This document shows, one piece after another, positions 1 through 44,927 of a stretch of 44,927 nucleotides of DNA. The notes beneath the pieces are model-generated. The model was not told the DNA's origin, made no database searches, and worked only from the letters and a program-made list of their open reading frames with translations. The stretch is taken from the sequence record PZ871095.1; one strand, 5' to 3'. Position 1 is the stretch's first letter, and the number at the start of each line of letters is the position of its first letter. Source of the stretch: a phage. The position numbers were made by a program, and so were the translations under genes.

Positions 1-573
1 ATGCACAAAAGGGCTTATATCATGGCAGAAATCAAAGTTAAGGGCCGACGCGCCAAACTGGACGGACGAGTGGCAGTAACCCCGCGCCGTAAACCAGGCG
101 AGCAAACCGAGCATACCAATCTCGGACCTGAAATCGAGTACGGAAAGCGCCGTAAAGGCGGCAAATGTGGACGCCCTACTGACTACCGATCCGTTTACTG
201 CGACCAGCTTCGTCGCTATTTCGCCGACGCCGACGCCTGGCAGGTCAACTACTCCGATAAAGGCGCTGCGCAGGTAATCCCTCGCAACAAAATGCCAACC
301 TTCGGTCGATTTGCCGCGGAAATCGGCGTTGGCGTTGCTTGCCTGTATCGCTGGGCGCGTGCGCATGAGGAGTTTGCCGAGGCGATGGCGGACGCGATGG
401 AGTTGCAGAAAACTTTCCTGATGGAAGCTGGCGGCGTGACCATCGCGGCGGGCTTCGCGACCTTCCTGCTTAAAGCCAACCACGGAGTCCGCGACGATAT
501 CCCACTGGATGACGACGAAGATGATAACGGCGACGTCGTTGTCGAACCTACCGGAAAAGGCCAGGGCGAATAA
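1..573 (+). CDS. putative terminase small subunit
   Basis: 190-aa ORF immediately upstream of the large terminase, overlapping it by 1 nt (TAATG); basic N-terminus, HTH-like segment, acidic C-terminal tail. True start may be the ATG at 22 (MAEIKV). Confidence 0.5.
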   Translation: MHKRAYIMAEIKVKGRRAKLDGRVAVTPRRKPGEQTEHTNLGPEIEYGKRRKGGKCGRPTDYRSVYCDQLRRYFADADAWQVNYSDKGAAQVIPRNKMPTFGRFAAEIGVGVACLYRWARAHEEFAEAMADAMELQKTFLMEAGGVTIAAGFATFLLKANHGVRDDIPLDDDEDDNGDVVVEPTGKGQGE

Positions 574-1958
574 TGCGTAACTATGCGGCAGAACACCGCG
601 CACTGGAGCGCACGATCGCAAAGCGCAACCGACCACCACGCCCGACACGCGTTGCGCAGGCCGTCCGCCTGTACCAGCCTGATTGCCTACCGCACCAGGT
701 CGAACTACTGCGGGACACGAAGACTAAAATCCTCGGCCTGTGTTCCGGATTCGGCGGCGGCAAGTCATGGGTCGCCGCCCGTAAGGTAATCCAGCTTTTA
801 ACCCTGAACCCTGGTTATGACGGCATCGTGACCGAACCGACTATTCCACTCCTGGTTAAAATCATGTATCCGGAACTGGAGAAGGCATTCGACGAGGCTG
901 GCTTCCGGTGGAAGTTCAATAAGCAGGACAAGATCTATAACGTGCTGGTGAAAGGGAAATGGACCCGCGTTATCTGTGAATCAATGGAGAACTATACCCG
1001 CCTGATCGGGGTCAACGCCGCATGGATTGTCGCCGACGAGTTCGACACCACGAAACAAGACGTCGCAATGGCGGCATACCACAAATTGCTCGGTCGTCTG
1101 CGTGCGGGCTTCGTCCGCCAGTTTGTCATCGTGTCCACGCCGGAAGGCTACCGGGCGATGTATCAAATTTTCGAGGTGGAGAAGGGTAGCCAGAAGCGCC
1201 TGATCCGGGCGAAGACCACGGACAACCACCATTTACCGGCAGACTTTATCGACACGCTGCGCAGTCAGTACCCGACTAACCTGATTGATGCGTACCTGAA
1301 CGGCCTGTTTGTTAACCTTACGTCTGGCGCGGTGTACAAGATGTTCAACCGCGAGGAGAACGCCAGCACCGAAGAAGTGCAGCCGGACGACACGCTGATT
1401 ATCGGTATGGACTTTAACGTCACGAAAATGGCGGCGGTTGTGTATGTCAGACGGCAGCGCATCACCGAGAACAAGGAGTTCCGCGACGAGATCCACGCAG
1501 TGGATGAATTTGTGGACCTGTTTGACACCCCGGCTATGATTGAGGCGATCGAGGAGCGCTATCCGGAACATTGTGCCGCCGGTAGGGTCGTCGTTTACCC
1601 GGATAGCAGCGGCAAATCCCGCAAGACGGTCAACGCGTCGTCGTCCGATATCGCACAACTGGAAGACGCGGGCTTCGAGGTGGAATATGACAGCGTTAAC
1701 CCGCCAGTGAAAGACAGACTTATCGCGATGAATACGATGATGTGCAACTCGAAGGGCGTGCGCCAGTATTTTGTCAACCTGGATAAATGCCCTACACTAG
1801 CGAAATGTCTGGAGCAGCAGGTGTACGACCTGAAGAAAGGCGAACCGGATAAAACTGCCGGTGTGGACCACATGAATGACGCGGCGGGCTACCCGATTGC
1901 GCACTTGTTCCCTGTGATTCGTCCGATCGCCGTTGTTCCAACCGTAGACTTCTACTAA
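573..1958 (+). CDS. terminase large subunit
   Basis: 461 aa; Walker A-like GLCSGFGGGKS near the N-terminus; ATG start confirmed; sits directly before the portal gene. Confidence 0.9.
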   Translation: MRNYAAEHRALERTIAKRNRPPRPTRVAQAVRLYQPDCLPHQVELLRDTKTKILGLCSGFGGGKSWVAARKVIQLLTLNPGYDGIVTEPTIPLLVKIMYPELEKAFDEAGFRWKFNKQDKIYNVLVKGKWTRVICESMENYTRLIGVNAAWIVADEFDTTKQDVAMAAYHKLLGRLRAGFVRQFVIVSTPEGYRAMYQIFEVEKGSQKRLIRAKTTDNHHLPADFIDTLRSQYPTNLIDAYLNGLFVNLTSGAVYKMFNREENASTEEVQPDDTLIIGMDFNVTKMAAVVYVRRQRITENKEFRDEIHAVDEFVDLFDTPAMIEAIEERYPEHCAAGRVVVYPDSSGKSRKTVNASSSDIAQLEDAGFEVEYDSVNPPVKDRLIAMNTMMCNSKGVRQYFVNLDKCPTLAKCLEQQVYDLKKGEPDKTAGVDHMNDAAGYPIAHLFPVIRPIAVVPTVDFY

Positions 1959-1969
1959 GGAAACCGACC

Positions 1970-3490
1970 ATGACCGTTAACGTTGACAACCAGCACCCGC
2001 TCTATGCGCGCATCGCGCCAGAGTGGAAAATGATCCGTGACTGCGTAGCGGGGGAGCGCGCCGTGAAGGCGTGCGGCCCCTTGTACCTGCCACACCCAGC
2101 AAGCGGCGACACCTCCGACCCGAAATCTCGGGCACGCTATAAGGCATATAAGCAACGTGCTGTCTTCCTGAACGCCACCGCCCGCACACTGAATGCACTG
2201 TTAGGCGTCGCCTTCGCCAAACCGGTGAGTATGGACCTTTCCGGGGCAATGGCTGACCTGATCGAAGACGTAGACGGCAGCGGGATGCCCCTGGCACAAC
2301 TCCTGCGCGGCGCTATGTCGGAAGTGCTGCAATCAGGCCGTGCCGGGTTTATGGTCGACTACGACCGCCAGGCGCATTTTGACGAACTGGGTAACGTAGT
2401 ACCGCAGACCGCCGCTGAAATGGCAGCACACCGCCCGCTTATCCGCCTGTATACGGCTGAACAGATCATTAACTGGCGGCAGACCCACGGCGTCGACACG
2501 CTGATTGTGCTGAAGGAAACGGACGAAATCAGCACCGAAGACCCGGACGACTTCGCAAACCACGAAGTAACGATCTGGACCGAGCTTCGCATGATTGCAG
2601 GTAAGGCCCACGCCCGCCGCTGGTTTTACAACGCTGACACGTCCGAGGTGCAGATGGACTTGCCGCGAGGCTTCACCCGCACCGACCTTGTACCATTGGT
2701 GGATGCCTCCGGTAATGCGCTAACTCAACTGCCATTTTGCTGGTGTGGCGCGGTGGACAACAACGCGACACCGGACGCCGCACCGCTGGCGGATATTGCG
2801 TCCATCAACATTAAGCACTACAACGCCGAAGCGGACGTCGCCGAGATTGCGCACATCGTGGGGCAACCTACCCTCATTGCGACTGGTCTTACCCAATCAT
2901 GGGCGGACAAGAACCTGAAAGGCGGCATCGCGCTCGGGGCAACTAAGGGCGTTATCCTGGGCCAGAACATGGACGCCAAACTGCTTCAGGCGGAGGAGCG
3001 CAACTTGTCGGTTGCACTGTGTGAGCGCCGTGAATTGCAAATGGCTAAACTGGGCGCGGCCCTGGTCGAGAAGGGGACCGCACCTAAGACGGCAACCGAA
3101 GCGGCCTACGATGCGCAGACTGATAACAGTATCCTGTCACTGATTGCCGGTAACGTTGAGAAGGCTTTCAACCGTGCGCTGCAAATCGTCAAGCTGTTCA
3201 CGGGCGACACCGCAGATCAACGCGTAACGCTGAATAAGTTCTACACCGAAATCACGGTTGACGCACAGCTTATGACCGCAATGATGGCGGGTGTGCAGAC
3301 CGGTACGGTCCGTCTGGCGGACTTTATCAAGTGGATGATGGCCCAGGGCGTTATTGATGACTCGCAAACCGTCGAGCAGGTGGAAGACGAACTGCGAAAT
3401 CAGAATCCATTGCCTCAAATGTCCCCGGATGCGGTAGAATCGACCAAAGAAGCCCCGGACGAGGTAGCGGACAATGGCGAAGACAATTAA
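1970..3490 (+). CDS. portal protein
   Basis: 506 aa between terminase and head morphogenesis gene; acidic C-terminus; AAGGAAA ribosome-binding site before the ATG at 1970. Confidence 0.85.
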   Translation: MTVNVDNQHPLYARIAPEWKMIRDCVAGERAVKACGPLYLPHPASGDTSDPKSRARYKAYKQRAVFLNATARTLNALLGVAFAKPVSMDLSGAMADLIEDVDGSGMPLAQLLRGAMSEVLQSGRAGFMVDYDRQAHFDELGNVVPQTAAEMAAHRPLIRLYTAEQIINWRQTHGVDTLIVLKETDEISTEDPDDFANHEVTIWTELRMIAGKAHARRWFYNADTSEVQMDLPRGFTRTDLVPLVDASGNALTQLPFCWCGAVDNNATPDAAPLADIASINIKHYNAEADVAEIAHIVGQPTLIATGLTQSWADKNLKGGIALGATKGVILGQNMDAKLLQAEERNLSVALCERRELQMAKLGAALVEKGTAPKTATEAAYDAQTDNSILSLIAGNVEKAFNRALQIVKLFTGDTADQRVTLNKFYTEITVDAQLMTAMMAGVQTGTVRLADFIKWMMAQGVIDDSQTVEQVEDELRNQNPLPQMSPDAVESTKEAPDEVADNGEDN

Positions 3491-4577
3491 TCAATATATG
3501 GCGGATCGAATGATTCGCCGTCACATCTTCACCCAGCGCCTGAGTAATGACCAGGCGCGGATGGTGTTGGCTATGTGGGAGAAGTTCCGGCCCACGTTAC
3601 TGGGTAAGCTGACCGAGTTGCTTGATGGTAAAAAGTCCATGAGCAACAAGGCGCTTACCACCCTGTTAACGCAACTCGACAAGACCGTCAAAACGGAACT
3701 GCGCACCGAGTTTAAGGTGCTGGCTGAAAGCCTTCAGGAGTTCGCCGACACCGAGGCCGATTATCTCGCCGACACATTAACGGCAGCGATCCAGCCGGTG
3801 GTCGCCGTACCTGCGGTCGAGGTGGTTGGCGTAGTGACCGGCGCGCAGATCGCAGCAACGGCAATGAAAAACCCGTTCCTGGGCAATACCATGATGCAAT
3901 GGCCCGACTCACTTTCTGAGTGGACCAGGACGCAGATCGGTAATCAGGTGCGGGCGGGATTCATCCAGGGCAAGCCAACGATGGAAATTATCGCGGACGT
4001 GAGGCGCGCGCTAGGCGGTCGTAGTGCGCAAGCCATCTCAAGCGTTGTTAAGTCCGCAGTCAACCACTATGCGGCGACCGCCCGCGAACTAATGGTAAAA
4101 GCAAATGACGATATTCTCGAAGGTCGCCAATGGTTATCTACATTGGACACGCATACTTCTCCCATGTGCCAGCTACGCGATCGCCTGTTTTATCCGGTTG
4201 ATGTTACTCCCGACACCAAAGGAAAGCGCGGCGGGAAAGTGGTGGCTGGGTCACAATATGGCGCTGGTCCGGGCAAGTTGCATTATTGCTGCCGCTCGAC
4301 GGAGACGTGGAAAGTCAAAGGTATGGAAGATTGGCCCAGTGGTAAGCGTCCGGCACTGAAGGCCGACGCGGGCAGATTGCTGAGTGAGCAGGTCGACGCG
4401 CAGACGGATTTCTTCTCATGGGTACAGCGCCAGCCGCGCCATATCCTGGAGGAATTATATGGAGTGCAACGCGCCGACCAGATTATGCGCGGCGTGAAAG
4501 TGCCGAAGATGTTTACCGATTCTGGCGAACTGATGACTATCGCACAGCTTAAAAACCGGGGGTTATGGCGTGATTAA
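3474..4577 (+). CDS. head morphogenesis protein (Mu F / SPP1 gp7-like minor head protein)
   Basis: 367 aa overlapping the portal 3' end; conserved-looking WLSTLDTHTSPMCQ segment typical of this family; position after portal. Confidence 0.7.
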   Translation: MAKTINQYMADRMIRRHIFTQRLSNDQARMVLAMWEKFRPTLLGKLTELLDGKKSMSNKALTTLLTQLDKTVKTELRTEFKVLAESLQEFADTEADYLADTLTAAIQPVVAVPAVEVVGVVTGAQIAATAMKNPFLGNTMMQWPDSLSEWTRTQIGNQVRAGFIQGKPTMEIIADVRRALGGRSAQAISSVVKSAVNHYAATARELMVKANDDILEGRQWLSTLDTHTSPMCQLRDRLFYPVDVTPDTKGKRGGKVVAGSQYGAGPGKLHYCCRSTETWKVKGMEDWPSGKRPALKADAGRLLSEQVDAQTDFFSWVQRQPRHILEELYGVQRADQIMRGVKVPKMFTDSGELMTIAQLKNRGLWRD

Positions 4578-4899
4578 ATACGCAGCGATTGGGCTGGTTA
4601 TCGGTCTGGCGGTAGGATTCTGGCTAGGTGACTCCTATCGCGCTGGCGTAGTGGCGGAGGCGGCGCAAGAAGCGCAAGCCAAAGCCCAACGGCAGCAAAC
4701 TAAAGTAATCGAGCGCTCCGTGCAGGCAGAACAAGCCCGCGACGTGGAATACCGGACTATCACAAAAGAGGTTGTTAAATATGTTACGCGCCCTAACCGC
4801 CCTGATTGTAGTTTTGACGCTGAGCGCGTGCGGATCAAGCAGCGTGCCGTTGATGCCGCTAACGGAGTCGGCACTGCGACCGCCGTGCAAGTTCGATAA
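4570..4899 (+). CDS. Rz-like inner-membrane spanin (i-spanin)
   Basis: GTG start; N-terminal transmembrane segment AAIGLVIGLAVGFWLG followed by a charged coiled-coil-like region rich in A/Q/E/R; a lipoprotein ORF is embedded in the +1 frame. Confidence 0.6.
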   Translation: MIKYAAIGLVIGLAVGFWLGDSYRAGVVAEAAQEAQAKAQRQQTKVIERSVQAEQARDVEYRTITKEVVKYVTRPNRPDCSFDAERVRIKQRAVDAANGVGTATAVQVR

Positions 4900-5011
4900 C
4901 CCGTCTGCGGACCCCGACGAAGATTTGATGATTGACGTGAAAAATATGGAATGCGGGGCGAAGCTAAGGGCGCAGGTGCTCGAGTTGCAGCAAATAATTA
5001 AGGGGCCGTAA
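4781..5011 (+). CDS. Rz1-like outer-membrane lipoprotein spanin (o-spanin)
   Basis: Starts inside the i-spanin gene in another frame; lipoprotein signal MLRALTALIVVLTLSAC with lipobox LSAC; proline-rich mature part with extra Cys; AAAGAGG ribosome-binding site before ATG 4781. Confidence 0.65.
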   Translation: MLRALTALIVVLTLSACGSSSVPLMPLTESALRPPCKFDNPSADPDEDLMIDVKNMECGAKLRAQVLELQQIIKGP

Positions 5012-5025
5012 TGGCCCCTTTTTGT
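5001..5025. terminator. hairpin terminator between convergent genes (GGGGCC-gtaat-GGCCCC + TTTTTG)
   Basis: Perfect 6-bp GC stem followed by a T-run on the plus strand; lies between the plus-strand spanin stop and the minus-strand gene ending at 5025. Confidence 0.6.
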
Positions 5026-5789
5026 TAGCGCGGAATGCCGCAAATCTCGTTGAGTGTTTTCACATCCAGCGCCACTGCCGTGGATTTTGGCTTGTCCGGG
5101 TACGGGATGAATTGCTCGACTTCAGGCCATGCCTTAATCAGCTTCTTGTCAGTATTGTGCAGGTCCAGCACACCGGTAACGGTCAACTTGAATGCGTCAT
5201 ACTTCGCACGCAATTCGCGGCGGGCCTGGTCGTTACGGTCCAGGCGCTTACAGAAGTCATGGTCCGCAGGGTAATCTGCGCGACCGCGAGGGAGATATAT
5301 CGGCAGCGCTTTCCCGTCCTCGTCCACTTCGCACACTGACGCGAGCATAACTGTCTCGAACCCCGGAACGATATCGCCGAGATCAGGCGCGAGCTTATTC
5401 ATATATTTCTCTTCCCAGTATCCGCGATGTACGCGGTATCGGCGACCGTCACCGCTCAAGGACAAGGTGCGAACATTTCCGCCTGCGTTGATTTCGAAAG
5501 TGGCGTCGTAAACGCTGCCGATACCTTTCGGGCGGTCGGTGTTATAACTATATGTCGCCTTGTTGGTGTATACACAGACGCCGTACATCTGCGACTGGTC
5601 GTCGCGAATTGCCTTGATATGCTCGCGGAGCGCTGCGAACGTGCGAATGCCTTCCGGCATACAGTCCAGCGTTATTGCGTACGCCAGATCGCGTGAGTCC
5701 ATCATGATTTGTTTGGCTTCGGTTGCGATTTCGTGGTCGCGCAGGATGTTAGATAGGATCTGATTTTTAATGTCTTTTGTCAGTCTCAT
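5025..5789 (-). CDS. hypothetical protein (minus-strand gene inside the head module)
   Basis: 254-aa ORF with ATG start and GAGGA ribosome-binding site; opposite strand to the flanking structural genes; no motif recognised. Confidence 0.7.
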   Translation of the reverse strand: MRLTKDIKNQILSNILRDHEIATEAKQIMMDSRDLAYAITLDCMPEGIRTFAALREHIKAIRDDQSQMYGVCVYTNKATYSYNTDRPKGIGSVYDATFEINAGGNVRTLSLSGDGRRYRVHRGYWEEKYMNKLAPDLGDIVPGFETVMLASVCEVDEDGKALPIYLPRGRADYPADHDFCKRLDRNDQARRELRAKYDAFKLTVTGVLDLHNTDKKLIKAWPEVEQFIPYPDKPKSTAVALDVKTLNEICGIPR

Positions 5790-5828
5790 TTTTGTGTCCT
5801 CATTATTGGGGCTTTCGCCCCGATTGGT

Positions 5829-6143
5829 TTAGTTAAATTTGATGTTGCCGCCGGTTGAGGTTAAGCGAGCACATACAGATTCAACGGCATCGACGCACAT
5901 GAAATCGTTAAAGGCTTCGACCAGGGCGTTTATGAATGATGCCGGAACCAGGCCGCAAGCCGGATTATCGAATATCGCGGAGTTGATCGCCGCTTTTGCC
6001 GCTTCGGAAGCATTCATGCTCTGGCACAGATTCAGCGCTTCCGCGTTACGCATTGCGTGAAAGGTAAAGGTATTCGCTACGGTAGCTTTATTGAAACGGG
6101 CCATTGCGGCGTCTACTGGAGTTGCTACGGTCATGTTAGTCAT
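5829..6143 (-). CDS. hypothetical small Cys-containing protein (minus-strand gene)
   Basis: 104 aa from ATG (MTNMTVATP) with AAGGAAA ribosome-binding site; four Cys; co-oriented with 5025..5789. Confidence 0.6.
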   Translation of the reverse strand: MTNMTVATPVDAAMARFNKATVANTFTFHAMRNAEALNLCQSMNASEAAKAAINSAIFDNPACGLVPASFINALVEAFNDFMCVDAVESVCARLTSTGGNIKFN

Positions 6144-6178
6144 TTTGTTTTCCTTCATATCTCTGTTGGTGTGCAACC

Positions 6179-6208
6179 AATATAATGCAACCAACATACG
6201 CAATGCAA
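6179..6208 (-). promoter_or_regulatory. putative sigma70-type promoter for the minus-strand gene pair (TTGCAT-N18-TATATT)
   Basis: Minus-strand reading cgcTTGCATtgcgtatgTTGGTTGCATTATATTGGTTGCAC; contains two copies of the recurring TTGGTTGCA motif; about 30 nt upstream of the ATG at 6143. Confidence 0.4.
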
Positions 6209-6298
6209 GCGAATTTTGCGATTATTTTTATCGCTGATAATATTAGAAGCGTGAAGTCGAGCGGGTGGCCTGCTCTGCCACAATCCCAGGGGGATAGC

Positions 6299-7000
6299 AT
6301 GAAACTTACTAAAGCAGAATATGACGCGTTGCCGGAAGGTATGAAGGCGCTTTTTGTTGCCGATGGCGACGGGTATAAATCAACTTTCATGACCGCAGAA
6401 GAAGTACAGGCGGAAATCAAGGGTCTGAAAGACAACAACGCGAAGCTGGTGAGCGAGAAGAAAGCAGAAGCTGAACGCCGCGCCGAAGCTGAGCGCCTTG
6501 CGAAAGAGAAAGAGGAAGCCGCCGCGCGCAAAAATGGCGACCTCGAAGCGATCGACAAGTCCTGGAAAGATAAGTTTGCGAAACACGAAGCAGACACAGC
6601 GGGAAAAATCGAAGCCTACCGCAAGCAGATCCACGATCTAACCATCGGCAGCGCTGCCAAAGACCTGGCATCGAAGCTATTCGGTAAGAATGCCGGCATC
6701 ATGCAACGCCACGTAATGGACCGTCTGACGCTGGAAGACGGCGAAGACGGCAGCTTGAAAGTGCGTGTCTTGCAGGATGGCAAACCGTCCGCGCTGACTA
6801 TGGAAGAGTTAGAAAAAGAGTTCCGTAATAACGCCGATTTTGCATCCGTCCTGGCTGGCACGCCAGCCGGTGGCGCGCCTAGCAAACCGACGCAGGTTGT
6901 CGAAGATGTGAAGTCTAAAATTACGATGGGCCATAGCTTCGGTATCACCGATCTCACCAAACAGGCCGGTGAAATCATCGCTAAAATGGGTGACGAGTAA
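6299..7000 (+). CDS. putative scaffolding protein
   Basis: 233 aa immediately upstream of the major capsid gene; long charged K/E/A-rich helical-looking stretch; ATG 6299 with AGGGGGA ribosome-binding site. Confidence 0.65.
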   Translation: MKLTKAEYDALPEGMKALFVADGDGYKSTFMTAEEVQAEIKGLKDNNAKLVSEKKAEAERRAEAERLAKEKEEAAARKNGDLEAIDKSWKDKFAKHEADTAGKIEAYRKQIHDLTIGSAAKDLASKLFGKNAGIMQRHVMDRLTLEDGEDGSLKVRVLQDGKPSALTMEELEKEFRNNADFASVLAGTPAGGAPSKPTQVVEDVKSKITMGHSFGITDLTKQAGEIIAKMGDE

Positions 7001-7097
7001 GCAGATTGCCCGCGAAAGCGGGCAATTTTGCGAGCGCGTAAAACTAAGGTAACATTAATGCCACTGGGCGAATGCTCACAACTCAAAGGATTTCGAT

Positions 7098-8198
7098 ATG
7101 TCTTTAACAGTGTTCCAGCGTAAACTCGTTACCGCGGTTACGCAAATGATCCCCGACAACCTGAACGTATTCAACGCTGCCGCCAATGGCGCTGTTGTTC
7201 TCGGTACTGGTGAAGTGCTGAAGGATGTTATTGAGAAAATGTCCGTAGGCTTGATCGCCAACCTCGTTACCGACCGTAACGCCTACGCCCCTGTCGGCAC
7301 TCCGGCAACCGCGAAAGTGCTGGCGCGTATGCTGACCAACTCGGTTAACCTTTCCGCAAAAGTGGGTCCGGTAGCAATTACGAAGGCCATGATGGCTAAA
7401 ATCGAAACCAACGTTAACAGCGTTGCGGCTGAGATTGCGGCGCAGGCTACTCAAGCGATTATGCTGCACTACCTGAAAGCGGGTATCGGCGCAAGTAAAG
7501 CGGCGATCGAAAGCAACGCAGCGGCAAAATACACCCAACCGGCGCGCGTTGACGGCGTTGGCGGTCGTACCTTCCCGACCCTGGCAGACTTCCCGCTGGC
7601 GGCTTCTAAGTTCGGCGATCAGGCGTCTTTGATTAAGTCCTGGTTTATGGACGGCGTTACCTGGGCAAACTTCATTGCGTACCAGGCACTCCCTTCCGCT
7701 GAACAGGTATTCGCAATTGGCGATCTCCAGGTAATGGGCGATGGCCTGGGCCGTCGCTTCATTATCTCCGATGCCGCTGCCGATGCTATGGGTGCGGGCA
7801 ACATGCTGGGTCTGGTCCCTGGCGCGGTTGCAGTTACCACCAACGGCCTCGATATGCTGGCGCAGGAAAAAGGCGGTAACGAGAACATCGAGCGCTGGTG
7901 GCAGGGCGAGTTTGACTTCAACGTGGCTGTTAAAGGCTACCGTCTGAAGGCGTCCGCTCGTACCCCGATCGAAGGCGTTCGCTCGTTCAAACTGTCCGAC
8001 ATCACCACTTCCGCTAACTGGGAACTGGATCAGGGCCAGGTAGACAACGCACCGGCAACCGTTCAGGATGTTGGCGCTGTGGGTGATGGCGATACTAAAG
8101 GCCGTCGTAAGACCCAGGCAGCACAGGCAGTGCCGACCCGTCACATCAAGGAAACCGCAGGCGTACTGGTTAAGCTGACGGCGACTACCGCGTCTTAA
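7098..8198 (+). CDS. major capsid protein
   Basis: 366 aa after the scaffold; A/G/V-rich capsid-like composition; followed by a strong terminator; AAGGA ribosome-binding site. Confidence 0.85.
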   Translation: MSLTVFQRKLVTAVTQMIPDNLNVFNAAANGAVVLGTGEVLKDVIEKMSVGLIANLVTDRNAYAPVGTPATAKVLARMLTNSVNLSAKVGPVAITKAMMAKIETNVNSVAAEIAAQATQAIMLHYLKAGIGASKAAIESNAAAKYTQPARVDGVGGRTFPTLADFPLAASKFGDQASLIKSWFMDGVTWANFIAYQALPSAEQVFAIGDLQVMGDGLGRRFIISDAAADAMGAGNMLGLVPGAVAVTTNGLDMLAQEKGGNENIERWWQGEFDFNVAVKGYRLKASARTPIEGVRSFKLSDITTSANWELDQGQVDNAPATVQDVGAVGDGDTKGRRKTQAAQAVPTRHIKETAGVLVKLTATTAS

Positions 8199-8216
8199 CG
8201 GGCGCACATCCCAAAT

Positions 8217-8242
8217 GGGCGGGCTTATGCCCGCCTTTTTTA
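8217..8242 (+). terminator. rho-independent terminator (GGGCGGGC-ttat-GCCCGCC + TTTTTT)
   Basis: GC-rich stem-loop and T6 run immediately after the capsid gene stop. Confidence 0.7.
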
Positions 8243-8256
8243 TAGGAGTGAATCTA

Positions 8257-8757
8257 ATGTATGGCGACCCGCAAACCTTTGTCGATTATGCCGCTGCGCG
8301 AGGCGTTGAAGTCACGTTGGGCGATGCAACGCGACACCTTACCATCGTTAATGACTTCCTTAACGGCATCACCTGGATCGGCGAACAGGCGGACCAGACA
8401 GGAATAGACGCATGGCCCCGCATCAATTACCCATCGGACGGGAAGCCGGTGCGCGACACGCTAACCGAAATCGTGGCGGTAGTGCCTGTCGGGCAGATCG
8501 TAGATTTTGCATCAATCCCCATTGCCGTCGAGCAAGCAGCTTACAGGTTGGCGATGTTGGTGGCGGACGAGGTCGATATTTCTCCTGTTGGCAGTGGTAA
8601 GGAGACTATCCGCGAAACTGTCGGCCCGATCACGATGGAATATGACCCTGCGACGATTGGTAGCGGTGTCTCGTTCCCGTGGTGGGATGGCTTGCTGGGC
8701 CACTGGATTGACACAGACGGCAACGCAGCGGGTAATTTTGACGTATTCCGGGGGTGA
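8257..8757 (+). CDS. putative head-tail connector / head completion protein
   Basis: 166 aa from ATG 8257 with TAGGAG ribosome-binding site; first gene after the capsid terminator; function assigned by position and size. Confidence 0.5.
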   Translation: MYGDPQTFVDYAAARGVEVTLGDATRHLTIVNDFLNGITWIGEQADQTGIDAWPRINYPSDGKPVRDTLTEIVAVVPVGQIVDFASIPIAVEQAAYRLAMLVADEVDISPVGSGKETIRETVGPITMEYDPATIGSGVSFPWWDGLLGHWIDTDGNAAGNFDVFRG

Positions 8758-8855
8758 TATGAATCCTGCATTACTGGCGGCTATTTTAGCCGCAAATACT
8801 AAACGTCAACCGGAACCTGAACCAGAACCGGAACCACCGGTACAGGAGGATGAAA

Positions 8856-9209
8856 ATGGCGGGCTTTAATTACGCGGGCTTAAAGCGGAAAGTCAATCCG
8901 CTGATTAAAAAGTACGGCATGACGGCTACGGTGACGCGTCCTGGTACAGTCGACCGCGTAGACGGCGACGAAGTGGTCATCCCTCCGACCTCGTTTGACG
9001 TCATCGGACTTCGTGAGGAGTACAAGCCAAGCGAGATCGACGGGACGCGTATAGTTGCCGGAGATGTGAAGTTTTTGTGTCAGGCAGTAAAGCCGGTGCA
9101 GGTCGGGGATTTGATTAGCCTGAACGGCACGGACTACCGGGTCGTCAACCCTAACCCACTGCAACCGGCTGGCACTACCATGCTGTTTCAACTACAGCTA
9201 AGGGGCTAA
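8856..9209 (+). CDS. putative head-tail joining protein
   Basis: 117 aa; AGGAGG ribosome-binding site; position within the head-tail joining gene set. Confidence 0.5.
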   Translation: MAGFNYAGLKRKVNPLIKKYGMTATVTRPGTVDRVDGDEVVIPPTSFDVIGLREEYKPSEIDGTRIVAGDVKFLCQAVKPVQVGDLISLNGTDYRVVNPNPLQPAGTTMLFQLQLRG

Positions 9210-9210
9210 C

Positions 9211-9804
9211 GTGGCTGAAGTCTACTCGTTCGCCGCCACTATTGCTACGTGGGTGGATAAGACGAAGGAGAACAACGACAAGGCGGTGCGGGCGTACGGT
9301 ATGCAAATACTCGGACGCCTGATCGAGATCTCCCCAGTGGGCGACCCCCGCCGGTGGAAAATTAACAGGGCTTACGCGCTCGCCCGCCAGCACGCAAACA
9401 AGGTGAACGCCGCACAGCGTCGCAAGAATGGCGGCAAACTGAAGCGTGGACAGAAGAAGCACGCAAGTGTGCTGGTATCGTTCAAGACTAAAAACGGCAA
9501 TGTAACATTTCGCCAGCGTGGCTGGGCCGCGAAGAATTACACCGGCGGGCGCTTCCGGGGGAACTGGCAGGTGACATTTGATCGCCCGGCTGTCGGTGCT
9601 ATTGACCGCGTTGACAAGGCCGGAACGGCAACATTAGCCGCGGGGCGTGAAGTGCTGGCGCATTACGATTCGAGTGAATACGGGTCGATCTGGTTTACTA
9701 ACAACGTGCCATACGCGCAGCGCCTGGAGTATGGCTGGAGTAAACAAGCGCCCGCGGGGATTGTTCGCGTAGTAGCGGCAGAAATTAATTCGAAGGTGAA
9801 ATAA
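9211..9804 (+). CDS. putative tail component (HK97 gp10-like)
   Basis: 197 aa, GTG start with AAGGGG ribosome-binding site; basic central segment; position between joining proteins and major tail protein. Confidence 0.5.
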   Translation: MAEVYSFAATIATWVDKTKENNDKAVRAYGMQILGRLIEISPVGDPRRWKINRAYALARQHANKVNAAQRRKNGGKLKRGQKKHASVLVSFKTKNGNVTFRQRGWAAKNYTGGRFRGNWQVTFDRPAVGAIDRVDKAGTATLAAGREVLAHYDSSEYGSIWFTNNVPYAQRLEYGWSKQAPAGIVRVVAAEINSKVK

Positions 9805-10226
9805 TGAGCAATACCGCAATCCGCAAAGCGCTTAACAGCGTGGTAGAAGAGTTATCGGTAAGCCTGAGCACTAGCCAGCGCCCGATCCAGGTTAACTGGG
9901 AGAACGTGAGCGGCGACCACGCAAACGGCAGCGGTGTCTACCTGGAGCCGTACCTGCTACCGGCCCCGACCCAGTTTGTGGGCTTCCAGCAGAAGGGCCG
10001 GATCTATGCTGGCGTATATCAGGTTGCCGTAGTGTTTCCCGCGGGCACTGGTACACAGTATGCGAGCGAACTGGCGGACGCCATCGCGACGTCGGATAAA
10101 TGGCAGGCCGTAAGGATTTCCGGAGCGGCCTTCCAGCTTCAGGACTCGCCTTATACCAGTTCGGTGGTCGAGGACGTTGATCGCGCCCGCATCGTGGTTA
10201 CAGTACCCTACACCTGTTGCGCCTGA
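9804..10226 (+). CDS. putative tail terminator / tail completion protein
   Basis: 140 aa, ATG overlapping the previous stop (ATAATG); gene immediately before the major tail protein. Confidence 0.5.
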   Translation: MSNTAIRKALNSVVEELSVSLSTSQRPIQVNWENVSGDHANGSGVYLEPYLLPAPTQFVGFQQKGRIYAGVYQVAVVFPAGTGTQYASELADAIATSDKWQAVRISGAAFQLQDSPYTSSVVEDVDRARIVVTVPYTCCA

Positions 10227-10286
10227 TTTGGCGCAATTCTGCGCGTGCTGTATCATTAAACCGTATATCTAAACAGGAGCTTTATT

Positions 10287-11012
10287 ATGGGTTATCAACT
10301 TCCCAACGGGTCCAGCGTCCAGATCGGGTCCGTATTAGGCAGCGGCATCGCGGTTACGGCAGCTACCAACGCCGCCGCGTCGATCTCCGACCTTACGCAA
10401 GGTTGCGTAATCACCTGCGCGGCTTCGCATGGTCTGGTTGTTGGCGACGTTGTTATGTTCACTAAAACCCCGTGGGTCCGAGCGCTTAACCGCGCGTTCA
10501 TCGTGGGTAAAGTGGATGCTAACGACGTGACGCTGGCGCGCTTCGATACTCAAGACGTCACAAAATACCCTACCGGCGCTTTCGGCGTAGGCACGCCGGG
10601 CGAAGTGGTGAAGGTGTCGAGCTTTATCGACTTCCCGTTTATCACTAACGTTGCCGTGTCTGGTGGCGACCAGCAGACCACCACCTTCCAGCCGTTGCAG
10701 GTGAATACCGCGATCAGTCTGAACACCACGAAAAACCCGTTGGTACAGACTTACACCTTCACCCACGACGAAGAAGACCCGATCCGCCCAATCCTGGAAG
10801 ACCTGGACGACACACAGAAAACCACTGTGATTAAGTTCACTAACCCAGCGGCAGCAAGCGGCAAAGGTGAGATTCGTATTTACCCAGCTAAGGTATCTTT
10901 CCAGAAGATTCCGTCCGCTGAAGTAAACAACGTGGAAACGGTACAATCCACTCTGACCATGCAGTCTGATATGGTTATCTACCGTAAGGATCTGGTCGAG
11001 GCATTGTCTTGA
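10287..11012 (+). CDS. major tail protein
   Basis: 241 aa, strong AGGAG ribosome-binding site, followed by a strong terminator and then the chaperone/tape-measure genes (canonical order). Confidence 0.7.
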   Translation: MGYQLPNGSSVQIGSVLGSGIAVTAATNAAASISDLTQGCVITCAASHGLVVGDVVMFTKTPWVRALNRAFIVGKVDANDVTLARFDTQDVTKYPTGAFGVGTPGEVVKVSSFIDFPFITNVAVSGGDQQTTTFQPLQVNTAISLNTTKNPLVQTYTFTHDEEDPIRPILEDLDDTQKTTVIKFTNPAAASGKGEIRIYPAKVSFQKIPSAEVNNVETVQSTLTMQSDMVIYRKDLVEALS

Positions 11013-11043
11013 TTTGGTCGCTTAAATAGCGAGTGATAATATG

Positions 11044-11067
11044 GGGCCAGCACGGCCCCTTTTTTAT
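11044..11067 (+). terminator. rho-independent terminator (GGGGCC-agcac-GGCCCC + TTTTTTATT)
   Basis: Perfect GC stem and T-run directly after the major tail gene. Confidence 0.7.
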
Positions 11068-11081
11068 TGGAGAATACTACA

Positions 11082-11444
11082 ATGGCTAAAGCACCACTCT
11101 TCACACTTGACCCTAAGCCAACCTTTAAGCTGCCGATTGAGATCCCGCGCCCTGGTGAGAACGAACCAGGCAAGATGACGTTTACCGTACGCCACCGCCC
11201 GATCGACGAGTTTTCGCAGACCATGCAGGACACCGAACGCAAGCTGTCGGAATATGACGACAATGACCCGGACGGCTTTAACGTTATGGTCGAGGCCATC
11301 ATGCACGTCGCAGAAGGCTGGAATCTGCCGGACGAATTTAACGCGGAGAACGTCCGCCGCCTGGTGGTCAACTATCCACGCGCGTTCGGTGTGTTCCACA
11401 CGTCGTACTATCTCGAACTGATGGGGTTGCGTGAAAAAAACTAA
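11082..11444 (+). CDS. tail assembly chaperone (lambda G-like)
   Basis: 120 aa from ATG 11082 (GGAG ribosome-binding site); located between major tail and tape measure genes; ends with slippery heptamer A_AAA_AAC at 11435-11441. Confidence 0.75.
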   Translation: MAKAPLFTLDPKPTFKLPIEIPRPGENEPGKMTFTVRHRPIDEFSQTMQDTERKLSEYDDNDPDGFNVMVEAIMHVAEGWNLPDEFNAENVRRLVVNYPRAFGVFHTSYYLELMGLREKN

Positions 11445-11758
11445 TTGAGGCGGCGCGACGCTTTTATGGCCCGCCGCCACCCTCCGAAGATTTAGCTGCA
11501 AGTTTATGGGGCGCGGCCCCCGAAGATGTTTGTCCACCTGTTGCGCTGTGGCCCGACAACGCGAAGGTAGTCGCAGTCTTCACAGATTGCTCCACGCAAT
11601 GGCGCACCGGATTTGGTGGCGCATACGGCATCGACTACGGCGTGCTGGAGTGGTTATTTAAGATGCACGGTATCGAAAACGAACAGCGCGCGTTTAAAGA
11701 TATCAAGCTAATGGAACGAATAGCGCTTGATGAGATGGCGCAGCAGAACCCCGCATAA
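11082..11758 (+). CDS. tail assembly chaperone frameshift product (lambda GT-like, -1 shift near 11435-11441)
   Basis: The -1 frame is open for about 105 codons from the slippery site to a TAA at 11756-11758, with no independent start or ribosome-binding site; canonical position for programmed frameshifting. Confidence 0.6.
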
Positions 11759-11760
11759 TG

Positions 11761-12012
11761 AAGCGGGACGTCCCGCTTTGTCCCGCCCTGTAAAACCGCA
11801 TATCTAATCACTTTCATTGCATAAACTCAAAGCGGGACAGGCGGGACGTCCCGTTTTGTCCCGCCCATGAAATGTGCATACCTATTCTAATTTCGTGCAT
11901 AAAACAAGCGGGACAGAAAGCGGGACAGACAAGGGGCGGGACAAAGCGGGACAGCACCCCGTCCCCGCCAGTGCTGCCGCGGTTTTCAGCCGATCGGGAC
12001 AAGCGGGACAAA
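11761..12012. repeat. cluster of GCGGGACA octamer repeats (about 12-14 copies, direct and inverted)
   Basis: Direct reading: GCGGGAC(A/G) recurs at roughly 11-16 bp spacing, including two GCGGGACGTCCCG palindromic hairpins followed by T-runs; starts right after the chaperone extension stop. Confidence 0.85.
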
Positions 12013-12015
12013 GCC

Positions 12016-12064
12016 CAGTCTTTCAGACTAGACGGGGGTCAACGGCCCCCCTCGTCTGAGACTG
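12016..12064 (+). promoter_or_regulatory. conserved 49-nt bulged hairpin element (copy 1)
   Basis: CAGTCTttCAGACtaGACGGGGG-tcaacgg-CCCCCCTCGTCTGAGACTG folds into an interrupted stem of about 18 bp; near-identical copy at 39700-39749. Confidence 0.5.
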
Positions 12065-12132
12065 AATAAGGTTTGTTTGAAATTTGCTGATACAATGACA
12101 GTCGGCAACTGCATAAAAAAGGGGACTGCATA

Positions 12133-14775
12133 ATGGCAGATCAAGCGGCTGGCATCACGCTAAAGGCGGATGTTGCACAAATCAGAACGGCAAATACTGT
12201 GCTGGACTCCTTCGCACAGAAATCCGAGAACACAGAAAACAAGGTTAAGAAATTAAACGACACCCTCGGCAAATCCAAAAAGGTGACGAGTGACGCCGCG
12301 GGCGGAATGGAGAAGCTGGCGACTGAATCGCAGCGCGCCGCCGATGGCATGACGAAACAGGAGCGACTTGCCAACAGGTTAGGCATGTCGACAAAAAACC
12401 TGGGCTTTGCCTCGCGTAACGCCGCATTCCAGTTACAGGATATCGCAGTTACGCTTGAGATGGGGATGCCAGTACACCGCGTTATGCTTCAGCAGTTACC
12501 GCAGTTAACTGGGGCGTTCGGCGGACTGGGTAACACGCTGCGTTATGTTGCGGGATTCCTCGGCCCAGTAGGGATCGGCCTTGCCGCCGTAACGGCAACG
12601 TTAGGCGTGGGCGTGGCAATTACGTCCCGCGCAGAGAACCAGGTCGCCGCGCTTAACAAGACGCTGGCGCTTTCCGGCAACATTTCCGGCCTGACGGCAA
12701 ACCAGATCCTGGTGCTATCCGAGAACGCCGAGCGCATGGGCGGGTCGTTCCGCAAGACGCGTGACACAATCCAGGCGCTGGCGGCGGCGGGTGTGAAAGC
12801 GGGTGGTGACTTCGGCGCACTGGCGAAGGTAGTGAATGACTTCGCGAAGGTGTCCAGCCAGCCGATCGAGGATGTAGTCGCGGCGGTGGCGAAGCTATCT
12901 ACCGACCCGGTAGGTGGCTTGCGAGCATTGGCTGATAAGTATCACGTCGTAAACGAAGCGCAGATCCAGCAGGTGCAGTCGCTCGTTGATGCGGGTCGTG
13001 AGACAGACGCAGTTGCGTTGGCTAACAAAACAGCCGCTGCGTCGTTCACCAGCATGACCAATGAAATCAAGTCCAACATGGGTACGCTTGAGCGGTCGAT
13101 GAACGTCGTCACATCGGCAGCTAAATCTATGTGGGATGCAATCCTGGATGTGGGCCGCGCGCAGTCCTCGAATGAGTCAGAGATGAAAGCGCGTGAGTCA
13201 TTGCAGCGCATGACCACGGCTTATTATGCCGAGATGAAAGCGGTAAACGCTGCCGGTGGGGTAATGACTGAAGCGCAGAAAGCACGTATTAACATGCTTT
13301 ACAGCGAACTGGTCGCCCAGGAAAAAGTGGTGGCGTCGCTCACCCTGCGTAATCGTGCGGAGCGAGACAACGCCCGCGCCGCAGACGAATCCGCAAAGGC
13401 GAACGAGGAGGCCAACCGCACTGCCCGTGACCGCGCCGCGTTCGAGAAGGAATACGCCACCAACGCTAAGAAGCGCGCCGACGAGATCGCCCGCCTCAAT
13501 TTGCTGAATAAGCGCGGCGTGATTGACGAGAAAGAGCTTGCCGAGGCGGTGAAGCAGGTAAACGAGCGTTACAAAGACCCCGCCCCGAAGAAGGCCGCCG
13601 CTGTTCGAGTCGATGCCGGGCTGAAAATGCTGGAAGTCGCGCGAAGCGAATTAGCCCAGCTTCGTGAGTCTGGGAAGCAGATCGAAGCCAACGCATCGAC
13701 GCAGACCAGAACGCAACGCGCGCAAGCGGCCCTTAACAAGCTGATTGCCGACAACGAGCAGTTAATCGCTGCGAGCAAAGAAAGGGCGCTGACGGCAGCA
13801 GAGAAGCAGCAATTAGTCGAGTTCGGGCGCGTGAAGGAAGTACGCGAGCAGATCGTCGAAGAAGCCAAATTGCTGGACGCAAAAGAGAAGCAGGTCAAGG
13901 CGCACGCGCAGATCGACGCCTTCGTTAAGAACCAGAACGCCGAGCTAAAAGCCACCGCGGCGGGCTATGCGCTTTCCACTCGCGAAGCGGCAAACCTGCG
14001 CGAAGAATTGCAGCTAATTGACCGCCTGAAGCGGGTTGGCGCTAACGATACCGATATTGACAAGGCGGTGTCTAAGCTGCGAGAAGTGCAGGAAGCACAG
14101 ACCGGCGCTAACGCCTCGTTATGGGATGGATTCAGTCGCGGGCTTAAGGATAGCGTGGATGAAATGGGTAACGGATATACGCAGATGGCGTCGCTCACGA
14201 AATTTACATTCAGCGCTATGCAGGACACGATGAACGAGTTTTTCGAGACTGGTAAGCTGAACGCAAAGGATATGGTTAAGTCCATCCTGAGCGAATTAAT
14301 CAAGCTGGCTACCTCGCAGGCGTTCAAGTCCATCGTTAGCGCTTTCGGTGGTGACGGCGGCAAAAACGGATTGTTCGGCGCTATCTTCTCTGGCCTCACT
14401 AAGAATGCGGACGGCGGAGCGTACACAGGCGGCAATCTCGCGGCCTATTCGGGGAAAGTGGTAAGCCAGCCTACCTTTTTCAGTTATGGCGTCCAGGCGT
14501 TCGCTAAGGGCGCTGGGTTGATGGGTGAGGCTGGACCCGAGGCCATCATGCCACTGAAGCGCGGGCCGGACGGGAAACTGGGCGTTGCCGCGTCTGGCGC
14601 AGGCGGTGGTATGGTCGTGACGACTAACGTTTACACGGGGACCGGTAAGACGGACACCAGTGTTAGCGGGCCAGACCCACGTACCGCGCAGGCGTTCGGC
14701 AAGCAAATCACCGAGGCGGTGAAGTCCGAGATCGTGAAAGCGACTAAACCAGGTGGTGTACTTTACAAACGATGA
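12133..14775 (+). CDS. tail tape measure protein
   Basis: 880 aa, long helical A/K/E/Q-rich protein with a glycine-rich hydrophobic segment; directly follows the chaperone genes. Confidence 0.9.
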   Translation: MADQAAGITLKADVAQIRTANTVLDSFAQKSENTENKVKKLNDTLGKSKKVTSDAAGGMEKLATESQRAADGMTKQERLANRLGMSTKNLGFASRNAAFQLQDIAVTLEMGMPVHRVMLQQLPQLTGAFGGLGNTLRYVAGFLGPVGIGLAAVTATLGVGVAITSRAENQVAALNKTLALSGNISGLTANQILVLSENAERMGGSFRKTRDTIQALAAAGVKAGGDFGALAKVVNDFAKVSSQPIEDVVAAVAKLSTDPVGGLRALADKYHVVNEAQIQQVQSLVDAGRETDAVALANKTAAASFTSMTNEIKSNMGTLERSMNVVTSAAKSMWDAILDVGRAQSSNESEMKARESLQRMTTAYYAEMKAVNAAGGVMTEAQKARINMLYSELVAQEKVVASLTLRNRAERDNARAADESAKANEEANRTARDRAAFEKEYATNAKKRADEIARLNLLNKRGVIDEKELAEAVKQVNERYKDPAPKKAAAVRVDAGLKMLEVARSELAQLRESGKQIEANASTQTRTQRAQAALNKLIADNEQLIAASKERALTAAEKQQLVEFGRVKEVREQIVEEAKLLDAKEKQVKAHAQIDAFVKNQNAELKATAAGYALSTREAANLREELQLIDRLKRVGANDTDIDKAVSKLREVQEAQTGANASLWDGFSRGLKDSVDEMGNGYTQMASLTKFTFSAMQDTMNEFFETGKLNAKDMVKSILSELIKLATSQAFKSIVSAFGGDGGKNGLFGAIFSGLTKNADGGAYTGGNLAAYSGKVVSQPTFFSYGVQAFAKGAGLMGEAGPEAIMPLKRGPDGKLGVAASGAGGGMVVTTNVYTGTGKTDTSVSGPDPRTAQAFGKQITEAVKSEIVKATKPGGVLYKR

Positions 14776-14809
14776 TAAAATGGCCCTCACTACAACGTGG
14801 GGGCTTTTT

Positions 14810-15409
14810 ATGTCACAAGGTACAATCACACTAACGAAAGGAAGTAAGACCGTCACGGGCGCGGGAACGGCGTTCCTTAGCGAGATCGGGAAGGTACTCG
14901 TATTCGCCCGCATCGACGGCAACGACTACACCGGCAAAATTGCGGCATTCAACTCGAACACGGTCATTACGCTGAAAGATAACTGGGCTGGGCCAACGAA
15001 ATCCGGTGCGGCATATGAGCTAATCGAAGCACACGACCCGCGATCAAACGAATGGCCCTATTACTGGCACATGCAATTGCAGGGCGGTGGCGACGTGCAG
15101 TTAGCTTTCCGGTCCGAGGAATTGCAATTCGGTAATGGCTACGGGCAGAACATCGCGGACGGCCCGAACGCCGAAACTAAACAGTTCCCCGTGCAATTCA
15201 TAGGGCTGACTACTGACAAGTGGTGCAACCCTAAACTGGTTTACAACTTCCTTCGCGGGCACTTCGTCAAGCCGTTTGTCGTCACCGCGCCGGATGGCGA
15301 AACAGGTTTATTCGTGGTCGAGCGTTCGAGCTTGTCGTACACGGACAACGGACACCTCACGGCAACCGTATCCGCCACCCTTAAGACTGCTATTGGATTC
15401 GTAAGATGA
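14810..15409 (+). CDS. minor tail protein (lambda M-like C-terminal region with N-terminal extension)
   Basis: 199 aa after the tape measure; C-terminal segment resembles lambda gpM; N-terminal ~70 aa resemble the tail fiber N-terminus (22293..). Confidence 0.6.
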   Translation: MSQGTITLTKGSKTVTGAGTAFLSEIGKVLVFARIDGNDYTGKIAAFNSNTVITLKDNWAGPTKSGAAYELIEAHDPRSNEWPYYWHMQLQGGGDVQLAFRSEELQFGNGYGQNIADGPNAETKQFPVQFIGLTTDKWCNPKLVYNFLRGHFVKPFVVTAPDGETGLFVVERSSLSYTDNGHLTATVSATLKTAIGFVR

Positions 15410-16194
15410 ATAAACTTTATCGCGAGGCGACGCGCTTTGACCCATCGGGTCGCGTTCGCCTGATTCACATTGACGCGCAGGACGTGGAACCAGGCGACGG
15501 TGCGATCGGCGCGGGCCATCACTATTTCCACTACTGCTTTATTCCGCACACTGCCGAGGATATTGCTGCCGCCGGTGGTGACGAGGATAAGCTAAAACCT
15601 AAATCCATCTTCTTCGGCGGGCAGGAGTTCGAATTTTGGCCCTTCGATTTGTCCGGCCTTAACTTCTCCACATCGACGGCGGCAGAACCGCAACTAACAA
15701 TCGTCGATATTGGCGGCATAATAACCCGGCTGTCGCTGAACCACGACCAGCTACTTGGCGCGAAGGTTGAGATCATTGATACGTTCGCGAAGTTCCTGGA
15801 CAACGGGGCAGATCCAGACCCGACGCAGAAACGAGTTCAGGAGTATTACATCGACTCGCAGGTCGGGCGCAATCCGGGCAAGCAAATTACCTTCGCACTA
15901 TCCTCGCCTGCGGATATGGAAGGGCTGGTCGTTCCCCGTCGCCAAATCATGAATATGTGCGAGTGGGCGCTCAACGGGAAGTACGCCAGCGGGGACGGGT
16001 GCACCTGGAACCTTGCGAAGCCTGGTATAAAGTATTATGACGAGCGGGGTAATGAAGTCATTGCGATGAATATGGACCGATGTGGCGGCTGTTTGTCCGA
16101 CTGTTATCTTCGATTTGGGCAAGGGCTTGCGGACCCGAAAGCGGCGGTGCTGGACTTCGGCGGCTTTCCTGGGTCCAGATTAATTAAGGGGTAG
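15406..16194 (+). CDS. minor tail protein (lambda L-like)
   Basis: 262 aa, overlaps the previous stop; C-terminal Cys cluster (CEWA...CTWN...CGGCLSDC) as in gpL-type proteins. Confidence 0.7.
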   Translation: MNKLYREATRFDPSGRVRLIHIDAQDVEPGDGAIGAGHHYFHYCFIPHTAEDIAAAGGDEDKLKPKSIFFGGQEFEFWPFDLSGLNFSTSTAAEPQLTIVDIGGIITRLSLNHDQLLGAKVEIIDTFAKFLDNGADPDPTQKRVQEYYIDSQVGRNPGKQITFALSSPADMEGLVVPRRQIMNMCEWALNGKYASGDGCTWNLAKPGIKYYDERGNEVIAMNMDRCGGCLSDCYLRFGQGLADPKAAVLDFGGFPGSRLIKG

Positions 16195-16196
16195 CC

Positions 16197-16937
16197 ATGT
16201 TAACGAAAAAGGTTAAAAGCGATATCGCCGCGCACGTTGCGGCGTGTCTGCCGGAAGAAGCCTGCGGCCTGGTGGTCATGGTGGGTCGTAGGCAAGTGTT
16301 CGTCCCATGTCTGAACGTATTTGAAGACCCGACCGGCGTGCGCTCACGCAAAGACGCGTTTACTATTAGTGATATGGCCTGGATGGATGCCGAGGATATG
16401 GGCGACGTCGTGCGCGTAGTCCACTCGCATCCGGGCCAGCGCGAGCTTACCCCATCACTGGGAGACGTTAACGGATGCAACGGCAGCGGCGTAGTCTGGA
16501 CCATCACTAACGAATATGGCGACTTTATCGAGATCGACCCTGAAGACCCGCCGCTGGTAGGCCGCCGATTTGTTCTCGGAATTACAGATTGTTATGGCCT
16601 CGTCATGGACTGGCACAAAAAGCAGGGCGTAAACCTGCCAGACTTCCGCGTGCCGTATAACTGGTGGGAGACAGGCGAAAATCTGTATATGGATAACTGG
16701 TACGGCGCGGGCTTCAGGGAATGCGAGGAGAATACGCCGGGGGCGATGGTCATCATGCAGATTAGCGCGCCAGTGCCTAACCACGCTGGGATATTCCTTC
16801 CGGGCAACCAACTACTACACCATATCTACGGCAGTCTGTCGAGCGTAGTCCCCTTCCGGGCAGGATTTTTCCGCGACAATGTGGTTAAATGGGTCCGTCA
16901 TAAAGACCTACCGGGGAATATCACAGAATGGCAATGA
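16197..16937 (+). CDS. tail assembly protein (lambda K-like, MPN/JAB plus NlpC/P60-like)
   Basis: 246 aa; HSHPG metal-binding motif typical of MPN/JAB domains; position in the M-L-K-I-J order. Confidence 0.75.
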   Translation: MLTKKVKSDIAAHVAACLPEEACGLVVMVGRRQVFVPCLNVFEDPTGVRSRKDAFTISDMAWMDAEDMGDVVRVVHSHPGQRELTPSLGDVNGCNGSGVVWTITNEYGDFIEIDPEDPPLVGRRFVLGITDCYGLVMDWHKKQGVNLPDFRVPYNWWETGENLYMDNWYGAGFRECEENTPGAMVIMQISAPVPNHAGIFLPGNQLLHHIYGSLSSVVPFRAGFFRDNVVKWVRHKDLPGNITEWQ

Positions 16938-17545
16938 CAACGTTTAAATTGTACGGCGTTTTGGGACGTCGATTCGGTAAAGTTCATAAGCTGGACTGCT
17001 TCACTCCGGGCGAGGGTATTACCGGCCTGTGCGTGAAGTTACCCGGCTTACAGGACTTTCTAATGTCAGCCCACCTGGACAATATGATGTTCAAGGTGCG
17101 CAAAGGCGACCACACGATGACCGGCTATGATGAGCTGGGTGAGTTCCACGGCAACCGCGTCGTCACCATCGCGCCGGTTATGACGGGCGCAAAAAGAGGG
17201 TTGGGACAATTGCTGGCGGGTGTCGCGATCGTAGTGGCGTCGTTCTATACGGGCGGACTTGCTACTGCCGCTTTCGGGGCTTCGGCTGCAACCGCTGCCG
17301 CTATCGGGACGGCGACGTTTTCGTTCGGGATGTCGATGGCGCTGGGTGGCGTTATGCAATTGCTGTCGCCACAACCGAAAGGATTGCAGACAAGGCAGGA
17401 CGTGGATAACAAGGCGTCGTATGCGTTCGGCGGCCCCGTAAACACTACCGCGCAAGGCACGGCTCTTGGTGTATTATGGGGCGAGCGTGAGATCGGCGGC
17501 GCTATTATTTCAGCCGGAATCGTAACCGAGGACTTGAACGAATGA
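16928..17545 (+). CDS. tail assembly protein (lambda I-like)
   Basis: 205 aa overlapping the K-like gene; glycine/alanine-rich hydrophobic C-terminal half; precedes the J-like gene. Confidence 0.65.
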   Translation: MAMTTFKLYGVLGRRFGKVHKLDCFTPGEGITGLCVKLPGLQDFLMSAHLDNMMFKVRKGDHTMTGYDELGEFHGNRVVTIAPVMTGAKRGLGQLLAGVAIVVASFYTGGLATAAFGASAATAAAIGTATFSFGMSMALGGVMQLLSPQPKGLQTRQDVDNKASYAFGGPVNTTAQGTALGVLWGEREIGGAIISAGIVTEDLNE

Positions 17546-20500
17546 CGATTATCTACGACGTCACAGGGCATAAAGGCGGCGGCGGAAAACAGCACACCCC
17601 ACAGGAGACGCCAGATAGCCTGCATTCGCTGGCTAAAATCCGCATCTTGCTTGCGCTGGGGGAAGGGGAATTCGAAAGTATTACCAGCGCCAGCGAATTG
17701 CGGCAGCGTGTTTACCTGGATGGAACGCCGATCCAGAACGCTGACTTGTCCGAAAACTTCCCTGGCGCGCGTGTGGAGTTCCGCCCCGGCACACAGCACC
17801 AGGATGTGATCCACGGATTTTCAGCGGTGGAAAGTGAGCAATCTGTCGGCGTAAAACTGGAAAACGGTACGCCGTGGGTACGCCAGATTAACGATACCAG
17901 TCTGGACGCCGTTCGCATTCGCATCGGAATTCCGGCCCTGTACACTAACGAAGATAATGGCGACCTGGTTGGCGGACGCATTGACTATAAGATCGTTGTG
18001 TATACGGATAACGCCGACCCGCGTGAGTTCAGATTCTCCGCCGTTGGTAAAACAATGTCGCTGTATGAGCGCGACCACCGCATCGAATTACCGCCGAACG
18101 TGAATACCGGCTGGCGCGTGGAGGTGCACCGCATAACGGCAGACTCCACATCGGCGAAAGTGGTTAATGATATCCGGGTGCAGTCCATCACTGAGATTAT
18201 TGACGCCCGCCTGCGTTACCCGCTAACCGCGCTGTTGTTTGTGGAGTTCGACGCCAAAGCGTTCCAGAACATCCCGCGCGTGTCCATCAAGTGCAAAGGT
18301 CGCAAAGTTCTAATACCGAACAACTACGACCCGATCAATCATACCTATTCCGGGGACTGGGACGGCACGTTTAAACGCGCATGGACGGATAACCCTGCGT
18401 GGCACTGGTACGATATTTGTATTACTGAGCGCTTCGGCCTCGGTCGGCGTATCAAACCGCAAATGCTAAACCGATACGCGCTCTACCAGATTGCGCAGCG
18501 CTGCGATCAGTTGGTCAGCGACGGCAACGGTGGTCGAGAAATCCGCTTTAAGAATGATATGTACATTCAGTCACAGACGGATGCCTGGACCGTGCTTAAG
18601 GATTTAGCCGCCATCTTTGCCGGTATGACCTGGTGGGGCAACCAGATGTTGAATATCGTCAGTGACCAGCCGGTCGCAGCGGTATCGCACACCATCACCA
18701 ACGCCTCGGTCATTGATGGGCGATTCGACTACGCATCTGGCAGCCAGAAAACTCGCTATTCCACATTCGCGGTAGCATACGGCAACCCGAAGAACCACTA
18801 TGAAGACGCCATTGCTACGGGGCAGCGTGTCGAACTGGTACGCCGCCATAAGATCAACCGTCTTGATATAACGGCGATCGGCTGTACGCGCGAGTCAGAA
18901 GCGCAACGCCGCGGGCACTGGGCGCTAATCTCAAACCAGCTTGACCAGCAAGTTAGTTTTAAGGTTGGCATGGAGGGGTTATTCTTTATCCCCGGTAGCG
19001 TAGTCGCGATCGCAGATACTAATATTTCTGGCGGATTCGAGACTCGTGGCGGTCGCCTGTTGTCGGACCCCGGAACGCGTACCGTGCTGAACACGGACAG
19101 CGAAATCACGTTCCGCCCTGGCGATAAGTTCATGGTGCGCACCGATAGCGGTAATGTGGAGACTCGCGAGATCGCCAACGTCAACGGCAACAAGGTAACT
19201 CTAAAAACCGCACTGGATGCCGACCCGATTCCGGACCAGCCGTTTTGCGTTGATGGCGACGATATCCAGTTGCAGAAGTTCCGCATCACCGACCTGGAAT
19301 ATGACGACTCTACCAGCACTTTTTCAGTGCGCGGGATCGAGTACAACGATAGCAAATACGATGCCGTTGATAATGGCGCTCGTCTTGACCCAGGCATCTT
19401 TACGCAAGTGCCTGACGGCGTAATGAAGGGGCCGGAGTCCGTGACCATCACCCCGTCGCAGATTTCATCGCAAGGCCAGCTAATCACCAACGTGGATATT
19501 GTTTTCCCGCCGGTGAAGGATGCCGTTGTATATGAAATCCAGTGGCGGCGTACCAGCCTGCAGAATATGGAAATCCAGTGGGGTAACGACTGGGTGAACA
19601 TTCCCCGCACGGCATCGAACGGTGCGCACATCCCGAACGTGTTTTCCGGAAACTATCAGGCGCGCGTTCGCGCAATCGGTATGGGCGAAATTTCATCCCC
19701 GTGGGTGTCGTCTGCCATCACGCCGATCGAAGGTCGTCTCGGTGGGCTTAACGCGCCTATCATCACAAACGCTATTCCGGGCCTCCACCAAATTTTGTGG
19801 AAGTGGAACCACAACAACGCCGCGACGGATATCTCTTACACCGAGCTTGAAGTGCGCAAGCGGGGTGAAACGGAATGGAAGTTCTTGACCAACGTCCCAT
19901 ATCCGGGGTCGGACTATGCGCAAACGTCGCTGGAGTTCGGGATCTACCAGCAGTTGCGCGCCCGCGTAGCGGATAAAATCGGCAACCTGTCGGACTGGTC
20001 CGCCCCGTTTGAAGGCCAGGTGAGTGACAAAGTTGACGAGTACATGAAGGGGTTGGACGACGAGTTCTTGACTTCCGAGGACGGTAAACGCTTCCAGGAA
20101 GCGATCGACACCATGCCGCAAGGCATTTATGAAGCCATGCTCACAGACGCGCAGCAATTGTTTAACGCCCGCGCCGAGTACCAGGGGATTTACGCAGAAA
20201 TCAAGGTGGCGTATAACGTGGCTGCGGATGCCCACAAGGCGGTAGCGCAACTTGAGACGTTGATCGGCACGCGCCTTGACGATGCGGAAGCGGCGATCCA
20301 CACGTTGCAGACCGCGCAAAGCACGCACGAACAAGCGTTCGCCCAGTACCAACAAACTGTTGCCGCTAAGTTCGGGGAGCAGGAAGCTGCCATCCAGCAG
20401 GTACAAACGGCAACGGCAGACGTAGCGGGCGCGCTGGCGGAGTACAAGACCCAAGTAGCGGCGCAGTTCGGGCAGCAGTCCGCAGCTATCGAGCAGAAGA

Positions 20501-20961
20501 TGACGTCTTCGTTTAACCATACTGGCGGTAGTGCCACATACAGCCTTAAGGCTGGCGTGACGTATAACGGGACTTACTATGATGCCGGTATGCAGCTTTC
20601 AGTTGTGGCGGAAGGTGGCGCGGTTAAATCCCGCATCGCGTTCAAGGCGGACCAGTTCTACATCATGCACCCGTCGAATGGGTCGCTTTCGTCCGCGTTT
20701 ATCGTCGACGGCGGGCAGGTGTACATCGACACGGCGCGCATCAAGAACGCGTCCATCAACTTCGGGCAGATCACAGACACGCTGCAATCGAATAACTACG
20801 ACGGCAGCACGCGCGGATGGCGCTTAGGTAAGGATGGAACGTTTATTAACCTGGGGACCGGAAGCGGTGGTGGTACAAAGCTGACCAACACCAACTACAG
20901 CGTTAAAGACGCGAACGGTGTTTTACGCGTGCAAATTGGCGAGCTTACTGGTCGCTGGTAG
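17542..20961 (+). CDS. host specificity / central tail fiber protein (lambda J-like)
   Basis: 1139 aa, largest tail-tip ORF; ATG overlaps the I-like stop (GAATGA); A/Q-rich repeated helical segment near the C-terminus. Confidence 0.85.
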   Translation: MTIIYDVTGHKGGGGKQHTPQETPDSLHSLAKIRILLALGEGEFESITSASELRQRVYLDGTPIQNADLSENFPGARVEFRPGTQHQDVIHGFSAVESEQSVGVKLENGTPWVRQINDTSLDAVRIRIGIPALYTNEDNGDLVGGRIDYKIVVYTDNADPREFRFSAVGKTMSLYERDHRIELPPNVNTGWRVEVHRITADSTSAKVVNDIRVQSITEIIDARLRYPLTALLFVEFDAKAFQNIPRVSIKCKGRKVLIPNNYDPINHTYSGDWDGTFKRAWTDNPAWHWYDICITERFGLGRRIKPQMLNRYALYQIAQRCDQLVSDGNGGREIRFKNDMYIQSQTDAWTVLKDLAAIFAGMTWWGNQMLNIVSDQPVAAVSHTITNASVIDGRFDYASGSQKTRYSTFAVAYGNPKNHYEDAIATGQRVELVRRHKINRLDITAIGCTRESEAQRRGHWALISNQLDQQVSFKVGMEGLFFIPGSVVAIADTNISGGFETRGGRLLSDPGTRTVLNTDSEITFRPGDKFMVRTDSGNVETREIANVNGNKVTLKTALDADPIPDQPFCVDGDDIQLQKFRITDLEYDDSTSTFSVRGIEYNDSKYDAVDNGARLDPGIFTQVPDGVMKGPESVTITPSQISSQGQLITNVDIVFPPVKDAVVYEIQWRRTSLQNMEIQWGNDWVNIPRTASNGAHIPNVFSGNYQARVRAIGMGEISSPWVSSAITPIEGRLGGLNAPIITNAIPGLHQILWKWNHNNAATDISYTELEVRKRGETEWKFLTNVPYPGSDYAQTSLEFGIYQQLRARVADKIGNLSDWSAPFEGQVSDKVDEYMKGLDDEFLTSEDGKRFQEAIDTMPQGIYEAMLTDAQQLFNARAEYQGIYAEIKVAYNVAADAHKAVAQLETLIGTRLDDAEAAIHTLQTAQSTHEQAFAQYQQTVAAKFGEQEAAIQQVQTATADVAGALAEYKTQVAAQFGQQSAAIEQKMTSSFNHTGGSATYSLKAGVTYNGTYYDAGMQLSVVAEGGAVKSRIAFKADQFYIMHPSNGSLSSAFIVDGGQVYIDTARIKNASINFGQITDTLQSNNYDGSTRGWRLGKDGTFINLGTGSGGGTKLTNTNYSVKDANGVLRVQIGELTGRW

Positions 20962-20964
20962 TAT

Positions 20965-20986
20965 AGGGGCTTAGGCCCCTTTTTAA
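20965..20986 (+). terminator. rho-independent terminator (AGGGGC-tta-GCCCCT + TTTTT)
   Basis: Stem-loop with T-run directly after the J-like stop. Confidence 0.65.
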
Positions 20987-20997
20987 CGAGGTTATTT

Positions 20998-21300
20998 ATG
21001 GCATTCGGTATCGCAACGTGGGACGCGCAAGGACGCCCCAACAACTACGGCATTAAACCGGTAAGCGTGATCGGAAGGATTCATCTTGCGGAAGGACAAA
21101 AATCAGGCGCATGGTCATTCCCGGTACCGGCGGGGATGAAGGTCGGATATGTGGTCGCCCTGGATAAAGGCGCGGTCGGGCCGGGACGCAGAATAACCGC
21201 CAGCGGGAACACTATCACGGTTTCCGCGGCAAGTGCGGTAGGTGGCGGGGTTTACTCCGCATCTGAATGTGACGTTATTGTTTTTGTGGAGCGAGCATAA
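20998..21300 (+). CDS. hypothetical protein (tail-associated by position)
   Basis: 100 aa, ATG with GAGG ribosome-binding site, between the J-like gene and the fiber locus. Confidence 0.55.
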   Translation: MAFGIATWDAQGRPNNYGIKPVSVIGRIHLAEGQKSGAWSFPVPAGMKVGYVVALDKGAVGPGRRITASGNTITVSAASAVGGGVYSASECDVIVFVERA

Positions 21301-21974
21301 TGGCTAATTACGGCGCGCTGATTGACTTACCAAACGGCAACCCGTTTATCACGCCAGAATCGACGCCGTTTTGTCTATTCCGCCGTGTGGTTGTTGGGTC
21401 TTCGGCTAACGGCACTGCGCAGTCGGCGGCTGCCGATATTAATTTGGGGGGTGACTACCCTGCAATAGCGTTTGTGAAAACTACGCACACCGCCCAGCCG
21501 ACCGTCGTAGGGTCTTCTCGCGTTGGTAATGTGGTGAAGGTGAGCGCCAGCAATCCATTTGGGCAAGGATTCACGATGACAGCATACATCTTTGCCATAT
21601 TCCCACAGACCCTTCCGCGGTGGGGCTTCGCTATTTGGGATAAGACGGGGAGGCTAGTGCTGACGAACGAGAGCCGGGTACTAAGCGATTTAGTTACCGT
21701 CGGATCGCCAGGCGCTAACGGGGGAATTAACATTGACCAGACGCTAAACGGCAGCTACGCCGTCGCTCCGGGCATATTGGGGTCTACGCTGATCCGGTTT
21801 TTTGTGCAGGGCCAGCCACAGGTAATATCGGTAACGGCGTACACGGGGGCCAGATTTGATGGGTCGCGAACGCGTATATCGGCAGCGTCGTCGGGGAACG
21901 CCACGGGGGATGTGGTGGGGTATACTAACAACGGCAACGCGATTATGGCGATTAACACTGCCAATTATGATTGA
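21300..21974 (+). CDS. hypothetical protein (tail-associated by position)
   Basis: 224 aa, ATG overlapping the upstream stop (TAATG); Gly/Ser/Thr/Asn-rich, fiber-like composition. Confidence 0.6.
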   Translation: MANYGALIDLPNGNPFITPESTPFCLFRRVVVGSSANGTAQSAAADINLGGDYPAIAFVKTTHTAQPTVVGSSRVGNVVKVSASNPFGQGFTMTAYIFAIFPQTLPRWGFAIWDKTGRLVLTNESRVLSDLVTVGSPGANGGINIDQTLNGSYAVAPGILGSTLIRFFVQGQPQVISVTAYTGARFDGSRTRISAASSGNATGDVVGYTNNGNAIMAINTANYD

Positions 21975-21977
21975 AGA

Positions 21978-22000
21978 AGGCCCCGAAAGGGGCCTATTTG
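21978..22000. terminator. hairpin terminator between convergent genes (AGGCCCC-gaaa-GGGGCCT)
   Basis: 7-bp GC stem between the plus-strand gene ending 21974 and the minus-strand gene ending 21994; T-runs are weak on both strands. Confidence 0.5.
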
Positions 22001-22212
22001 CAGGTTGTGCTTTTGAAATGGTCAACTGACACATACTGGAAGTTAAACGGGTATCCCGCCCTGAGCATTTTGTGGCCGCTAAAATCCGCGACCCCAAACA
22101 CGGGGACTGAGTAATCCATGCCGCTATTCTGGTACGTCGCGTCGCAGACTTTAGCTGGCATGTTGGCACAACCGGACAAAAGAACTGCACAAATCATAAT
22201 TAAAGTTTTCAT
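21994..22212 (-). CDS. small outer-membrane lipoprotein (Cor-like superinfection-exclusion candidate)
   Basis: 72 aa from ATG 22212 (AGGGGATGA ribosome-binding site); lipoprotein signal MKTLIMICAVLLSGC with lipobox LLSGC; sole minus-strand gene among tail genes. Confidence 0.55.
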   Translation of the reverse strand: MKTLIMICAVLLSGCANMPAKVCDATYQNSGMDYSVPVFGVADFSGHKMLRAGYPFNFQYVSVDHFKSTTCK

Positions 22213-22292
22213 GGTATCATCCCCTATATTTGGTTGAGTTTTAGTATTACACCGCTCAACCAGGATTGCAACCAATTTATGAGGATTTAGCT

Positions 22293-24047
22293 ATGGCGGC
22301 GGGTACTCTATCCGTAACGAATAACAGCAAGGCGGTTGTTGGGGTTGGCACGACGTTTACCGCGCTGAAGGCTGGCGACTTCCTGTCGCTGGTAGTGGGG
22401 CAAGTCCCTTACACTGTCGCTATTGCATCCGTAGAAAGTGACACCGCGCTTACGCTGGTGCTGCCGTTCGATGGCCCAACGGCAACCGGCCTCGCATGGG
22501 ATAGCGTGGCGCGCGATACAATGTCGCTTGCGACTATGGGCGTAACCGTCCAGGCGCAGAAAGCATTGCGCTTGCTGATTGCAGATGAGAACAACTGGCG
22601 CGCAATCTTCGGCGACGATGAAGAAATCACAGTGACGTTACCTAACGGGCAGGTTATGCAGGGCATGTCATGGGGCTATCTGTCACAGTTGATGAAACAG
22701 ATCGACCCCGTTGAGATGCGCAACCTGCAACAACAAGCCGCCGCATCTGAAGCAGCCGCGCAAGGATTTCGTAACGAGGCTGAAGGATTTCGAGACGGCG
22801 CGCAAGGATACCGCAACGAGGCGCTCCAATTCCGCACCGACTGCGAAGGGCTGAAGAACGAAACGACAAACCTTCGCAACGATGCGCTCCAATTCCGCAC
22901 CGACTGCGAAGGGCTGAAGAACGAAACGACAAACCTTCGCAACGATGCTAACACAGCTAAGACTGGCGCGGAGACGGCACGCGATCAGGCGCAGAACATC
23001 GCCGACGGTATGGACCCTGGACAGTATATGCAGAAATCTGCAAACCTGAGCGATGTAGTGGATAAGGCGCAAGGCCGCGCGAATATGGGTCTTGGCACTA
23101 CAGATGCCGTGGAGTTTGGTGGGGCCACCCTCAATGGTCACACCCGCATCAATGGCTCGTTGCTGTTGGGGCGTAACCAGTGGGATGGGTCTAGCTGGGG
23201 GAGCTACGGACTACAATCGTCATTCGTCATCATGTCGCCGGATGGAGACTCCGAGCCGGGATTTTACATCAGGCCGCTATCGGGTGCGCCTGGGTACGCA
23301 ACGTCGTTCACCTATAATCTCGCGATTAATCTTTTCAGCACCAGTGCTCGCATCAAGGCGGTTAACTTCTCATCCAGCACTACGACTATGGGATATAACG
23401 AGATGTGGTCACGTGCATGTTTCCAGGGGCAGCCATACGAGGCCCAGGCGGGGGTTGAGAACTACCAATCGCTTGTCGCAGGTACTTGCGGTACGGTATC
23501 ACACGGATTTTACGGTGGCGTTGCGTTCGGCATGATGACTGCTGGCGGGGATGGGTGGCCTGTCGGTCAGATCTCGATCGGCACGCAGGACAGAGCCGCT
23601 GATGGCACTATCGGATTACAAATGCACTTCCGTTTCCATTCATCCGGTAACATTACGTATACGGGGCCGGCGGGGTCGGGGTCATTCCAGCAAATCCCGG
23701 CATCTGACCGCAACATTAAGCATGATATTAAAGACGATAAATCCAGCACAGCATACGATAACATTAGAGCCATTCGATTCCGTAATTTCGTATTTAATGA
23801 TGACGAGCAGGAGCGTATTCGTCGCGGGGTTATCGCACAGGAGCTTGAAGAAATCGACCCGCTTTATGTTAAGCACCGCGAATACCACAACATGGAGCTT
23901 AACGGGCCGAAGATTACTCGACTGGAGCTTGACACGACGCCGCTGTTACTGGACACAATGCGAGCGTTGCAGGATACGATTAAGCAGGTGGAGGAGTTGA
24001 AGGCCGAGATCGCAGCTATGAAACAGGTGGAGGAGTTGAAGAAATAA
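22293..24047 (+). CDS. tail fiber protein with C-terminal intramolecular chaperone (S74 peptidase-like) domain
   Basis: 584 aa from ATG 22293 (GAGGA ribosome-binding site); SDRNIKHDIKD... segment characteristic of autoproteolytic fiber chaperone domains; internal exact tandem repeat. Confidence 0.8.
   Translation: MAAGTLSVTNNSKAVVGVGTTFTALKAGDFLSLVVGQVPYTVAIASVESDTALTLVLPFDGPTATGLAWDSVARDTMSLATMGVTVQAQKALRLLIADENNWRAIFGDDEEITVTLPNGQVMQGMSWGYLSQLMKQIDPVEMRNLQQQAAASEAAAQGFRNEAEGFRDGAQGYRNEALQFRTDCEGLKNETTNLRNDALQFRTDCEGLKNETTNLRNDANTAKTGAETARDQAQNIADGMDPGQYMQKSANLSDVVDKAQGRANMGLGTTDAVEFGGATLNGHTRINGSLLLGRNQWDGSSWGSYGLQSSFVIMSPDGDSEPGFYIRPLSGAPGYATSFTYNLAINLFSTSARIKAVNFSSSTTTMGYNEMWSRACFQGQPYEAQAGVENYQSLVAGTCGTVSHGFYGGVAFGMMTAGGDGWPVGQISIGTQDRAADGTIGLQMHFRFHSSGNITYTGPAGSGSFQQIPASDRNIKHDIKDDKSSTAYDNIRAIRFRNFVFNDDEQERIRRGVIAQELEEIDPLYVKHREYHNMELNGPKITRLELDTTPLLLDTMRALQDTIKQVEELKAEIAAMKQVEELKK
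22821..22946. repeat. exact 63-bp tandem duplication (2 copies) inside the tail fiber gene
   Basis: gcgctccaattccgcaccgactgcgaagggctgaagaacgaaacgacaaaccttcgcaacgat appears twice back to back, encoding ALQFRTDCEGLKNETTNLRND twice. Confidence 0.9.
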
Positions 24048-24053
24048 TGAGAA

Positions 24054-24076
24054 GGGGCCATACGGCCCCTTTTTTA
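24054..24076. terminator. hairpin terminator between convergent genes (GGGGCC-atac-GGCCCC + TTTTTT)
   Basis: Perfect GC stem with T6 on the plus strand; the rightward fiber gene and the leftward early block converge here. Confidence 0.65.
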
Positions 24077-24649
24077 GTTTGAGTTTTCCCAGTCCATTTT
24101 GCGCCGCACCAGCGGGCTTTCGTAATACTCCTTTCCCTCCACTTCCACCAAAGGCCAGTCATTAACAATCACGTATGGCTCCGCGATATCCTCGATCACG
24201 CCGTGCGCACTATGTTGCCCGAAATCTACGCTAACCAGGATAACACCGGCAACGCGACGGGTAAGATACTCGCGAGCGCAACGCGCCTCTACCAGTCCGC
24301 GACGGATGCCGCTGGTGGCCTTAACTTCGTAGGTCCATACGGCATCGATCACATGCTCACGGAAGTCTGGCCCGGACTTCACCTTGCGCTTGCCGACCAT
24401 GATAATATCGCCGCGGTCAATGGTGTTGGCGCTAAACAGGCCGGTACGCATTAGCAAACCTTGCGGGATACAGCTACGCCCGCCCGCCTGCCCTTCGAGG
24501 TACATGCCTGCAAACATTTCGCCCAGCACACCGACGAGTCTGCTTTGCTTGCACGCGTCGGACTTTAGGCGCCACTGGTCAAACTCGATGCTTGCGATCA
24601 TTGCCGCCAGGTGGAATTGTTTACCGGATATTTCATATTCGCCGTACAT
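24074..24649 (-). CDS. hypothetical protein, possible PD-(D/E)xK-type nuclease
   Basis: 191 aa, ATG with AAGGAGG ribosome-binding site; D...EVK arrangement (IDAVWTYEVKAT) compatible with a restriction-endonuclease-like fold; weak call. Confidence 0.5.
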   Translation of the reverse strand: MYGEYEISGKQFHLAAMIASIEFDQWRLKSDACKQSRLVGVLGEMFAGMYLEGQAGGRSCIPQGLLMRTGLFSANTIDRGDIIMVGKRKVKSGPDFREHVIDAVWTYEVKATSGIRRGLVEARCAREYLTRRVAGVILVSVDFGQHSAHGVIEDIAEPYVIVNDWPLVEVEGKEYYESPLVRRKMDWENSN

Positions 24650-24691
24650 CGTGTGGTCCTCCTTGATGCGGGCCGAAGCCCGCGATTAGAA

Positions 24692-25246
24692 TTATTTCAG
24701 TGCGCCAGTCACCAGTGTTTTTTCCATGTTGCGGAAGTCTTCCGGCGTCATGAGGATTTTGGACCCGTCTTCGCCAGTTAGAACGACCATAGGCTGGACG
24801 TCTTGATCTGCAATGCCGAAATTGGCGGCTTTGACAGTCTTTCCGAACGAGGCCACAGTCTCCTCGGCAACGCGCATCGCACTGTTATACGCATTAATCT
24901 CGCCATCAAGACGCACGGACAGACCTTTGAGGCTTTCAAACTGTTCTGCCGTTGTATCGACCTGAATCTCGTCATGCACGGTCATGTAAGACTCGCCCAG
25001 CAATGCGGCATACGCTACCAGGTCGACGATATTGTCTTCCTGGTGCTTACGGTGCTGGCGCACCAGCTTCAGGCAAATCAGGAAGGTCCAGGCTTCTTGC
25101 TCGGTTAGGTCGCGACCGGTAAGAGCGTTAAACACGGCGGCGATTTGTTTAGCGCTGCGTTCTTCTTTCGCGTTGTCATAGCCGTTTGCTTTCCCGCGCT
25201 GCTCCATAGTGGTGGCGGCGTTTTTGCAGTATTCGTATGCTTTCAC
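24692..25246 (-). CDS. hypothetical protein
   Basis: 184 aa ORF with GTG start in the leftward block; no motif recognised. Confidence 0.5.
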   Translation of the reverse strand: MKAYEYCKNAATTMEQRGKANGYDNAKEERSAKQIAAVFNALTGRDLTEQEAWTFLICLKLVRQHRKHQEDNIVDLVAYAALLGESYMTVHDEIQVDTTAEQFESLKGLSVRLDGEINAYNSAMRVAEETVASFGKTVKAANFGIADQDVQPMVVLTGEDGSKILMTPEDFRNMEKTLVTGALK

Positions 25247-25309
25247 AGTATTACCCTTTTTAGTGAGGGGGCTGTATTGCCCCGACGAGTTAACTATAAT
25301 GCAACCAAC

Positions 25310-25780
25310 CTATTGGTTGCAAGTGAATTTTGCAACGTTTATTGCGTAAATTTTCGGAACCAAATCACCACACGCCCGACGAATTGCCGCGATGTTCTTC
25401 TCGCAATCTTCAATGATGACCAGTTCCGACACGTCTGCGTAGCAGACCATTTTGAATACAGCGCACGCCTTAAACTCTGGCGGCGGGGTGTCGTCCAGCA
25501 TGTGGCGCATAAACAACCGGCCGTTCGGGAAGACCTCCAATTGCTCGGCGGTGGTGTCCCAACATTCTCGCTGCCGGTTGGTCAGATACGCGATCTCGAA
25601 GCCTTGCTCTTTATACATGCGCAGTAGCGGCAGCATATCCATGTTAAGGTCTTCGCGGACATGCGCCTTGTGCCACTTCGCCCAAAAGGTGGATTTAGTT
25701 TTTATGCCCGGCACCAAGTCGGCACGCGCATCACTTGAACCGTTAATAACGCCATCCAAATCGCAAATCAGTAATTTCAT
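25310..25780 (-). CDS. HAD-superfamily hydrolase (putative nucleotidase/phosphatase)
   Basis: 156 aa; N-terminal LLICDLDGVI matches HAD motif I (DxDG); ATG start. Confidence 0.65.
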   Translation of the reverse strand: MKLLICDLDGVINGSSDARADLVPGIKTKSTFWAKWHKAHVREDLNMDMLPLLRMYKEQGFEIAYLTNRQRECWDTTAEQLEVFPNGRLFMRHMLDDTPPPEFKACAVFKMVCYADVSELVIIEDCEKNIAAIRRACGDLVPKIYAINVAKFTCNQ

Positions 25781-26001
25781 TTTAAACTCTCAATAAGGGT
25801 CTGTCGGGCGCTTCGCGCAGTAAAGGAGTTGCACACGAAATGGCAACGCTGAGTCATGACAAGCCAACCGGTGAGGTCAAGGCCCATGATGCGTCCGGGG
25901 CGAGACGCGCGCACCACATGATTGCGCCGCGGGTCAATGCAGAAGTCTTTTTGCATATGGTCTACAACCGCGGGGTCGCGGTCAACGATTAAGATATTCA
26001 A
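25777..26001 (-). CDS. small hypothetical protein
   Basis: 74-aa ORF filling the gap between the HAD and Dam genes; TTG start preceded by AAGGAG; stop overlaps the HAD ATG (ATGA). Confidence 0.35.
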   Translation of the reverse strand: MNILIVDRDPAVVDHMQKDFCIDPRRNHVVRASRPGRIMGLDLTGWLVMTQRCHFVCNSFTARSARQTLIESLK

Positions 26002-26467
26002 GGAGTTCTCCTTCGCTCATTATTTCAATTTGTGCGCTGCCGATGGGTGGCGCTTCGTCAAAGATTATCAGTTGCTGGCACTTATTATTGCTAGGCCCGA
26101 CTTCACCGGTTACAGCGTGTATAAATCTAATCCGCCAGTCCAGAAGAATTATCAGGTTTGCAGTCTTCCGGGCCAGCTTCGCCCACTTCGTCGACGTGTC
26201 CTGATTCAGTAGCATGACAGTACGGCGTCCGTGCGCTGCGCACTCGACCCACGGCAGCGGATCGGAATACGGCGGATTGCACCACTTCCACCCTTTCAAC
26301 TCGGACCAGTCCACATCAAGCGCGCTGTGTTCCGCCGTGAAGTAACGCGGGAGCAGGTGGTTTGCATCGCTTGCCGCCATATCGTAACGGAATCGGTATT
26401 TCCGACGAAGCGGTTTAAATAAAGCTGGCGGCGTGCGCCAGCCATCCTTCTGCTCACTCTTCTGCAT
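25982..26467 (-). CDS. DNA N6-adenine methyltransferase (phage Dam-type)
   Basis: 161 aa with catalytic NPPY motif (WCNPPYS) typical of N6-adenine methyltransferases; ATG start. Confidence 0.8.
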   Translation of the reverse strand: MQKSEQKDGWRTPPALFKPLRRKYRFRYDMAASDANHLLPRYFTAEHSALDVDWSELKGWKWCNPPYSDPLPWVECAAHGRRTVMLLNQDTSTKWAKLARKTANLIILLDWRIRFIHAVTGEVGPSNNKCQQLIIFDEAPPIGSAQIEIMSEGELLEYLNR

Positions 26468-26912
26468 GATCTGGATCTATCGCATACAAGGCAATTTTCT
26501 CACCACTGTTTAGAACGCGTTGCAGGCGCTTTGCTCCATCGTCGCTGAGCCGTCGGCAATCGGAGTAGTAGCTACCGTTTTTGCGCCACGCCATAAGCAC
26601 CAGGTCTTTACGGTCGATCTTCGTTGTGCGACCTTTTGGGCGCACGTACTCCTCGGCACGTTTGCAATGCTCGCGCAAACCTTCGGCAGTGATGCGGTTT
26701 AGTGCAACGCTGGTTGTGTATCCGGTGCGCTGCATAATCCCCATCAATTCGAAAAGCAGTTCGAAGCGCTCCTCTAATTCCTTGCGCATCTTCTCCTCGC
26801 CTTCATAGCTTGCCAGGTAGGTATCCGCCAGCGCGTTCGCCCGTTCGGCTTGCTCTCGGGCTTCGAGGCATTGCGCGGCCCAGTAATTTTTCTCTTCTTG
26901 TAAAATTTTCAT
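26454..26912 (-). CDS. hypothetical protein
   Basis: 152 aa, ATG start, overlaps the Dam start; charged helical N-terminus, basic C-terminal half. Confidence 0.55.
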   Translation of the reverse strand: MKILQEEKNYWAAQCLEAREQAERANALADTYLASYEGEEKMRKELEERFELLFELMGIMQRTGYTTSVALNRITAEGLREHCKRAEEYVRPKGRTTKIDRKDLVLMAWRKNGSYYSDCRRLSDDGAKRLQRVLNSGEKIALYAIDPDHAEE

Positions 26913-26959
26913 CGTGTTGTCTCCAGGTATTAAAAAGGGCGTCCAAACCGGACACCCTC

Positions 26960-26988
26960 AATATAATGCAACCAATCTAATTATGCAA
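26960..26988 (-). promoter_or_regulatory. putative sigma70-type promoter (TTGCAT-N17-TATATT) with TTGGTTGCA motif
   Basis: Minus-strand reading aTTGGTTGCATaattagaTTGGTTGCATTATATTgaggg, about 45 nt upstream of the ATG at 26912. Confidence 0.4.
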
Positions 26989-26993
26989 CCAAT

Positions 26994-27317
26994 TTACGAA
27001 TAAAAATTTGGGTCGCGTGCAACGTCTACCAGATACAGATTGCTGATTCGGTTGCCGTAGTGGCCTGGTGTTCGCTGGCGGCACACAACGGCGTAGCCTG
27101 GAGGAATTGTATTGCCGGTCGCGATAATCCACGCCACGCGTGCGCCCGATAGCGTTTTGCCGTTGCATTCGATGCGCGTGCCGCCATCGGCAGTGTTGAG
27201 GTTGCCAATTTTGCAGCCGGTGGACTTCAGACGAATGACGCCGGTTTTGCTGTCGTAGGAGAATAACTGGTTAGTCATTGCAACCGAAAAATCAATGGCT
27301 TCGAATGTAGTATTCAT
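26994..27317 (-). CDS. HNH-like endonuclease-family protein (possibly degenerate)
   Basis: 107 aa; C-terminal PGHYGNRISNLYLVDVARDPN resembles the HNH core (H...N...N), but the first conserved His region looks substituted. Confidence 0.4.
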   Translation of the reverse strand: MNTTFEAIDFSVAMTNQLFSYDSKTGVIRLKSTGCKIGNLNTADGGTRIECNGKTLSGARVAWIIATGNTIPPGYAVVCRQRTPGHYGNRISNLYLVDVARDPNFYS

Positions 27318-28009
27318 TTTAAATTTTCCTCATTGACCGCTATCGCGAAGCCGCGCGGGGTGAGCGACCGGATTAATTTTGTGCGGGCTGATTTGCCTCC
27401 GAGGCGACTATACTGCTTCGAGTACCCTTTTTCAACGAAAACAGGTTTCTTCTCTGGCATACGGAAGCCGTTACCGGTCCATAAGCAGGTCAGCTTCGGA
27501 TATGAATCGCGGGCGTTGATGTATTCCGGGAAGAGCGGGTGTACGTCATCCTCCGGCAGATATCCCCCATACTCCCACGGGTCGAATGAGTGGTCCGGCT
27601 TACGCCACTGGGTGGAAAGCACACTGCGCGGATTCTCAATCATATATGGCACTTCGAAGAAGTCACCCAGGTAAGCGGCGATCTTCGCGGTGCGCACCGC
27701 CTTAAGCTGAAAGGCTGGGTCTTTTGCACGCTTGCGCGGGAAAGCTGGCGCACCGCTCACTGCCAGATCCGTGCACGGAGGAAACGCATAGATGATATCT
27801 GGCGTACCGAAATCGCCATTCATCGCACGGTCTACAAAGTCCAGATCGATAAACTCATTGCGATAGCGGATTCCGCGACCATAAATCCGGTAGTCAAGGT
27901 AAGACCCGTGATCGGCTTCGGAGTAGTTGAAGCAATAACACTTATGCCCCATCTCGGCAGCACGCTCAATCATCAAACCGCTGCCGTCAAACAATGACCA
28001 GATTATCAT
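27314..28009 (-). CDS. compact C5-cytosine methyltransferase-like protein
   Basis: 231 aa with motif I-like LFDGSG, motif IV-like FPPCTDLAVSG (catalytic PC) and motif VI-like ENP; far shorter than typical C5 methyltransferases; coupled to neighbours by ATGA overlaps. Confidence 0.55.
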   Translation of the reverse strand: MIIWSLFDGSGLMIERAAEMGHKCYCFNYSEADHGSYLDYRIYGRGIRYRNEFIDLDFVDRAMNGDFGTPDIIYAFPPCTDLAVSGAPAFPRKRAKDPAFQLKAVRTAKIAAYLGDFFEVPYMIENPRSVLSTQWRKPDHSFDPWEYGGYLPEDDVHPLFPEYINARDSYPKLTCLWTGNGFRMPEKKPVFVEKGYSKQYSRLGGKSARTKLIRSLTPRGFAIAVNEENLK

Positions 28010-29430
28010 TTGCGCGCCTTTTTAGCTTTCATGTATTCCATCAAGTCGTCCTGTATATCTCGCTTACTGTCGCGACGCTCGGCGACCAATTCGTCCAATG
28101 TCCCGCGAGCCTGGATAATGTAGACGAATACCGGTCGAGGGTGTCCGGCCTGCATCTGGCGAACCGGCCCGATACGTTCAACGATCTGCGAAAAGTGCTC
28201 AAAGTTCCAGGTATCGGAGAATATTGCCAGGTGATGTCCGCCGTCCTGCAAGTTAAGGCCGTGGCCCGCCGATGCCGGGTGTGCAAACATGATGGGGATC
28301 TCGCCCCTGTTCCACGCTTCCATATCCTTATTGCCCTGCTTACCTTTACCCAACGCAACGCCGTGCGGAAATTTCTTCTTAAGACGTGCCAGGTCATGCT
28401 TATACTGATACGCAACGAGCAACGGCGCGCCGTTCAACTCCTCCACGATACTTTCCAGTGCGTCCAGCTTCGCGTCGTGAATCTTCACCCACTCGTCGGT
28501 CCGTTCGCCGTCTTCGTCCACCTTATACACAGCGCCGGAAGCAAGCTGAAGGCACTTAATTGTCTTCGATGCCGCGTTCGCCGCTTCCACTGTTCCGCTT
28601 TCCAGTTCGGCAAATAGCTCGCTTTCAAACTGGTCGTAGATCTTGCGGGCTTTCTTCGGCAGGTCCACAACAACCGGCGTATAGATTGGCTTGTCGCATC
28701 CGAAGTATTCAGCCGCGTCAACGGTTAGTGATACGTCAGACAGGCGTTGTTGTATTTCTTTCTCGGAGTTCTTTAGCGGGGCGTGCTGCATCGTGAAGCT
28801 GCCAGGCTTAACAGGCTTGCTAATGAACCAGCGATCGGTGAATGCCTTATAGCTACTGCCGAGGCGTTCGCCACCGTCGACAAACCACGTCTGACCCCAT
28901 AAGTCTTTTAGCCCGTTTGGCGCTGGTGTGCCGGTAAGGTTAATCCAGCGCTTGACGTGTTTATGTGCAATCGCTGCCAGTGCGCGGGCGCGCTTGCTCC
29001 CCTGCTTGCTACGATAGCCTTTCAGCTTAGTCGATTCATCGGCAACAACGACCGTAAAGGGCCACGCATCGCCGTAATAGTCGACCAGCCACTCAACCAC
29101 ATCGTAGTTAACACAAACCACGTTAGCGTCGCTCTCAAGCGCCGCAATACGGTCCTTCTCCGGCCCGGTGCCGTCTACGACCAGCAGGGATGAGAATCGC
29201 CATTTCTCCTGTTCCGGGGGCCATGTACCCGACGCAACACGCAGCGGGGCCAGCACCAGTACGCGGTCCTCATGATGGGACAGGACGCCAGTCTGGAACA
29301 TTTTATTCAGCGCCCACATTGTCGCGCCGGTTTTACCCGACCCCATTGTCGCCCAGATATTACATCGCTTATGCTTGAGGATGAACGCGGTTATCAACTT
29401 CTGATATTCGCGGCGTCGGAATCGTGCCAT
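28006..29430 (-). CDS. SNF2/DEAD-like superfamily 2 helicase
   Basis: Walker A GSGKTG, DExx-like VVADEST and conserved helicase C-terminal motifs; start placed at ATG 29430 (MARFRRREYQ) rather than the upstream alternative at 29520. Confidence 0.85.
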   Translation of the reverse strand: MARFRRREYQKLITAFILKHKRCNIWATMGSGKTGATMWALNKMFQTGVLSHHEDRVLVLAPLRVASGTWPPEQEKWRFSSLLVVDGTGPEKDRIAALESDANVVCVNYDVVEWLVDYYGDAWPFTVVVADESTKLKGYRSKQGSKRARALAAIAHKHVKRWINLTGTPAPNGLKDLWGQTWFVDGGERLGSSYKAFTDRWFISKPVKPGSFTMQHAPLKNSEKEIQQRLSDVSLTVDAAEYFGCDKPIYTPVVVDLPKKARKIYDQFESELFAELESGTVEAANAASKTIKCLQLASGAVYKVDEDGERTDEWVKIHDAKLDALESIVEELNGAPLLVAYQYKHDLARLKKKFPHGVALGKGKQGNKDMEAWNRGEIPIMFAHPASAGHGLNLQDGGHHLAIFSDTWNFEHFSQIVERIGPVRQMQAGHPRPVFVYIIQARGTLDELVAERRDSKRDIQDDLMEYMKAKKARK

Positions 29431-29434
29431 TTCT

Positions 29435-29653
29435 TTATTCCGCCTTTTTCCAGACTTCGGTTTCACTGTTCCAGTTCCTTTTTGTAGCGTCGTAGTTGGT
29501 GGCGTGTCCGATGTGCACACCGGTAGCCCGGAAGCTCTTAAATTTTTGCCAGCACACCGTCAACGGCAGCGGATCATTCATGCCCGCGATAAACCATACG
29601 CGATCGCCCGGTTTACATTCGCCCAGCTTGGTTAGTCGGTAATGTTCTTTCAT
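29435..29653 (-). CDS. small hypothetical protein
   Basis: 72 aa from ATG 29653 preceded by GGGAGA; stop lies 5 nt upstream of the helicase start. Confidence 0.4.
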   Translation of the reverse strand: MKEHYRLTKLGECKPGDRVWFIAGMNDPLPLTVCWQKFKSFRATGVHIGHATNYDATKRNWNSETEVWKKAE

Positions 29654-29665
29654 CGTCATGTCTCC

Positions 29666-29689
29666 CAAAAATGGCGGGACAAGCCCGCC
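29666..29689 (-). terminator. rho-independent terminator on the minus strand (GGCGGG-cttgt-CCCGCC + TTTTT)
   Basis: Stem-loop followed by a T-run when read on the minus strand, directly after the zinc-ribbon gene; the stem includes a GCGGGACA copy. Confidence 0.6.
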
Positions 29690-29696
29690 GTATTAA

Positions 29697-29870
29697 TTAT
29701 TTTTGTTTTGCACGGTAGCGGCGCTGCCGTTCGCGCTCTTTCTTATTGCGGCACGATTTGCACTCTGCCCGGTGCCCGTCTGGACTGCGCGCAGTCTTAC
29801 CGGTGTATTTGTGGAACTGGGATAGCGGCTTGACACAGCCGCAATTACTACAACGTTTTTCTTCAATCAT
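29697..29870 (-). CDS. small zinc-ribbon protein
   Basis: 57 aa from ATG 29870; two CxxC pairs (CSNCGC ... CKSC) and a basic C-terminus. Confidence 0.5.
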   Translation of the reverse strand: MIEEKRCSNCGCVKPLSQFHKYTGKTARSPDGHRAECKSCRNKKERERQRRYRAKQK

Positions 29871-29910
29871 CTCTAAAATCCTCGATATGGCTAACCGGCA
29901 CACTATACCG

Positions 29911-30189
29911 CTATGCGACCAATTCAGCAACCAATAAATCGCAGTCGGATATGTTGTCGATAACGCGAACGTCAGCACCGCGGCGGGCCATCCGTTCATG
30001 TTCGCGTACCTGGTGCGGCTTCGGTTTTCCACCGGGGCGCTTCACTTCGACGAACACTATTTTGCCGTTGATGATAATAATCAGGTCGGGCGCACCTGCG
30101 CGCCCCTCCCATGCCAGTTTTCGGCAGAATCCGCCGACCTCTTTCACCCGTTTCATCAGGTGACTTTGAATCTTGCCTTCTGGTGTCAT
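29911..30189 (-). CDS. VRR-NUC domain nuclease
   Basis: 92 aa with PDLIII...VFVEVK arrangement (PD-(D/E)xK core) typical of VRR-NUC proteins. Confidence 0.7.
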   Translation of the reverse strand: MTPEGKIQSHLMKRVKEVGGFCRKLAWEGRAGAPDLIIIINGKIVFVEVKRPGGKPKPHQVREHERMARRGADVRVIDNISDCDLLVAELVA

Positions 30190-30377
30190 TTGGTCTGCAA
30201 CTCCACGTTACGCAGACGAAGGTCTACCGGTATGTCCGATCGCCCGGTTAGCGCCAGCGCCAGGTTTTCAGGCGTGACGAGTGCCGTAATGGTCTTGCCA
30301 CGTTCCAGTCTAATGACGATTCGAATCTCGTCATCGTCCGCCGCGCCAGCGCGCATAATGCTCATTTCTGCTTTCAT
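30186..30377 (-). CDS. small hypothetical protein
   Basis: 63 aa, ATG with AGGAAG ribosome-binding site, between the polymerase and VRR-NUC genes. Confidence 0.45.
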   Translation of the reverse strand: MKAEMSIMRAGAADDDEIRIVIRLERGKTITALVTPENLALALTGRSDIPVDLRLRNVELQTK

Positions 30378-30381
30378 AATC

Positions 30382-32673
30382 TTACTTCCTGTACCTGTAC
30401 ATAATGTCGCCTTCTGCGGCGAGTGGGAAGCCTTTCGCCCAAACTGGCAGGTCGCACATCAGCGCGCATAGCTCCTCGGTCGTGTAGTCGTCAGTATCCG
30501 GCACTTCTGTGATCAATTCGTCGTGTACTGACAGGACGATTTCATAGCCCGCGGCTTCAACGCCGGGCATGGACCATGCGAGAATATCGCGACACAACGC
30601 CTGTACGATGTTCTCCGTAAGTTTGCCGCCGTAGGTATACTGGAATCCCCACTGGCGCGTCGTCTGATTCTCGCCCTGATATTTAATGTGTGTGCTGGTG
30701 CGCTTCTTGCCGGTGTCTTCATCAATCTCGGTAGTGACAGACAGCGCGATGCCGGGGTAGCTCATGATGCGCCCCGACGGCAACTCAATTTTCAACCACC
30801 ACCCCGCGGCGTCCGGGTCGTCGCGCTCCTCGTCGAAGGTTGGGTCGTGCTTCGCCTTCGTGCGCACAATCTTGAGCGCTTTTCTACCGTCCGGGCGAAC
30901 GTTCGCGCCAGCCCAGTATGCTTTACCCGGATTGCGGATTGCACACAACACCGCGTCCTCAAGCTCGGCCCAAAAGGCTACCGTCTTCGGGTGAGCCTCA
31001 CGCCACATGCGTTTGATCGCGTCACAGGTAAGCCATACGTTTTTCGGCAGTATGTATGTTGGGCGCTCGTCCTTCTTGCCCGGCTTCGGCGGGCGCTTCG
31101 CTTCGTTAATGCGAGCGTACTCATAACCACGTTTCGCCGCCGCCCAAATGTGGTCCGGGAACGTGCCTTTCATCACGTCCGCCATAGTGTAAAGGTCGAG
31201 TCCCAGGTTTTTAGCGAACTGCAAGAACGCCGCGACGCCGCCACCATAGCCCAGTCCCAATTCGCACGCCTTACCAATCTGGCGTAAGTCCTTGCGGTTG
31301 GCTTTAATGTAATCCGGGTCAAGGCCGAACATCTTACCGGCAGTCTCACAATAGATATCGCGACCGGCCTTAAACACCATTAGCGCGGTTTTCTCGCCAG
31401 CAATCCAGGCAAGGCCGCGCCCTTCCACGTTGGAGTAGTCCGCTACGACAAACTTCTTGCCCTTCGCCGGAATAATGCACCCGCGAACGGTCGAGGCCGT
31501 TAGCTTCGATATGTCATACGCCCAGTGTGCGGTCCCGCGTAACAGGGAGTTGATGCCGTTGGTGAGCATGTGCGACCGGACCCAAAACGAGACGTCGCTT
31601 TCACCCTCGCGGCGTTTAATCTTCCCTTCGTGGTCGTCGCTGTACTCGCCACGCGCCAGGTTTTGAGGTTGAAAGCCTTTACCGGCCCAGCGTAGCGTGC
31701 GCTTTGCCCCACCATACTGAAGACAACCACGGCGGCGACCATCGGCAGACAGGCCATTGACGAGCGGATTGTATTTAGTAGATGCGGTTGATGACGCACC
31801 GAGGCGCATTTCGATCAGCGCTTTGCCCTCGTCCGGGAAGTCCGGGTCTTCCAGTAGGTCGTTTAGCGTGGATTTCTGCGCGTTGTGGATTGTGAACGCC
31901 GGGGCGATATCACGCAGGATTGGCAGGAAGTCATTGCCTGTCAGTTTACCGCCAAATCGCTCCCAGGCTTCCTCCTTCAATTCTTCCTTATGCGCCTGCA
32001 CCGCTTTGATCGCGGCGTTCGCCAGGTCAACGTCCACATAGAAGCCGCGGTCGTTGATCAACTGGTCGATAAGCAGGATTTCATCTTCCTTCGGAGTATT
32101 ACCCCAGTCCGGTATGCGCCAGTAGACCTCACGCATCGCGATAATATCCAGCGCGGCATATCGCAGAAATTTGGCCCATTCTTCAGGGTGAGTCTCGCGA
32201 GTGTAGCGGCGGATTTTGTAAGTCTTAGGGGTCGGCTTACAGAATCGTTTGATCAGCGCCTTGCCTGCCTTATCCTTCGCGTGCTCTGCGTCAACGCCCA
32301 GCACCTGGCACTGCATATCGAGGCTACCGGGCAGCGCGTGGCGAAAGGCCATAATCATGGTGTCTTCGATCTGGCTTACCGGCAGGTCAATACCCCACTT
32401 CTCGCGAATAACCAGGCGGTCAAACAGTAGGCCGTTAGCCATCACGATTTTTGCTTTCTTGCGGGATACATGGCGGAGCGCTTTGCGCAGTTCACGCGGC
32501 ATTGTGGGGGATTCAGTGCAATCCCATGTCTGCACGCGGCCCTCGTCGATGGCGTATGTGCAAATCATAATCTCGGTGGTTGGGTGCTCTGCGTAGGCGT
32601 ACGCCCCTACTTTCTTCAGGTCCACCCCGCTAAATGTCTCGGTATCGAGAAACAGGCGTTCGAAGTCTTTCAT
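30382..32673 (-). CDS. DNA polymerase I-like (family A) with N-terminal 3'-5' exonuclease region
   Basis: 763 aa; exonuclease-like N-terminus (LFLDTETFSG), motif A-like ADYSNVEGR and motif C SVHDELITEV characteristic of family A polymerases. Confidence 0.9.
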   Translation of the reverse strand: MKDFERLFLDTETFSGVDLKKVGAYAYAEHPTTEIMICTYAIDEGRVQTWDCTESPTMPRELRKALRHVSRKKAKIVMANGLLFDRLVIREKWGIDLPVSQIEDTMIMAFRHALPGSLDMQCQVLGVDAEHAKDKAGKALIKRFCKPTPKTYKIRRYTRETHPEEWAKFLRYAALDIIAMREVYWRIPDWGNTPKEDEILLIDQLINDRGFYVDVDLANAAIKAVQAHKEELKEEAWERFGGKLTGNDFLPILRDIAPAFTIHNAQKSTLNDLLEDPDFPDEGKALIEMRLGASSTASTKYNPLVNGLSADGRRRGCLQYGGAKRTLRWAGKGFQPQNLARGEYSDDHEGKIKRREGESDVSFWVRSHMLTNGINSLLRGTAHWAYDISKLTASTVRGCIIPAKGKKFVVADYSNVEGRGLAWIAGEKTALMVFKAGRDIYCETAGKMFGLDPDYIKANRKDLRQIGKACELGLGYGGGVAAFLQFAKNLGLDLYTMADVMKGTFPDHIWAAAKRGYEYARINEAKRPPKPGKKDERPTYILPKNVWLTCDAIKRMWREAHPKTVAFWAELEDAVLCAIRNPGKAYWAGANVRPDGRKALKIVRTKAKHDPTFDEERDDPDAAGWWLKIELPSGRIMSYPGIALSVTTEIDEDTGKKRTSTHIKYQGENQTTRQWGFQYTYGGKLTENIVQALCRDILAWSMPGVEAAGYEIVLSVHDELITEVPDTDDYTTEELCALMCDLPVWAKGFPLAAEGDIMYRYRK

Positions 32674-32840
32674 TGCTTTATCCTCACTACGGCGTCAGCG
32701 CTGCCGATCATGGAGAAGATGCCGTCGGTCAGGGCAATCTCTTCGCCATTGTTGCGAATCTCGGCAACTGTGAAATATTCCCCCAGTAGCTTGGACCATA
32801 CTTGCATTCCGACTTTTACTTCGCTGGCTTTAATACGCAT
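32670..32840 (-). CDS. small hypothetical protein
   Basis: 56-aa ORF (MRIKASEVKVGMQVW...) whose TGA overlaps the polymerase ATG (ATGA); not in the supplied track because it is under 60 aa. Confidence 0.4.
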   Translation of the reverse strand: MRIKASEVKVGMQVWSKLLGEYFTVAEIRNNGEEIALTDGIFSMIGSADAVVRIKQ

Positions 32841-32855
32841 TTTTCATTGTCCTAT

Positions 32856-32880
32856 TAAAAAGCCCGCATTAAGCGGGCTT
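32856..32880 (-). terminator. rho-independent terminator on the minus strand (AGCCCGC-ttaat-GCGGGCT + TTTTT)
   Basis: Stem-loop plus T-run in minus-strand orientation immediately downstream of the SSB-like gene. Confidence 0.65.
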
Positions 32881-32898
32881 GAATAGTGGGATTTGCCC

Positions 32899-33683
32899 TT
32901 AACGGCGGCGACGTTTACGTGGTGCTTCGTCTTCGTCGTCTTCGTCCTCATCTTCGTCATCGCGGGACTTGCGGCGTTTGCGAGGTTTTTCATCTTCCTC
33001 ATCATCGTCGTCATCGCGGCGCTTGGACTTTTTGGACTTGCGCGGCTTGTCATCTTCATCATCGTCATCACGACGTTTTGACTTCTTAGCCTTGCGCGGT
33101 GCTTCGTCTTCGTCGTCGTTGTCCAGGTCTTCATCGGAGCAAGAAGACCCGCCACCGCCGAAGGCTTCACCGTCATCACGGAAGCGTAAACCCAGCAAGC
33201 CAGCACCGAGTCCCTTGCCGTTGGTGTTGTTCCACGCCCAAATATCAAGTGACACGTTGCAATAACAACCGGAGTAGATCTCCTGGCCTTCAATCTCGTC
33301 GCCGTCGATGGTCAGACCTTGTTCAGTCTGCTTCTCGCCGAGTGACGTTTGAATGATTGGCTGTTTGAACGATTTAGCGTTGATGTACAACATGCCTTCG
33401 AATTCTTCGGTTACTTCGTCGCGCTCGTCACCGTCGCGAACTGCGCATTCCTTAGAATCCTGGGCGTAGTGGCGGTCCATCCACTTATCGGCATTCTTCT
33501 CGGATTTCAGCTTATCGGTGAGCACTGCGCGCGCTGCCGCTTCCACTTTGTCCACCTGCGGATCTTCTTTATCCAGAAGAATCACGGCACGGTATGCCGG
33601 TTTTTGTCCATCCTGTTTAGGGGTATCACGTTCCCAAATTTTCAGGAAGCATACGCGCACATTTTTCAGGTTGACTTTAGCCA
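32899..33683 (-). CDS. SSB-like protein (DUF2815 family) with repetitive charged C-terminal tail
   Basis: N-terminus MAKVNLKNVRV typical of DUF2815; start placed at ATG 33683 after GAGGA; C-terminus carries three repeats of an acidic run followed by PRK(A/S)KKSKRR. Confidence 0.7.
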
Positions 33684-33995
33684 TTTTCCAATTCCTCATT
33701 TTCACATGTATCGGGGTTATTGTGAGCCACCCCGTCCGGCTTGGTTGCTAATCTACTTGGTTGCGCCTGAGCGGTCAAGCATTTTCATTAAAAAGATTTC
33801 TGGTAACGTAGTCGGTAGCGTTCTCGATCCAGCTTAATGGCGGGCGGTCGATATTCTTCGCCACCCAATCGGCGGCAGCTTCGCTATAACCGTCATCCAG
33901 CCAGCGGGTCGGATGCCGAATCATCCACGCCATGCACACAATGCAGGATAAAGCCCAGCGCGCCGATAACAAACATCAATAATATTGCGAATACT

Positions 33996-35426
33996 TTATT
34001 CATTGCTTAAGTCCTCGTCAGTAGCTACAGACCACGCAGGGCGCGGGTCATCGATGGGTGCTAATACCGGTTTAGCTGGTGCGCGCGTGATTTTATCACA
34101 CAATTTCGCCCACACTTTCGGCTTCTCGTCCTTCAATACCTTCTCGGCGTCGGTAGGACTGAGTAATGTTTCTTTGTACATAACATCGCGCTTGATCCGG
34201 GCCTTCGTGAAGATTTCAATCACTTCGCTTTCGTCCGCCCACTTGCGGATCCCTTCCTTACCGGCAACCATTTTGAGGCCCAGAGATTCGCCATCACCCG
34301 CCATTACGGCCTTGAATACTGCGGACTCGATAGCCTTGATGTGCTGGCGCATTGCGTCCAGACCTTCATATGCCTTGCGCAGTTCTGCTGCGGTCATAGC
34401 GCCGGGGGCCGCTTCTTTCTTACCACGCTTCGCACGTCGTGCCGCTTTCCGGGCTTCGCGGGCCATATTGCGGTCATGATTGGCGCATTCTTCCTCTGTC
34501 GCAATACTCACGTCGTCGCCCAGGTCTTCGTCTGTTGCCGTTGGTGGGGTCATCGTGTCGATTGCGGCCTTAGCGCGGGCGCTACACTGATCCGCAAATC
34601 TGCACCACTGACACGCATCAACGCTCGGTCGGAAGTCGGCACGGGTGAGTCCCTTTTTGCCGCGGGCGTACGCTTCCAGGGCGGCGATAGCACGCTTGGA
34701 CGCAAACTTCGCGAATATCTCCAGGGCTTCTACCGAAATATCCCACTCCGACGCCCCGCCGCAATACGGCTGGAAGATAACCAGGCGCACGGTCGTGATG
34801 TCGTACATGGATTGCAGCTTGCGCAGCAGGCCGAGCGCATACAGCATAAGCTGTTTGTTTTCTTTCGCCTCGACCTTATGCCGCCCCGTCTTCAGGTCGC
34901 CAACAATCAGCATGTACGTCCCGTCGGTCTTTTTCATGACCATGACCATATCGGCAGTACCGAACGTTTTAATCCTGTTGCCGTCGATCTCGTAGCCTGA
35001 GTGAAGGACGCGGGTCAGATCGGCGCGCATCTCAAGCTGGACAAACTCCGCCACTTCGAGGAGTGGTCGCCAGTGGTCGATGTACGCGTCGCACTGTTTC
35101 ACCATGTCGTCGTTGACCAGTACGCCGCCTTTCGGTGCTTTCGGGTGCGCCTTTACTGGCCCCTTGCCTTCGTTCTCGACGTAACACCCTTTATACGTCT
35201 TTGCGGATATCAGCTTCTCACCGGCGATAATGCGGTTTAGCACCACCTCAGATACGGTGTGCATACTCGTACCGTTAATCGCGGCTTGCCCGGATTCGTT
35301 CGGGATATCTTTTTCCACCACCAGGGCGGCGGGACACCCCATCCATTTTTTAGCACCGGATGGGCCGAGTAATGAGTGTTCCGTATTGCTACCGGATTGC
35401 GTTTTACGTTTTGGTTTAATCGCCAT
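33996..35426 (-). CDS. PD-(D/E)xK Cas4-like nuclease (DUF2800 family)
   Basis: 476 aa; N-terminal SLLGPSGAKKWMGCPA signature and CQWCRFADQC cysteine cluster typical of DUF2800/Cas4-like phage nucleases; adjacent to the DUF2815 gene. Confidence 0.75.
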   Translation of the reverse strand: MAIKPKRKTQSGSNTEHSLLGPSGAKKWMGCPAALVVEKDIPNESGQAAINGTSMHTVSEVVLNRIIAGEKLISAKTYKGCYVENEGKGPVKAHPKAPKGGVLVNDDMVKQCDAYIDHWRPLLEVAEFVQLEMRADLTRVLHSGYEIDGNRIKTFGTADMVMVMKKTDGTYMLIVGDLKTGRHKVEAKENKQLMLYALGLLRKLQSMYDITTVRLVIFQPYCGGASEWDISVEALEIFAKFASKRAIAALEAYARGKKGLTRADFRPSVDACQWCRFADQCSARAKAAIDTMTPPTATDEDLGDDVSIATEEECANHDRNMAREARKAARRAKRGKKEAAPGAMTAAELRKAYEGLDAMRQHIKAIESAVFKAVMAGDGESLGLKMVAGKEGIRKWADESEVIEIFTKARIKRDVMYKETLLSPTDAEKVLKDEKPKVWAKLCDKITRAPAKPVLAPIDDPRPAWSVATDEDLSNE

Positions 35427-35614
35427 TATTCCACCCTTGAAAACTGAGCAATGTAATAATCATGTTCAACATTGGCCCGCTTAGCGGCATTGTTCATGGT
35501 AGCCGCCAGTCCTCGGGCTTGCATCCAGCAGCAATTCCAGTTTTGATTCATAACAATTTCCGGTTGCTCGTCGCCGGTAATACGGCAACGAAATAAAACA
35601 AAGAATATAGCCAT
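35426..35614 (-). CDS. small hypothetical protein
   Basis: 62-aa ORF with ATG start, upstream of the nuclease gene in the same operon. Confidence 0.4.
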   Translation of the reverse strand: MAIFFVLFRCRITGDEQPEIVMNQNWNCCWMQARGLAATMNNAAKRANVEHDYYIAQFSRVE

Positions 35615-35866
35615 TTATTTTGTCTCCCAGCGGTCAATTGTTTTTGCTTCGGATGCAACTGCGAAGCGAACATATTCCAGATTGGAATCCGCCCAAATAT
35701 AAAAGTCGGGGTTAGTAAAGGTGGTGCGCTTAATTTGCGCGGGGGTAGTGCGGCGTTTATCAATTACGGCAACGCGTGACTGAAAGCTGCCGATGCGCTC
35801 GAATAGCCAATAGTACGGGCGCTGGTCGCGGGAATCCACCGCCTCGATTAGCGTGAAGCGTGCCAT
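35615..35866 (-). CDS. hypothetical protein
   Basis: 83 aa, ATG with GAGGA ribosome-binding site. Confidence 0.5.
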   Translation of the reverse strand: MARFTLIEAVDSRDQRPYYWLFERIGSFQSRVAVIDKRRTTPAQIKRTTFTNPDFYIWADSNLEYVRFAVASEAKTIDRWETK

Positions 35867-35914
35867 TGTCTCGTCCTCTAAAAATAGGCCCGCAGATTAG
35901 CGGGCCGGATAATA

Positions 35915-36427
35915 TTAGTCTTCCAGTTCGAAATAGGTTTCTACAATTTCTTTCAGATCTTTGTGGAAGTCTTCTACGTCGTCATCTTCCAGTTTTGCGA
36001 TTGATTTGATCTCGAACGCTTCCAGCAGGTCGTCAAATTCGTCGTTGGCATCGTCGTCATCACCACCGGCGATAATCGCGGCATACTGTTTGATTTCGTC
36101 GCGCATCTCTGCCAGCGGGTCGGCATCTTTCTTGCCTTTGCCTTTCGCCGGAGCTTTTTTGGTTTTCGCCGGTTTTTCGTCTTCGGCTTCTTCATCGTCG
36201 TCATCTTCTACGACTTCTTTTTTGGCCTTACCTTTAGCCGGTGCTTTTTTGGTTTTCGCCGGTGCTTCGTCTTCAGCGTCGTCATCTTCTACGACTTCTT
36301 TTTTCGCCTTAGATGGCTTTTTATCTTCCTGCTTACCAACGGCAGCGCCAACGGTTTCATAATGCTTAGCGATGGTTTCCAGTGCTACTACGCCGCGTGT
36401 AATCAGGTTTACGATTTGTTCAAACAT
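35915..36427 (-). CDS. acidic repeat-containing early protein
   Basis: 170 aa; first gene after the leftward promoter; about 50 D/E residues, internal imperfect tandem repeat (KKEVVEDDD..EDE.PAKTKKAPAKGK twice), very acidic C-terminus. Confidence 0.6.
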   Translation of the reverse strand: MFEQIVNLITRGVVALETIAKHYETVGAAVGKQEDKKPSKAKKEVVEDDDAEDEAPAKTKKAPAKGKAKKEVVEDDDDEEAEDEKPAKTKKAPAKGKGKKDADPLAEMRDEIKQYAAIIAGGDDDDANDEFDDLLEAFEIKSIAKLEDDDVEDFHKDLKEIVETYFELED

Positions 36428-36625
36428 GTTTTATATCTCCGATTGGTTAAGTTTAGGTGTCGACCATTAACCTCGTCGGTGGCCTTAACATATTGCCAGG
36501 TTACGCGTTCTCCCTTTCGGGTAGTGGACCTGGTTATATAATCACGGTTGGGAATCCTGACACTTCGATCCGGCCCCTGCGTTGCCCCTCTCCAGTTTGC
36601 GTCCTGCATCCTGTCGACGAGGTGC

Positions 36626-36654
36626 ATATTAGATTGGTTGCAGAAGGGAGTCAA
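36626..36654 (-). promoter_or_regulatory. putative leftward early promoter (TTGACT-N17-TAATAT)
   Basis: Minus-strand reading TTGACTcccttctgcaaccaatcTAATAT; near-consensus sigma70 hexamers with 17-nt spacer containing GCAACCAA; heads the leftward gene block. Confidence 0.5.
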
Positions 36655-36663
36655 CAACTAATT

Positions 36664-36698
36664 TAAAAAAAAGCGCCGAAGCAAAATGCGACGGCGCT
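36664..36698 (-). terminator. rho-independent terminator on the minus strand (AGCGCCG stem, T9 run)
   Basis: Minus-strand AGCGCCG-tcgcattttgctt-CGGCGCT followed by TTTTTTTTT, just upstream of the early leftward promoter in the divergent control region. Confidence 0.6.
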
Positions 36699-36827
36699 AA
36701 CCAATAAGAGACAATGAGACGGGGGTATTATTACACGCGTGCGCGCCCGTTTCAATATCCAAAGGATTTGACACCGTGCCGTTTTGGGTGTAGTTTCGTT
36801 GGTCATTAACCAACTGAGGGCAGAGCA

Positions 36828-37157
36828 ATGAATGTAAACGACGCAATCGAAATGTTAACGAAGACTGTTTGCAGTGAGACAAGCCGGTCATGGGCATACA
36901 CCGATGCCGTGGGGGCTGTGTTATTTGAAATCGAACGACTGCGGCTTACCGAAAAAGAATTGCGCGCCAGGCTGGAACTACTCAACGGTACAGCAGCAAG
37001 CAAGCTGCAAAAGCACAATGAAGAAATGGAAGAATACAAAAAGCAGGTTATCCGTTTGCGCGACGAAGGGAAATCATGGGCGATGATTGCCGAGTTGACC
37101 GGAATTAATCAGAGCACAGTGCGCTCCTGGGTACGCAATAATAAAACTTCTAAGTAA
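36828..37157 (+). CDS. putative HTH DNA-binding regulator
   Basis: 109 aa; C-terminal KSWAMIAELTGINQSTVRSWV resembles a helix-turn-helix; first rightward gene of the divergent control region; GAGGG ribosome-binding site. Confidence 0.6.
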   Translation: MNVNDAIEMLTKTVCSETSRSWAYTDAVGAVLFEIERLRLTEKELRARLELLNGTAASKLQKHNEEMEEYKKQVIRLRDEGKSWAMIAELTGINQSTVRSWVRNNKTSK

Positions 37158-37167
37158 GGCCACGGCA

Positions 37168-39432
37168 ATGAGCTTAATTAAATTCGCTGTAACACGACCC
37201 GCTAAAAAAGGCGAAAAAGCCAGGGCGGAAAACTTCCAGATGACCACCGATGAGTTTTTCGAATTTATCAATGACGCGAAAGAAATATCCTCGGTGCATA
37301 TCAACAAGACGGAAGATAAAGCCGAGTATGCGCGCCGCAAGCGTAAGGCCGATGGCATCGTGGCGTATACCAGTGACGGATTGCGTCGTAAGACCAGTGC
37401 GGTGGACCGCTCGATCCTGTTCTTTGATATTGACCGCACCGACACCCGCACCCTGCGCCGCTGCCGTAAGGCGTTCATCGACGCGGGTCTGGAACACGTA
37501 TTTCACACCACCACCGGCGACCGCCACCCGCTGAAGGGTGGCACGCGTTGCGCCCGTTTCCTGGTGCTCACTGACAAGCCTGTACCGGCTGAAGACCTGG
37601 GCCGCGTCCAGTATGCACTATTACACCAACTGGGCCTGTCAGATGTGGACTTCGACGATTGCACGAAAGACACAAACCGCCTTATGTACCTGCCTCACCA
37701 GCAATCGGTTGTTAAGTGTCACTACGGCAAACGCGCCCGCGTCCGTCGTCTGCTTCGCCTGGCTGATAAGCTGGGAGTGGAGAAAGAGGAAGTACGCCGC
37801 GAACTAACCCAGGGCGATGACGGCGTGGCGGACGGTATTCTGGATTGGTGCTTCCAGGCAGGATTCGAACCGCTGTCGTCCGGTCGTGGTTATGAAGTGC
37901 CGTGCCCTAACGAACACCTGCACAGCGGCGAAGGGTCCACCGCTATCATGGTTAAGGATGGCGAGATCCGTTTCAAGTGTATGCACACCGGCAACGAGTG
38001 TTGCTCGGAACTGAACAGACACCAGCACCTGGCGCTACGTCTTATCGGGATCCCGGACCACCTGAACGTCGAACCGCACAACATGTCACGTAAGCAAATC
38101 GCCGCCATCCTCCCAGGACTGGACGACGAGGAAGTGGAATCGTGCTATGAACATATCGTTGATGCGGTCGGAGACGGCGACGAGTACGGCGGATGTACTG
38201 ACGCTGACCTGGATAACGAACCGGTCGCACTGTTCAGTAAGCACGACCCGATCATAGAAGGCCTGGTCAACTTCAAATCGACCTGGTATATGGCTGGCGA
38301 GTCGAACATCGGTAAATCGTTCTACGTGCTGGGTCAAATGGGTGCGGTTGCCGCGGGGATTCCGTTCGGGGGTGCGAAGGTCGTCCAGTCCCATTGCTTC
38401 TATTTCGACGCGGAAGGTGGCGAAGCCTCCAACCAGCGTAAGGAAGCATTGCAGATCAAATATGAGCACGACCTCGACAAGCTGCACATTATCGATCTGC
38501 AATCACGCGGCTGGGATATCACCAGCAAATCCGGCTTGCGTGAAGTTATCAGCTTTATCAACCGCACCGCTAACGGCGAACCGGTTGGTCTGGTGGCGTT
38601 CGACTCCCTCAACCAGACTGTTGCGTTGCGGTCCGCCGATGCTAAACCGTTCGACGAGAACAACGCCAGCGATATGGGTGAAGTGGTCAAAGCGCTGAAG
38701 GCCATTGCGGAAAATACCGGCGGCAGTGCGGGCGTCATCCACCACCCGGCGAAAGGCGCAAACGGCAGCAGATCCCCCCGCGGGTCCGGCGCACTGCATG
38801 GCGCTGTCGATTCCGCGTTCTTCCTGGAGCAACCGGACGACAACCAGCCAGGTCAATTGAACCTGTATCACGAAAAGGCACGTAACGGCATCAAGCAAGC
38901 GCCGCGCGGCTTCGTCCTGCTCAAGTGCAAGGTTAAGGTGGATCTCCGCAAGTCCGAGGCGTTCGAAGCCCACCAGTCCACCAGCACCGGGCCGGACTTC
39001 GGTGATGTAGTTGCAGGTTGGGACGTCAAGCCGATTGCATCCACGCCACGCGACGAGACTCTTTACCTCGTACCGGTCGCCCTAGCACCGTTCGCCATCG
39101 AACAGGCGAAGGCCTCGGGCAAGGCCGCAGTTAAGGAAGAGAACTCCGCAGGACCGCGCAACGAAAAAGAGAAAGTGCTTTATGCGGCACTGGAAAAACT
39201 GATGGAAGATAACCCGGACCATACCGGATTCAGTAAATCGGCAATTGTCCGCCAGGCTGGACTGGCGAAAGGTGGCACATCGACGAAGGCAATCGACGAT
39301 ATGGTCGAGCGCGGAGTGTTAGGTTTTTATACAGACCCGCACACCAGGGCCATCTATGGGTCGTCTAATATCGTCATAAAAACGAAGATACCCATCACGC
39401 TTTCGGCGACCGATGACGACCTGAAAGATTAA
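37168..39432 (+). CDS. DNA primase/helicase (primase-like N-terminus plus P-loop ATPase)
   Basis: 754 aa; Walker A GESNIGKS and Walker B-like LVAFDSLNQ in the C-terminal half; Cys/His cluster in the middle; replication-module context. Confidence 0.75.
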   Translation: MSLIKFAVTRPAKKGEKARAENFQMTTDEFFEFINDAKEISSVHINKTEDKAEYARRKRKADGIVAYTSDGLRRKTSAVDRSILFFDIDRTDTRTLRRCRKAFIDAGLEHVFHTTTGDRHPLKGGTRCARFLVLTDKPVPAEDLGRVQYALLHQLGLSDVDFDDCTKDTNRLMYLPHQQSVVKCHYGKRARVRRLLRLADKLGVEKEEVRRELTQGDDGVADGILDWCFQAGFEPLSSGRGYEVPCPNEHLHSGEGSTAIMVKDGEIRFKCMHTGNECCSELNRHQHLALRLIGIPDHLNVEPHNMSRKQIAAILPGLDDEEVESCYEHIVDAVGDGDEYGGCTDADLDNEPVALFSKHDPIIEGLVNFKSTWYMAGESNIGKSFYVLGQMGAVAAGIPFGGAKVVQSHCFYFDAEGGEASNQRKEALQIKYEHDLDKLHIIDLQSRGWDITSKSGLREVISFINRTANGEPVGLVAFDSLNQTVALRSADAKPFDENNASDMGEVVKALKAIAENTGGSAGVIHHPAKGANGSRSPRGSGALHGAVDSAFFLEQPDDNQPGQLNLYHEKARNGIKQAPRGFVLLKCKVKVDLRKSEAFEAHQSTSTGPDFGDVVAGWDVKPIASTPRDETLYLVPVALAPFAIEQAKASGKAAVKEENSAGPRNEKEKVLYAALEKLMEDNPDHTGFSKSAIVRQAGLAKGGTSTKAIDDMVERGVLGFYTDPHTRAIYGSSNIVIKTKIPITLSATDDDLKD

Positions 39433-39507
39433 ATTTTGCGCGCGTTGGTTGCCGATATGGGAATTCCCATATCGCTAAAAGATTAAATTTTGCGCGCATT
39501 GGTTGCC
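39424..39507. repeat. two 30-bp direct repeats flanking a perfect 20-bp palindrome
   Basis: AAAGATTAAATTTTGCGCGC(G/A)TTGGTTGCC at 39424-39453 and 39478-39507; palindrome GATATGGGAATTCCCATATC at 39454-39473; first repeat includes the primase stop codon. Confidence 0.8.
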
Positions 39508-39591
39508 ATTTTGGGTGTTTTTATCATGTCGTATTGGTTGCCGTGTTGTGTAGCTATAATGAATAGTTATGCAATAAAACTGCATAAAGTA

Positions 39592-39697
39592 AGCGGGACA
39601 GAAAGCGGGACAAACAAGGGGCGGGACAAAGCGGGACAGCACCCCCGTCCCGCCCCGGATGGCGCGGCCCGGAGAGGAGCGGGACAGGCGGGACAAA
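39592..39697. repeat. cluster of GCGGGACA octamer repeats (about 7 copies), second locus
   Basis: aagcgggacagaaagcgggacaaacaaggggcgggacaaagcgggacagc...gagcgggacaggcgggacaa; highly similar to 11901-12012. Confidence 0.85.
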
Positions 39698-39699
39698 CC

Positions 39700-39749
39700 C
39701 CAGTCTTTCAGACTAGACGGGGGTCAATGGCCCCCCTCGTCTGAGACTG
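39700..39749 (+). promoter_or_regulatory. conserved 49-nt bulged hairpin element (copy 2)
   Basis: Same sequence as 12016-12064 except one loop base (tcaatgg versus tcaacgg). Confidence 0.5.
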
Positions 39750-39909
39750 CATAAAATCCGGGGATTGCAAAATACACGGCAGCATGATGCGAAGTGCGGT
39801 CGTTGACGAACTAGGCAACCAATGCGAGTTGTATTATGCGGAGTGAAAAATGCGGTTTGCAGTCACAGCGGATAGCGATCAACTTTTTCATGCGCGTGAT
39901 TAATATTGG

Positions 39910-39938
39910 TTGCACACCCCCAGGCGTCCTGCTATATT
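39910..39938 (+). promoter_or_regulatory. putative sigma70-type promoter (TTGCAC-N17-TATATT) flanked by two TATTGGTTGCACACC repeats
   Basis: -35 and -10 hexamers with 17-nt spacer about 30 nt upstream of the ATG at 39967; the -35 lies within one TTGGTTGCA copy and the second copy follows the -10. Confidence 0.4.
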
Positions 39939-39966
39939 GGTTGCACACCAACATGAGGACTGAACA

Positions 39967-40293
39967 ATGAAAGCGATTATCTGGAATTACGCAATGGCAA
40001 TGGCTGCGGCACAAGAAGCGGAGGAGTTCGTCGGTGAGGGAGCGGAAGCGGTCGAAAGACTATCGGCAGCGTGGTCCGTTGTTCGCGTCACGCAGCAGGC
40101 CATCGCCTGCATGCTGGAGCGCCGCTTCGACACGATGGCAGAGATCCAGCCACTGGCGAACGCTATCCAGGACTACGCGCTGGCATTTGCCCGAGAGCGC
40201 CTGGCGTATCGCTTCGGTATCGGCGAGACGGCAGTGACAAACGTCGCCCGGATTAAAGCCCAGCGCGAACTATTCGCCCAGCTTGCGAAATAA
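39967..40293 (+). CDS. hypothetical protein
   Basis: 108 aa, ATG with GAGGA ribosome-binding site. Confidence 0.55.
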   Translation: MKAIIWNYAMAMAAAQEAEEFVGEGAEAVERLSAAWSVVRVTQQAIACMLERRFDTMAEIQPLANAIQDYALAFARERLAYRFGIGETAVTNVARIKAQRELFAQLAK

Positions 40294-40302
40294 GGGGCCA
40301 AA

Positions 40303-40572
40303 ATGAGCCGCAGACGAGCGAAACAGCTTTCGTGGCATATTCCACTGCATTGCATACGAATATGGGCTAAGAATGCGAATGAGGGCGATTCTGTGTACTG
40401 GTGCTATCGCGATGACGTTAAGCCACTGACGCAGACTCGTTACTTGCACCAGTTCGCAGCACAACACGATTTCAGGGTGCGGACTTCCTTGCAATCAATG
40501 GGGATCCGTATTACATTACGCCGGAAGCCCGCCATTGAGAGGGTAGGCAAACACTGGAGACGGAGCAAATGA
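40303..40572 (+). CDS. hypothetical basic protein
   Basis: 89 aa, ATG with AAGGGG ribosome-binding site; Arg/Lys-rich. Confidence 0.5.
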   Translation: MSRRRAKQLSWHIPLHCIRIWAKNANEGDSVYWCYRDDVKPLTQTRYLHQFAAQHDFRVRTSLQSMGIRITLRRKPAIERVGKHWRRSK

Positions 40573-40721
40573 CGCCAATGCAAAGAGCACTAATGGCGGG
40601 ATTCTCGCAGAAGTTTATTTCAGTAGACGCCTGCATAGCTGATTATGAGACGGACGGCATCGCTACGGTATGCGATGGCGACTATAAGACTGTTGACGAG
40701 ATTGAGGAGACTGAGCAATGA
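40569..40721 (+). CDS. small hypothetical acidic protein
   Basis: 50-aa ORF linking two genes by ATGA-type overlaps; GGAG before the ATG; not in the supplied track (under 60 aa). Confidence 0.35.
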   Translation: MTPMQRALMAGFSQKFISVDACIADYETDGIATVCDGDYKTVDEIEETEQ

Positions 40722-41242
40722 GATTACTATTCCGCCGCAAATCAGACGGGCGCATACTGAAGCCGATCCAGACCCTGGATTCCTACGTCCGCTTGCACCA
40801 CGCGGCAAGCGATCGGGTATTCCGCGCATCGAAGGGCACATTGCCGCAGTTCTTCGAAGTCCTCACACACGATATTGAGCGCGGCGATGTGTTGCGTGAT
40901 ATTCGCGACGGGCAATTGTGGGTCGTGGAGCACACCTCCCAGCACGGCTTGCGGTTTAAGTCCGGCATCTGGTTGAAGGGTATGACGTACTTCGGGCTAA
41001 TCCACTACGAGCGCGTGGGGCGCAAGTACAGACTTCGCGACCACCAGCCGCATGAGCGCGCTACTTACGACGCGACCCAGGTGCAATCTAAAATTCGCCA
41101 GGCCACGCGTGAGATAGTCAATCGCTTTGACGCCGTGACGAATGCACAGCGCCATGCGCAGGAATACGGTGTGGGATTCATCCGGGTAGAACGAGACGGC
41201 AGCATGAAGGCCATCGACCCGCGCTCGGTGATTCTGAAATGA
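40718..41242 (+). CDS. hypothetical protein
   Basis: 174 aa, ATG overlapping the upstream stop. Confidence 0.55.
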   Translation: MRLLFRRKSDGRILKPIQTLDSYVRLHHAASDRVFRASKGTLPQFFEVLTHDIERGDVLRDIRDGQLWVVEHTSQHGLRFKSGIWLKGMTYFGLIHYERVGRKYRLRDHQPHERATYDATQVQSKIRQATREIVNRFDAVTNAQRHAQEYGVGFIRVERDGSMKAIDPRSVILK

Positions 41243-41385
41243 GTGCGACTATCCGTGATATGCTGATGCGCAACCGCTTTGAGATCGGCGGTCGGGTGTT
41301 TCGCAATTACTTCGTGGCGCGTGCCTGGGCGCGCCATATTGGCAAACCAGAGGGGGCAATTCGATGCTATACGTCTTCGCGGTAG
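41239..41385 (+). CDS. small hypothetical protein
   Basis: 48-aa ORF with ATGA overlap to the upstream stop. Confidence 0.3.
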   Translation: MSATIRDMLMRNRFEIGGRVFRNYFVARAWARHIGKPEGAIRCYTSSR

Positions 41386-41449
41386 TATGTGGCGGTAGTC
41401 TGGCGGCCCTGGTGCTGTTGGCGTCGGTTATTAGTATGGTTAAATACCT

Positions 41450-41749
41450 ATGGGGCAGATTATGATTCATGATGTGATTTATTGGTTTGGTTTGATCTGC
41501 GGGCTATGCCTGCTTACCGCGGTGCTGTTGGGCATCCTGATGTTCGTCGTATGGCCTGCAGTGGAAGCCGCCAGTATTACCCGCATGACGTTCGAGGTAT
41601 ACAAGCGCCGAGGGATCACGGAGCACCCGACCAGGTTGCGCATGTGGTGGCTGTGGTATCGGGATATGATAGGCGGGCGAACATTCGAGGCCGTCCGGTC
41701 GAGTGGATGGGAGTGGAAAGGCGTCGGCAAGTGGTCCATTTTCGATTAA
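41450..41749 (+). CDS. small membrane protein
   Basis: 99 aa (alternative ATG at 41462); N-terminal hydrophobic segment WFGLICGLCLLTAVLLGILMFVVW; a 33-aa hydrophobic ORF (41364..41465) lies just upstream. Confidence 0.5.
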   Translation: MGQIMIHDVIYWFGLICGLCLLTAVLLGILMFVVWPAVEAASITRMTFEVYKRRGITEHPTRLRMWWLWYRDMIGGRTFEAVRSSGWEWKGVGKWSIFD

Positions 41750-41801
41750 TTATGCAAGCGTGATATAGTCCTAGTGAGATAAAACTTACTGGGACTTTTT
41801 T

Positions 41802-42092
41802 ATGGATAAGCTAAACGAGTGGTTATTCGCCCTTGCGTGTCTGGCTGGCGGCTTCGTAGGCGCACGCATTCACGGCGAGGCCACGAAAGGGCCGCTAAAC
41901 TTCGTTTTATATATCGTAGTTGGCTTCCTGTGTGCCATATTTGGCGCACCGGCTATCGCTGAGTGGGCTGGTTTATCTGGCGAGCGCACTGTCGCCGGTT
42001 TGGGCTTCGTAACTGCAATCTTCTGGATGCCAATAGCCGCCCGGATCAGGGAGACTATTGAGTCGTTCCGACTTCCGGGGGGCGTAAAATGA
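41802..42092 (+). CDS. putative holin
   Basis: 96 aa with two to three predicted transmembrane segments and a charged C-terminus; immediately upstream of the endolysin gene. Confidence 0.6.
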   Translation: MDKLNEWLFALACLAGGFVGARIHGEATKGPLNFVLYIVVGFLCAIFGAPAIAEWAGLSGERTVAGLGFVTAIFWMPIAARIRETIESFRLPGGVK

Positions 42093-42334
42093 TTATCTCC
42101 GTCCTGTTGTTTGTTATCATAGGGGCTTCGTCCCTGTTTAACGTGTATGCGCCGTCCGTTCAGGATGGCTTCTTCGGTCGGGTGTTATATCTGCTAACAG
42201 CAATGACCTGTATTGTCGGGCTGTTGCAAACGGGAGACGTATCTGACGCCACCTGGACCGCGTTAATCTGGCTGTTTGCATTGCGCACGCTGCGTAATGC
42301 TGTTTTGAATGGGGTAAAGCATGCGATTCAGTGA
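42089..42334 (+). CDS. small membrane protein (second holin / antiholin candidate)
   Basis: 81 aa with two hydrophobic segments, overlapping the holin stop and the endolysin start. Confidence 0.5.
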   Translation: MIISVLLFVIIGASSLFNVYAPSVQDGFFGRVLYLLTAMTCIVGLLQTGDVSDATWTALIWLFALRTLRNAVLNGVKHAIQ

Positions 42335-42812
42335 CAACGGTCTAAGATTTACGGCGGCATGGGAGCAATTCAGCCCAGTGCCGTATTTCGCGACTAAGAA
42401 AGAGCAGGCCCGCGGCCTGTATACCTGGGGCTATGGTCACACCGGCACTAATCCGCCGCGGAGCATTACCCGTGCGGAAGCACTGGAGCTACTCAAGCGC
42501 GACGTGGCGTATGCAGAGGACTGGGTGAACAAATACGCACATCCGAGCATTACTCAGGCGCAATTCGACGCGCTGGTGGACCTGGTTATCAATGCTGGTC
42601 CAGGTCCGATCATGCCGGACGACGTCGCGGGTGATTTCGACGATGCGATCCGCCTGGGTGACTGGGCGAAGGTACGAGCTACTCTGCCGCAGTTCCGCAA
42701 GCAAGGCGGGGAAGTGCTTAAGGGTCTGGTACGTCGAGCAATCGGCAGGCAGGCGCTATTCGATGGAAAGCAGTGGGACGTTGCCGAGAAGATCGGACGT
42801 AACGCAGCATAA
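42321..42812 (+). CDS. endolysin (lysozyme, T4/lambda-type glycoside hydrolase)
   Basis: 163 aa with a LYTWGYGHTG segment matching the conserved lysozyme core; lysis-cassette context. Confidence 0.85.
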   Translation: MRFSDNGLRFTAAWEQFSPVPYFATKKEQARGLYTWGYGHTGTNPPRSITRAEALELLKRDVAYAEDWVNKYAHPSITQAQFDALVDLVINAGPGPIMPDDVAGDFDDAIRLGDWAKVRATLPQFRKQGGEVLKGLVRRAIGRQALFDGKQWDVAEKIGRNAA

Positions 42813-42828
42813 TACGGGGTAACACAGT

Positions 42829-43242
42829 ATGTTAAGAAGTATTCTTGATCATAACGCCGACGCGATTGCCGCGCTGGCTAAAACAGAAGACCCAGGCGCT
42901 CGCGCTATCATCGCGGACACTATCAGCCATGCGGGGGTCTTCGACGCGAAGTTACCCAGTCCGCCGGAAAGTAAGCCGGTGACGAGTGCGACCGTAACTA
43001 TCGCACCGGAATCCGCCGCAGTTGGTGCGAAGGCCACCGCTTCGGTTGCGGTCCAGCCATCCGACGCGACTAACAAGGCCGGGAAGTGGGTGTCGTCGAA
43101 TCCTGCCTGCGCGGCAATAGATCAGACTACCGGCGAAATCACAGCCCAAACGGCAGGTAGCGCCCACATCTTTTGGGTGGCCTCCGATGGTAGCGGGGTG
43201 ATAGCGTCCGCCATCTTCACCGTAACGGGAGCAGAAGAATAA
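42829..43242 (+). CDS. Ig-like (Big_2-type) domain protein
   Basis: 137 aa; C-terminal ~80 aa look like a bacterial Ig-like domain (alternating hydrophobic beta pattern, GEITAQTAGSAHIFWVASDGSG); followed by a terminator. Confidence 0.5.
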   Translation: MLRSILDHNADAIAALAKTEDPGARAIIADTISHAGVFDAKLPSPPESKPVTSATVTIAPESAAVGAKATASVAVQPSDATNKAGKWVSSNPACAAIDQTTGEITAQTAGSAHIFWVASDGSGVIASAIFTVTGAEE

Positions 43243-43248
43243 AACCAT

Positions 43249-43276
43249 AAGCCCGGATAATTCCGGGCTTTTTATT
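43249..43276 (+). terminator. rho-independent terminator (GCCCGGA-taat-TCCGGGC + TTTTTATT)
   Basis: Perfect 7-bp stem with T-run immediately after the stop at 43242. Confidence 0.7.
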
Positions 43277-43327
43277 GCTTGACTCGCAACCAACACAGGG
43301 GCCATACTGCAACCAATCAACTGGAGG

Positions 43328-43408
43328 AGTAATCAAGATGGCACGTAAAGATATTTGGGTATTAGCGATCTGGACCACCGCGGCTTTTATCGGCATGGTT
43401 ATTTGCGA
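43328..43408 (+). CDS. very small hydrophobic peptide (26 aa)
   Basis: ATG preceded by strong GGAGGAG ribosome-binding site; MARKDIWVLAIWTTAAFIGMVICELI; not in the supplied track. Confidence 0.3.
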
Positions 43409-43479
43409 ATTGATATAGCCCGCCGCCATACGGACCGTGGTATATTGTCCACGGTCCACTAATCAGGAATTAATTAAAT

Positions 43480-44622
43480 ATGCACCCGCAAACTAAAATT
43501 ACCGATGAGCAATTGATCGCAGAAATTCAGGCCGGAACTACGGTTAAAGAGATTGCGAAGAAGTACGGCATTGCACTTCGAAATGTCTACATGCGCAAAG
43601 CCCGCCTGTCAAAAAAGGGGATTGGTCACGGTAATGATGCCGTAATCCGCAAGCGCGTTGCCGATGGCTTTGGGGTTAAGCGCGTATCGGCCCTGGTGCG
43701 CGGCAATGGCGAAGAGGTCATGTCGTGGGTCATCACTGAGCAGGACAAAGAGCGCCAACTCGAAGCCATGCGCGCTGTTGTCGAGGGTATGAACAGCGAA
43801 ATCACACCGGCAGCGCCAGTAAAAGCCCCGCCAGTACCGATCCAGGCGCTCGACTTGCTCAACCTGTACACCGTGTCAGACTTCCACCTGGGCATGTTGG
43901 CATGGGGCGAGGAGACTGGCGAAGACTGGGATATGGCGATCGCCGAAGACCTGTTCTACCGCTGGTTTGTCGAAGCCTTCGCACGCGCCCCGGACGCAGG
44001 CACTGCCGTAATTAATATCCTCGGTGATATGGCCCACTTTGATAGCCTCGATGCTGTCACTCCGGCAAGTGGTCACATACTGGACGCTGACACCCGCTAC
44101 CAGAAACTGGTCCGATACATGATTCGCATGGTGCGCAACGTAGTCGAACTGGCGCTGCAAAAACACCACAAAGTCAAACTGCTAATCGTCCAGGGAAATC
44201 ATGACGAATCGGGTATGATTTGGCTGGCTGAGATGTTCAATACTCTGTACGAGAACGAGCCGCGCGTCGATGTAGATACGTCACCGGACGTATACAAGAT
44301 GGTGCAGCACGGTAAGACCACGCTGTTTTTCCACCACGGGCACAAAGCGCGATTCGATGCTATCGAGCCGGTTATGATTTCTAAATTCAGACAGGCTTTC
44401 GGGTCCAGTGAGTACAGCTACGCGCACGTAGGCCACTTGCACCACCAGAAGATTGTAGAATCCCGCAACATGATTGTTGAACAGCACCGGACGCTCGCAG
44501 CGAAAGACGCCTACGCCAGCCGTGGTGGTTGGATGTCCGGTCGCAGCGCCAACGTCATTACCTACAGCGCCAACTACGGCGAAGTAGCGCGCTTAACCAT
44601 TAGCCCGGAAATGTTGAAATGA
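43480..44622 (+). CDS. HTH-domain / calcineurin-like metallophosphoesterase fusion protein
   Basis: 380 aa; N-terminal HTH-like TVKEIAKKYGIALRNVY; phosphoesterase motifs DFHLG (DxH), ILGDMAH (GDxxH), VQGNHDE (GNHD/E), FFHHGH and AHVGHLHH. Confidence 0.7.
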   Translation: MHPQTKITDEQLIAEIQAGTTVKEIAKKYGIALRNVYMRKARLSKKGIGHGNDAVIRKRVADGFGVKRVSALVRGNGEEVMSWVITEQDKERQLEAMRAVVEGMNSEITPAAPVKAPPVPIQALDLLNLYTVSDFHLGMLAWGEETGEDWDMAIAEDLFYRWFVEAFARAPDAGTAVINILGDMAHFDSLDAVTPASGHILDADTRYQKLVRYMIRMVRNVVELALQKHHKVKLLIVQGNHDESGMIWLAEMFNTLYENEPRVDVDTSPDVYKMVQHGKTTLFFHHGHKARFDAIEPVMISKFRQAFGSSEYSYAHVGHLHHQKIVESRNMIVEQHRTLAAKDAYASRGGWMSGRSANVITYSANYGEVARLTISPEMLK

Positions 44623-44831
44623 TTAGACAAGTATTCATGAGCACGCAGGCCGATCGCCTGAAAGAACTACGCAAACAACTCGAAGGCTTGCGCCGATTCG
44701 AACGAACGGCAGCGGCGGTAGGCATGTCTATCAGCGAACGGATCGAGATACTATCGCAAATACGCTACACAGAAGGCGCGATAAGAGAAGTACAAAGCAT
44801 GTTAACCCGATACTACGGGCGTGACGTTTAA
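44619..44831 (+). CDS. hypothetical protein
   Basis: 70 aa, ATG overlapping the upstream stop (ATGA); helical charged sequence; followed by a T-run. Confidence 0.5.
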   Translation: MIRQVFMSTQADRLKELRKQLEGLRRFERTAAAVGMSISERIEILSQIRYTEGAIREVQSMLTRYYGRDV

Positions 44832-44927
44832 CCCTCCCAGCCTGCCGATTTGGTGGGCTTTTTTGTGCCTGTTATAATCCCAATTAGATGGCAGGGCCGT
44901 CTCCTATGTTGCCGATGGTCGGCGCAT

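What the first reader, a model, noticed from the sequence alone, without database searches (positions are those of the whole stretch)
4570..5011. Embedded spanin pair located in the head module, far from the holin-endolysin cassette
A transmembrane coiled-coil protein (4570..4899) contains, in the +1 frame, a lipoprotein gene with lipobox LSAC (4781..5011) that extends past the outer gene's stop. That is the overlapped Rz/Rz1 architecture. Holin and endolysin lie at 41802-42812, about 6.7 kb away even if the genome is treated as circular, separated by terminase and portal genes. Spanins detached from the lysis cassette and placed after the head morphogenesis gene are unusual.
Basis: partly seen in the sequence, partly recalled or inferred. 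Interest (0 to 1): 0.5.

Follow-up and report, generated by a model that had tools for sequence, protein, structure and literature searches.

The report
Known overlapped spanin pair, Dhillonvirus phage
The two overlapping genes are a real spanin pair (the proteins that break the outer membrane at the end of phage lysis). Both the genes and their position in the head-gene block are already annotated and catalogued for this phage genus and its relatives, so the finding is correct but ordinary.

Summary
4570..4899 (+) encodes a 109-aa protein with one N-terminal transmembrane segment. 4781..5011 (+), in the +1 frame, encodes a 76-aa lipoprotein precursor (lipobox LSA|C) that overlaps it by 119 nt and runs 112 nt past its stop. 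Both match PHROG "Rz-like spanin" families (8e-37; 2.5e-26).

The window is a complete Dhillonvirus (HK578/SSL-2009a-like) genome. RefSeq SSL-2009a annotates the same two genes as Rz-like spanins. Kongari et al. 2018 list HK578, JL1, SSL-2009a and EP23 in the overlapped "Jersey" spanin family.

This detached position, between the head-morphogenesis and scaffold genes, is not special to this phage:
- at least 137 phage records (nearly all Dhillonvirus) carry the same contiguous stretch;
- Kagunavirus Snoke and Jerseyvirus PVP-SE2 have the same gene order, and their head and lysis genes are homologous at 24-52% aa identity.

A lambdoid-type Klebsiella phage carries the same family directly after holin and endolysin, which supports the functional call. 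T4 is the textbook case of spanins unlinked to the lysis cassette.

The title word "embedded" is wrong; the arrangement is "overlapped". Verdict: already known, low interest. No experimental test of this family was found.

The parts
4570..4899 (+). i-spanin gene. It encodes a 109-aa type II inner-membrane protein with a GTG start. The N-terminal TMD covers about aa 4-22. The periplasmic domain is predicted helical (aa ~23-72 and 84-97), with a Pro-rich loop carrying the single Cys80 and a variable C-terminal tail.
   Evidence: ORF, hydropathy; phrog_2536 Rz-like spanin, 8.3e-37; RefSeq AV954_gp05 'Rz-like spanin' at the same position; conserved in 20/20 genomes; AF2 helices, low confidence
4781..5011 (+). 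o-spanin gene. It encodes a 76-aa outer-membrane lipoprotein precursor in the +1 frame. The signal peptide ends in lipobox LSA|C (Cys17) with Gly at +2. The mature 60-aa part is Pro-rich with conserved Cys36 and Cys59 and a C-terminal helix-like segment.
   Evidence: ORF, lipobox; phrog_5672 2.5e-26, phrog_1267 2.4e-11, both Rz-like spanin; RefSeq AV954_gp06; the ATG, not the upstream TTG 4772, is the start common to all relatives; Cys residues conserved
4781..4899 (+). 119-nt dual-coding overlap. It encodes the variable i-spanin C-terminus and, in the other frame, the o-spanin signal peptide plus the N-terminal part of the mature protein.
   Evidence: variable sites by i-frame codon position 14/3/12; neither frame shows a clean third-position pattern, as expected for dual coding
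5000..5020 (.). GC-rich hairpin (AAGGGGCCG-TAA-TGGCCCCTT) followed by TTTTTG. It looks like a bidirectional intrinsic terminator between the convergent o-spanin (+) and Nmad5 (-) genes. The o-spanin stop codon lies in the loop.
   Evidence: terminator-like on both strands; dG -20.5 kcal/mol, z -3.39; the HK578 record annotates 'terminator (x2)' here
3474..4577 (+). Head-morphogenesis gene (SPP1 gp7/Mu F-like). Its stop overlaps the i-spanin start by 8 nt. The spanins therefore appear to be the last cistrons of the terminase-portal-head morphogenesis transcription unit.
   Evidence: phrog_241, 2.8e-114; overlap. No promoter-like site was found between 3285 and 5777 on the + strand (a weak negative).
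41802..42812 (+). The separate lysis cassette: holin (41802..42092), second holin (42089..42334) and a lysozyme-family endolysin with no N-terminal hydrophobic segment (42321..42812). These are the functional partners of the spanins.
   Evidence: phrog_2359, phrog_2508, phrog_7; PF00959, 1.9e-20; TM-like segments; distance

Best explanation
The locus is the two-component spanin of a Dhillonvirus phage.

Inferred mechanism, taken from the lambda Rz/Rz1 paradigm and not tested for this family:
- The i-spanin inserts into the inner membrane by its N-terminal TMD and extends a largely helical domain into the periplasm.
- The o-spanin is exported, lipidated on Cys17 and sorted to the inner leaflet of the outer membrane, because it has no Asp at +2.
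- The two C-terminal regions bind each other, and homotypic disulfides form through the conserved periplasmic Cys residues. The resulting complexes span the periplasm through the peptidoglycan mesh.
- The complexes stay inert until the holins (41802..42334) trigger and the endolysin (42321..42812) destroys the murein. They are then free to collapse and fuse the inner and outer membranes, which completes lysis.

Because the complex is held in check by intact peptidoglycan rather than by its time of synthesis, the genes need only late expression, not linkage to the holin. Here they are the last two cistrons of the packaging/head operon. The i-spanin start overlaps the head-morphogenesis stop, and a terminator follows the o-spanin stop.

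This placement goes with a head module that is homologous between Dhillonvirus and the two Guernseyvirinae genomes examined, so it looks inherited rather than recent.
For: Shown by sequence:
- TMD, lipobox, +2 Gly, overlapped +1 architecture and RBS-like sites.
- Terminator hairpin.

Shown by homology:
- phrog_2536, and phrog_5672/phrog_1267, all 'Rz-like spanin'.
- RefSeq SSL-2009a annotates both genes as Rz-like spanins at the same position.
- Kongari et al. 2018 place HK578, JL1, SSL-2009a, EP23, EK99P-1 and SO-1 in the overlapped 'Jersey' i- and o-spanin families. They describe the shorter EP23-to-SO-1 subfamily as two helices with one beta motif in the linker, and note conserved Cys in the o-spanin.

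Shown by conservation:
- 20/20 genomes keep both ORFs, the TMD, the lipobox Cys, the i-spanin Cys and two o-spanin Cys.
- Substitutions follow the codon-position pattern of the correct frame.

Shown by context:
- In Klebsiella phage Kp4884-1 the same two families (phrog_2536 at 2.6e-45; phrog_5672 at 4.3e-21) lie directly after a holin and an endolysin and downstream of a Q-like antiterminator. This is the canonical cassette position.
- In Kagunavirus Snoke (annotated by the Center for Phage Technology) and Jerseyvirus PVP-SE2, homologous spanins lie between the head-morphogenesis and scaffold genes, and homologous holins and endolysin lie upstream of the terminase genes.
- The Jerseyvirus SeF1 paper reports the same PHROG set for gene products 9/10 (spanins) and 63-65 (two holins and the endolysin).
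- No other o-spanin or u-spanin candidate exists in the window.
Against: - I found no experimental test (complementation, knockout or localisation) for any member of this spanin family in the searchable literature. Function rests on homology, architecture and context.
- Neither protein matches a Pfam family at E <= 0.1. Membership of the lambda Rz/Rz1 sequence families is therefore not shown; the link to lambda is by analogy.
- The structure model is low confidence (pLDDT 60.7), so 'coiled coil' is not demonstrated.
- Co-transcription with the head genes is inferred from gene overlap and a consensus-level scan only.
Confidence: 0.93

Rival explanations
1. The lipoprotein and the TM protein are a moron-type accessory pair rather than lysis proteins, for example a superinfection-exclusion or envelope-modifying function. 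This would fit the variable gap between the head-morphogenesis and scaffold genes, which also carries other accessory genes.
For: - The gap between the head-morphogenesis and scaffold genes holds different unrelated cargo in different genera: Nmad5 and a hypothetical gene here, and a decoration protein plus a sliding clamp in Snoke.
- Phage lipoproteins such as Cor and Llp do act in exclusion, and this genome has one.
- There is no experimental proof of spanin function for this family.
Against: - The same family sits immediately after holin and endolysin in a lambdoid-type lysis cassette.
- The full set of spanin hallmarks is present and conserved: N-terminal TMD partner, +1 overlapped lipoprotein, periplasmic Cys residues.
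- The genome has no other spanin candidate, although its holins and endolysin are canonical. Without this pair the phage would lack an outer-membrane disruption function.
- The exclusion lipoprotein role is already filled by the Cor homologue next to the tail fibre gene.
Confidence: 0.04
2. Only one of the two frames is a real gene, and the overlapping ORF is a by-product of sequence composition.
For: - Many GenBank records annotate only one of the two genes, or call the o-spanin with a truncated start. Over9000 gp6 starts at the equivalent of window 4853, and SECphi18 lacks the i-spanin call.
Against: - Both frames are open in 20/20 genomes down to about 27-40% aa identity, with function-specific residues conserved.
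- Each protein independently matches its own PHROG family.
- Each non-overlapping part shows third-position bias in its own frame.
- The annotation gaps are the known gene-caller bias against overlapping genes described by Kongari et al..
Confidence: 0.02

Closest known systems
'Jersey' overlapped i-spanin/o-spanin family of Kongari et al. 2018 (PMC6139136), corresponding to PHROG 2536 plus PHROG 5672/1267; specifically its shorter subfamily (EP23, HK578, JL1, SSL-2009a, EK99P-1, SO-1)
   Same: - Direct sequence membership: 94-98% aa identity to the listed Dhillonvirus members, and about 38-44% to the Jerseyvirus and Kagunavirus members examined.
- The same overlapped +1 architecture.
- The same two-helix i-spanin layout and the same conserved Cys residues.
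- The same genomic position after the head-morphogenesis gene.
   Different: Nothing of substance. This window is another isolate-level variant, about 96.6% nt identity to vb_EcoS_bov11C2 over the locus.
Phage lambda Rz/Rz1 (prototype two-component spanin)
   Same: - Type II inner-membrane protein plus outer-membrane lipoprotein encoded in the +1 frame of the same DNA.
- Periplasmic Cys residues for disulfide-linked dimers.
- The presumed membrane-fusion mechanism, released when murein is degraded.
   Different: - No detectable sequence-family membership: no Pfam hit.
- Overlapped rather than fully embedded.
- The i-spanin is shorter (109 aa against 153 aa for lambda Rz, the latter from my own knowledge) and the mature o-spanin is longer, with a C-terminal helix-like segment.
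- The genes are 6.7 kb from the holin-endolysin genes instead of directly following them.
Phage T4 PseT.3/PseT.2 spanins
   Same: - Spanin genes not located near the holin (t) and endolysin (e) genes, stated explicitly in Kongari et al. Fig. 8 legend.
- Short i-spanin (117 aa) and a comparatively long o-spanin (83 aa) with a C-terminal helix.
   Different: - T4 genes are 'separated' (non-overlapping), and all T4 lysis genes are scattered.
- Here the holins and endolysin remain a compact cassette, and only the spanins are displaced, into the head module.
Spanin pair of Klebsiella phage Kp4884-1 (OK490463.1), a lambdoid-type genome
   Same: - Same PHROG families.
- 39.6% aa identity for the i-spanin.
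- Overlapped architecture.
   Different: It sits in the canonical Q - holin - endolysin - spanin position just upstream of the terminase genes. The family therefore occurs in both linked and unlinked arrangements.

Membership tests
Two-component spanin (functional class, Young-lab definition) | i-spanin: a small integral inner-membrane protein with a single N-terminal TMD (N-in, C-out) and a predominantly alpha-helical periplasmic domain | tested here: met
   Hydropathy segment at aa ~1-23, with a mean Kyte-Doolittle score up to 1.9. The AF2 single-sequence model has helices at 5-72 and 84-97 but is low confidence. Published secondary-structure prediction for this subfamily agrees.
Two-component spanin (functional class, Young-lab definition) | o-spanin: a small protein with a signal peptidase II signal and lipobox, a lipidated Cys at +1, and no inner-membrane retention signal (Asp at +2) | tested here: met
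   The precursor starts MLRALTALIVVLTLSA|CGSS: lipobox LSAC and Gly at +2. A lipobox Cys is present in all 20 relatives. Processing itself was not tested.
Two-component spanin (functional class, Young-lab definition) | o-spanin gene embedded in, overlapping or immediately following the i-spanin gene on the same strand (+1 frame when overlapping) | tested here: met
   Offset 211 nt (+1 frame), 119-nt overlap, with the o-gene extending 112 nt beyond the i-gene stop. This is the 'overlapped' class.
Two-component spanin (functional class, Young-lab definition) | At least one periplasmic Cys available for homotypic intermolecular disulfide bonds | tested here: met
   i-spanin Cys80, and o-spanin Cys36 and Cys59 (precursor numbering), are conserved across Dhillonvirus, Kagunavirus, Jerseyvirus and the Klebsiella phage. 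This matches the observation of Kongari et al. for the Jersey family.
Two-component spanin (functional class, Young-lab definition) | Physical i-/o-spanin complex, and a requirement for outer-membrane disruption (lysis defect in the presence of divalent cations; complementation of lambda RzRz1) | not testable with these tools
   This needs wet-lab work. No published test for this family was found.
Two-component spanin (functional class, Young-lab definition) | Location in the lysis cassette next to holin and endolysin (typical, but not defining) | tested here: not met
   The pair is 6,684 nt from the endolysin stop across the genome ends, and 36.8 kb in linear order. This is not disqualifying: T4 spanins are also unlinked, and the same family is cassette-linked in Klebsiella phage Kp4884-1.
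'Jersey' overlapped spanin family / PHROG 2536 + PHROG 5672 | Significant sequence similarity of both proteins to family members | tested here: met
   phrog_2536 at 8.3e-37 and phrog_5672 at 2.5e-26. tblastn to PVP-SE2 gives 7e-13 and 3e-13; to Snoke, 4e-10 and 5e-12. The named members HK578, JL1, SSL-2009a and EP23 are 94-100% identical.
Lambda Rz / Rz1 sequence families (the Pfam Rz and Rz1 families, recalled from my own knowledge as PF03245 and PF06085) | Match to the Pfam models above the gathering threshold | tested here: not met
   No Pfam family matched at E <= 0.1 for either protein. The relation to lambda Rz/Rz1 is functional and architectural analogy, not demonstrated homology.
Unimolecular spanin (T1 gp11 type) | [quoted passage not shown] | tested here: not met
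   The o-spanin has no C-terminal hydrophobic segment. No such ORF was found anywhere in the window.

The most novel reading that the evidence does not exclude
The most novel reading not excluded is that the conserved placement has regulatory meaning. The spanin pair forms the last cistrons of the packaging/head operon and is translationally coupled to the head-morphogenesis gene. That could tie spanin dosage or timing to head assembly rather than to the holin clock, and selection for this could explain why the position persists between phages whose head proteins share only 24-41% aa identity. An even less likely variant is a second, non-lytic role of the pair during morphogenesis. Nothing in the data requires either. 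Simple inheritance of a neutral rearrangement explains the pattern equally well.
Probability: 0.07. Interest if true: 0.3.

Novelty: already known. Interest (0 to 1): 0.1.

Why it matters
It matters little beyond correct annotation. The pair completes the lysis gene set of this phage (two holins, an endolysin and a two-component spanin). It is also a reminder that spanin searches must cover the whole genome rather than just the neighbourhood of the endolysin. Many GenBank records of this genus still label one or both genes 'hypothetical' or mis-start the o-spanin. The conserved detachment is a modest comparative-genomics point, consistent with the accepted idea that spanins are restrained by intact murein and so need no linkage to the holin timer.

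Tried and rejected
- Pfam and NCBIfam scans of both proteins gave nothing usable: no Pfam hit, and only a sub-threshold signal-peptide-like match to LptM (13 bits against a cut-off of 27.7). Direct membership of the lambda Rz/Rz1 families could therefore not be shown.
- Single-sequence AlphaFold2 of the i-spanin gave a low-confidence model (pLDDT 60.7, pTM 0.20). I used it only for secondary structure and ran no fold search on it.
- The sigma-70 promoter scan of 1..8300 found no more sites than shuffled sequence (5 against 5.4 expected). It neither supports nor excludes an internal promoter for the spanins.
- Literature searches for an explicit discussion of the detached spanin position in Dhillonvirus, Jerseyvirus or Kagunavirus, or for experimental tests of this family, found only annotation-level mentions. 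The Snoke genome announcement does not mention lysis genes.
- I considered a second spanin candidate next to the endolysin. 42829..43242 is an Ig-like (Big_2) protein without a TMD or lipobox. 41450..41749 is a membrane protein of unknown function with no lipoprotein partner. Both were rejected.
- I considered the TTG at 4772 as the o-spanin start. It was rejected because several relatives have a stop codon immediately upstream of the ATG.
- I did not use the large protein-database searches, the metagenome or genome scans, or the RNA tools. The question was settled without them.
Full report
**What the window is**

A megablast of 3400..5900 finds 158 phage records, 143 of them named Escherichia phages. 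The best are about 96.6% identical (vb_EcoS_bov11C2 and relatives). The records read in detail (SSL-2009a, JLBYU60, Over9000) are classified in the genus Dhillonvirus. The window is 44,927 nt and begins with the small terminase gene, like the deposited genomes of about 44-45 kb. It therefore behaves as a complete genome.

**Checking the observation**

The ORF 4570..4899 (+) starts at GTG, the first possible start after an in-frame stop at 4534-4536. A run of G lies 7 nt upstream. The start overlaps the stop of the upstream head-morphogenesis gene (3474..4577) by 8 nt. Its 109-aa product has one strongly hydrophobic N-terminal segment (about aa 4-22). The rest is rich in Ala, Gln, Glu, Lys and Arg, and it has one cysteine (Cys80).

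The ORF 4781..5011 (+) lies in the +1 frame and starts at ATG, 9 nt after AAGAGG. Its 76-aa product begins MLRALTALIVVLTLSA|CGSS: a basic residue, a hydrophobic core, lipobox LSAC and Gly at +2. The mature part is 60 aa, with 7 Pro and two further Cys.

The overlap is 119 nt, and the second gene runs 112 nt past the first gene's stop. In spanin nomenclature this is 'overlapped', not 'embedded' as the finding's title says.

The holin-holin-endolysin cassette is confirmed at 41802..42812 (phrog_2359, phrog_2508, phrog_7; PF00959 at 1.9e-20). The circular distance to 4570 is 6,684 nt. The intervening genes are an Ig-like protein, an exonuclease/phosphoesterase, TerS, TerL, portal and the head-morphogenesis gene.

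**Is it more than chance?**

Yes, for four reasons.

- The two proteins match separate PHROG families, all labelled Rz-like spanin: phrog_2536 at 8.3e-37, phrog_5672 at 2.5e-26 and phrog_1267 at 2.4e-11.
- I examined 20 genomes: 17 Dhillonvirus loci including the window, Kagunavirus Snoke, Jerseyvirus PVP-SE2 and Klebsiella phage Kp4884-1. Both frames are open in all of them. All retain the TMD, a lipobox Cys, the i-spanin Cys in a conserved '...P.R..C.F...' motif, and two o-spanin Cys in 'PPCK' and 'DEDL..DV...(E/Q)C' motifs.
- Among 16 distinct Dhillonvirus sequences, variable sites by codon position are 13/5/34 in the i-only part (i frame) and 8/2/21 in the o-only part (o frame). This is the third-position bias of real genes. 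The overlap shows 14/3/12 in the i frame, the mixed pattern expected of dual coding.
- A six-frame scan for lipoprotein signals found only one other credible lipoprotein ORF, 21994..22212 (-). It is a Cor-type superinfection-exclusion protein next to the tail-fibre gene. The window therefore has no competing o-spanin or unimolecular-spanin candidate.

**Anatomy and likely expression**

The i-spanin start overlaps the head-morphogenesis stop. The o-spanin stop codon sits in the loop of a GC-rich hairpin (5000..5020) followed by TTTTTG. The hairpin folds at -20.5 kcal/mol (z = -3.4), scores as terminator-like on both strands, and lies between the o-spanin and the convergent gene 5025..5789 (-). 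HK578's record annotates terminators at the same place.

The simplest reading, which is an inference, is that the spanins are the last two cistrons of the late terminase-portal-head morphogenesis transcript. The consensus promoter scan was uninformative.

A single-sequence AlphaFold2 model is low confidence (pLDDT 60.7). It gives one long helix at 5-72 (TMD plus periplasmic helix 1), a loop at 73-83 with the Pro-rich segment and Cys80, a second helix at 84-97, and a disordered tail. This agrees with the published description of this subfamily. It supports 'helical' but does not establish 'coiled coil'.

**How it most likely works**

By analogy with lambda Rz/Rz1 (established knowledge, summarised in PMC6139136), the sequence of events would be as follows.

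1. The i-spanin is anchored in the inner membrane.
2. The o-spanin is lipidated and sorted to the outer membrane.
3. Their C-terminal parts associate, and disulfide-linked homodimers form a bridge across the periplasm, threaded through the murein.
4. When the holins trigger and the endolysin degrades the murein, the complexes are released and fuse the two membranes.

Steps shown here are the topology signals, the architecture, the conserved cysteines and family membership. Steps inferred are complex formation, disulfide bonding, membrane fusion and late co-transcription. Because intact murein restrains the complex, no linkage to the holin timer is needed. That explains why a detached position is tolerated.

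**Comparison with what is known**

The pair is already annotated and published.

- RefSeq NC_012223.2 (SSL-2009a, the exemplar of species Dhillonvirus SSL2009a) annotates AV954_gp05 and gp06 as 'Rz-like spanin', at positions equivalent to window 4570..4899 and 4781..5011. Other records call them 'putative spanin'.
- Kongari et al. 2018 list HK578, JL1, SSL-2009a, EP23, EK99P-1 and SO-1 in both the i-spanin and the o-spanin 'Jersey' families, under the 'overlapped' architecture. They describe the shorter 'EP23 to SO-1' subfamily, and they note conserved Cys and Pro in the o-spanins.
- A 2025 description of Dhillonvirus vB_EcoS_P78 lists two holins (ORFs 31, 32), an endolysin (33) and an Rz-like spanin (40). 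That is the same separation.

**Is the position unusual?**

The position is not peculiar to this phage.

- At least 137 records carry the contiguous stretch from head morphogenesis through the spanins to Nmad5.
- Homologues of the two proteins occur in about 650 phage records, mostly Salmonella and Escherichia phages, including Jerseyvirus and Kagunavirus.
- In Snoke (annotated by the Center for Phage Technology) and in PVP-SE2, the i-/o-spanin pair also lies between the head-morphogenesis and scaffold genes. Their holin(s) and endolysin lie several kb upstream of the terminase genes.
- The flanking genes are homologous to those of the window: TerL about 41%, portal about 30%, head morphogenesis 24-28%, holins 27-52% and endolysin about 48% aa identity. 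The arrangement therefore looks inherited from a common ancestor of the two groups.
- A Jerseyvirus paper reports the same PHROG set for gene products 9/10 and 63-65.

The Klebsiella phage Kp4884-1 shows the opposite arrangement. Its gene order is Q-like antiterminator, holin, endolysin, i-spanin (phrog_2536, 2.6e-45), o-spanin (phrog_5672, 4.3e-21), HNH, TerS, TerL. The family therefore also occurs in the textbook cassette position. This is the best contextual support available here for the functional assignment, and it shows that the detached position belongs to a lineage rather than to the protein family. T4 is the classical example of spanins remote from the holin and endolysin genes.

**Membership**

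- The locus meets every sequence-testable criterion of a two-component spanin.
- It is a sequence member of the Jersey/PHROG 2536+5672 family.
- It is not demonstrably a member of the lambda Rz/Rz1 sequence families, since there is no Pfam hit.
- It is not a unimolecular spanin.
- Function (outer-membrane disruption, complex formation, lipidation) could not be tested, and I found no experiment on any family member.

**Verdict**

The spanin interpretation is supported. The 'unusual placement' is real relative to lambda, but it is a clade-wide feature already recorded in databases and in the main spanin survey. Novelty: already known. Interest: low (0.1).

The only residual open point is whether the conserved head-operon placement has regulatory significance. 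The evidence neither requires nor excludes this.

Noticed in passing
window 5025..5789 (-): This is a convergent gene immediately downstream of the spanins. It encodes a full-length Nmad5 protein (nucleotide modification associated domain 5, PF18757, 2.3e-60; phrog_1965). It sits inside the head module between the spanin and scaffold genes. SECphi18 annotates its homologue as 'Nucleotide modification associated protein'. Whether this phage modifies its DNA was not examined.
   Followed up: partly
window 21994..22212 (-): A 72-aa lipoprotein (MKTLIMICAVLLSG|C) lies on the opposite strand between tail genes, just upstream of the tail-fibre gene 22266..24047. It matches the Cor superinfection-exclusion protein family (phrog_1119, 1.5e-27). 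It is the only other genuine lipobox ORF in the window.
   Followed up: partly
window 43480..44622 (+): An exonuclease/phosphoesterase (phrog_704, 2e-161) is about 75% aa identical to homologues in Kagunavirus Snoke and Jerseyvirus PVP-SE2. The other shared proteins are only 24-52% identical, and in those phages the gene sits in a different place (inside the tail region). This suggests relatively recent horizontal exchange.
   Followed up: no
window 41450..41749 (+): A 99-aa protein with a long N-terminal hydrophobic region (aa ~4-44) lies directly upstream of the two holins. It belongs to phrog_2531 (unknown function). A homologue exists in PVP-SE2, where it is not adjacent to the holin. It could be a further lysis-related membrane protein, but nothing supports that yet.
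   Followed up: no
window 42829..43242 (+): The gene immediately after the endolysin, where a spanin would normally be expected, encodes a 137-aa protein with a bacterial Ig-like Big_2 domain (PF02368, 2.7e-10). It has no TMD or lipobox. It is probably a decoration-type or virion-associated Ig protein.
   Followed up: partly
L003 (Over9000) 2954..3112; L018 (SECphi18) 2501..2824; many records: Annotation of this locus is inconsistent across GenBank. Over9000 starts the o-spanin 72 nt too far downstream, which loses the signal peptide and lipobox. SECphi18 omits the i-spanin. PVP-SE2 has the i-/o- labels swapped and the o-gene truncated. Most Dhillonvirus records call both genes 'hypothetical protein'.
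   Followed up: partly
L017 and L018 (divergent Dhillonvirus), i-spanin C-terminus: In the two most divergent Dhillonvirus loci the i-spanin ends 7 codons earlier (...ANRVGL*). This shortens the overlap with the o-spanin, consistent with a dispensable, variable extreme C-terminus.
   Followed up: no

Follow-up and report, generated by a model that had tools for sequence, protein, structure and literature searches.

Organisation of the locus

The window, the whole 44,927-nt stretch of DNA that was analysed (PZ871095.1), is the complete genome of an E. coli phage of the genus Dhillonvirus. Between its spanin genes and its scaffold gene lies a predicted minus-strand transcription unit, which comprises a promoter, a 104-aa ORF, a hairpin, a 254-aa ORF and a terminator. 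The coordinates of both minus-strand ORFs, 5025..5789 and 5829..6143, were confirmed. As the original prediction stated, they run opposite to all their neighbours: the head morphogenesis gene (3474-4577), the Rz/Rz1 spanin genes (4570-5011), the scaffold gene (6299-7000) and the major capsid protein gene (7098-8198) are all on the plus strand.

The 254-aa ORF (5025..5789) is nmad5. It starts with ATG and was matched by the HMMs of Pfam PF18757 and phrog_1965. Its ribosome-binding site, GAGGA (5797..5801, minus strand), lies 7 nt before the ATG and is conserved regardless of the upstream content. The 104-aa ORF (5829..6143), hereafter the cargo ORF, also starts with ATG and belongs to phrog_24635 (E 2.5e-67), with a Shine-Dalgarno sequence AAGGAA (6150..6155, minus strand) 6 nt upstream of the start. 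Alternative starts are an ATG at 6158, which gives the 109-aa form of RefSeq relatives, and a TTG at 6203, to which the mechanical ORF extends. Homologues of the 104-aa protein, ~52-66% identical, occur in unrelated phages that have almost no DNA similarity to the window. The full-family HMM matches and the homologues in DNA-dissimilar phages indicate that both ORFs are real genes.

A bidirectional intrinsic-terminator hairpin separates the convergent Rz1 (plus strand) and nmad5 (minus strand) genes. A bounding terminator had been predicted at 5001-5025; the hairpin is present, with its position at 5000-5020. The stem is 8-9 bp. The plus strand, on which a T-run follows, folds with -20.5 kcal/mol (z -4.4) and the minus strand with -15.9 kcal/mol (z -3.1). 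As a terminator the hairpin is stronger in the plus direction, in which the stem is followed by TTTTTGTT. In HK578 the corresponding hairpin carries a terminator annotation for both strands. A second stem-loop, GGGGC-GAAA-GCCCC (5805..5824, minus strand; -11.5 kcal/mol, z -2.9), lies between the two ORFs and has no U-tract. This GAAA-tetraloop stem-loop is the conserved 3' boundary for three unrelated cargo ORFs.

The predicted promoter of the unit (6172..6208, minus strand) has a -35 element TTGCAT at 6208-6203 and a -10 element TATATT at 6184-6179. The promoter-like region originally proposed at 6179-6208 was not called by a generic consensus scan, and promoter-like sites in the region were no commoner than in shuffled sequences. 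Support came from comparison instead: TTGCAT/A, a spacer and TATATT are kept in six Dhillonviruses that bear different cargo in place of the 104-aa ORF. The spacer is 18 nt in the window compared with 17 nt in SM_S22. The promoter and its timing are predictions from sequence conservation; it is probably of the sigma-70 type and used by the host RNA polymerase.

Two boxes of the 9-mer TTGGTTGCA (6194-6186 and 6180-6172, minus strand) flank the -10 element. The window contains 11 exact copies of this 9-mer, compared with 0.55 expected. Elsewhere, copies border -10 elements in front of the SSB gene, the anti-Tmn/Dam operon, the Lar-like/helicase operon, the cor-like gene, the rightward small-gene operon and the divergent early region. 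A 21-nt block of the unit's promoter recurs unchanged in the promoter region at 39934-39954. We regard TTGGTTGCA as a putative operator box used throughout the phage, DNA-metabolism promoters included; a literature search for the 9-mer returned nothing relevant. Candidates for its regulator are a 109-aa HTH protein (36828-37157) and other small early proteins.

With its opposite strand, its own terminator and its own conserved promoter, as predicted from sequence, the unit appears to be transcribed independently of the head genes, as originally proposed. Our main reading, with a probability of roughly 60%, is that both ORFs would form one leftward, independently transcribed accessory locus within the rightward head operon of Dhillonvirus.

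An exchangeable slot upstream of nmad5

The locus had been described as a two-gene insertion. This is literally true only of the 104-aa gene, which interrupts the nmad5 leader as a precise indel and is present in ~61/157 relatives; nmad5 is the resident gene of the locus in ~147/157. Five states of the slot were found: a 104-aa ORF, a 170-aa ORF, a 135-140-aa ORF, a 53-aa ORF and an empty slot. In SM_S22 the slot is empty, and the same promoter is joined directly to the nmad5 ribosome-binding site. EP23, Zar3M/HK578 and EK99P-1 have unrelated ORFs of 170, 135-140 and 53 aa, respectively, between the same flanks. EP23 keeps the last codons of the 104-aa gene, and the cargo leader, including MKENK, is common to the window and the unrelated HK578 gp06 cassette. 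The gene nmad5 can itself be missing. In HK578 it is cleanly deleted and its first five codons are fused straight to the terminator hairpin, and in Teewinot only a remnant is left. The DNA around the locus is ~90-98% identical among phages that differ in slot state.

The locus is polymorphic among close relatives and appears to be dispensable, and the presence/absence and replacement polymorphism among collinear genomes is that of a moron or accessory locus. The empty and refilled slots, together with the genomes of HK578 and Teewinot that no longer have nmad5, show that the two genes are not obligately paired. The 104-aa gene would be one of four or more cargo genes that can replace each other.

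The window locus resembles morons such as the cor superinfection-exclusion gene of tail modules in that both lie on the opposite strand of a late operon or have their own terminator and promoter (in the window a predicted one), appear dispensable, and show presence/absence and cassette polymorphism among relatives. A TTGGTTGCA box, as in the unit, also lies upstream of the window's own cor-like gene (21994-22212, minus strand). Classic morons, however, are prophage genes expressed from the prophage, whereas Dhillonviruses are lytic, and the resident nmad5 resembles a relocated core-module gene rather than foreign moron cargo. A protein search of plasmids with the 104-aa protein and a blastn search of complete E. 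coli genomes with both genes gave no match, and so provided no evidence for prophage or plasmid copies.

The locus is of an early accessory type, moderately interesting and largely known already; its type is familiar, and a link between nmad5 and Tmn was published before. Since nmad5 is published and the small gene sits in a swappable slot, we consider the locus useful yet fairly ordinary. The slot, with its fixed flanks and at least five states, offers a natural experiment in which small proteins that modulate the host or its defences can be sought. It is also a ready landing pad to engineer therapeutic Dhillonviruses.

Nmad5 and its genomic neighbourhoods

Neither protein had been thought to show an assignable motif. 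This was wrong for the 254-aa protein, which is a full-length Pfam Nmad5: it scored 204.6 bits against a cut-off of 27 (E 2e-60), and residues 1-253 aligned to profile positions 1-206 of 206. The family was reportedly named in Iyer et al. 2013. The signature that we tested consists of an N-terminal RLT..I..I..N, then WPE, and a C-terminal LN..G.P; L217, W221, P222, L246, N247, G251 and P253 are all present. Among 49 diverse Nmad5 members only L217, W221, L246 and N247 are invariant, and no set of conserved acids, bases or nucleophiles was found. Position 216, which adjoins L217, W221 and P222, is K or R in most members, and the window's Nmad5 has the wild-type K216.

PDB sequence searches with the family profiles of both proteins gave chance matches only (E 0.67 and E 1), and PADLOC and NCBIfam HMM searches with both proteins found no family at E <= 0.01. 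A Foldseek search of BFVD with the Nmad5 model returned only other Nmad5 family members. The model, which is of low confidence at residues 83-94, 116-131 and 233-241, matched no known fold. A literature search for PF18757 returned nothing relevant.

We examined 77 Nmad5 loci in other phages and prophages, a biased sample in that it was retrieved with the peptide pattern WPEA[AK]ELL from a subfamily alignment and contains many related prophages. Just downstream of Nmad5 comes PolA in 43 of the 77; on the upstream side, an Enc34-type SSB is next to it in 33, and DUF2800 is found in 36. This context covers 12-13 of 24 Nmad5 groups at 70% identity, and about half of the Nmad5 lineages do not adjoin PolA, SSB or DUF2800. 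Representatives of the remaining loci are lambdoid-like, with the order CI ... Nmad5 ... SSB (e.g. mEp235). The window has the same DUF2800/SSB/PolA/SNF2 module (DUF2800 nuclease 33996-35426, SSB 32899-33705, PolA 30382-32673) on the same strand as nmad5, but nmad5 is not inside it. The family is usually at home in one of two settings, a DUF2800/Enc34-SSB/PolA replication module, as in temperate and metagenomic phages, or a lambdoid early-left operon (mEp235_037), whereas in the window nmad5 is part of a separate unit in the head block.

These arrangements suggest that in Dhillonvirus nmad5 was displaced from the replication/recombination module into the head region. The relocated gene would have kept the strand of the replication genes and the promoter type common to the DNA-metabolism and accessory operons. 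Given this strand and this promoter type, nmad5 is probably expressed with the DNA-metabolism and accessory genes and not with the head genes.

Tmn escape and the role of the locus

Yamashita et al. 2025 reported that K216E in nmad5 escapes Tmn defence (PMC11846954). In their work an nmad5 deletion was viable and the phage was still Tmn-sensitive, so that only the point mutant escapes; wild-type nmad5 was toxic to clone, with SM_S22 as the source of the toxic clone (PMC11846954). The viable deletion and the natural deletions in relatives are consistent with nmad5 being non-essential. Their genes SM_A8 CDS7 and SM_S22 CDS6 are the same gene at the same locus as the window's nmad5. SM_A8 Nmad5 is 88% identical to the window's over all 254 aa and has the same K216, and in both phages the gene is flanked as in the window, by spanin genes and a terminator on one side and the scaffold gene on the other. 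The 104-aa cargo ORF is present in the window and SM_A8 and absent in SM_S22.

In SM_S22 a 334-aa form of Nmad5 is annotated, which is probably an over-extended start running through the promoter; with that start corrected, K296E is the same change as K216E. We rejected the 80-residue N-terminal extension as real, as it overlaps the conserved promoter and the region upstream of the scaffold gene, and the conserved ribosome-binding site and ATG fit the 254-aa start instead.

Among phage loci, only nmad5 has been reported to give rise to mutants of these Dhillonviruses that escape Tmn, which gives it its interest for the mechanism and trigger of this defence. The host-interaction or anti-defence role suggested originally is supported in part: a change in nmad5 escapes Tmn, but nmad5 is not a demonstrated anti-defence gene, and for the 104-aa protein no function was found. 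The latter is most likely an early accessory protein that modulates the host or its defences, and not a partner of Nmad5.

For Nmad5 we tentatively propose, as a possibility that falls short of an even chance, a role without catalysis: it would bind to, or serve as an adaptor for, the replication/recombination machinery or its DNA intermediates and so govern Tmn firing. Nmad5 would act through the motif of a basic residue followed by L, W, P and E (K216-E223) and through the C-terminal LN..G.P motif. By shaping replication or recombination intermediates, it would decide whether the membrane KAP NTPase Tmn fires. This non-enzymatic reading rests on negative findings, the lack of invariant catalytic-type residues and of a fold match. 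The fuller version is slightly more doubtful: Nmad5 would be misnamed and be a non-catalytic SSB-Nmad5-PolA adaptor whose K216/WPE surface controls the signal that activates Tmn, and its gene would have moved to a TTGGTTGCA-governed hot-spot that swaps anti-defence cargo such as the 104-aa protein.

It is also conceivable, though unlikely, that the 104-aa protein is a dedicated anti-defence inhibitor, that nmad5 is a passive neighbour and that the Tmn link is incidental. The family is patchily distributed and horizontally mobile, occurring in four or more phage groups and in every case amid small genes of the early or accessory kind, and cassette exchange at the slot is typical of counter-defence loci. 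Members of phrog_24635 in Pantoea phage AAM37 (gp50) and in the Ackermannviridae ZQ1 and SW16-7 are about 52-64% identical to the window protein over the whole length, and the core FDNPACGLVP..F..AL..AF.DFM.VD.V..C.RL is invariant between them. Their genes lie among early or DNA-metabolism genes with no Nmad5 nearby, unlike in the window. Moreover, an anti-Tmn homologue, a separate gene of the window at 26454-26912, has a promoter of the same type. However, the 104-aa protein is not related to the known anti-Tmn protein (BLASTP against the SM_S22 ORF35 family gave no alignment at E <= 100). It resembled no characterised protein in searches of Pfam, PDB, PADLOC, NCBIfam and BFVD. Its structure was modelled at low confidence (pLDDT 56), and a BFVD search with the model recovered nothing but the homologue in Pantoea phage AAM37; because the model is poor and the match is to its own family, we draw no fold from it.

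Two ideas about this protein were set aside. Its four Cys were confirmed, but only C63 and C91 are invariant and there is no CxxC, which argues against a Cys metal site or a Cys-His-Asp triad; the predicted structure is moreover all-alpha, at low confidence. A match to Mis12 (E 0.13) was rejected as chance.

That Nmad5 is a DNA base-modifying enzyme acting on Dhillonvirus DNA, with Tmn sensing or being affected by the modification, we consider improbable. It is suggested by the name of the family, originally given through guilt by association, and the Tmn paper adopts this reading (PMC11846954). In the Pseudomonas phages YuA, M6 and SN1, Nmad5 lies inside a thymidine hypermodification cluster (the M6/YuA/ViI type of system), next to a 5-hmdU kinase, an aGPT-Pplase and a dUMP hydroxymethylase, and these proteins (gp15 in YuA) share with the window the N-terminal RLT..I..I and the C-terminal T.K(K/R)L.E.WPE ... 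LN..GLP motifs. The Dhillonvirus form differs from theirs by a ~50-aa insertion in mid-protein, and its gene, unlike theirs, is at least 25 kb from the DNA-metabolism genes with no hmdU-pathway gene alongside. Nmad5 is all that the window has in common with the YuA cluster: tblastn with YuA gp11-gp14 and gp17 gave no match in the window at E <= 1, and the hmdU-pathway genes (hydroxymethylase, kinase, aGPT-Pplase, rSAM and PLP enzyme) were absent from the window and from the 77 other Nmad5 loci. The only modification genes of the window are Dam-type methyltransferases ~20 kb from nmad5. In M6 the 5-NedU pathway was rebuilt in vitro from gp54, gp51, gp53 and gp52, in a paper that does not mention Nmad5. 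The four invariant residues of the 49 members do not form a catalytic-type set. Furthermore, Dhillonviruses are still sensitive to restriction-modification systems (PMC11990801), and Tmn sensitivity was unchanged by the nmad5 deletion (PMC11846954).

The two genes are adjacent, co-oriented and served by one promoter, and nmad5 is toxic if cloned alone (PMC11846954), as might be expected if a toxic Nmad5 and a small antidote or specificity subunit had been acquired as one cassette. Such a functional pair is very unlikely. Most Dhillonviruses, including SM_S22, have nmad5 without the 104-aa gene; others have unrelated ORFs in the slot, and HK578 retains a cargo ORF with nmad5 gone. Beyond the genus, the 104-aa family occurs without a nearby Nmad5 in AAM37, in the Ackermannviridae and in two metagenomic phages. 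Each gene is widespread without the other, unlike the obligate co-occurrence of a toxin-antitoxin-like system.

A head-assembly or virion role (for example, as an internal, ejection or decoration protein) is suggested only by where the two genes lie, with head morphogenesis on one side and scaffold on the other, and is highly improbable: searches for homology to structural or assembly proteins, which would have spoken against the original prediction, found no similarity to such families, the unit has the opposite strand with its own predicted promoter and terminator, other phages have the homologues in their replication or early regions, and natural loss in HK578 and Teewinot is matched by a viable engineered deletion.

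The leftward unit and its exchangeable slot

The phage is a siphophage of Escherichia coli and belongs to the genus Dhillonvirus (HK578/SSL-2009a type); the window covers its complete genome. Region 4500-6700 matches more than 100 records of this genus at 94-98% identity, and the gene order is the same throughout as in the SSL-2009a RefSeq annotation. Two minus-strand ORFs, nmad5 (254 aa, 5025..5789) and an upstream 104-aa ORF (5829..6143), were found where the original prediction had placed them. Both run opposite to the surrounding terminase, portal, head morphogenesis (3474-4577), Rz/Rz1 spanin (overlapping, 4570-4899 and 4772-5011) and scaffold (6299-7000) genes, and to the major capsid protein gene that follows scaffold, all on the plus strand. 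The locus is a polymorphic leftward unit, probably autonomous and dispensable, in which nmad5 is resident and the upstream ORF is swappable. Independently transcribed accessory genes within late operons are a familiar kind already.

As predicted, a strong hairpin lies beside the end of nmad5, between the convergent Rz1 and 254-aa genes; its position is 5000-5020 and not 5001-5025. It folds well on both strands and would serve the plus strand better as a terminator (-20.5 kcal/mol, z -4.4, against -15.9 kcal/mol, z -3.1, on the minus strand). A second hairpin between the two ORFs (5805-5824, GGGGC-GAAA-GCCCC, -11.5 kcal/mol) has no U-tract. Speculatively, it may stabilise the upstream message or cut read-through into the toxic nmad5. 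The strong terminator closes off the Rz/Rz1 genes (4570-5011, plus strand), which lie within the head gene block. Synteny with SSL-2009a places holin and endolysin at about 41.7-42.8 kb, so the lysis genes form a split cassette. Beyond the Rz/Rz1 terminator, scaffold and capsid probably require a promoter of their own.

When the window was aligned with the Dhillonvirus SM_S22, the promoter region was identical up to ...CACCAACA. At that point SM_S22 fuses the promoter region directly to the nmad5 ribosome-binding site (GAGGACACA...ATG), leaving the slot empty, and the window carries ~370 bp extra, consisting of the 104-aa ORF and the hairpin. Between the same flanks we found a 170-aa ORF in Shigella phage EP23 (EP23p08, L090:1056-1568), a 135-140-aa ORF in Zar3M and HK578, and a 53-aa ORF in EK99P-1; the slot is also empty in GeorgBuechner, Gluttony and many others. 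The alternative ORFs compared are unrelated to one another. The last codons of the 104-aa gene survive downstream of the EP23 ORF. EP23p08 resembles the central domain of the beta-clamp at a sub-threshold level (Pfam E 7e-4, phrog_947 E 9e-9) and may represent a sliding-clamp-like fragment. HK578 has lost nmad5 itself through a clean deletion that joins the first five codons of the gene to the terminator hairpin, and only a remnant persists in Teewinot. Since slots can lack the 104-aa gene and these two phages have lost nmad5, the two genes do not form an obligate pair: nmad5 is resident, and the 104-aa gene is one interchangeable cargo. This cassette-exchange anatomy and the independence of the two genes are new in the searchable literature.

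The 104-aa protein belongs to phrog_24635, which has no assigned function, and its gene is present in only about 61-64 of about 157 Dhillonvirus records. Homologues with 52-64% identity occur in unrelated phages, namely Pantoea phage AAM37 (Dibbivirus), Ackermannviridae (ZQ1, SW16-7) and two metagenomic phages, each time among early or DNA-metabolism genes and with Nmad5 absent nearby. One of these metagenomic homologues is on a 47-kb myovirus-like contig, where genes for an adenylosuccinate-synthetase-like protein and an HD phosphohydrolase adjoin PolA (L088:3344-5287), a set reminiscent of the 2-aminoadenine (Z-base) genome pathway. The family shares the invariant core FDNPACGLVP..F..AL..AF.DFM.VD.V..C.RL, and only two of the four cysteines are invariant. 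Searches of Pfam, NCBIfam, PADLOC and PDB returned no relative, and the protein is unrelated to the published anti-Tmn protein. Its AlphaFold model is all-alpha, and we draw no fold conclusion because confidence is low (pLDDT 56). Judged from distribution and context, its most likely role is that of an early accessory protein modulating the host or its defences.

A probable promoter and a putative regulon

The promoter proposed at 6179-6208 (TTGCAT-N18-TATATT) is conserved by comparison; a generic promoter scan of the window made no call there, because the -35 hexamer matches the consensus at only 3/6 positions. Two copies of a 9-mer box, TTGGTTGCA, stand on either side of its -10 hexamer (6172-6194), and both are kept in all six Dhillonviruses compared at the locus. 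The box has 11 exact copies in the window (0.55 +/- 0.66 expected), and 25 copies when one mismatch is allowed (11.9 expected). Further boxes are at 22267-22275, 25300-25321, 26967-26992, 29914-29934, 33741-33765, 36634-36642, 39445-39542, 39906-39945 and 43285-43316. Almost all copies are intergenic, mostly as pairs around a -10-like hexamer and in either orientation; the pair at 25300-25321 forms a palindrome. Sites precede the SSB gene, an operon starting with an anti-Tmn homologue and Dam, a Lar-like/helicase operon and a rightward small-gene operon at 39.9 kb. They are also found at the divergent early region near 36.6 kb and upstream of a minus-strand cor-like lipoprotein gene. The nmad5 promoter and the 39.9 kb promoter share an identical 21-nt block, TATATTGGTTGCACACCAACA.

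The arrangement of the TTGGTTGCA copies suggests an operator at which a regulator encoded by the phage would control early, DNA-metabolism and accessory promoters. A candidate for this regulator is a 109-aa HTH protein (36828-37157, plus strand) with an HTH_23/sigma-70 region-4-like domain, whose gene heads the rightward early operon and is annotated as a "transposase" in relatives. Because the TTGGTTGCA-box promoter is common to them, we infer that the nmad5 unit would be regulated together with genes for DNA metabolism and accessory functions rather than with the head genes. This putative regulon is likewise new in the searchable literature.

Nmad5: enzyme or binding protein

No motif had been assigned to the 254-aa protein in the original prediction. 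This was wrong, since over its full length the protein belongs to Pfam PF18757, "nucleotide modification associated domain 5" (Nmad5; E 2.3e-60, 204.6 bits where the cut-off is 27); it also matches phrog_1965. Full-length nmad5 is present in about 147 phage records, essentially all Dhillonvirus. The gene, the family and the Tmn phenotype are already published. The defence protein Tmn is a membrane KAP-family NTPase, and mutants of the Dhillonviruses SM_A8 and SM_S22 that escape it on Tmn-expressing cells carry Nmad5 K216E (Yamashita et al. 2025, PMC11846954). Reverting K216E restored sensitivity and introducing it conferred escape, whereas deletion of nmad5 was tolerated yet left Tmn sensitivity unaltered; wild-type nmad5 could not be cloned owing to toxicity (PMC11846954). 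The window protein shares 88% identity with SM_A8 Nmad5, and its residue 216 is the wild-type K.

In GenBank the SM_S22 protein (CDS0006, L003:1261-2265) is annotated as 334 aa, with a start 80 codons upstream of the 254-aa start, and K216E is therefore numbered K296E in that annotation (PMC11846954). We rejected the 80-residue extension as a real part of the protein: it crosses the conserved promoter and overlaps the annotated 5' end of the scaffold CDS. A conserved GAGGA ribosome-binding site and ATG agree with the 254-aa start; the longer form most likely reflects a mistake in annotation.

The name Nmad5 suggests a DNA-modifying enzyme, and it rests on gene neighbourhood in phages like YuA and M6, where the gene sits in a thymidine hypermodification cluster. 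Several results weaken this explanation. Among 49 diverse members only L217, W221, L246 and N247 are invariant and G104, P222, P229 and G251 nearly so, with no conserved set of catalytic-type residues. The M6 5-NedU pathway was rebuilt in vitro from gp54, gp51, gp53 and gp52, in a paper that never mentions Nmad5. The window shares no other gene of the YuA cluster, and its sole DNA-modification genes are Dam-type methyltransferases ~20 kb from nmad5. Restriction-modification systems still act on Dhillonviruses (PMC11990801), and the unaltered Tmn sensitivity of the deletion mutants also speaks against an enzyme.

We examined 77 loci with Nmad5 genes (six metagenomic and 71 viral contigs), clustering neighbour ORFs and annotating recurrent clusters. 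Because the viral loci were fetched by a peptide pattern of one subfamily, and many of them are related prophages, the fractions are no more than indicative. The commonest order was DUF2800 PD-(D/E)XK nuclease, Enc34-type SSB, Nmad5 and family-A DNA polymerase, with VapE or AAA_25 primase-helicases and an SNF2 helicase on the flanks. In this biased sample PolA was just downstream in 43/77 loci, SSB just upstream in 33/77 and DUF2800 upstream in 36/77; at least one of the three lay within 6 kb in 13 of 24 groups formed at 70% identity. Representative loci of the rest had the lambdoid-type order CI repressor ... Nmad5 ... SSB, as in mEp235, whose early-left operon has the gene after N and Nun. 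No hmdU-pathway gene was found in any of the 77 loci. The window encodes this replication module too, on the minus strand (DUF2800 33996-35426, SSB 32899-33705, PolA 30382-32673, SNF2 28006-29520), which lacks nmad5. We infer that Dhillonvirus nmad5 was displaced from a replication or early context into the head region, still on the replication-gene strand. The SSB-Nmad5-PolA context and the case against an enzymatic role are new in the searchable literature.

Our preferred reading, to which we give roughly one chance in three, is that Nmad5 has no catalytic role and works as a binding or adaptor protein, with the replication/recombination machinery or its DNA intermediates as the target. Position 216, through which nmad5 decides the outcome of Tmn defence (PMC11846954), carries K or R in most members and falls within the most conserved motif, beside L217, W221 and P222. 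In the model, a conserved C-terminal LN..G.P helix follows a low-confidence linker that is probably flexible, an arrangement that would suit a partner-binding peptide. Toxicity in E. coli could then reflect interference with host DNA transactions, and Nmad5 might regulate or sequester the real Tmn trigger. Since charge reversal escapes Tmn and full deletion does not, a regulator or sequesterer fits; Nmad5 as the trigger itself or as the writer of a DNA mark fits less well.

Additional loci

A 152-aa protein (26454-26912, minus strand), annotated as "DNA ligase" in databases, is 79% identical to SM_S22 CDS0035. CDS0035 lies between the Dam and HNH genes and is absent from SM_A8, and is therefore the published anti-Tmn ORF35. 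The window phage thus combines wild-type Nmad5 K216 with an anti-Tmn homologue. The rightward tail module contains the cor-like lipoprotein gene (21994-22212, minus strand), which has a TTGGTTGCA box immediately upstream; in this second accessory unit on the opposite strand, the design of the nmad5 locus recurs. Right after the primase-helicase gene come two 41-nt repeats, separated by 54 bp, together with three TTGGTTGCC boxes, and then three AG(T/A)AAGCGGGAC 12-mers; these repeats (39421-39551 and 39588-39637) may be an origin or iteron region.

What the first reader, a model, noticed from the sequence alone, without database searches (positions are those of the whole stretch)
11430..11758. 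Probable programmed -1 ribosomal frameshift in the tail assembly chaperone gene
The chaperone ORF ends ...REKN* with the heptamer A_AAA_AAC (11435-11441) in the zero frame, a classic slippery sequence. The -1 frame then stays open for about 105 codons to 11758 with no start codon or ribosome-binding site of its own. This matches the G/GT-type arrangement found between major tail and tape measure genes in long-tailed phages.
Basis: partly seen in the sequence, partly recalled or inferred. Interest (0 to 1): 0.5.

Follow-up and report, generated by a model that had tools for sequence, protein, structure and literature searches.

The report
Tail chaperone G/GT frameshift site
This is the usual programmed -1 ribosomal frameshift that lets a long-tailed phage make a short and a long tail-assembly chaperone from one gene pair; it is real and well conserved, but it is a known kind of signal.

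Summary
The chaperone ORF (11082-11444, 120 aa, Pfam Phage_TAC_4) ends CGT GAA AAA AAC TAA, so A_AAA_AAC (11435-11441) is in the zero frame. The -1 frame is closed by TGA at 11432-11434 and then open to 11758. The two open frames therefore overlap by exactly the heptamer.

The 105-codon extension is a real domain (Pfam DUF1799, E=3e-21). Its first start codon leaves only 38 aa. Across 21 Dhillonvirus haplotypes it evolves under purifying selection.

All 93 related loci examined (10 lineages at 60% identity) keep A_AAA_AAC or G_GGA_AAC, a stop codon directly after it, and a 103-123 codon -1 extension. The genes lie between the major tail protein and tape measure genes. Phage Tls already annotates the join.

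A 7-bp GC hairpin (11449-11478) starts 7 nt after the heptamer. It is supported by suppressed synonymous variation (p=2e-5) and by synonymous-codon shuffles, but only in the enterobacterial lineages.

This is a new member of a known kind and of modest interest. No fusion protein has been shown experimentally.

The parts
10287..11012 (+). Major tail (tube) protein gene, upstream neighbour
   Evidence: Pfam Phage_tail_3 E=1.3e-32; PHROG 584 major tail protein E=3e-74
11082..11444 (+). G-type tail assembly chaperone ORF (120 aa, 14.0 kDa), zero frame. An SD-like GGAG lies at 11069-11072.
   Evidence: Pfam Phage_TAC_4 E=1.4e-23, matching 1-124 of 124 model positions; ORF list; mass
11432..11434 (+). 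TGA in the -1 frame, which closes that frame directly upstream of the heptamer
   Evidence: Translation of the -1 frame; overlap of the two open frames is 7 nt. SECphi18 has CGA at this position, so this stop is not conserved.
11435..11441 (+). Slippery heptamer A_AAA_AAC in the zero frame
   Evidence: The same position carries A_AAA_AAC or G_GGA_AAC in 93 of 93 related loci across 10 lineages.
11442..11444 (+). Zero-frame TAA stop directly abutting the heptamer (first 3 nt of the 7-nt spacer)
   Evidence: A stop (TAA, TAG or TGA) directly follows the heptamer in 93 of 93 loci. In a 60% G+C lineage the Leu codon is CTA before G, which makes TAG.
11449..11478 (+). Candidate stimulatory hairpin: GGCGGCG (11449-55) pairs with CGCCGCC (11472-78); 16-nt loop; 7-nt spacer after the heptamer
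   Evidence: Present in the MFE and centroid folds, -17.1 kcal/mol. Synonymous-codon shuffle p=0.041 here and <0.001 in the Tls and Klebsiella phage lineages. Synonymous-site suppression has Fisher p=2e-5 and p=6e-4 in the Tls lineage. Not supported family-wide.
11441..11758 (+). T-type extension in the -1 frame (105 codons plus TAA). The fusion GT is join(11082..11441,11441..11758), 225 aa, 25.6 kDa.
   Evidence: Pfam DUF1799 E=2.7e-21, matching 1-80 of 80 model positions; PHROG 680 E=8.5e-31. Codon-position bias of variation is 23/10/71.
12133..14775 (+). Tape measure protein gene, downstream neighbour
   Evidence: Pfam TMP_2 E=2e-43 and Tape_meas_lam_C E=5e-14; PHROG 24 E=3e-183

Best explanation
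The window is a Dhillonvirus, a siphophage of E. coli. Most ribosomes translating the chaperone gene read ...GAA AAA AAC, terminate at TAA and release the 120-aa G-type chaperone. A small fraction slip back one base on A_AAA_AAC. In that slip tRNA-Lys re-pairs AAA to AAA, and tRNA-Asn re-pairs AAC to AAA with a wobble mismatch. Those ribosomes continue with CTA ATT GAG... and make a 225-aa GT fusion with the junction ...REKN-LIEAAR....

By analogy with lambda, the G part of both proteins coats the tape measure protein. The rarer T domain recruits the major tail protein, so the frameshift frequency fixes the G:GT ratio.

Two features probably tune a heptamer that is weak in E. coli. One is the stop codon directly after it. 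The other is the GC hairpin 7 nt downstream, which sits at the mRNA entrance when the heptamer is being decoded.

Shown here: the sequence anatomy, family membership of both halves, purifying selection on the -1 frame, and conservation of the heptamer and stop. Inferred: that slippage occurs, its frequency, the roles of the hairpin and the stop, and the protein functions.
For: Anatomy: the only stretch open in both frames is the heptamer. The extension has no usable start; the first is GTG at 11642, leaving 38 aa of a domain that spans extension residues 23-99.

Homology: Phage_TAC_4 at E=1e-23 and DUF1799 at E=3e-21. PHROG 17368 matches G at profile positions 1-107 and T at 150-212, so some phages have the fusion annotated as one protein.

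Synteny: the pair lies between the major tail protein and tape measure genes.

Conservation: tblastn of the fused protein finds 729 phage records covering at least 80% of it. Most of the listed full-length hits come in two pieces, meaning two frames. In 93 of 93 loci, forming 10 clusters at 60% aa identity with G+C from 44 to 67%, X_XXA_AAC is followed by a stop and a 103-123 codon -1 ORF containing the QWR motif. The scan pattern that found these loci was the G N-terminus, so ascertainment was independent of the junction. R117, N120, L121 and A124 around the junction are invariant in the alignment of fused proteins.

Selection within Dhillonvirus: variable sites by codon position are 10/6/77 in G and 23/10/71 in T.

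Translational mechanism: half of the lineages use the non-homopolymeric G_GGA_AAC, which favours translational over transcriptional slippage.

Hairpin.

Precedent: phage Tls (37% identical) carries the same A_AAA_AAC TAA and its record annotates the joined CDS tfmS. [quoted passage not shown] The lambda G:GT ratio of 30:1 is needed for tail assembly (PMC5009743).
Against: There is no experimental evidence for a fusion product in this phage, this genus or (as far as I found) this protein family. The Tls join is marked 'non-experimental evidence'.

A_AAA_AAC is inefficient in E. coli, at a little over 0.1% without stimulators (PMC4066793).

The hairpin is not exceptional against dinucleotide shuffles (z=-0.53; z=-0.17 in a longer context). 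It is absent or differently placed in the Pseudomonas, Ralstonia and SU57-like lineages. It has no family-wide covariation in a fixed register.

The A7 run could also support some transcriptional slippage.
Confidence: 0.9

Rival explanations
1. Transcriptional slippage: RNA polymerase adds one A in the A7 run (11434-11440). A fraction of mRNAs then carry A8 and encode the fusion in one frame, with the junction ...REKK-LIEAAR.
For: The heptamer is part of a 7-A homopolymer. Transcriptional slippage on A/T runs is used by some bacterial IS elements (Baranov et al. 2005, as cited in PMC4066793). Only a low yield would be needed.
Against: Five of the ten lineages, 49 of 93 loci, have G_GGA_AAC at the same place. 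That has only three A's and cannot support polymerase slippage, yet it keeps the X_XXY_YYZ rule in the zero frame. From general knowledge, efficient slippage needs runs of about 9 or more. The conserved adjacent stop and the hairpin at 7 nt are features of a ribosomal signal. A minor contribution in the A7 lineages is not excluded.
Confidence: 0.05
2. The T region is translated on its own, either from an internal or non-canonical start or by termination-reinitiation at the TAA. In that case no fusion is made.
For: Several GenBank records call small ORFs here: a 96-nt CDS in McMelon and SECphi18, and a 117-nt 'DUF1799 domain-containing protein' in JLBYU60. SU57-like phages have a GTG five codons after the shift site, annotated with a ribosome-binding site. 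An SD-like GAGG lies at 11447-50.
Against: In the window the first start in frame is GTG at 11642, which leaves 38 of 105 residues and removes more than half of the DUF1799 domain. Purifying selection covers the whole extension from its first codons. There is no conserved start near the stop across lineages. Independent initiation would not explain an invariant in-register slippery heptamer in 93 of 93 loci.
Confidence: 0.03
3. Artefact or decay: a homopolymer sequencing error, or a frameshift mutation in what was a single G-T gene, or a dead remnant.
For: Homopolymer runs are error-prone in some sequencing chemistries.
Against: The same arrangement is found in 21 distinct Dhillonvirus haplotypes and in 9 other lineages sequenced independently. 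The frame downstream shows third-position-biased variation and no stops.
Confidence: 0.01

Closest known systems
Phage lambda G / GT tail assembly chaperones (Levin, Hendrix & Casjens 1993; Xu, Hendrix & Duda 2004, 2013, 2014; reviewed in PMC5009743)
   Same: Two overlapping ORFs lie between the major tail and tape measure genes. The second is in the -1 frame with no start of its own. The shift occurs on an X_XXY_YYZ heptamer near the end of G. Sizes are similar: G 120 aa here against 140 aa, and the extension 105 against about 140 aa.
   Different: The protein families differ. Lambda G is Pfam Phage_TAC_2 and lambda T is Phage_tail_T, whereas here they are Phage_TAC_4 and DUF1799. BLASTP of the two T parts finds no similarity (E=0.23). 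From my own knowledge, not checked here, lambda uses G_GGA_AAG some codons before the G stop. Here the heptamer ends in AAC and abuts the stop. Lambda T overlaps the tape measure gene H, whereas here a 374-nt non-coding, repeat-rich spacer follows.
Phage Tls (T1-like, Drexlerviridae) tfmA / tfmS tape measure chaperones, AY308796
   Same: The protein families are the same, at 37% identity over the fused protein. The A_AAA_AAC TAA junction is identical. A hairpin starts 7 nt after the heptamer in the same codon register, with two compensatory pair changes relative to the window. The record annotates the joined CDS.
   Different: It belongs to a different family of phages, and G is shorter (104-106 aa). 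The hairpin is GGCGGTTT/AAACCGCC rather than GGCGGCG/CGCCGCC. No long non-coding spacer precedes the tape measure gene.
Acinetobacter phage vB_AbaS_Loki gp12/gp13 (PMC5313236)
   Same: [quoted passage not shown]
   Different: It has a different host and was not compared at sequence level here. It is also only a prediction.
IS1 insA-insB' frameshift on A_AAA_AAC (Escoubas et al. 1991, as cited in PMC4066793)
   Same: It uses the same low-efficiency heptamer in E. coli to make a small, fixed amount of a fusion protein.
   Different: The product is a transposase, not a phage assembly protein. No stimulator has been established for it, and I did not check its stop-codon context.

Membership tests
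G/GT-type frameshifted tail assembly chaperone pair of long-tailed phages (Xu, Hendrix & Duda 2004) | The two ORFs lie between the major tail protein gene and the tape measure protein gene | tested here: met
   Major tail protein 10287-11012 (Phage_tail_3), G 11082-11444, T to 11758, tape measure protein 12133-14775 (TMP_2, Tape_meas_lam_C)
G/GT-type frameshifted tail assembly chaperone pair of long-tailed phages (Xu, Hendrix & Duda 2004) | The second ORF overlaps the end of the first in another frame and has no start or ribosome-binding site of its own | tested here: met
   The -1 frame is open 11435-11758. The first start codon is GTG at 11642.
G/GT-type frameshifted tail assembly chaperone pair of long-tailed phages (Xu, Hendrix & Duda 2004) | A slippery sequence in the correct register lies inside the overlap and is conserved in relatives | tested here: met
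   A_AAA_AAC is the entire overlap. X_XXA_AAC is present in 93 of 93 loci across 10 lineages.
G/GT-type frameshifted tail assembly chaperone pair of long-tailed phages (Xu, Hendrix & Duda 2004) | Both the short and the fused protein are made, at a fixed low ratio, and both are needed for tail assembly but are absent from virions | not testable with these tools
   This needs protein detection and genetics. No such data were found for Dhillonvirus.
Pfam PF08748 Phage_TAC_4 | Score above the curated gathering threshold over the full model | tested here: met
   83.9 bits against a cut-off of 21.1; residues 1-120 match model positions 1-124 of 124
Pfam PF08809 DUF1799 | Score above the curated gathering threshold over the full model | tested here: met
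   76 bits against a cut-off of 26; extension residues 23-99 match model positions 1-80 of 80
Lambda's own chaperone families (Pfam Phage_TAC_2 and Phage_tail_T) | Sequence-level match to those models or to lambda G and T | tested here: not met
   Pfam reported only Phage_TAC_4 and DUF1799 for the window proteins at E<=0.1. Lambda G and T hit Phage_TAC_2 and Phage_tail_T. BLASTP of T against lambda T gives E=0.23. The resemblance to lambda is one of arrangement and presumed function, not of family.
Canonical bacterial -1 PRF signal (slippery heptamer plus downstream structure after a short spacer; I recall 5-9 nt as the usual range, not checked here) | A stable structure at the right distance that is under selection | tested here: inconclusive
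   The hairpin 11449-11478 has a 7-nt spacer. Supporting it: synonymous shuffle p=0.041 (window) and <0.001 (Tls and Klebsiella lineages), and synonymous-site suppression at p=2e-5 and p=6e-4. Against it: dinucleotide-shuffle z=-0.53, no signal in 5 or more other lineages, and no family-wide covariation.

The most novel reading that the evidence does not exclude
The Phage_TAC_4/DUF1799 chaperone family may use a distinct, strictly conserved 'shifty stop' cassette. It consists of a weak X_XXA_AAC heptamer that must be followed directly by a stop codon, plus a hairpin 7 nt downstream in the enterobacterial lineages. Under this reading, slow termination with tRNA-Asn in the P site, rather than the usual A/P tandem slip alone, sets the G:GT ratio. 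The ratio would then respond to release-factor activity and to queuosine modification of tRNA-Asn in the host.
Probability: 0.3. Interest if true: 0.45.

Novelty: new member of a known kind. Interest (0 to 1): 0.25.

Why it matters
Practically, it corrects annotation. None of the five Dhillonvirus GenBank records I opened joins the two ORFs. Several call spurious small ORFs in the T region or label the chaperone 'tape measure protein'. The correct product is join(11082..11441,11441..11758).

Biologically, it adds a well-sampled case to the G/GT rule. It also shows that this chaperone family keeps one particular signal across hosts with 44 to 67% G+C: a heptamer ending in AAC, an abutting stop, and in E. 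coli and Klebsiella phages a hairpin 7 nt downstream. That makes the family a convenient system for asking how a weak heptamer is tuned to give a fixed low ratio of two assembly proteins.

Tried and rejected
1. Family-wide covariation for the hairpin in a fixed register, tested on 47 distinct sequences in an ungapped 63-column alignment. 59.6% of cells paired, and the covariation score was not above the slid controls. I rejected it as a universal feature. Support is confined to the Dhillonvirus, Tls-like and Klebsiella phage lineages.

2. Dinucleotide-shuffle z-scores for the hairpin region were -0.53 and -0.17. These are uninformative in this GC-rich sequence. I replaced them with synonymous-codon shuffles and synonymous-site variation.

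3. A stem I thought I saw by eye in the Pseudomonas phage (CGCCGCA/TGCGGCG) was a misreading. The real sequence does not form it.

4. Rfam search of 11000-12200 found only sub-threshold miRNA-type hairpin noise over the palindromic repeats, and no known frameshift element.

5. PDB sequence search with the fused protein found no homologue. I did not predict a structure. Only window sequences, or hits from the very expensive protein search, may be submitted for that. The Pfam matches already settle family membership.

6. BLASTP against lambda T found no similarity.

7. Literature searches for Dhillonvirus or DUF1799 together with frameshift found no description of this site.

8. An upstream SD-like stimulator (GGGG at 11423-26, 8 nt before the heptamer; GGG in Tls and K50) could not be separated from a conserved Gly codon. 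I left it open.

9. My first heptamer-scanning loop used the wrong register and printed A_AAA_AAA.

Full report
IDENTITY OF THE WINDOW. Region 10287-12200 is 99.3% identical to Escherichia phage McMelon. It is 90-98% identical to about 150 other Dhillonvirus genomes, which are HK578-like siphophages of E. coli.

THE OBSERVATION. The sequence reads ...CTG ATG GGG TTG CGT GAA AAA AAC TAA in the frame of the ORF 11082-11444 (120 aa from its ATG). An SD-like GGAG lies at 11069-72.

- A_AAA_AAC occupies 11435-11441 in X_XXY_YYZ register. It is the only such in-frame heptamer in the ORF.
- The -1 frame carries TGA at 11432-34 and is then open to the TAA at 11756-58.
- The only nucleotides open in both frames are therefore the seven of the heptamer. 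Any shift that joins the two ORFs must happen there.
- After the shift there are 105 sense codons (11441-11755).
- The first ATG/GTG/TTG in that frame is GTG at 11642, which leaves 38 aa. ATG at 11663 leaves 31 aa.

WHAT THE TWO HALVES ARE.
- The ORF is a full-length Pfam Phage_TAC_4 tail assembly chaperone (E=1.4e-23).
- The extension is a full-length DUF1799 domain (E=2.7e-21, extension residues 23-99).
- PHROG 17368, a 213-position profile, matches the ORF at positions 1-107 and the extension at 150-212. Elsewhere, then, the two parts are annotated as one protein.
- Upstream is the major tail (tube) protein (Phage_tail_3, PHROG 584).
- Downstream is the tape measure protein (TMP_2, Tape_meas_lam_C, PHROG 24).
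- Starting at either internal start codon would remove more than half of the DUF1799 domain.

CONSERVATION WITHIN THE GENUS. In 21 distinct Dhillonvirus haplotypes, variable sites fall 10/6/77 by codon position in G. They fall 23/10/71 in the -1 frame of the extension. No haplotype has a premature stop. The extension is therefore translated and under purifying selection from its first codons.

CONSERVATION ACROSS LINEAGES. tblastn with the conceptual fusion finds 1142 phage records, 729 of them covering at least 80% of it. Most of the listed full-length hits come as two pieces, meaning two frames. The hosts include Escherichia, Klebsiella, Ralstonia, Pseudomonas and others.

I collected 93 loci: 12 GenBank loci, 80 IMG/VR loci and the window. 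The IMG/VR scan was seeded by an N-terminal peptide of G, so ascertainment was independent of the junction. The loci form 10 clusters at 60% amino-acid identity, with G+C from 44 to 67%.

- Every locus has A_AAA_AAC (44 loci, 5 clusters) or G_GGA_AAC (49 loci, 5 clusters) as the last two sense codons of G.
- Every locus has a stop codon directly after it (TAA, TGA or TAG).
- Every locus has a 103-123 codon -1 ORF with the DUF1799 QWR motif.
- In the alignment of fused proteins, R117, N120, L121 and A124 around the junction are invariant.
- The stop appears to be selected for in its own right. The Leu codon that follows the shift is CTG when the next base is A, giving TGA. In a 60% G+C lineage it is CTA when the next base is G, giving TAG. 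It is never CTG-G, which would remove the stop.

A DOWNSTREAM STRUCTURE. Seven nucleotides after the heptamer, GGCGGCG (11449-55) can pair with CGCCGCC (11472-78) around a 16-nt loop. The MFE is -17.1 kcal/mol. The hairpin is kept in the MFE and centroid folds of a 141-nt context.

Evidence against significance:
- Against dinucleotide shuffles it is unremarkable (z=-0.53), as expected for GC-rich RNA.
- The Pseudomonas, Ralstonia, SU57-like and other lineages show no excess stability.
- A fixed-register helix is not supported over all 47 distinct sequences.

Evidence for significance:
- Against shuffles that keep the protein and the gene's codon usage, it is more stable than expected. p=0.041 in the window and p<0.001 in the Tls-like and Klebsiella phage lineages. 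Those lineages have a hairpin in the same codon register (GGCGGTTT/AAACCGCC and GGGCGGT/GCCGCCC).
- Between the Dhillonvirus and Tls-like lineages two pairs change on both sides (C-G to U-A and G-C to U-A). These changes accompany Ala-to-Val and Pro-to-Lys replacements.
- Synonymous variation collapses exactly over the signal. In Dhillonvirus, 2 of 15 third positions vary between 11430 and 11478, against 146 of 210 elsewhere in G and T (Fisher p=2e-5). The one variable codon inside the hairpin lies in its loop.
- In the Tls and Klebsiella lineage the figures are 6 of 15 against 84 of 100 (p=6e-4).

I conclude that the hairpin is a probable stimulator specific to the enterobacterial A_AAA_AAC lineages. 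It is not a family-wide feature.

MECHANISM. The best-supported reading is a programmed -1 ribosomal frameshift. tRNA-Lys slips AAA to AAA, and tRNA-Asn slips AAC to AAA. In the G_GGA_AAC lineages tRNA-Gly slips GGA to GGG. Translation then continues at CTA 11441-43. The result is a 225-aa, 25.6-kDa GT protein beside a majority 14.0-kDa G.

[quoted passage not shown] A low yield fits the lambda precedent, where a G:GT ratio of about 30:1 is required (PMC5009743).

The abutting stop and the hairpin are the obvious candidates for tuning the yield. Whether the slip occurs with AAC in the A site (tandem slip) or with the stop in the A site (P-site 'shifty stop' slip) cannot be decided from sequence.

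The protein roles are inferred from lambda (PMC5009743): G coats the tape measure protein and T recruits the tail tube protein. They were not tested here. The protein families also differ from lambda's own (Phage_TAC_2 and Phage_tail_T; no BLASTP similarity).

RIVALS.
- Transcriptional slippage on the A7 run would give the same fusion with Lys in place of Asn. Half of the lineages use G_GGA_AAC, which cannot slip transcriptionally, and the conserved stop and hairpin are ribosomal features. A minor contribution remains possible.
- Independent initiation or reinitiation of T is contradicted by the lack of a start, by selection on the whole extension and by the invariant heptamer.
- Sequencing error or gene decay is excluded by recurrence in 21 haplotypes and nine other lineages.

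WHAT IS KNOWN. The G/GT frameshift is a textbook feature of long-tailed phages (Xu, Hendrix & Duda 2004; PMC5009743).

- The record of phage Tls, 37% identical, has the same A_AAA_AAC TAA and annotates the joined CDS 'tfmS', marked as non-experimental.
- I found no paper describing the site in Dhillonvirus.
- None of the five Dhillonvirus records I opened joins the ORFs. Instead they carry small ORFs of 96-117 nt, or nothing, in the T region.

VERDICT. This is a new, well-documented member of a known kind. Two details are of some interest to specialists: the invariant AAC heptamer with an abutting stop, and the lineage-specific hairpin. Interest is modest. What is missing is any direct detection of the fusion protein.

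Noticed in passing
window 11759-12132, and 39580-39763: The 374-nt gap between the T stop and the tape measure gene is non-coding and packed with the 7-mer GCGGGAC in both orientations: 11 copies at 11763-12009, including the perfect palindrome AAGCGGGACGTCCCGCTT. A second cluster of 7 copies lies at 39593-39694. The whole window has 25 copies against 9.3 expected, and none of 100 shuffles reached 25. About 170 nt (roughly 11896-12068 and 39580-39763) is a diverged duplicate, about 88% identical. It ends in a GC-rich hairpin GACGGGGGTCAAYGGCCCCCCTCGTC. It looks like an array of binding sites for a DNA-binding protein or a repeated regulatory or RNA element. Phage jat annotates a 'repeat_region' here. 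Function unknown.
   Followed up: partly
window 11043-11068: A terminator-like hairpin GGGGCC-AGCAC-GGCCCC followed by TTTTTTATT lies between the major tail protein gene and the chaperone gene. It could lower expression of the chaperones and tape measure protein relative to the tube protein.
   Followed up: no
window 11423-11426: A GGGG run lies 8 nt upstream of the heptamer. GGG occurs at a similar distance in the Tls and Klebsiella phage lineages, and AGAGGG in the Pseudomonas lineage. It might act as an internal Shine-Dalgarno-like stimulator as in dnaX, but it coincides with a conserved Gly codon, so the two could not be separated.
   Followed up: partly
L001 (McMelon) 2720-3283; L005 (SECphi18) 1478-2093; L007 (JLBYU60) 1161-1277: Public Dhillonvirus records carry probably spurious small ORFs inside the T extension and the repeat-rich spacer. 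Some label the chaperone 'tail length tape measure protein' or 'major tail protein'. PHROGs 569, 680 and 17368 themselves carry the description 'tail length tape measure protein' for what are chaperone families.
   Followed up: partly
one search hit list (e.g. MG065673.1 Campylobacter phage A119, 28.8 kb): Twenty-one records named Campylobacter phage carry a T1-like chaperone pair, 39% identical to the query and in two frames. That would be unexpected for Campylobacter phages and may reflect contaminating coliphage sequence.
   Followed up: no
L011/L012/L087 (SU57- and Rogue1-like Braunvirinae): This lineage keeps A_AAA_AAC TAA but has lost the downstream hairpin, and it has a GTG five codons into the extension. 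Annotators take that GTG as the start of a separate gene. It would be a natural comparison for testing whether the hairpin matters.
   Followed up: partly

Follow-up and report, generated by a model that had tools for sequence, protein, structure and literature searches.

Two octamer arrays, one of them inside the tail operon, as probable iterons of the primase-helicase of a Dhillonvirus-type phage

Our analysis reports on two arrays of an octamer repeat in a phage genome, which are probably iterons for the C-terminal winged helix of the phage's own AEP-primase/AAA_25-helicase; judged from sequence comparison, each of the two loci would be an origin-type module. The window, by which we mean the whole stretch of 44,927 nucleotides that was analysed, is the complete or nearly complete genome of a Dhillonvirus-type E. 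coli siphophage. One array (locus 1) lies between the tail assembly chaperone and tape-measure genes, and the other (locus 2) follows the primase-helicase gene. Elements of this kind are well known; the placement of one inside a tail operon is unusual. Neither a Dhillonvirus origin nor CGGGACA/GCGGGACA iterons were described in the open-access literature that we searched.

Architecture of the two arrays

Matches to GCGGGACR on both strands of the window number 23, against 5.3 +/- 2.5 expected from 100 dinucleotide shuffles, none of which reached 23, and GCGGGAC forms the densest 7-mer cluster genome-wide. This count bears out the first-pass annotation, which had described a dense, non-chance cluster of 12-14 octamers between the chaperone and tape-measure genes; its figure was close to the 11 exact GCGGGAC(A/G) copies and two or three degenerate ones that lie at 11763-12010. 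Eight of the exact copies are on the plus strand (11763, 11832, 11841, 11908, 11920, 11936, 11946 and 12003) and three on the minus strand (11769-76, 11779-86 and 11857-64). The degenerate copies are TCGGGACA at 11994, GTCCCCGCC at 11961-69 and, with its core GTCCCG at 11848-53, the minus-strand part of the second palindrome.

The array occupies a 374-bp non-coding gap that extends from the G/GT stop codon (TAA, 11756-58) to the tape-measure start (12133). The G/GT gene itself has a textbook -1 slippery heptamer, A_AAA_AAC (11435-41), just 5' of the G stop codon (TAA, 11442-44); the T extension, which lacks its own start codon, terminates at the TAA at 11756-58. Adjacent direct copies within locus 1 start 9, 12, 16, 10 and 9 bp apart, which agrees only roughly with the helical-turn spacing first described. 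Both of the palindromes seen earlier are present (GCGGGACGTCCCGC at 11763-76 and GCGGGACGTCCCG at 11841-53), each followed by T residues and then by an inverted copy, but the T-runs attributed to them are only 3-4 nt long and a scan for terminators on the plus strand was negative.

These elements are organized into two 78-bp units (11763-11825 and 11841-11903), each consisting of a head-to-head iteron palindrome, T3-4, an inverted iteron and about 40 bp of AT-rich DNA with TGCATAAA at its end. The units are followed by four direct iterons, a degenerate inverted iteron, about 25 bp of variable sequence, two direct iterons and a hairpin (Table 1). The first iteron group begins 5 bp past the G/GT stop codon, has a DNA hairpin potential of z -3.8 and is conserved in 15 genomes. 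The AT-rich segments at 11787-11831 and 11865-11907 lie between groups that contain copies in both the plus and minus orientations, as in origins of the SaPI type.

Table 1. Coordinates of the features at the two loci and of the neighbouring genes.
Feature	Position	Strand	Remarks
Tail assembly chaperone G with -1 frameshift extension GT	11067..11758	+	G is 11067..11444; left border of the gap; DUF1799 / chaperone annotations
Iteron group A	11763..11786		palindrome GCGGGACGTCCCGC (14 bp, two head-to-head iterons), TTT, inverted iteron TGTCCCGC on +
AT-rich spacer 1	11787..11831		contains TGCATAAA (11818-25); iteron-flanked; candidate unwinding region
Iteron group B	11832..11864		direct GCGGGACA, palindrome GCGGGACGTCCCG, TTTT, inverted iteron
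AT-rich spacer 2	11865..11907		contains TGCATAAA (11896-903)
Four direct GCGGGACA iterons	11908..11953	+	start-to-start 12, 16, 10 bp; identical spacing at locus 2
Degenerate inverted iteron GTCCCCGCC	11961..11969	-	can pair with GGCGGGAC at 11935-42
Two direct iterons (TCGGGACA, GCGGGACA)	11994..12010	+	9 bp apart
Conserved G+C-rich hairpin/cruciform	12016..12064		49 nt, no T-run; dG -13.4 kcal/mol as DNA, z -3.5
Extended -10-like TGaTACAAT	12088..12096	+	invariant; upstream of the tape-measure gene
Tape measure protein gene	12133..14775	+	right border of the gap
Replicative primase-helicase	37168..39432	+	754 aa; proposed iteron-binding initiator
AT-rich box 5' of array 2	39555..39592		TATAAT, GAATAGTTATG, TGCATAAA
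Array 2	39593..39695	+	four direct iterons, one inverted (39646-53), two direct (39679, 39688)
Conserved hairpin, second copy	39701..39749		

The second cluster, overlooked in the first-pass annotation, has seven copies at 39593-39695 and starts 160 bp past the stop codon of 37168..39432, a position that agrees with that of the short repeats downstream of the initiator gene in origins of the SaPI type. A 174-bp direct repeat joins the two loci (11896-12069 and 39581-39754, 87% identity) with identical iteron spacing; it runs from TGCATAAA through the 49-nt G+C hairpin, and its AT-rich box is followed by four iterons in direct orientation, one inverted and another two direct ones ahead of that hairpin. 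At locus 2 the AT-rich box is on the upstream side of the array only. The hairpin occurs once per locus, and among genomes its loop alone varies. The same octamer iteron is thus found at two separated loci (11763-12010 and 39593-39695), as at ori and crr of P4. The element TGCATAAA occurs five times genome-wide, always on the plus strand and always in the two loci (11818, 11896, 12110, 39581 and 39748), where its copies bracket the iteron arrays and the hairpin; because all five lie within the two modules, we take it to belong to the module. A promoter role for TGCATAAA was considered and rejected, the hexamer being a poor fit to the -10 consensus.

The AT-rich box GAATAGTTATG, at 39561-39571 in the window, is also present just upstream of the iterons in Salmonella phage St162 (about 4840-4870 in sequence L147). 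The two phages share it despite their different iterons, CGGGACA and GGGGAGA respectively; binding of a host factor and DNA unwinding are possible functions.

Conservation and the junction with the tape-measure gene

Phage vB_EcoS-UDS3lw is 98.9% identical to the window over 11400-12400, and this 1-kb query, which includes locus 1, has matches in 159 GenBank phage records; in 146 of them one match alone accounts for 80% or more of its length. When IMG/VR was scanned on the basis of the hairpin, 30 stretches were found on 16 contigs of 42.5-45.2 kb, two on each contig with one exception. Both loci are present in all 15 of the Dhillonvirus genomes checked in IMG/VR, which confirms the conservation in relatives that the first-pass annotation had left to be checked.

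Counting the window, the alignments show locus 1 in 15 genomes and locus 2 in 17. Across them, locus 1 has 8-10 copies of CGGGAC and 2-4 of GTCCCG, and locus 2 has 6-7 and 0-1, respectively. The CGGGACA cores are invariant; the spacers differ, as do the 25-bp variable stretch and the loop of the hairpin, whose G5/C5 stem is kept. Invariant cores set among drifting spacers are the pattern expected for protein-binding sites, not for a drifting duplication. The two copies inside one genome sometimes share variants.

The position of locus 1, exactly between two genes that usually abut, can also be read as a transcription-unit boundary. The palindromes and the hairpin would then terminate or attenuate transcription after G/GT, TGaTACAAT would restart it for the tape-measure gene, and the repeats would act as RNA or DNA hairpins or as a roadblock. 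The palindrome GCGGGACGTCCCGC with its TTT(T) comes straight after the stop codon, and one GenBank record annotates a 'terminator' under the match. The invariant extended -10-like element 5' of the tape-measure gene suggests a possible separate promoter for that gene. A divergent relative (L138, IMGVR_UViG_3300045988_003101) has a canonical hairpin and T5 terminator at this place, ahead of the array, where an insertion, ggccgggtaattccggcc ttttt, separates the GT stop codon from the first iteron, a hint that the G/GT / tape-measure junction calls for termination. However, the terminator scan found none on the plus strand at locus 1 and none at locus 2, the T-runs, at 3-4 nt, fall short of the 5 or more T residues required, and the big hairpin lacks one altogether. 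A boundary also leaves unexplained the arrays within O-like genes and after primase-helicase genes of other viruses, and the co-variation of motif and winged helix, both of which are described below. As the explanation for the repeats we consider it unlikely; as an additional role it is plausible and compatible with the arrays being part of an origin.

The primase-helicase and array-bearing loci in other viruses

The domains of the protein encoded at 37168..39432 are an AEP primase fold (about residues 1-200), a Cys/His cluster, an AAA_25 RepA-like helicase and a C-terminal winged helix (about 660-740). Pfam detects AAA_25 only (residues 357-531, 6e-19), and PHROGs assigns the protein to 'replicative helicase-primase' (phrog_3228). 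The N-terminal fold is that of AEP/PrimPol. A sequence search of the PDB gave RSF1010 RepA as its best match, which was insignificant. The C-terminal winged helix, as found in SaPI-type systems, is predicted with moderate confidence (pLDDT 70). The protein has the combination that serves oriV of the RSF1010 type, a RepA-type (AAA_25) helicase with a RepB'-like AEP primase; a Toprim primase and SF3 helicase homologous to P4 gp-alpha were not found in it.

Scanning IMG/VR for two GCGGGACA copies 1-8 bp apart identified at least 120 loci, most of them unrelated to the window by blastn and ranging from 32 to 71% G+C; by their neighbouring genes at least six are Dhillonvirus-like. At no fewer than 18 unrelated loci a gene for a distant AAA_25 primase-helicase ends no more than 450 bp from the array, which typically has 6-16 CGGGAC cores between -150 and +350 of the stop codon, mostly on the coding strand. 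At another 18 or more, the array has a period of 11 and is situated inside a gene for a protein of 230-330 aa, which PHROGs identifies as an O-like replication initiator or a DnaD-like loader, and which is followed by a DnaB-like or Toprim-helicase gene. Among the matches listed, at least two loci have an AAA_25 protein with another repeat, and in at least one the motif pair lies outside the gene for an O-like initiator. The remaining loci, at least 75, include many with a single pair only and some coding tandem repeats (L024 4965-5010; L032, L052, L054 and L072), for example pentapeptide-like GCGGGACAGGT(C/T)(C/T)GC periods. As the motif-pair matches include coding tandem repeats, the 8-mer alone is not diagnostic without its context. 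The first-pass suggestion of iterons or a multimeric protein-binding array gains support from the unrelated initiator loci, of which there are at least 36, together with the co-variation and the invariant cores.

The array-adjacent primase-helicases contain three different primase modules, namely a Zn-ribbon with Toprim, a Prim-Pol with PriCT_2, and the AEP of the window, and have in common the helicase and a C-terminal block, 'W+..FY...TK+KAFxRAxxxLxxxGxV'. The association of one iteron with three primase modules, while helicase and C-terminal domain are shared, argues against its being a primase recognition site. For the winged helices of the Dhillonvirus protein, of the distant primase-helicases and of the O-like initiators, a common ancestry was not statistically supported (hhalign E 0.02-0.12); the expected helix and wing do align in the profile comparison of the C-terminal domains with the wHTH of the O-like initiators.

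Among the proteins of the window, the primase-helicase is the sole one common to many array-bearing loci (at least 20 among the matches listed). This bears on a further explanation, in which the repeats are operators for a phage HTH protein that regulates late genes. The first-pass annotation had named the HTH protein at 36828..37157 and the HTH-phosphoesterase at 43480..44622 as possible binders; both have HTH domains, and the small HTH gene lies directly 5' of the primase-helicase gene. Neither, however, has a homologue in the unrelated array-bearing loci listed, where the primase-helicase has its 20 or more, and the motif TTGGTTGC, found in intergenic pairs genome-wide (20 copies against 2.1 expected), is a more natural operator candidate. 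We therefore hold it to be very improbable that either HTH protein is the reader of the octamers.

The 20 copies of TTGGTTGC were matched by none of 100 shuffles. They are found at 6173-6194, 25301-25320, 26968-26992, 33741-33764, 36634, 39445-39541, 39815, 39906-39944 and 43286-43316, with single copies at 16804, 22268 and 29927. Most form close intergenic pairs, often overlapping -35-like positions 5' of TATAAT or TGcTATATT. The motif looks like a genome-wide operator or promoter element, for which the HTH protein 36828..37157 is a candidate binder. The window has other repeats within coding sequence. A perfect-register 63-bp tandem duplication (22812-22937, 98% identity) in the long tail fibre gene encodes a repeated 21-aa segment; an acidic/lysine-rich 170-aa protein (35915-36427, minus strand), called 'prohead core protein' in a relative's record, has a 90-bp internal repeat (KKAPAKGK...EDDDDEE); and GAC/GAA-rich repeats related to those of the latter occur in a second gene at 32915-33135.

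A structured non-coding RNA, such as a protein-sponge RNA in which repeated GGA-containing motifs end in a stable hairpin, would account for the location of all six direct repeats (four plus two) on the transcribed strand and for the stable hairpin behind them; at locus 2 a TATAAT lies about 35 nt upstream of the array. The RNA folding z-scores of the two modules (-1.7 and -2.5) lean in this direction, but they are weak, and the centroid retains the big hairpin alone. Rfam 15, searched with the whole window at the gathering threshold, gave no matches. The motif is found in both orientations, more markedly so in relatives, and the stems are invariant, with no covariation. Arrays inside protein-coding initiator genes, at 18 loci or more, also speak against an RNA, and we regard this explanation as highly improbable.

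A further line of evidence for iterons comes from four homologues picked from GenBank phages by protein similarity alone, whose 3' flanks were examined. Serratia phage Otaku (46% identity) has four copies of TGTGCGGAA, in inverted pairs, directly after the stop codon, and Salmonella phage St162 (44% identity) has six copies of GGGGAGA and a CTCCCCC in the same place. The other two, Kagunavirus 590B and Jerseyvirus Ent2 (33-35% identity), have no array after the gene. Among the motif-pair loci, two AAA_25 proteins show the same architecture with another repeat and no CGGGACA after the gene: in L043, whose C-terminal wHTH is different, GGGGCAC arrays surround the palindrome gtgccccccctatttagagggggggcac, and in L074, which has W/Q substitutions in the helix, CGTGACA arrays surround atacccccctctttagagggggggtat. 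In an alignment of the C-terminal domains, the residues after an invariant GG, at the predicted start of the recognition helix, are TSTKAIDDM and TNTTAINAL in two CGGGACA phages, DRYKILKDL in St162 and RYSDALKKM in Otaku. These five protein/repeat pairs, in which the helix residues differ with the repeat, are a purely correlative indication that the repeat may be specified by the initiator.

Otaku has a second cluster, of three TGCGGAA, two of which are full 9-mers in inverted orientation. Its TGTGCGGAA clusters (L151, 15436-15495 and 26491-26550) lie one after the primase-helicase gene and the other in an intergenic gap of the structural gene block; each is followed by a long G+C hairpin flanked by ttatgct...agcatacca, and the two hairpins are alike. 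St162 has no second cluster. On these sequences, the two-module design has arisen or been kept in Otaku's genus with a different repeat and is no Dhillonvirus oddity.

The same observations bear on the possibility that the real origin is the one beside the primase-helicase gene and that the tail operon contains only a duplicate of it without function, or a small mobile copy. The 174-bp module is indeed duplicated at 87% identity, the variants shared within genomes suggest recombination between the copies, and St162 manages with a single cluster. Against this, locus 1 is at the same site in 15 of 15 genomes, and 146 of 159 GenBank records match the 1-kb query over 80% or more of its length; it is richer in iterons than locus 2, and the extra units are not copies of locus 2; and its cores are invariant while the spacers drift. 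Furthermore, Otaku independently has a second cluster with a different iteron, and a two-module design in another genus argues against a functionless duplicate, which we consider distinctly unlikely.

Proposed origin modules and known replication systems

Our preferred reading, that both arrays are iterons for the primase-helicase, suggests a model for the modules. Several initiator molecules would bind the array, head-to-head iteron pairs would place two helicase rings, and the adjoining AT-rich segment would melt; the AEP domain could then prime, possibly on the extruded hairpin, like RepB' at the RSF1010 ssi sites. The tail-operon locus would be either a second origin or a crr-like cis partner of the site near the primase-helicase gene, and in view of its head-to-head palindromes and greater number of iterons it could be the main bidirectional origin, not an auxiliary site. 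Locus 1 is 25 kb from the initiator gene, so the argument from adjacency is direct for locus 2 only. GC skew and cumulative skew track only gene orientation and transcription and are uninformative for the origin. A terminase or pac site was considered and rejected as a poor fit with two loci, with the association with initiators and with arrays inside initiator genes. A search of a plasmid collection with the module gave no match.

A bolder proposal, which we hold to be doubtful, is that the tail-operon array is the obligatory second half of a bipartite origin, joined by DNA looping to the array near the primase-helicase gene, and is at the same time a replication-coupled insulator, splitting the late operon at the G/GT / tape-measure junction. 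In this proposal CGGGACA and its winged helix would travel together as a portable 'origin cassette', passing between two unrelated initiator architectures, the primase-helicase fusions and the O-like initiators, in phages with genomes of 35 to 70% G+C.

Dhillonviruses are common E. coli phages, met with in phage collections and therapy screens, and our analysis provides them with a concrete, testable origin and a candidate initiator, apparently undescribed before. For uncultured phages it offers a rule for finding origins, namely to look for short repeats and a G/C palindrome directly 3' of AAA_25 primase-helicase genes, and the natural protein/repeat pairs would lend themselves to studies of iteron recognition by winged helices. 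Given a second module in the tail operon, one may ask why some phages have kept two arrays for their initiator. The points for specialists to follow up are this second module between G/GT and the tape measure, and the occurrence of one iteron with two initiator architectures in widely differing phages.

The CGGGACA repeats inside O-like and DnaD-like genes of at least 18 other viral loci resemble the arrangement of lambda, whose ori lies inside gene O. The window itself has no O-like initiator, and the lambda iterons are 19-bp inverted repeats of different sequence.

Another likeness is to satellite phage P4. In the account of Ziegelin and Lanka, its alpha protein reportedly unites primase, helicase and a C-terminal winged-helix origin binder in one polypeptide, with octamer iterons at ori and crr. 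Both systems have a primase-helicase-winged-helix protein in one chain and octamer iterons at two separated cis loci (P4 alpha and ori/crr are summarised in PMC4234260). The P4 protein is composed of a Toprim primase and an SF3 helicase, whereas that of the window has an AEP fold and AAA_25, and the iteron sequences are unrelated (TGTTCACC in P4, GCGGGACA in the window). In pRN1 (ORF904) and Bordetella phage BPP-1/BIP-1, a winged-helix primase-helicase has its origin immediately 3' of its own gene, and a large stem-loop is essential (PMC4234260). The window has the same combination of winged-helix primase-helicase, downstream origin-type module and stem-loop; the pRN1 and BPP-1 origins are reportedly without iterons and their helicases are SF3, whereas in the window iterons dominate and the stem-loop is shorter.

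RSF1010 oriV shares with the window the combination of iterons and hairpin. From its domains, the primase-helicase of the window would combine in one chain the activities that are split in RSF1010 among RepB', RepA and RepC. RSF1010 uses three separate proteins and 20-mer iterons where the window has one protein and 8-mers, and it has two ssi hairpins on opposite strands of one origin, compared with one hairpin in each of two modules.

The origins of the SaPIs (Staphylococcus pathogenicity islands) have 6-12 short iterons immediately downstream of rep, with an AT-rich centre and iterons in opposite orientations, and the Rep initiator, a self-loading helicase that is sometimes fused to a primase (Pri-Rep), reads the short repeats through its C-terminal winged helix (PMC9371898). 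Locus 2 conforms to this arrangement, as does locus 1 in its internal organization. The helicase of the window is AAA_25/RepA-like and not of the SaPI Rep type, its iterons are 8-mers as against 5-6-mers, and its modules include a conserved G+C hairpin. The window also differs from the SaPIs in having an extra module far from the initiator gene, inside the tail operon.

Follow-up and report, generated by a model that had tools for sequence, protein, structure and literature searches.

A duplicated iteron array with a terminal hairpin in a Dhillonvirus genome, a candidate replication-origin module

Two copies of an iteron and hairpin module

A block of 174 nt occurs twice, at 87% identity, in sequence record PZ871095.1, a complete genome of a Dhillonvirus (HK578-like E. 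coli siphophage) that was analyzed here in its full length of 44,927 nt and is referred to as the window. Module A (11896-12069, + strand, repeat family D2) lies at locus A, between the tail chaperone and tape measure genes. Module B (39581-39754, + strand), at locus B, is the same block placed 149 nt past the stop codon of the helicase-primase gene. The order of elements is TGCATAAA, four direct repeats of GCGGGACA, which we call iterons, a GC-rich spacer holding an inverted or degenerate iteron copy, two more repeats, 5-6 nt, and a hairpin of 49 nt. Every gene from 36828 through the end of the window and on to 24047 is on the + strand, and both hairpin copies are oriented alike, in the sense direction of these genes.

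Dhillonviruses are HK578-like siphophages with genomes of ~44 kb. A BLAST comparison of both loci with 50,697 phage records returned 159 records, nearly all of them Escherichia or Shigella Dhillonviruses, with McMelon and vB_EcoS-UDS3lw (99%) as the top matches. By its annotation, McMelon is virulent and has no RNA polymerase, and its replication genes form a T7-like set: PolA, a gp2.5-like SSB, an exonuclease, a helicase and a 'replicative helicase-primase'. Literature searches found no account of replication origins, regulatory maps, repeats or transcriptomes in Dhillonviruses, and no published description of the hairpin element in these phages.

In module A (iterons spanning 11908-12010, + strand), GCGGGACA starts at 11908, 11920, 11936, 11946 and 12003, while the repeat at 11994 is the variant TCGGGACA. 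The iterons of module B (39593-39695, + strand) are all GCGGGACA, at 39593, 39605, 39621, 39631, 39679 and 39688, and an inverted copy occupies 39647-39653; this array of six direct and one inverted GCGGGACA lies 161-263 nt past the stop codon at 39432. Start-to-start distances of the iterons are identical in the two modules (12, 16, 10, 48 and 9 nt). GCGGGACA was counted 18 times in the window against 2.1 expected (shuffle maximum 5), with 14 of the 18 copies inside the two loci, and all five occurrences of TGCATAAA are there as well. The spacer between the iteron groups of module B (39640-39678) has an AT-content of 0.13-0.30, so that an AT-rich unwinding region between oppositely oriented iterons is absent from it; AT-rich DNA only flanks the module. 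Oppositely oriented iterons do occur upstream of module A, in two tandem 78-nt units (11763-11903, + strand, repeat family D8), each composed of a TGCATAAA box and a palindromic iteron triplet, GCGGGAC-GTCCCGC-TTT-GTCCCGCC.

Promoter-like sequences accompany both modules. An extended -10 element, TGaTACAAT (12088-12096, + strand), is located between hairpin A and the tape measure ATG (12133), 24 nt past the hairpin, and is unchanged in 15 copies of locus A. A TATAAT -10 element (39555-39560, + strand), preceded by ATTGGTTGC at 39533-39541, reads into module B.

Several additional features were noticed around the modules. The distance from the chaperone ORF to the tape measure ATG is ~690 nt (11445-12132), including ~470 nt without a credible ORF, and such a long gap ahead of the tape measure gene is unusual for a siphophage tail module. 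Immediately 5' of the first iteron of module B (39547-39588) there are GTGAATAGTTATGCA and an inverted repeat, TTATGCA-N7-TGCATAA. GTGAATAGTTAT was also found ahead of the iterons of Salmonella phage GRNsp27 (L218), and GTGAATAGT(T) in a Kagunavirus promoter region (L220/L221) beside a DicA-like repressor gene. A CGGCA(G/A)C motif is positioned 30-40 nt 3' of the hairpin at both loci (12103-12109 and 39777-39783). It recurs farther downstream, up to ~100 nt, in the relatives L225, L226, L227, L250 and L251, whose iterons are unrelated. Following a -10-like element, this motif may represent a conserved transcript start or priming site.

The 593-aa tail fibre gene contains a 63-nt tandem duplication in perfect frame and 98% identical (22812-22937, family D6). 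GAC/GAA-rich repeats at 32915-33135 and 35969-36298 (families D1 and D3-D5), in genes of the - strand, encode acidic tails of the gp2.5-like SSB and of a 170-aa protein, and a 90-nt tandem repeat is present at 36121-36299.

Structure of the hairpin

Hairpin copy A occupies 12016-12064 and consists of the arms CAGTCTTTCAGACTAGACGGGGG and CCCCCCTCGTCTGAGACTG around the loop TCAACGG; copy B, with the loop TCAATGG, occupies 39701-39749. Neither copy was assigned to a strand. The two copies differ by this one loop base, in agreement with the earlier note on this DNA, which was made from sequence alone and had described a 49-nt bulged hairpin present twice. The second copy is indeed present, yet it starts at 39701; the start of 39700 given in that note includes one extra C. 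The note had estimated an interrupted stem of about 18 bp, and folding of the + strand as RNA gave 20 pairs in both copies, arranged in four stacked segments and with two bulges, at energies of -27.0 and -27.6 kcal/mol (z = -4.4 and -4.2). This fold was matched by 1 of 200 dinucleotide shuffles for one copy and by 0 of 200 for the other. The - strand folds equally well (-28.1 and -27.5 kcal/mol), and with DNA parameters the energies are -12.7 kcal/mol for the + strand and -13.3 kcal/mol for the - strand (z ~ -3.8). An apical U-G pair is specific to the + strand.

The element is made up of five GTCT/AGAC units and a G5/C6 palindrome. No T-run follows the hairpin on either strand, the sequence 3' of the stem being AATAAGG or CATAAAA on the + strand and GGGCTTTG on the - strand, and the hairpin was not called in a terminator scan, so the view that it is no canonical intrinsic terminator holds. 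A search of the whole window with Rfam 15 gave no match at the gathering score; at relaxed thresholds only generic miRNA-precursor hairpins appeared, far below threshold. The array of iterons ending in the hairpin had escaped the earlier note. The hairpin is the 3' end of a larger duplicated module and not a stand-alone element.

Conservation within Dhillonvirus

Conservation was examined in IMG/VR Dhillonvirus contigs, 15 of which provided locus B and 14 locus A. The spacers, flanks and loop drift at both loci, in contrast to the iterons, the TGCATAAA box and the two arms of the hairpin, none of which varies. Among 16 distinct hairpin sequences the 5' arm is identical in all except for its first base, and 14 of the 20 pairs never vary, with the variation confined to the loop end of the stem. 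Covariation within the genus is uninformative because both arms are invariant. The hairpin sequence is therefore under strong purifying selection within the genus, and the expectation that conservation of both arms implies a function is upheld. Three variants alter the centre of a mini-palindrome in the 3' arm (GTCT-G/A/TC-AGAC); recognition of double-stranded half-sites would explain these changes no less well than pairing.

The exact 17-nt 5' arm was found twice and co-oriented in 14 of 16 related IMG/VR contigs. Of the two contigs with a single copy, one begins just downstream of locus A and the other is from a divergent relative that has its copy at locus B. The same variants, both of the loop and of the last iteron pair, turn up in the A copy of one genome and the B copy of another, indicating that the two copies exchange sequence. 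Throughout IMG/VR, the exact 5' arm occurs in Dhillonvirus-like contigs only, three matches elsewhere being chance matches without a hairpin, and one chance match was obtained in 185,579 genomes. Searches with a looser hairpin pattern in IMG/VR and with a flank pattern in JGI metagenomes returned only chance matches outside the known relatives.

The helicase-primase and a small HTH protein

The helicase-primase gene next to module B (37168-39432, + strand) encodes a 754-aa protein with an AEP primase fold, an AAA_25 RepA-like helicase and a C-terminal winged helix. Its N-terminal 350 residues (37168-38217) have no Pfam match; a confident structural model shows an AEP/Prim-Pol primase followed by a Cys/His zinc-binding segment, and the primase family appears to be missing from Pfam. 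RSF1010 RepB' is among the top fold matches of the primase domain. The middle of the protein is an AAA_25 domain that weakly matches RSF1010 RepA.

An AlphaFold (AF2) model of the C-terminus, built from 24 homologues, is a winged helix of the order H1-H2-H3-wing with pLDDT of 81-91. Most of its top Foldseek matches are MarR-type winged-helix regulators, the best with an E value of only 8e-3, and the lower matches include linker histone H1 and an ORC subunit (E 8e-3 or weaker). Searches with the C-terminal fragment alone returned no homologues, while the full-length query did. This winged helix, which comprises the last ~90 residues, is the fastest-evolving part of the protein, with 51-58% identity between homologues compared to 69-80% elsewhere. 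Identity of the winged helix is 82% between relatives L250 and L253, which both have GTGTGGCA as the iteron, and only 57% between the window and L224, which both have GCGGGACA. We propose that the helicase-primase is the initiator and the reader of the iterons.

Directly upstream of this gene, a small HTH protein of 109 aa is encoded (36828-37157, + strand; Sigma70_r4_2/HTH_23). It was considered as an iteron reader and rejected: its HTH (GKSWAMIAExTGINxSTVRSWVRN) hardly changes between lineages whose iterons are of four kinds, which makes such a role unlikely.

A separate observation concerns ATTGGTTGC, which has 25 matches in the window at no more than one mismatch against 12 expected. Most are intergenic and beside -10-like elements (among them those at 6173-6195, 22268, 25301-25320, 26968-26993, 29927, 33740-33764, 36633, 39444-39541, 39815, 39905-39944 and 43286-43317), and the motif is also kept in relatives with different iterons. 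It would be a phage-wide promoter or operator signal, for which the small Sigma70_r4-like HTH protein would be a candidate reader.

Relatives with other iterons

Homologues of the helicase-primase form groups at 67-70% and at 44-49% identity. In each group, a gap of 350-650 nt downstream of the gene is filled with short repeats that differ between the groups. Iterons of the 67-70% relatives are GCGGGACA in L224, GTGTGGCA in L250 and L253, GTGTGCCA in L251 and GGTGCCA in L252 and L347, while those of the 44-49% relatives are GGGGAGA in Salmonella phage GRNsp27, CTCGCAA in L225 and others, always in the downstream gap. GRNsp27 has one iteron cluster in its entire genome and none ahead of its tape measure gene. 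Since the distant relatives have the module beside the helicase-primase gene only, module B is probably the ancestral copy and module A a later duplicate specific to Dhillonvirus.

In two of the relatives the hairpin is retained despite the new iterons, as CAGTCTTTCAGACTAGACGGGGTG-TTTGG-CCACCCGTCGTCTAAGACTG in L250 and as CAGTCTAAGAGACTGAGATCGGGAG-CTTGCA-CTCCCTCCCGTCTCTAGTCTG in L251. Compensatory changes in these hairpins include GGGGG/CCCCC to GGGAG/CTCCC and C:G to G:C. When seven hairpin types were aligned with RNAalifold, 19 pairs were kept and 3 of the 19 had changed on both sides; in the same set several cells were broken, and L251 adopted an alternative register. The covariation that the earlier note suggested looking for among related phages was not seen within the genus, where variation occurs only beside the loop, and the compensatory changes of two divergent relatives are no more than suggestive of pairing.

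The best local hairpin is also well above shuffles in GRNsp27 and L225, and that of GRNsp27 is an inverted-iteron palindrome rather than a separate terminal stem-loop. Shuffled sequence folds as well as the best hairpin of L226 and of L227, so the idea that the hairpin is conserved in every lineage proved only partly true.

CGGGACA arrays in unrelated phages

With two close copies of GCGGGACA as the criterion, 120 loci were obtained from 2.9 million viral contigs. An AAA_25 helicase ORF is present in 19 of 46 loci with at least 6 CGGGACA per 300 bp and in 2 of 61 loci with at most 3 copies, neither of these two being adjacent to the repeats (Fisher p = 8e-7, for loci which were fetched solely for two GCGGGACA repeats and are not all phylogenetically independent). 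In 15 cases measured outside Dhillonvirus, the 3' end of the helicase ORF is no more than ~360 bp from the array, with one exception (659 bp). Ten of ten array-associated proteins tested contain AAA_25, and seven of the ten contain a Pfam primase domain, either Prim-Pol or Toprim plus a zinc ribbon.

Read on the sense strand of the gene, these arrays finish with a short GC-rich palindrome that has an AT loop, preceded by direct and followed by inverted iterons; together these form a long perfect hairpin without a T-run. The Dhillonvirus hairpin occupies a place equivalent to this terminal palindrome. No sequence similarity could be detected between the C-terminal domain of the Dhillonvirus protein and the one shared by the other CGGGACA-associated proteins, nor between the latter and any other protein of the window, and the common iteron may therefore reflect convergence or an effect of how the loci were selected.

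Arrays of GCGGGACA also adjoin other replication genes. In L088 and L116 the neighbor encodes a 496-660-aa protein without AAA_25, and a long AT-rich tract separates oppositely oriented repeats. The array of L028 is inside a lambda-O-like gene, and that of L032, an IMG/VR contig, is next to another replication gene. GCGGGACA may be a widely reused origin motif.

A candidate replication origin and its relation to known systems

Taken on balance, our assessment is that the module probably is a replication-origin module with the hairpin as its DNA stem-loop, and that locus A is a second origin or a helper site; we hold this view with considerable reservation. The possibility of a cruciform or other DNA-level element, secondary in the earlier note, is the one favored by the sequence context. 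In the proposed mechanism, the GCGGGACA direct repeats would serve as iterons read by the C-terminal winged helix of the AEP-primase/RepA-helicase fusion, which would assemble on them and open the DNA. The adjacent inverted repeat would then be extruded or exposed as a single-stranded DNA hairpin and could be used as a loading or priming site, comparable to ssiA/ssiB of RSF1010 or to the stem-loop origin of pRN1. Module B, beside the initiator gene, would be the ancestral origin, and module A, the later duplicate, would act as a second origin or as a helper site similar to crr of P4. Protein binding, DNA melting, priming and any role in replication are steps that we infer, whereas the anatomy, conservation, gene association and domain folds were established in the analysis. 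Phages with T7-like replisome parts can also start replication at promoters. GC skew in the window tracks the direction of transcription and is uninformative on the origin.

The RSF1010 (IncQ) origin is one of four known systems with which the module can be compared. In this plasmid, RepC binds the iterons and RepA unwinds the DNA, after which two ssi hairpins are recognized by the AEP primase RepB' (PMC8567376). This recognition is sequence-specific for the single-stranded ssi hairpins, and the primer starts just 3' of the hairpin; oriV contains two 40-nt ssi sites on opposite strands, each with a hairpin formed by nt 7-27 and, 3' of this hairpin, a GTG start (PMC8567376). Iterons followed by a conserved hairpin, a RepA/AAA_25 helicase and an AEP primase matching RepB' are found in Dhillonvirus as well. 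Unlike the plasmid, in which the three functions are separate, Dhillonvirus fuses them in one 754-aa protein, and each module has a single near-palindromic hairpin of 49 nt where the plasmid has two ssi sites of 40 nt. The Dhillonvirus hairpin has no sequence similarity to ssiA or ssiB and no GTG directly 3' on either strand. Another difference is that the module is located in a lytic phage genome, and in two copies.

The position of the iterons resembles that in SaPIs. Rep and PriRep5 of these elements are self-loading helicases whose C-terminal winged helix reads iterons of 5-6 nt directly downstream of rep (PMC9371898). Shared with Dhillonvirus are the iterons just past the ORF of the initiator helicase, the C-terminal winged helix, the variable iteron sequence and, in PriRep5, the fusion of a primase to the helicase (PMC9371898). 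The likeness drawn here between the SaPI and Dhillonvirus systems is one of layout. SaPI origins have an AT-rich centre with oppositely oriented iterons, in contrast to the GC-rich centre and mostly direct iterons of Dhillonvirus, and are without a long terminal hairpin. An AT-rich centre is also typical of lambda origins, unlike the GC-rich spacer found here.

Two separated clusters of one iteron, one of them beside a gene for a protein with primase, helicase and winged helix, are common to Dhillonvirus and P4. The P4 clusters, ori and crr, are bound by the winged helix of its primase-helicase (PMC4234260). The primase of P4 alpha is of the Toprim type and its helicase belongs to SF3, in contrast to the Dhillonvirus protein. 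P4 uses TGTTCACC as its iteron, and no hairpin element is known to have been described there. In Dhillonvirus the whole module, hairpin included, is present in the second copy.

Plasmid pRN1 offers a match in gene order, with a small repressor gene, a gene for an AEP primase-helicase with a winged helix, and then a stem-loop. Replication depends on this stem-loop, which can be moved to another position but whose stem must be intact (PMC4234260). Similar stem-loops are present 3' of a replication gene in Bordetella phages BIP-1 and BPP-1 (PMC4234260). The HTH gene (36828-37157), the helicase-primase gene (37168-39432) and the hairpin (39701-39749) follow each other in the same order in Dhillonvirus. 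The pRN1 system is different in having an SF3 helicase and a 100-nt stem-loop without iterons, compared to AAA_25 and a 49-nt hairpin after an iteron array.

Some defining features of each of these systems are missing, so the module is of the same kind as these origins but a member of no one family. A more specific version would be an IncQ-like origin served by a single polypeptide with RepB'-like primase, RepA-like helicase and iteron-reading winged helix, with the near-palindromic hairpin acting as a combined ssi site for priming on both strands, module A as a working second origin or an obligatory crr-like partner looping to module B, and membership in a large, so far undescribed class of origins with CGGGACA iterons and a palindrome in many unrelated phages; this we regard as a tentative proposal that is more apt to fail than to hold in all of its parts. 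The module introduces no new principle, since origins with iterons, with ssi hairpins or with stem-loops are already well known.

Alternative explanations

The module could instead be a cluster of double-stranded operators, with palindromic AGTCT/AGACT half-sites read by a dimeric regulator and GCGGGACA by a transcription factor. Its function would then be transcriptional switching and not replication, and the long-range complementarity would be a by-product of a repeated palindrome. This is consistent with the composition of the hairpin from GTCT/AGAC units and the G5/C6 palindrome, with variation only at the mini-palindrome centres (G, A, TC) while the loop drifts and the arms remain invariant, with the promoter-like elements flanking both modules, and with the nearby gene for a small protein with an invariant HTH. 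However, the apical stem of L250 and L251 is altered in sequence with complementarity kept, the iterons vary and the small HTH does not, and in unrelated phages such arrays track primase-helicase genes rather than regulators; we consider the operator explanation unlikely. Because both copies are co-oriented with + strand transcription, a role in RNA is possible as well. The hairpin in + strand transcripts might be an RNase III substrate or a 3' protective stem and would part the helicase-primase transcript from the genes that follow, as well as the tail chaperone transcript from that of the tape measure. RNase III sites of T7 are imperfect hairpins of similar length, intergenic in polycistronic transcripts and repeated in the genome; here there are only two copies, always joined to an iteron array. 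Some 20 pairs with internal bulges are of a suitable size for RNase III, transcription through the hairpin is likely, the TATAAT element at 39555-39560 reads into module B, and the apical U-G pair is on the + strand only. Against this, Rfam gave no match, the - strand folds as well as the + strand, the downstream genes have promoter-like sites of their own, and a generic double-stranded RNA substrate would not need its arms and bulges to be so invariant in sequence. Moreover, such processing leaves unexplained why the iteron array is always ahead of the hairpin and why it is linked to primase-helicases across phages. An RNase III site was the explanation put forward in the earlier note, with an antitermination RNA as its alternative; neither gained positive support from Rfam, strand asymmetry or covariation within the genus, and RNA processing or stabilization seems to us rather improbable.

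Transcription could also be stopped or paused at the modules, by the hairpin together with the upstream GGCGGGACGTCCCGTTTT palindromes of locus A, leaving it to the next promoter to set the expression of the tape measure gene and of those after it. The GC-rich stem is indeed stable, the invariant extended -10 element is 24 nt past hairpin A, and terminators have been annotated in these regions in PTXU06 (by ARNOLD) and CS16 (origin unstated). These annotated terminators are iteron palindromes and not this hairpin, as in MK373789, where ARNOLD predicted a terminator at an iteron palindrome (16919-16939). With no T-run on either strand, a terminator scan silent on the hairpin, and the iterons and their association across phages left unexplained, a terminator or insulator seems to us improbable. 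The antitermination RNA would be a cis-acting element of the HK022 put type, present twice at the head of long operons, and each copy is indeed sense to a long run of + strand genes. The put RNA of HK022 has a two-stem architecture, however, while there is a single hairpin here; module A is surrounded by tail genes instead of following an early promoter, the more distant relatives have just a single copy, and Rfam found no match, which makes this explanation very improbable. Finally, the modules might be protein-coding with an incidental hairpin, as in public records that annotate 'hypothetical protein' ORFs across both (OR896838 CDS0017 and CDS0053). ORFs are present at 11872-12069 and 39490-39744, and McMelon has annotated CDS there. 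Their starts and ends differ between genomes, several are broken by 1-nt length variants, and conservation tracks 8-nt repeat units and hairpin arms instead of codon positions. Not being consistently open between genomes, these ORFs are probably spurious; their coding potential was rejected, and we give this explanation almost no credence. Ideas of a CsrA sponge, a pac site and a T7-type primase GTC site found no support and were dropped.

Implications for Dhillonvirus biology

Dhillonviruses are common and easily isolated E. coli phages, represented in the BASEL collection and used in therapy and biocontrol studies. If the modules do function as replication origins, the origin of these phages would be pinned to two short DNA segments, and the unannotated C- and N-terminal domains of the helicase-primase would be given a role. 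Spurious 'hypothetical protein' and 'terminator' annotations could be corrected in more than 100 GenBank records. For many uncultured phages, the same interpretation would provide a simple sequence rule for locating origins, which is to look behind a primase-AAA_25 helicase gene for an array of iterons with a palindrome at its end.

What the first reader, a model, noticed from the sequence alone, without database searches (positions are those of the whole stretch)
14810..15020. Shared ~70-aa N-terminal module between the M-like minor tail protein and the tail fiber
The N-termini of 14810..15409 (MSQGTITLTKGSKTVTGAGTAFLSEIGK...) and 22293..24047 (MAAGTLSVTNNSKAVVGVGTTFTALKAG...) align over about 70 residues with conserved GT, SK, GxGTxF, YT, TL and GPT positions. 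Their C-termini are unrelated. This suggests a shared attachment or oligomerisation domain shuffled between a baseplate-proximal protein and the fiber.
Basis: seen in the sequence. Interest (0 to 1): 0.45.

Follow-up and report, generated by a model that had tools for sequence, protein, structure and literature searches.

The report
Fibre-anchor domain fused to distal tail protein
The tail-ring protein and the side fibre of this E. coli phage (a Dhillonvirus) really do begin with the same small ~73-residue domain, a widespread fibre-anchoring module; the copy on the ring protein is a lineage-specific add-on that close relatives do without, so the finding is real but only moderately unusual.

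Summary
Confirmed. ORFs 14810..15409 (199 aa) and 22293..24047 (584 aa) share an N-terminal domain: 34% identity over 79 aa, BLASTP E 4e-8, z 16.7 against shuffles. Their C-termini are unrelated.

The window is a Dhillonvirus (HK578-like coliphage). The first protein is the distal tail protein (lambda gpM type, 95% identical to PDB 23gd 'distal tail protein gp20'). The second is the lateral tail fibre.

The shared domain is an all-beta module of about 73 aa with no Pfam model. A profile finds it in more than 6,000 protein clusters. Most are fibre N-termini; some are tandem arrays in surface-type proteins. Its only solved fibre homologue is the F-type pyocin side-fibre N-domain, which docks the fibre onto the central fibre.

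The copy on the distal tail protein is a fusion seen only in core Dhillonviruses. All 11 related loci with a plain 115-130 aa distal tail protein still encode the same type of fibre anchor, so the fibre does not need it. The copy is under purifying selection (dN/dS 0.13). It resembles foreign fibre N-domains more than the phage's own.

Best reading: an accessory, exposed decoration of the tail-tip ring, probably adhesive. The rival is a built-in collar for the fibres. This is a new variant of a known kind, of modest interest.

The parts
14810..15028 (+). N-terminal fibre-anchor-type beta domain (aa 1-73) of the distal tail protein; this is the reported feature
   Evidence: BLASTP to the fibre N-terminus E 4e-8; z 16.7 against shuffles; PHROG fibre families hit at aa 1-72; matches the F2-pyocin side-fibre N-domain (25ve_A res 5-81) at E 1e-4, and with the profile at 7e-8; AF2 pLDDT 77-92, 6-7 beta strands
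15029..15055 (+). Short linker (aa 74-82, EAHDPRSNE) between the added domain and the tail-tube-fold core
   Evidence: Relatives with a short distal tail protein start at the equivalent of aa ~80 (alignments); low pLDDT from aa 75
15056..15409 (+). Lambda gpM / T1 gp37-type distal tail protein core (aa 83-199) plus stop codon
22293..22508 (+). N-terminal anchor domain (aa 1-72) of the lateral tail fibre, the second copy of the module
   Evidence: the NTD HMM hits it at 1.6e-38
22509..22727 (+). Rest of the conserved fibre anchor (aa 73-145: stem helix plus a small domain), conserved among Dhillonviruses before the variable shaft
   Evidence: 16 type-A loci are 95% identical over aa 76-135 and diverge after ~aa 145, with total fibre lengths of 538-893 aa; PHROG families align to aa 1-135
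22728..24047 (+). Variable distal fibre: T7 gp17-like coiled coil (with a 63-bp tandem duplication at 22812..22948), fibre tip, and Peptidase_S74 intramolecular chaperone (aa 471-526)
   Evidence: PF13884 at 44 bits; T5 pb1-type C-terminus 8hqz_d at E 1.6e-13 and T7 gp17 at 1.4e-5; tandem repeat
17542..20961 (+). J-like central fibre; its helical shaft (about aa 838-990, 20053..20511) is the candidate docking site for the fibre anchor, by analogy with F-pyocins
   Evidence: PDB 23gd_D 'J-like tail tip protein gp24'; F2-pyocin central fibre at E 2e-223; alignment borders show the pyocin has ~97 extra residues (848-976) that include its dock; 96-97% identical in relatives lacking the DTP N-domain
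15406..16194 (+). L-like hub protein (262 aa). In the relatives L001-L003, which lack the DTP N-domain, this protein instead carries a ~150-aa insertion
   Evidence: PF05100; PDB 23gd_C; the 415-aa form in L001-L003

Best explanation
Shown: the window is a Dhillonvirus with a lambda-like tail-tip cassette (tape measure, M, L, K, I, J, receptor-binding cassette, lateral fibre). Both N-termini belong to one family of ~73-residue all-beta domains. This is the usual N-terminal anchor of a very large family of side fibres in N15-, HK225- and Dhillonvirus-type phages and in F-type pyocins, where the F2-pyocin structure paper calls it an 'OB domain'. In the fibre it heads a conserved ~145-aa anchor, followed by a variable shaft, a tip and an S74 chaperone. 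In the distal tail protein (DTP), a diverged copy is joined by a 9-residue linker to a gpM-type tail-tube-fold core. Among the sequences examined this fusion occurs only in the core Dhillonvirus clade. It is under purifying selection and is not needed by the fibre, because relatives with plain DTPs keep the same anchor.

Inferred: the fibre anchor docks on a component common to all these phages. The most likely site is the J central-fibre shaft, as in F-pyocins.

Inferred: because the N-terminus of lambda gpM lies on the outside of the ring, where the Stf collar touches it, six DTP-borne copies should sit on the outer rim of the DTP hexamer at the tube/tip junction.

Committed mechanism (about 0.4): the DTP copy is an accessory, exposed decoration that works like the OB domain of T5 pb9, the carbohydrate-binding modules of 'evolved' Dits, or the Ig-like domain of lambda gpV. 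It would give weak, multivalent, reversible contacts with cell-surface polymers that help hold and orient the tail tip. Such decorations are swapped or lost freely between lineages.
For: Identity of the phage and proteins.

Homology of the two N-termini.

Family size and architectures: 6,213 cluster representatives at E<=1e-3. Of the top 155, 132 have one copy at the extreme N-terminus of fibre-sized proteins and 23 have 3-13 internal copies in PKD/NHL/SdrD_B/C25 proteins. Only the Dhillonvirus DTP cluster combines the domain with Phage_min_tail.

Link to a solved docking domain: 25ve_A at E 1e-4 with the single sequence and 7e-8 with the profile. The role of that domain is given in PMC13455828, PMC12874032 and bioRxiv 10.64898/2026.02.24.707460.

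The fusion is lineage-specific: 158 phage records have the full-length form, all at >=80% identity, and every other DTP matches only aa ~84-199. BFVD holds a single two-domain match.

The copy is dispensable for the fibre: all 11 related loci where the DTP could be read have a 115-130 aa form and an NTD-bearing fibre downstream of J. L001-L003 have J 96-97% identical and a near-identical fibre anchor, but a DTP core only 67% identical.

Decorations are interchangeable: L001-L003 instead have a ~150-aa beta-rich insertion in L, while L019, L024 and L025 have neither decoration.

Selection: dN/dS is 0.13 for the DTP N-domain, 0.04 for the core and 0.07 for the fibre N-domain. Variable sites number 25/75 in the N-domain against 17/124 in the core.

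Not a copy of the resident fibre: 33% identity to its own fibre against up to 47% to foreign fibre N-domains.

Position on the ring: lambda gpM K2 and W6 contact the Stf collar (PMC12617516). The fused domain ends just before the equivalent W86, by my manual comparison with the lambda gpM sequence recalled from memory, not computed here.

Against: No direct evidence of any ligand for the DTP copy. Adhesion is inferred only from analogy and from the domain's company in surface-type proteins. The only experimentally shown activity of this domain family is fibre docking with side-by-side ring contacts, which favours the collar rival. The pyocin docking segment is not alignable in this J, so where the fibre actually docks in phages is unknown. 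The coordinates of 23gd, which would show whether the N-domain is ordered and what it touches, could not be read here. The AF2 model is confident only for the N-domain (mean pLDDT 66.7). In L001-L003 the fibre genes run off the contig ends, so only their anchors were seen.
Confidence: 0.4

Rival explanations
1. Built-in collar. The six DTP-borne copies are permanent subunits of a ring of anchor domains around the tube/tip junction. Fibre N-domains (for example two from each of three trimers) slot between them by the same side-by-side contacts seen in the pyocin ring, giving a 12-membered collar like those of Ur-lambda Stf or T5 p132. The DTP copy would then be an auxiliary docking or ordering device for the lateral fibres.
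For: The only demonstrated function of the family is docking with lateral N-domain contacts, two per trimer in the ring and one left peripheral. The DTP N-terminus lies where lambda's 12-mer collar touches gpM. DTPs are the usual fibre platform in siphophages. The pyocin docking segment (res ~950-961) falls in ~97 residues that this J lacks, and the pyocin papers call that attachment mode unique. The domain is under purifying selection.
Against: All 11 related loci with a readable DTP lack the DTP copy yet keep the same anchor, including near-identical anchors in L001-L003. No co-variation is visible between the two copies. No fibre chain accompanies gp20 in PDB 23gd. A six-membered pyocin ring need not use the same interface as a 12-mer.
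Confidence: 0.25
2. Obligatory shared attachment domain. The fibre is held on the virion through its N-domain binding the homologous N-domain of the M-like protein, and it cannot attach without it.
For: Homology of the two domains, and their position on a baseplate-proximal protein and on the fibre.
Against: The natural variants listed above: short DTPs with the same fibre anchor in L001-L003, L019, L024, L025, L027, HK225, SPN3UB, KLB16 and Midgardsormr38. F-pyocins also dock the homologous fibre domain with a DTP that lacks the domain.
Confidence: 0.05
3. Structural brace. The DTP N-domain binds the last tube ring or neighbouring DTP subunits, simply stabilising the tube/tip junction or assisting assembly, with no role in fibres or host contact.
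For: Short linker and outer-rim position; purifying selection; collars and decoration domains can stabilise tails (general knowledge of lambda gpV and T5).
Against: Sister lineages with a closely similar tape measure, K, I and J assemble without it. It evolves three times faster than the core, which is unusual for a packing interface.
Confidence: 0.15
4. Chance or compositional similarity, or a recent internal duplication within this genome.
For: Both regions are rich in G, T, S and V.
Against: z 16.7 against shuffles, reciprocal profile hits and structural superposition exclude chance. 46% DNA identity and closer foreign relatives exclude a recent duplication.
Confidence: 0.01

Closest known systems
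F-type pyocin side-fibre N-terminal 'OB' domain (PyoF13 / PA0643 / PA0646; PDB 25ve, 25vj)
   Same: Sequence-level homologue of both window copies (profile E 7e-8, residues 5-79). Same position at the extreme N-terminus of a trimeric side fibre encoded downstream of a J-like central fibre. The pyocin tail tip is the closest solved relative of this J outside its own genus (E 2e-223).
   Different: The pyocin DTP (113 aa) has no such domain. The pyocin docks the domain on an acidic kink of the central-fibre shaft, within ~97 residues that this J lacks. Nothing is known experimentally about docking in the phage.
T5 pb9 distal tail protein (tail-tube-fold domain plus OB-fold decoration domain; PDB 4JMQ)
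Ur-lambda Stf N-terminal collar domain and the T5 p132 / DT57C LtfC collars
   Same: Small beta domains at fibre N-termini, or on dedicated proteins, that ring the tube/DTP junction in 12 copies and anchor side fibres. They contact the N-terminus of gpM.
   Different: A different domain family: no Pfam phage_tail_N/PF08400 match was returned. In those phages no collar subunit is part of the DTP polypeptide.
'Evolved' Dits and the Sf11 gp17 DTP with adaptor or extra domains
   Same: Lineage-specific accessory domains grafted on a conserved DTP core, used for adhesion or for docking receptor-binding proteins (for Sf11; the carbohydrate-binding modules of lactococcal and Lactobacillus Dits are from my own knowledge).
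   Different: Those additions are C-terminal or inserted, and are CBM/galectin-like or helical. Here the addition is N-terminal and homologous to the phage's own class of fibre anchor.
PDB 23gd, tail tip of a closely related Dhillonvirus (gp20 DTP, gp21 hub, gp24 J-like)
   Same: gp20 is 190/199 identical to the window protein, and gp21 and gp24 match L and J over their full lengths. The protein itself therefore already has a deposited structure.
   Different: No paper describing it was found in the library. The entry is not in the fold libraries (cut-off April 2026). It contains no chain matching the fibre.

Membership tests
Lambda gpM-type distal tail protein (Pfam Phage_min_tail, PF05939) | Profile match above the curated threshold | tested here: met
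   44.2 bits against a cut-off of 39, aa 86-192
Lambda gpM-type distal tail protein (Pfam Phage_min_tail, PF05939) | Tail-tube fold like solved DTPs | tested here: met
Lambda gpM-type distal tail protein (Pfam Phage_min_tail, PF05939) | Gene sits between the tape measure and the L-like hub gene | tested here: met
   Tape measure 12133..14775, DTP 14810..15409, L 15406..16194
Lambda gpM-type distal tail protein (Pfam Phage_min_tail, PF05939) | Forms the hexameric ring between tube and hub | not testable with these tools
   Only implied by the name and chain count (2 per C3 unit) in PDB 23gd
F-pyocin-type side-fibre N-terminal anchor ('OB') domain | Sequence homology to the solved pyocin domain | tested here: met
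   DTP copy against 25ve_A E 1e-4. A profile of DTP and fibre copies gives E 7e-8, residues 5-79. The fibre sequence alone did not reach 25ve_A.
F-pyocin-type side-fibre N-terminal anchor ('OB') domain | Small all-beta barrel fold | tested here: met
F-pyocin-type side-fibre N-terminal anchor ('OB') domain | Located at the extreme N-terminus of a trimeric side fibre encoded after the J-like gene | tested here: met
   Met for the fibre (22293..). For the DTP copy this feature is NOT met, because that copy sits on a hexameric ring protein.
F-pyocin-type side-fibre N-terminal anchor ('OB') domain | Docks on the kinked acidic segment of the central-fibre coiled coil | tested here: inconclusive
   J has a helical shaft, but the pyocin segment 848-976 that holds the dock has only 32 counterpart residues in J. 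No complex prediction was possible.
Lambda Stf-type collar domain (Pfam phage_tail_N, PF08400) | Profile match | tested here: not met
   No Pfam family at E<=10 for either N-terminus
T5 pb9-type decorated DTP | Extra OB-like domain structurally matching pb9 domain B | tested here: inconclusive
Tail fibre with intramolecular chaperone (Peptidase_S74) | PF13884 at the C-terminus | tested here: met
   44 bits against a cut-off of 22, aa 471-526; T5 pb1-type C-terminus at E 1.6e-13

The most novel reading that the evidence does not exclude
The six DTP-borne domains and six fibre N-domains (two from each of three fibre trimers) interdigitate into a hetero-dodecameric collar at the tube/tip junction. 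That would be a collar half encoded by the ring protein itself. Dhillonviruses would then attach pyocin-type fibres at the lambda/T5 collar position rather than on the central fibre, and the number of fibres would be set by how many collar slots the DTP pre-fills.
Probability: 0.2. Interest if true: 0.6.

Novelty: new variant of a known kind. Interest (0 to 1): 0.35.

Why it matters
The result names and delimits a very common tail-fibre anchor domain that has no Pfam or NCBIfam model, although a profile finds more than 6,000 protein clusters carrying it. It also links Dhillonvirus, N15 and HK225-type lateral fibres to the only structures in which this domain has been seen at work, the F-type pyocins.

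It shows that the same module has been recruited once onto the distal tail protein. Natural variants exist with the module, with a different decoration on the hub protein, or with neither. These variants form a ready-made comparison set for asking where these fibres dock and what tail-tip decorations do. That question matters for engineering the host range of small coliphages and tailocins.

If the collar reading were right, it would add a new way of building a fibre collar.

Tried and rejected
1. The first AF2 run of the DTP, with a 14-sequence alignment, gave mean pLDDT 58 and was unusable. A 37-sequence alignment with foreign fibre N-termini rescued only the N-domain.

3. Four literature searches for the paper behind PDB 23gd found nothing. 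The LptDE/Oekolampad preprint does not treat the tail tip.

4. I tried to retrieve the pyocin central-fibre sequence through a J homology search, to inspect the dock motif. The top 120 of 7,760 hits were all enterobacterial.

5. Co-occurrence of the fibre anchor with PF09327 in J held in 5/5 extra phages. I dropped it as a test because the window's J C-terminus also weakly matches a lambda J fragment, so the region does not appear specific to phages with this anchor.

6. Pfam and NCBIfam give no model for the N-domain. Sub-threshold 'Phage_attach' hits in the tandem-repeat proteins were not pursued.

7. Charge-matching between the fibre stem and the J shaft, by analogy with F7 residues R30, K80 and R87, was looked at by eye. 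It was inconclusive and is not used.

Full report
**1.

The two ORFs are present as stated: 14810..15409 (199 aa) and 22293..24047 (584 aa). BLASTP aligns them from residue 1 over 79 residues, with 34% identity, 53% positives, one gap and E 4e-8. A Smith-Waterman score of 102 for the first 85 residues compares with 25.6 +/- 4.6 (maximum 52) in 5,000 shuffles, giving z 16.7. The remaining parts score at chance (z 0.9).

Each N-terminus alone also hits the PHROG family of the other protein. At DNA level the two copies are only 46% identical.

**2. What the two proteins are**

The window is about 93% identical over this region to Dhillonvirus coliphages such as Gluttony, Lust, Pride, jat and EC115. 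The distal tail protein alone is 98.5% identical to that of HK578. The region is a lambda-like tail-tip cassette:

- tape measure, 12133..14775
- M-like protein, 14810..15409
- L, 15406..16194
- K, 16197..16937
- I, 16928..17545
- J, 17542..20961
- a receptor-binding cassette
- the lateral fibre, 22293..24047

The M-like protein matches Pfam Phage_min_tail only at aa 86-192, with 44.2 bits against a cut-off of 39. It is 190/199 identical to PDB 23gd chain B, 'Distal tail protein gp20'. The same entry holds near-identical L ('hub protein gp21') and J ('J-like tail tip protein gp24').

The fibre has a T7 gp17-like coiled coil, a T5 pb1-like C-terminus and a Peptidase_S74 chaperone. The BASEL papers describe Dhillonvirus lateral fibres as O-antigen-targeting, with N-terminal anchor domains (PMC11990801).

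**3. What the shared module is**

No Pfam or NCBIfam model covers it. A profile of six N-termini was scored against 1.84 billion cluster representatives. It finds 6,213 proteins at E<=1e-3 and 648 at E<=1e-10.

Among the best 155 proteins:

- 132 carry one copy at the extreme N-terminus of fibre-sized proteins (median 396 aa).
- 23 carry 3-13 internal or tandem copies in 600-2,900-aa proteins with PKD, NHL, SdrD_B or C25-peptidase domains.
- Only the Dhillonvirus cluster joins the domain to Phage_min_tail.

The tandem repeats keep the same GT / S / GxGTxF / Y / DT-LTL / G-T-SG pattern. The 'conserved positions' are therefore fold signatures of the family, not a specific interface.

Only two solved structures contain the domain by sequence: 23gd (this distal tail protein) and 25ve/25vj, the F2-pyocin side fibre (profile E 7e-8, residues 5-79).

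**4. What is known about the solved homologue**

Three 2026 cryo-EM studies of F-type pyocins agree on the role of the side-fibre N-domain (residues 2-76, called an OB domain). It attaches three fibre trimers to a kinked, acidic stretch (about residues 950-961) of the coiled-coil shaft of the central fibre.

- The pyocin distal tail protein has no such domain.

Sources: PMC13455828; bioRxiv 10.64898/2026.02.24.707460; PMC12874032.

The window's J is a close relative of the pyocin central fibre (E 2e-223). However, the two align as 7-859 to 5-847 and 892-1102 to 977-1187. The pyocin therefore has about 97 extra residues, and these include its dock. Whether phage fibres of this type dock on J is thus open. 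The T1 structure lacked fibres (PMC11945409).

**5. The comparative test**

I collected 27 related loci.

- Fifteen IMG/VR Dhillonviruses, like the window, have the 199-aa fused protein and a 262-aa L.
- Three metagenomic variants (L001-L003) have tape measure, K, I and J 96-99% identical to the window, and a fibre anchor nearly identical to that of fused-type loci such as L015. Their distal tail protein is 123 aa without the N-domain, and its core is only 67% identical. Their L is 415 aa with a ~150-aa insertion.
- Sister lineages (J 72-78% identical: L019, L024, L025) and a more distant one (L027, J ~50% identical) have 117-125-aa distal tail proteins and plain L.
- HK225, SPN3UB, KLB16 and Midgardsormr38 have 115-130-aa distal tail proteins.
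- L026 is cut upstream of this gene, so it could not be assessed there.

Every one of the 27 loci has a fibre with this N-domain downstream of J.

In the phage collection the full-length fusion occurs in 158 records, all at >=80% identity. Every other match to the M-type core covers only aa ~84-199.

The conclusions from these comparisons are:

- The fusion is a derived trait of core Dhillonviruses.
- The fibre anchor does not depend on it.
- Peripheral decorations of the M-L module are exchangeable.

**6. Evolution of the DTP copy**

Among 16 fused loci the N-domain is 91.6% identical on average, with 25/75 variable sites. The core is 97.0% identical (17/124 variable sites) and the fibre N-domain 93.9%. 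dN/dS is 0.13 for the DTP N-domain, 0.04 for the core and 0.07 for the fibre N-domain.

The DTP copy is therefore functional but less constrained, as expected for an exposed domain. It is 33% identical to the resident fibre's domain but up to 47% identical to N-domains of other fibres. One of the closest, P0045, is from Citrobacter koseri. In all, 124 of 263 family instances score higher than the phage's own fibre. It is not a recent copy of the resident fibre gene.

**7. Where it sits, and how it probably works**

In Ur-lambda, twelve Stf N-domains form a collar at the gpV/gpM junction and touch gpM K2 and W6 (PMC12617516). The N-terminus of an M-type protein is therefore on the outer rim.

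In the window the extra domain ends nine residues before the WPYYW motif. By my manual comparison with the lambda gpM sequence (recalled from memory, not aligned here), the last W of that motif (W86) corresponds to gpM W6. Six copies should therefore crown the ring at the collar position. This step is inferred.

Two readings remain.

- **(a) An accessory decoration**, analogous to T5 pb9's OB domain, evolved-Dit carbohydrate-binding modules or lambda gpV's Ig-like domain, giving weak multivalent contacts with the cell surface. This fits four observations: the domain is dispensable, it is replaced by another beta-rich insertion in L, it is absent in sister lineages, and it keeps company with adhesin-type domains. 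I give it about 0.4.
- **(b) A built-in half-collar** into which fibre N-domains slot. This fits three observations: the family's only demonstrated activity is docking with ring contacts, the position matches the collar, and this J lacks the pyocin dock. It is weakened by the short-DTP relatives. I give it about 0.2-0.25.

An obligatory attachment role is essentially excluded. A purely structural brace gets about 0.15.

**8. Comparison with what is known, and novelty**

The fibre is an ordinary member of the pyocin/N15/Dhillonvirus fibre class. The distal tail protein is a gpM-type protein with an unusual N-terminal graft. Decorated distal tail proteins are a known kind (T5 pb9, evolved Dits, Sf11 gp17). 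A near-identical protein already has a deposited structure (23gd), though I found no paper for it.

What appears new is the sequence-level identification of the graft as a fibre-anchor domain, its restriction to one clade, and the natural with/without series. The verdict is a real feature, a new variant of a known kind, and of modest interest (0.35).

**9. Limits**

- No multimer prediction was available.
- The coordinates of 23gd and 25ve could not be read.
- Only the top 150 of the 6,213 family hits could be inspected.
- The AF2 core and linker are of low confidence.
- The fibre genes of L001-L003 are truncated by contig ends.

Noticed in passing
window 14782..14809: A terminator-like hairpin (9-bp stem with 6 G-C pairs, followed by TTTTT) ends one base before the ATG of the distal tail protein gene. 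RNA fold -20.4 kcal/mol, z -4.9 against shuffles. The same arrangement precedes the short DTP gene in L001 (9970..10001). It may attenuate tail-tip genes relative to the tape measure.
   Followed up: partly
window 22812..22948: A 63-bp tandem duplication (2.2 copies, 98% match) inside the fibre gene repeats the 21-aa unit ALQFRTDCEGLKNETTNLRND in the T7 gp17-like coiled coil. It looks like a recent length change of the fibre shaft.
   Followed up: partly
L001 10362..11609 (also L002, L003): In metagenomic Dhillonvirus variants without the DTP N-domain, the L-like hub protein is 415 aa instead of 262 aa. The ~150-aa insertion (aa ~55-205) matches aa 502-617 of the roseophage R4C 'Megatron' protein (8gtc_M) at E 1.7e-4. 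In these loci the two decorations do not occur together.
   Followed up: partly
proteins P0016-P0026, P0038, P0042, P0052 and others: The fibre-anchor domain family also occurs as 3-13 tandem or internal copies in large proteins with PKD, NHL, SdrD_B or Peptidase_C25 domains. One is annotated as a cyanobacterial 'baseplate assembly protein'. The family has more than 6,000 cluster representatives but no Pfam or NCBIfam model.
   Followed up: partly
window 17542..20961: The J-like protein is far closer to the F2-pyocin central fibre (E 2e-223) and to T1 gp33 (2e-203) than to lambda J (1e-86). The pyocin protein has ~97 extra residues (848-976) in the shaft, which is where its side fibres dock.
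   Followed up: partly
window 14753..14809: An in-frame GTG at 14753 would give a 218-aa form that overlaps the end of the tape measure gene, and some records annotate it that way (P0001, JLBYU60). The deposited gp20 chain of 23gd is 199 aa, consistent with the ATG at 14810.
   Followed up: partly
window 20998..22275 and the same position in L004-L018: The cassette between J and the fibre is swapped among close relatives. orf100 and orf224 are 100% and 99.6% identical in L011, L013 and L015, and 53-72% identical in L005, L010 and L016. In L001-L003 and L025 they are replaced by a minus-strand DUF6453 gene plus a lipoprotein gene; in the other fused-type loci orf100/orf224 had no match and the content there was not examined. 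The J C-terminus (after aa ~1099) changes with the cassette.
   Followed up: no
protein P0011 (Escherichia phage vB_Eco_Maverick): In this Dhillonvirus the conserved fibre anchor is a separate 171-aa ORF ending in a short coiled coil. This suggests a split or truncated lateral fibre.
   Followed up: no
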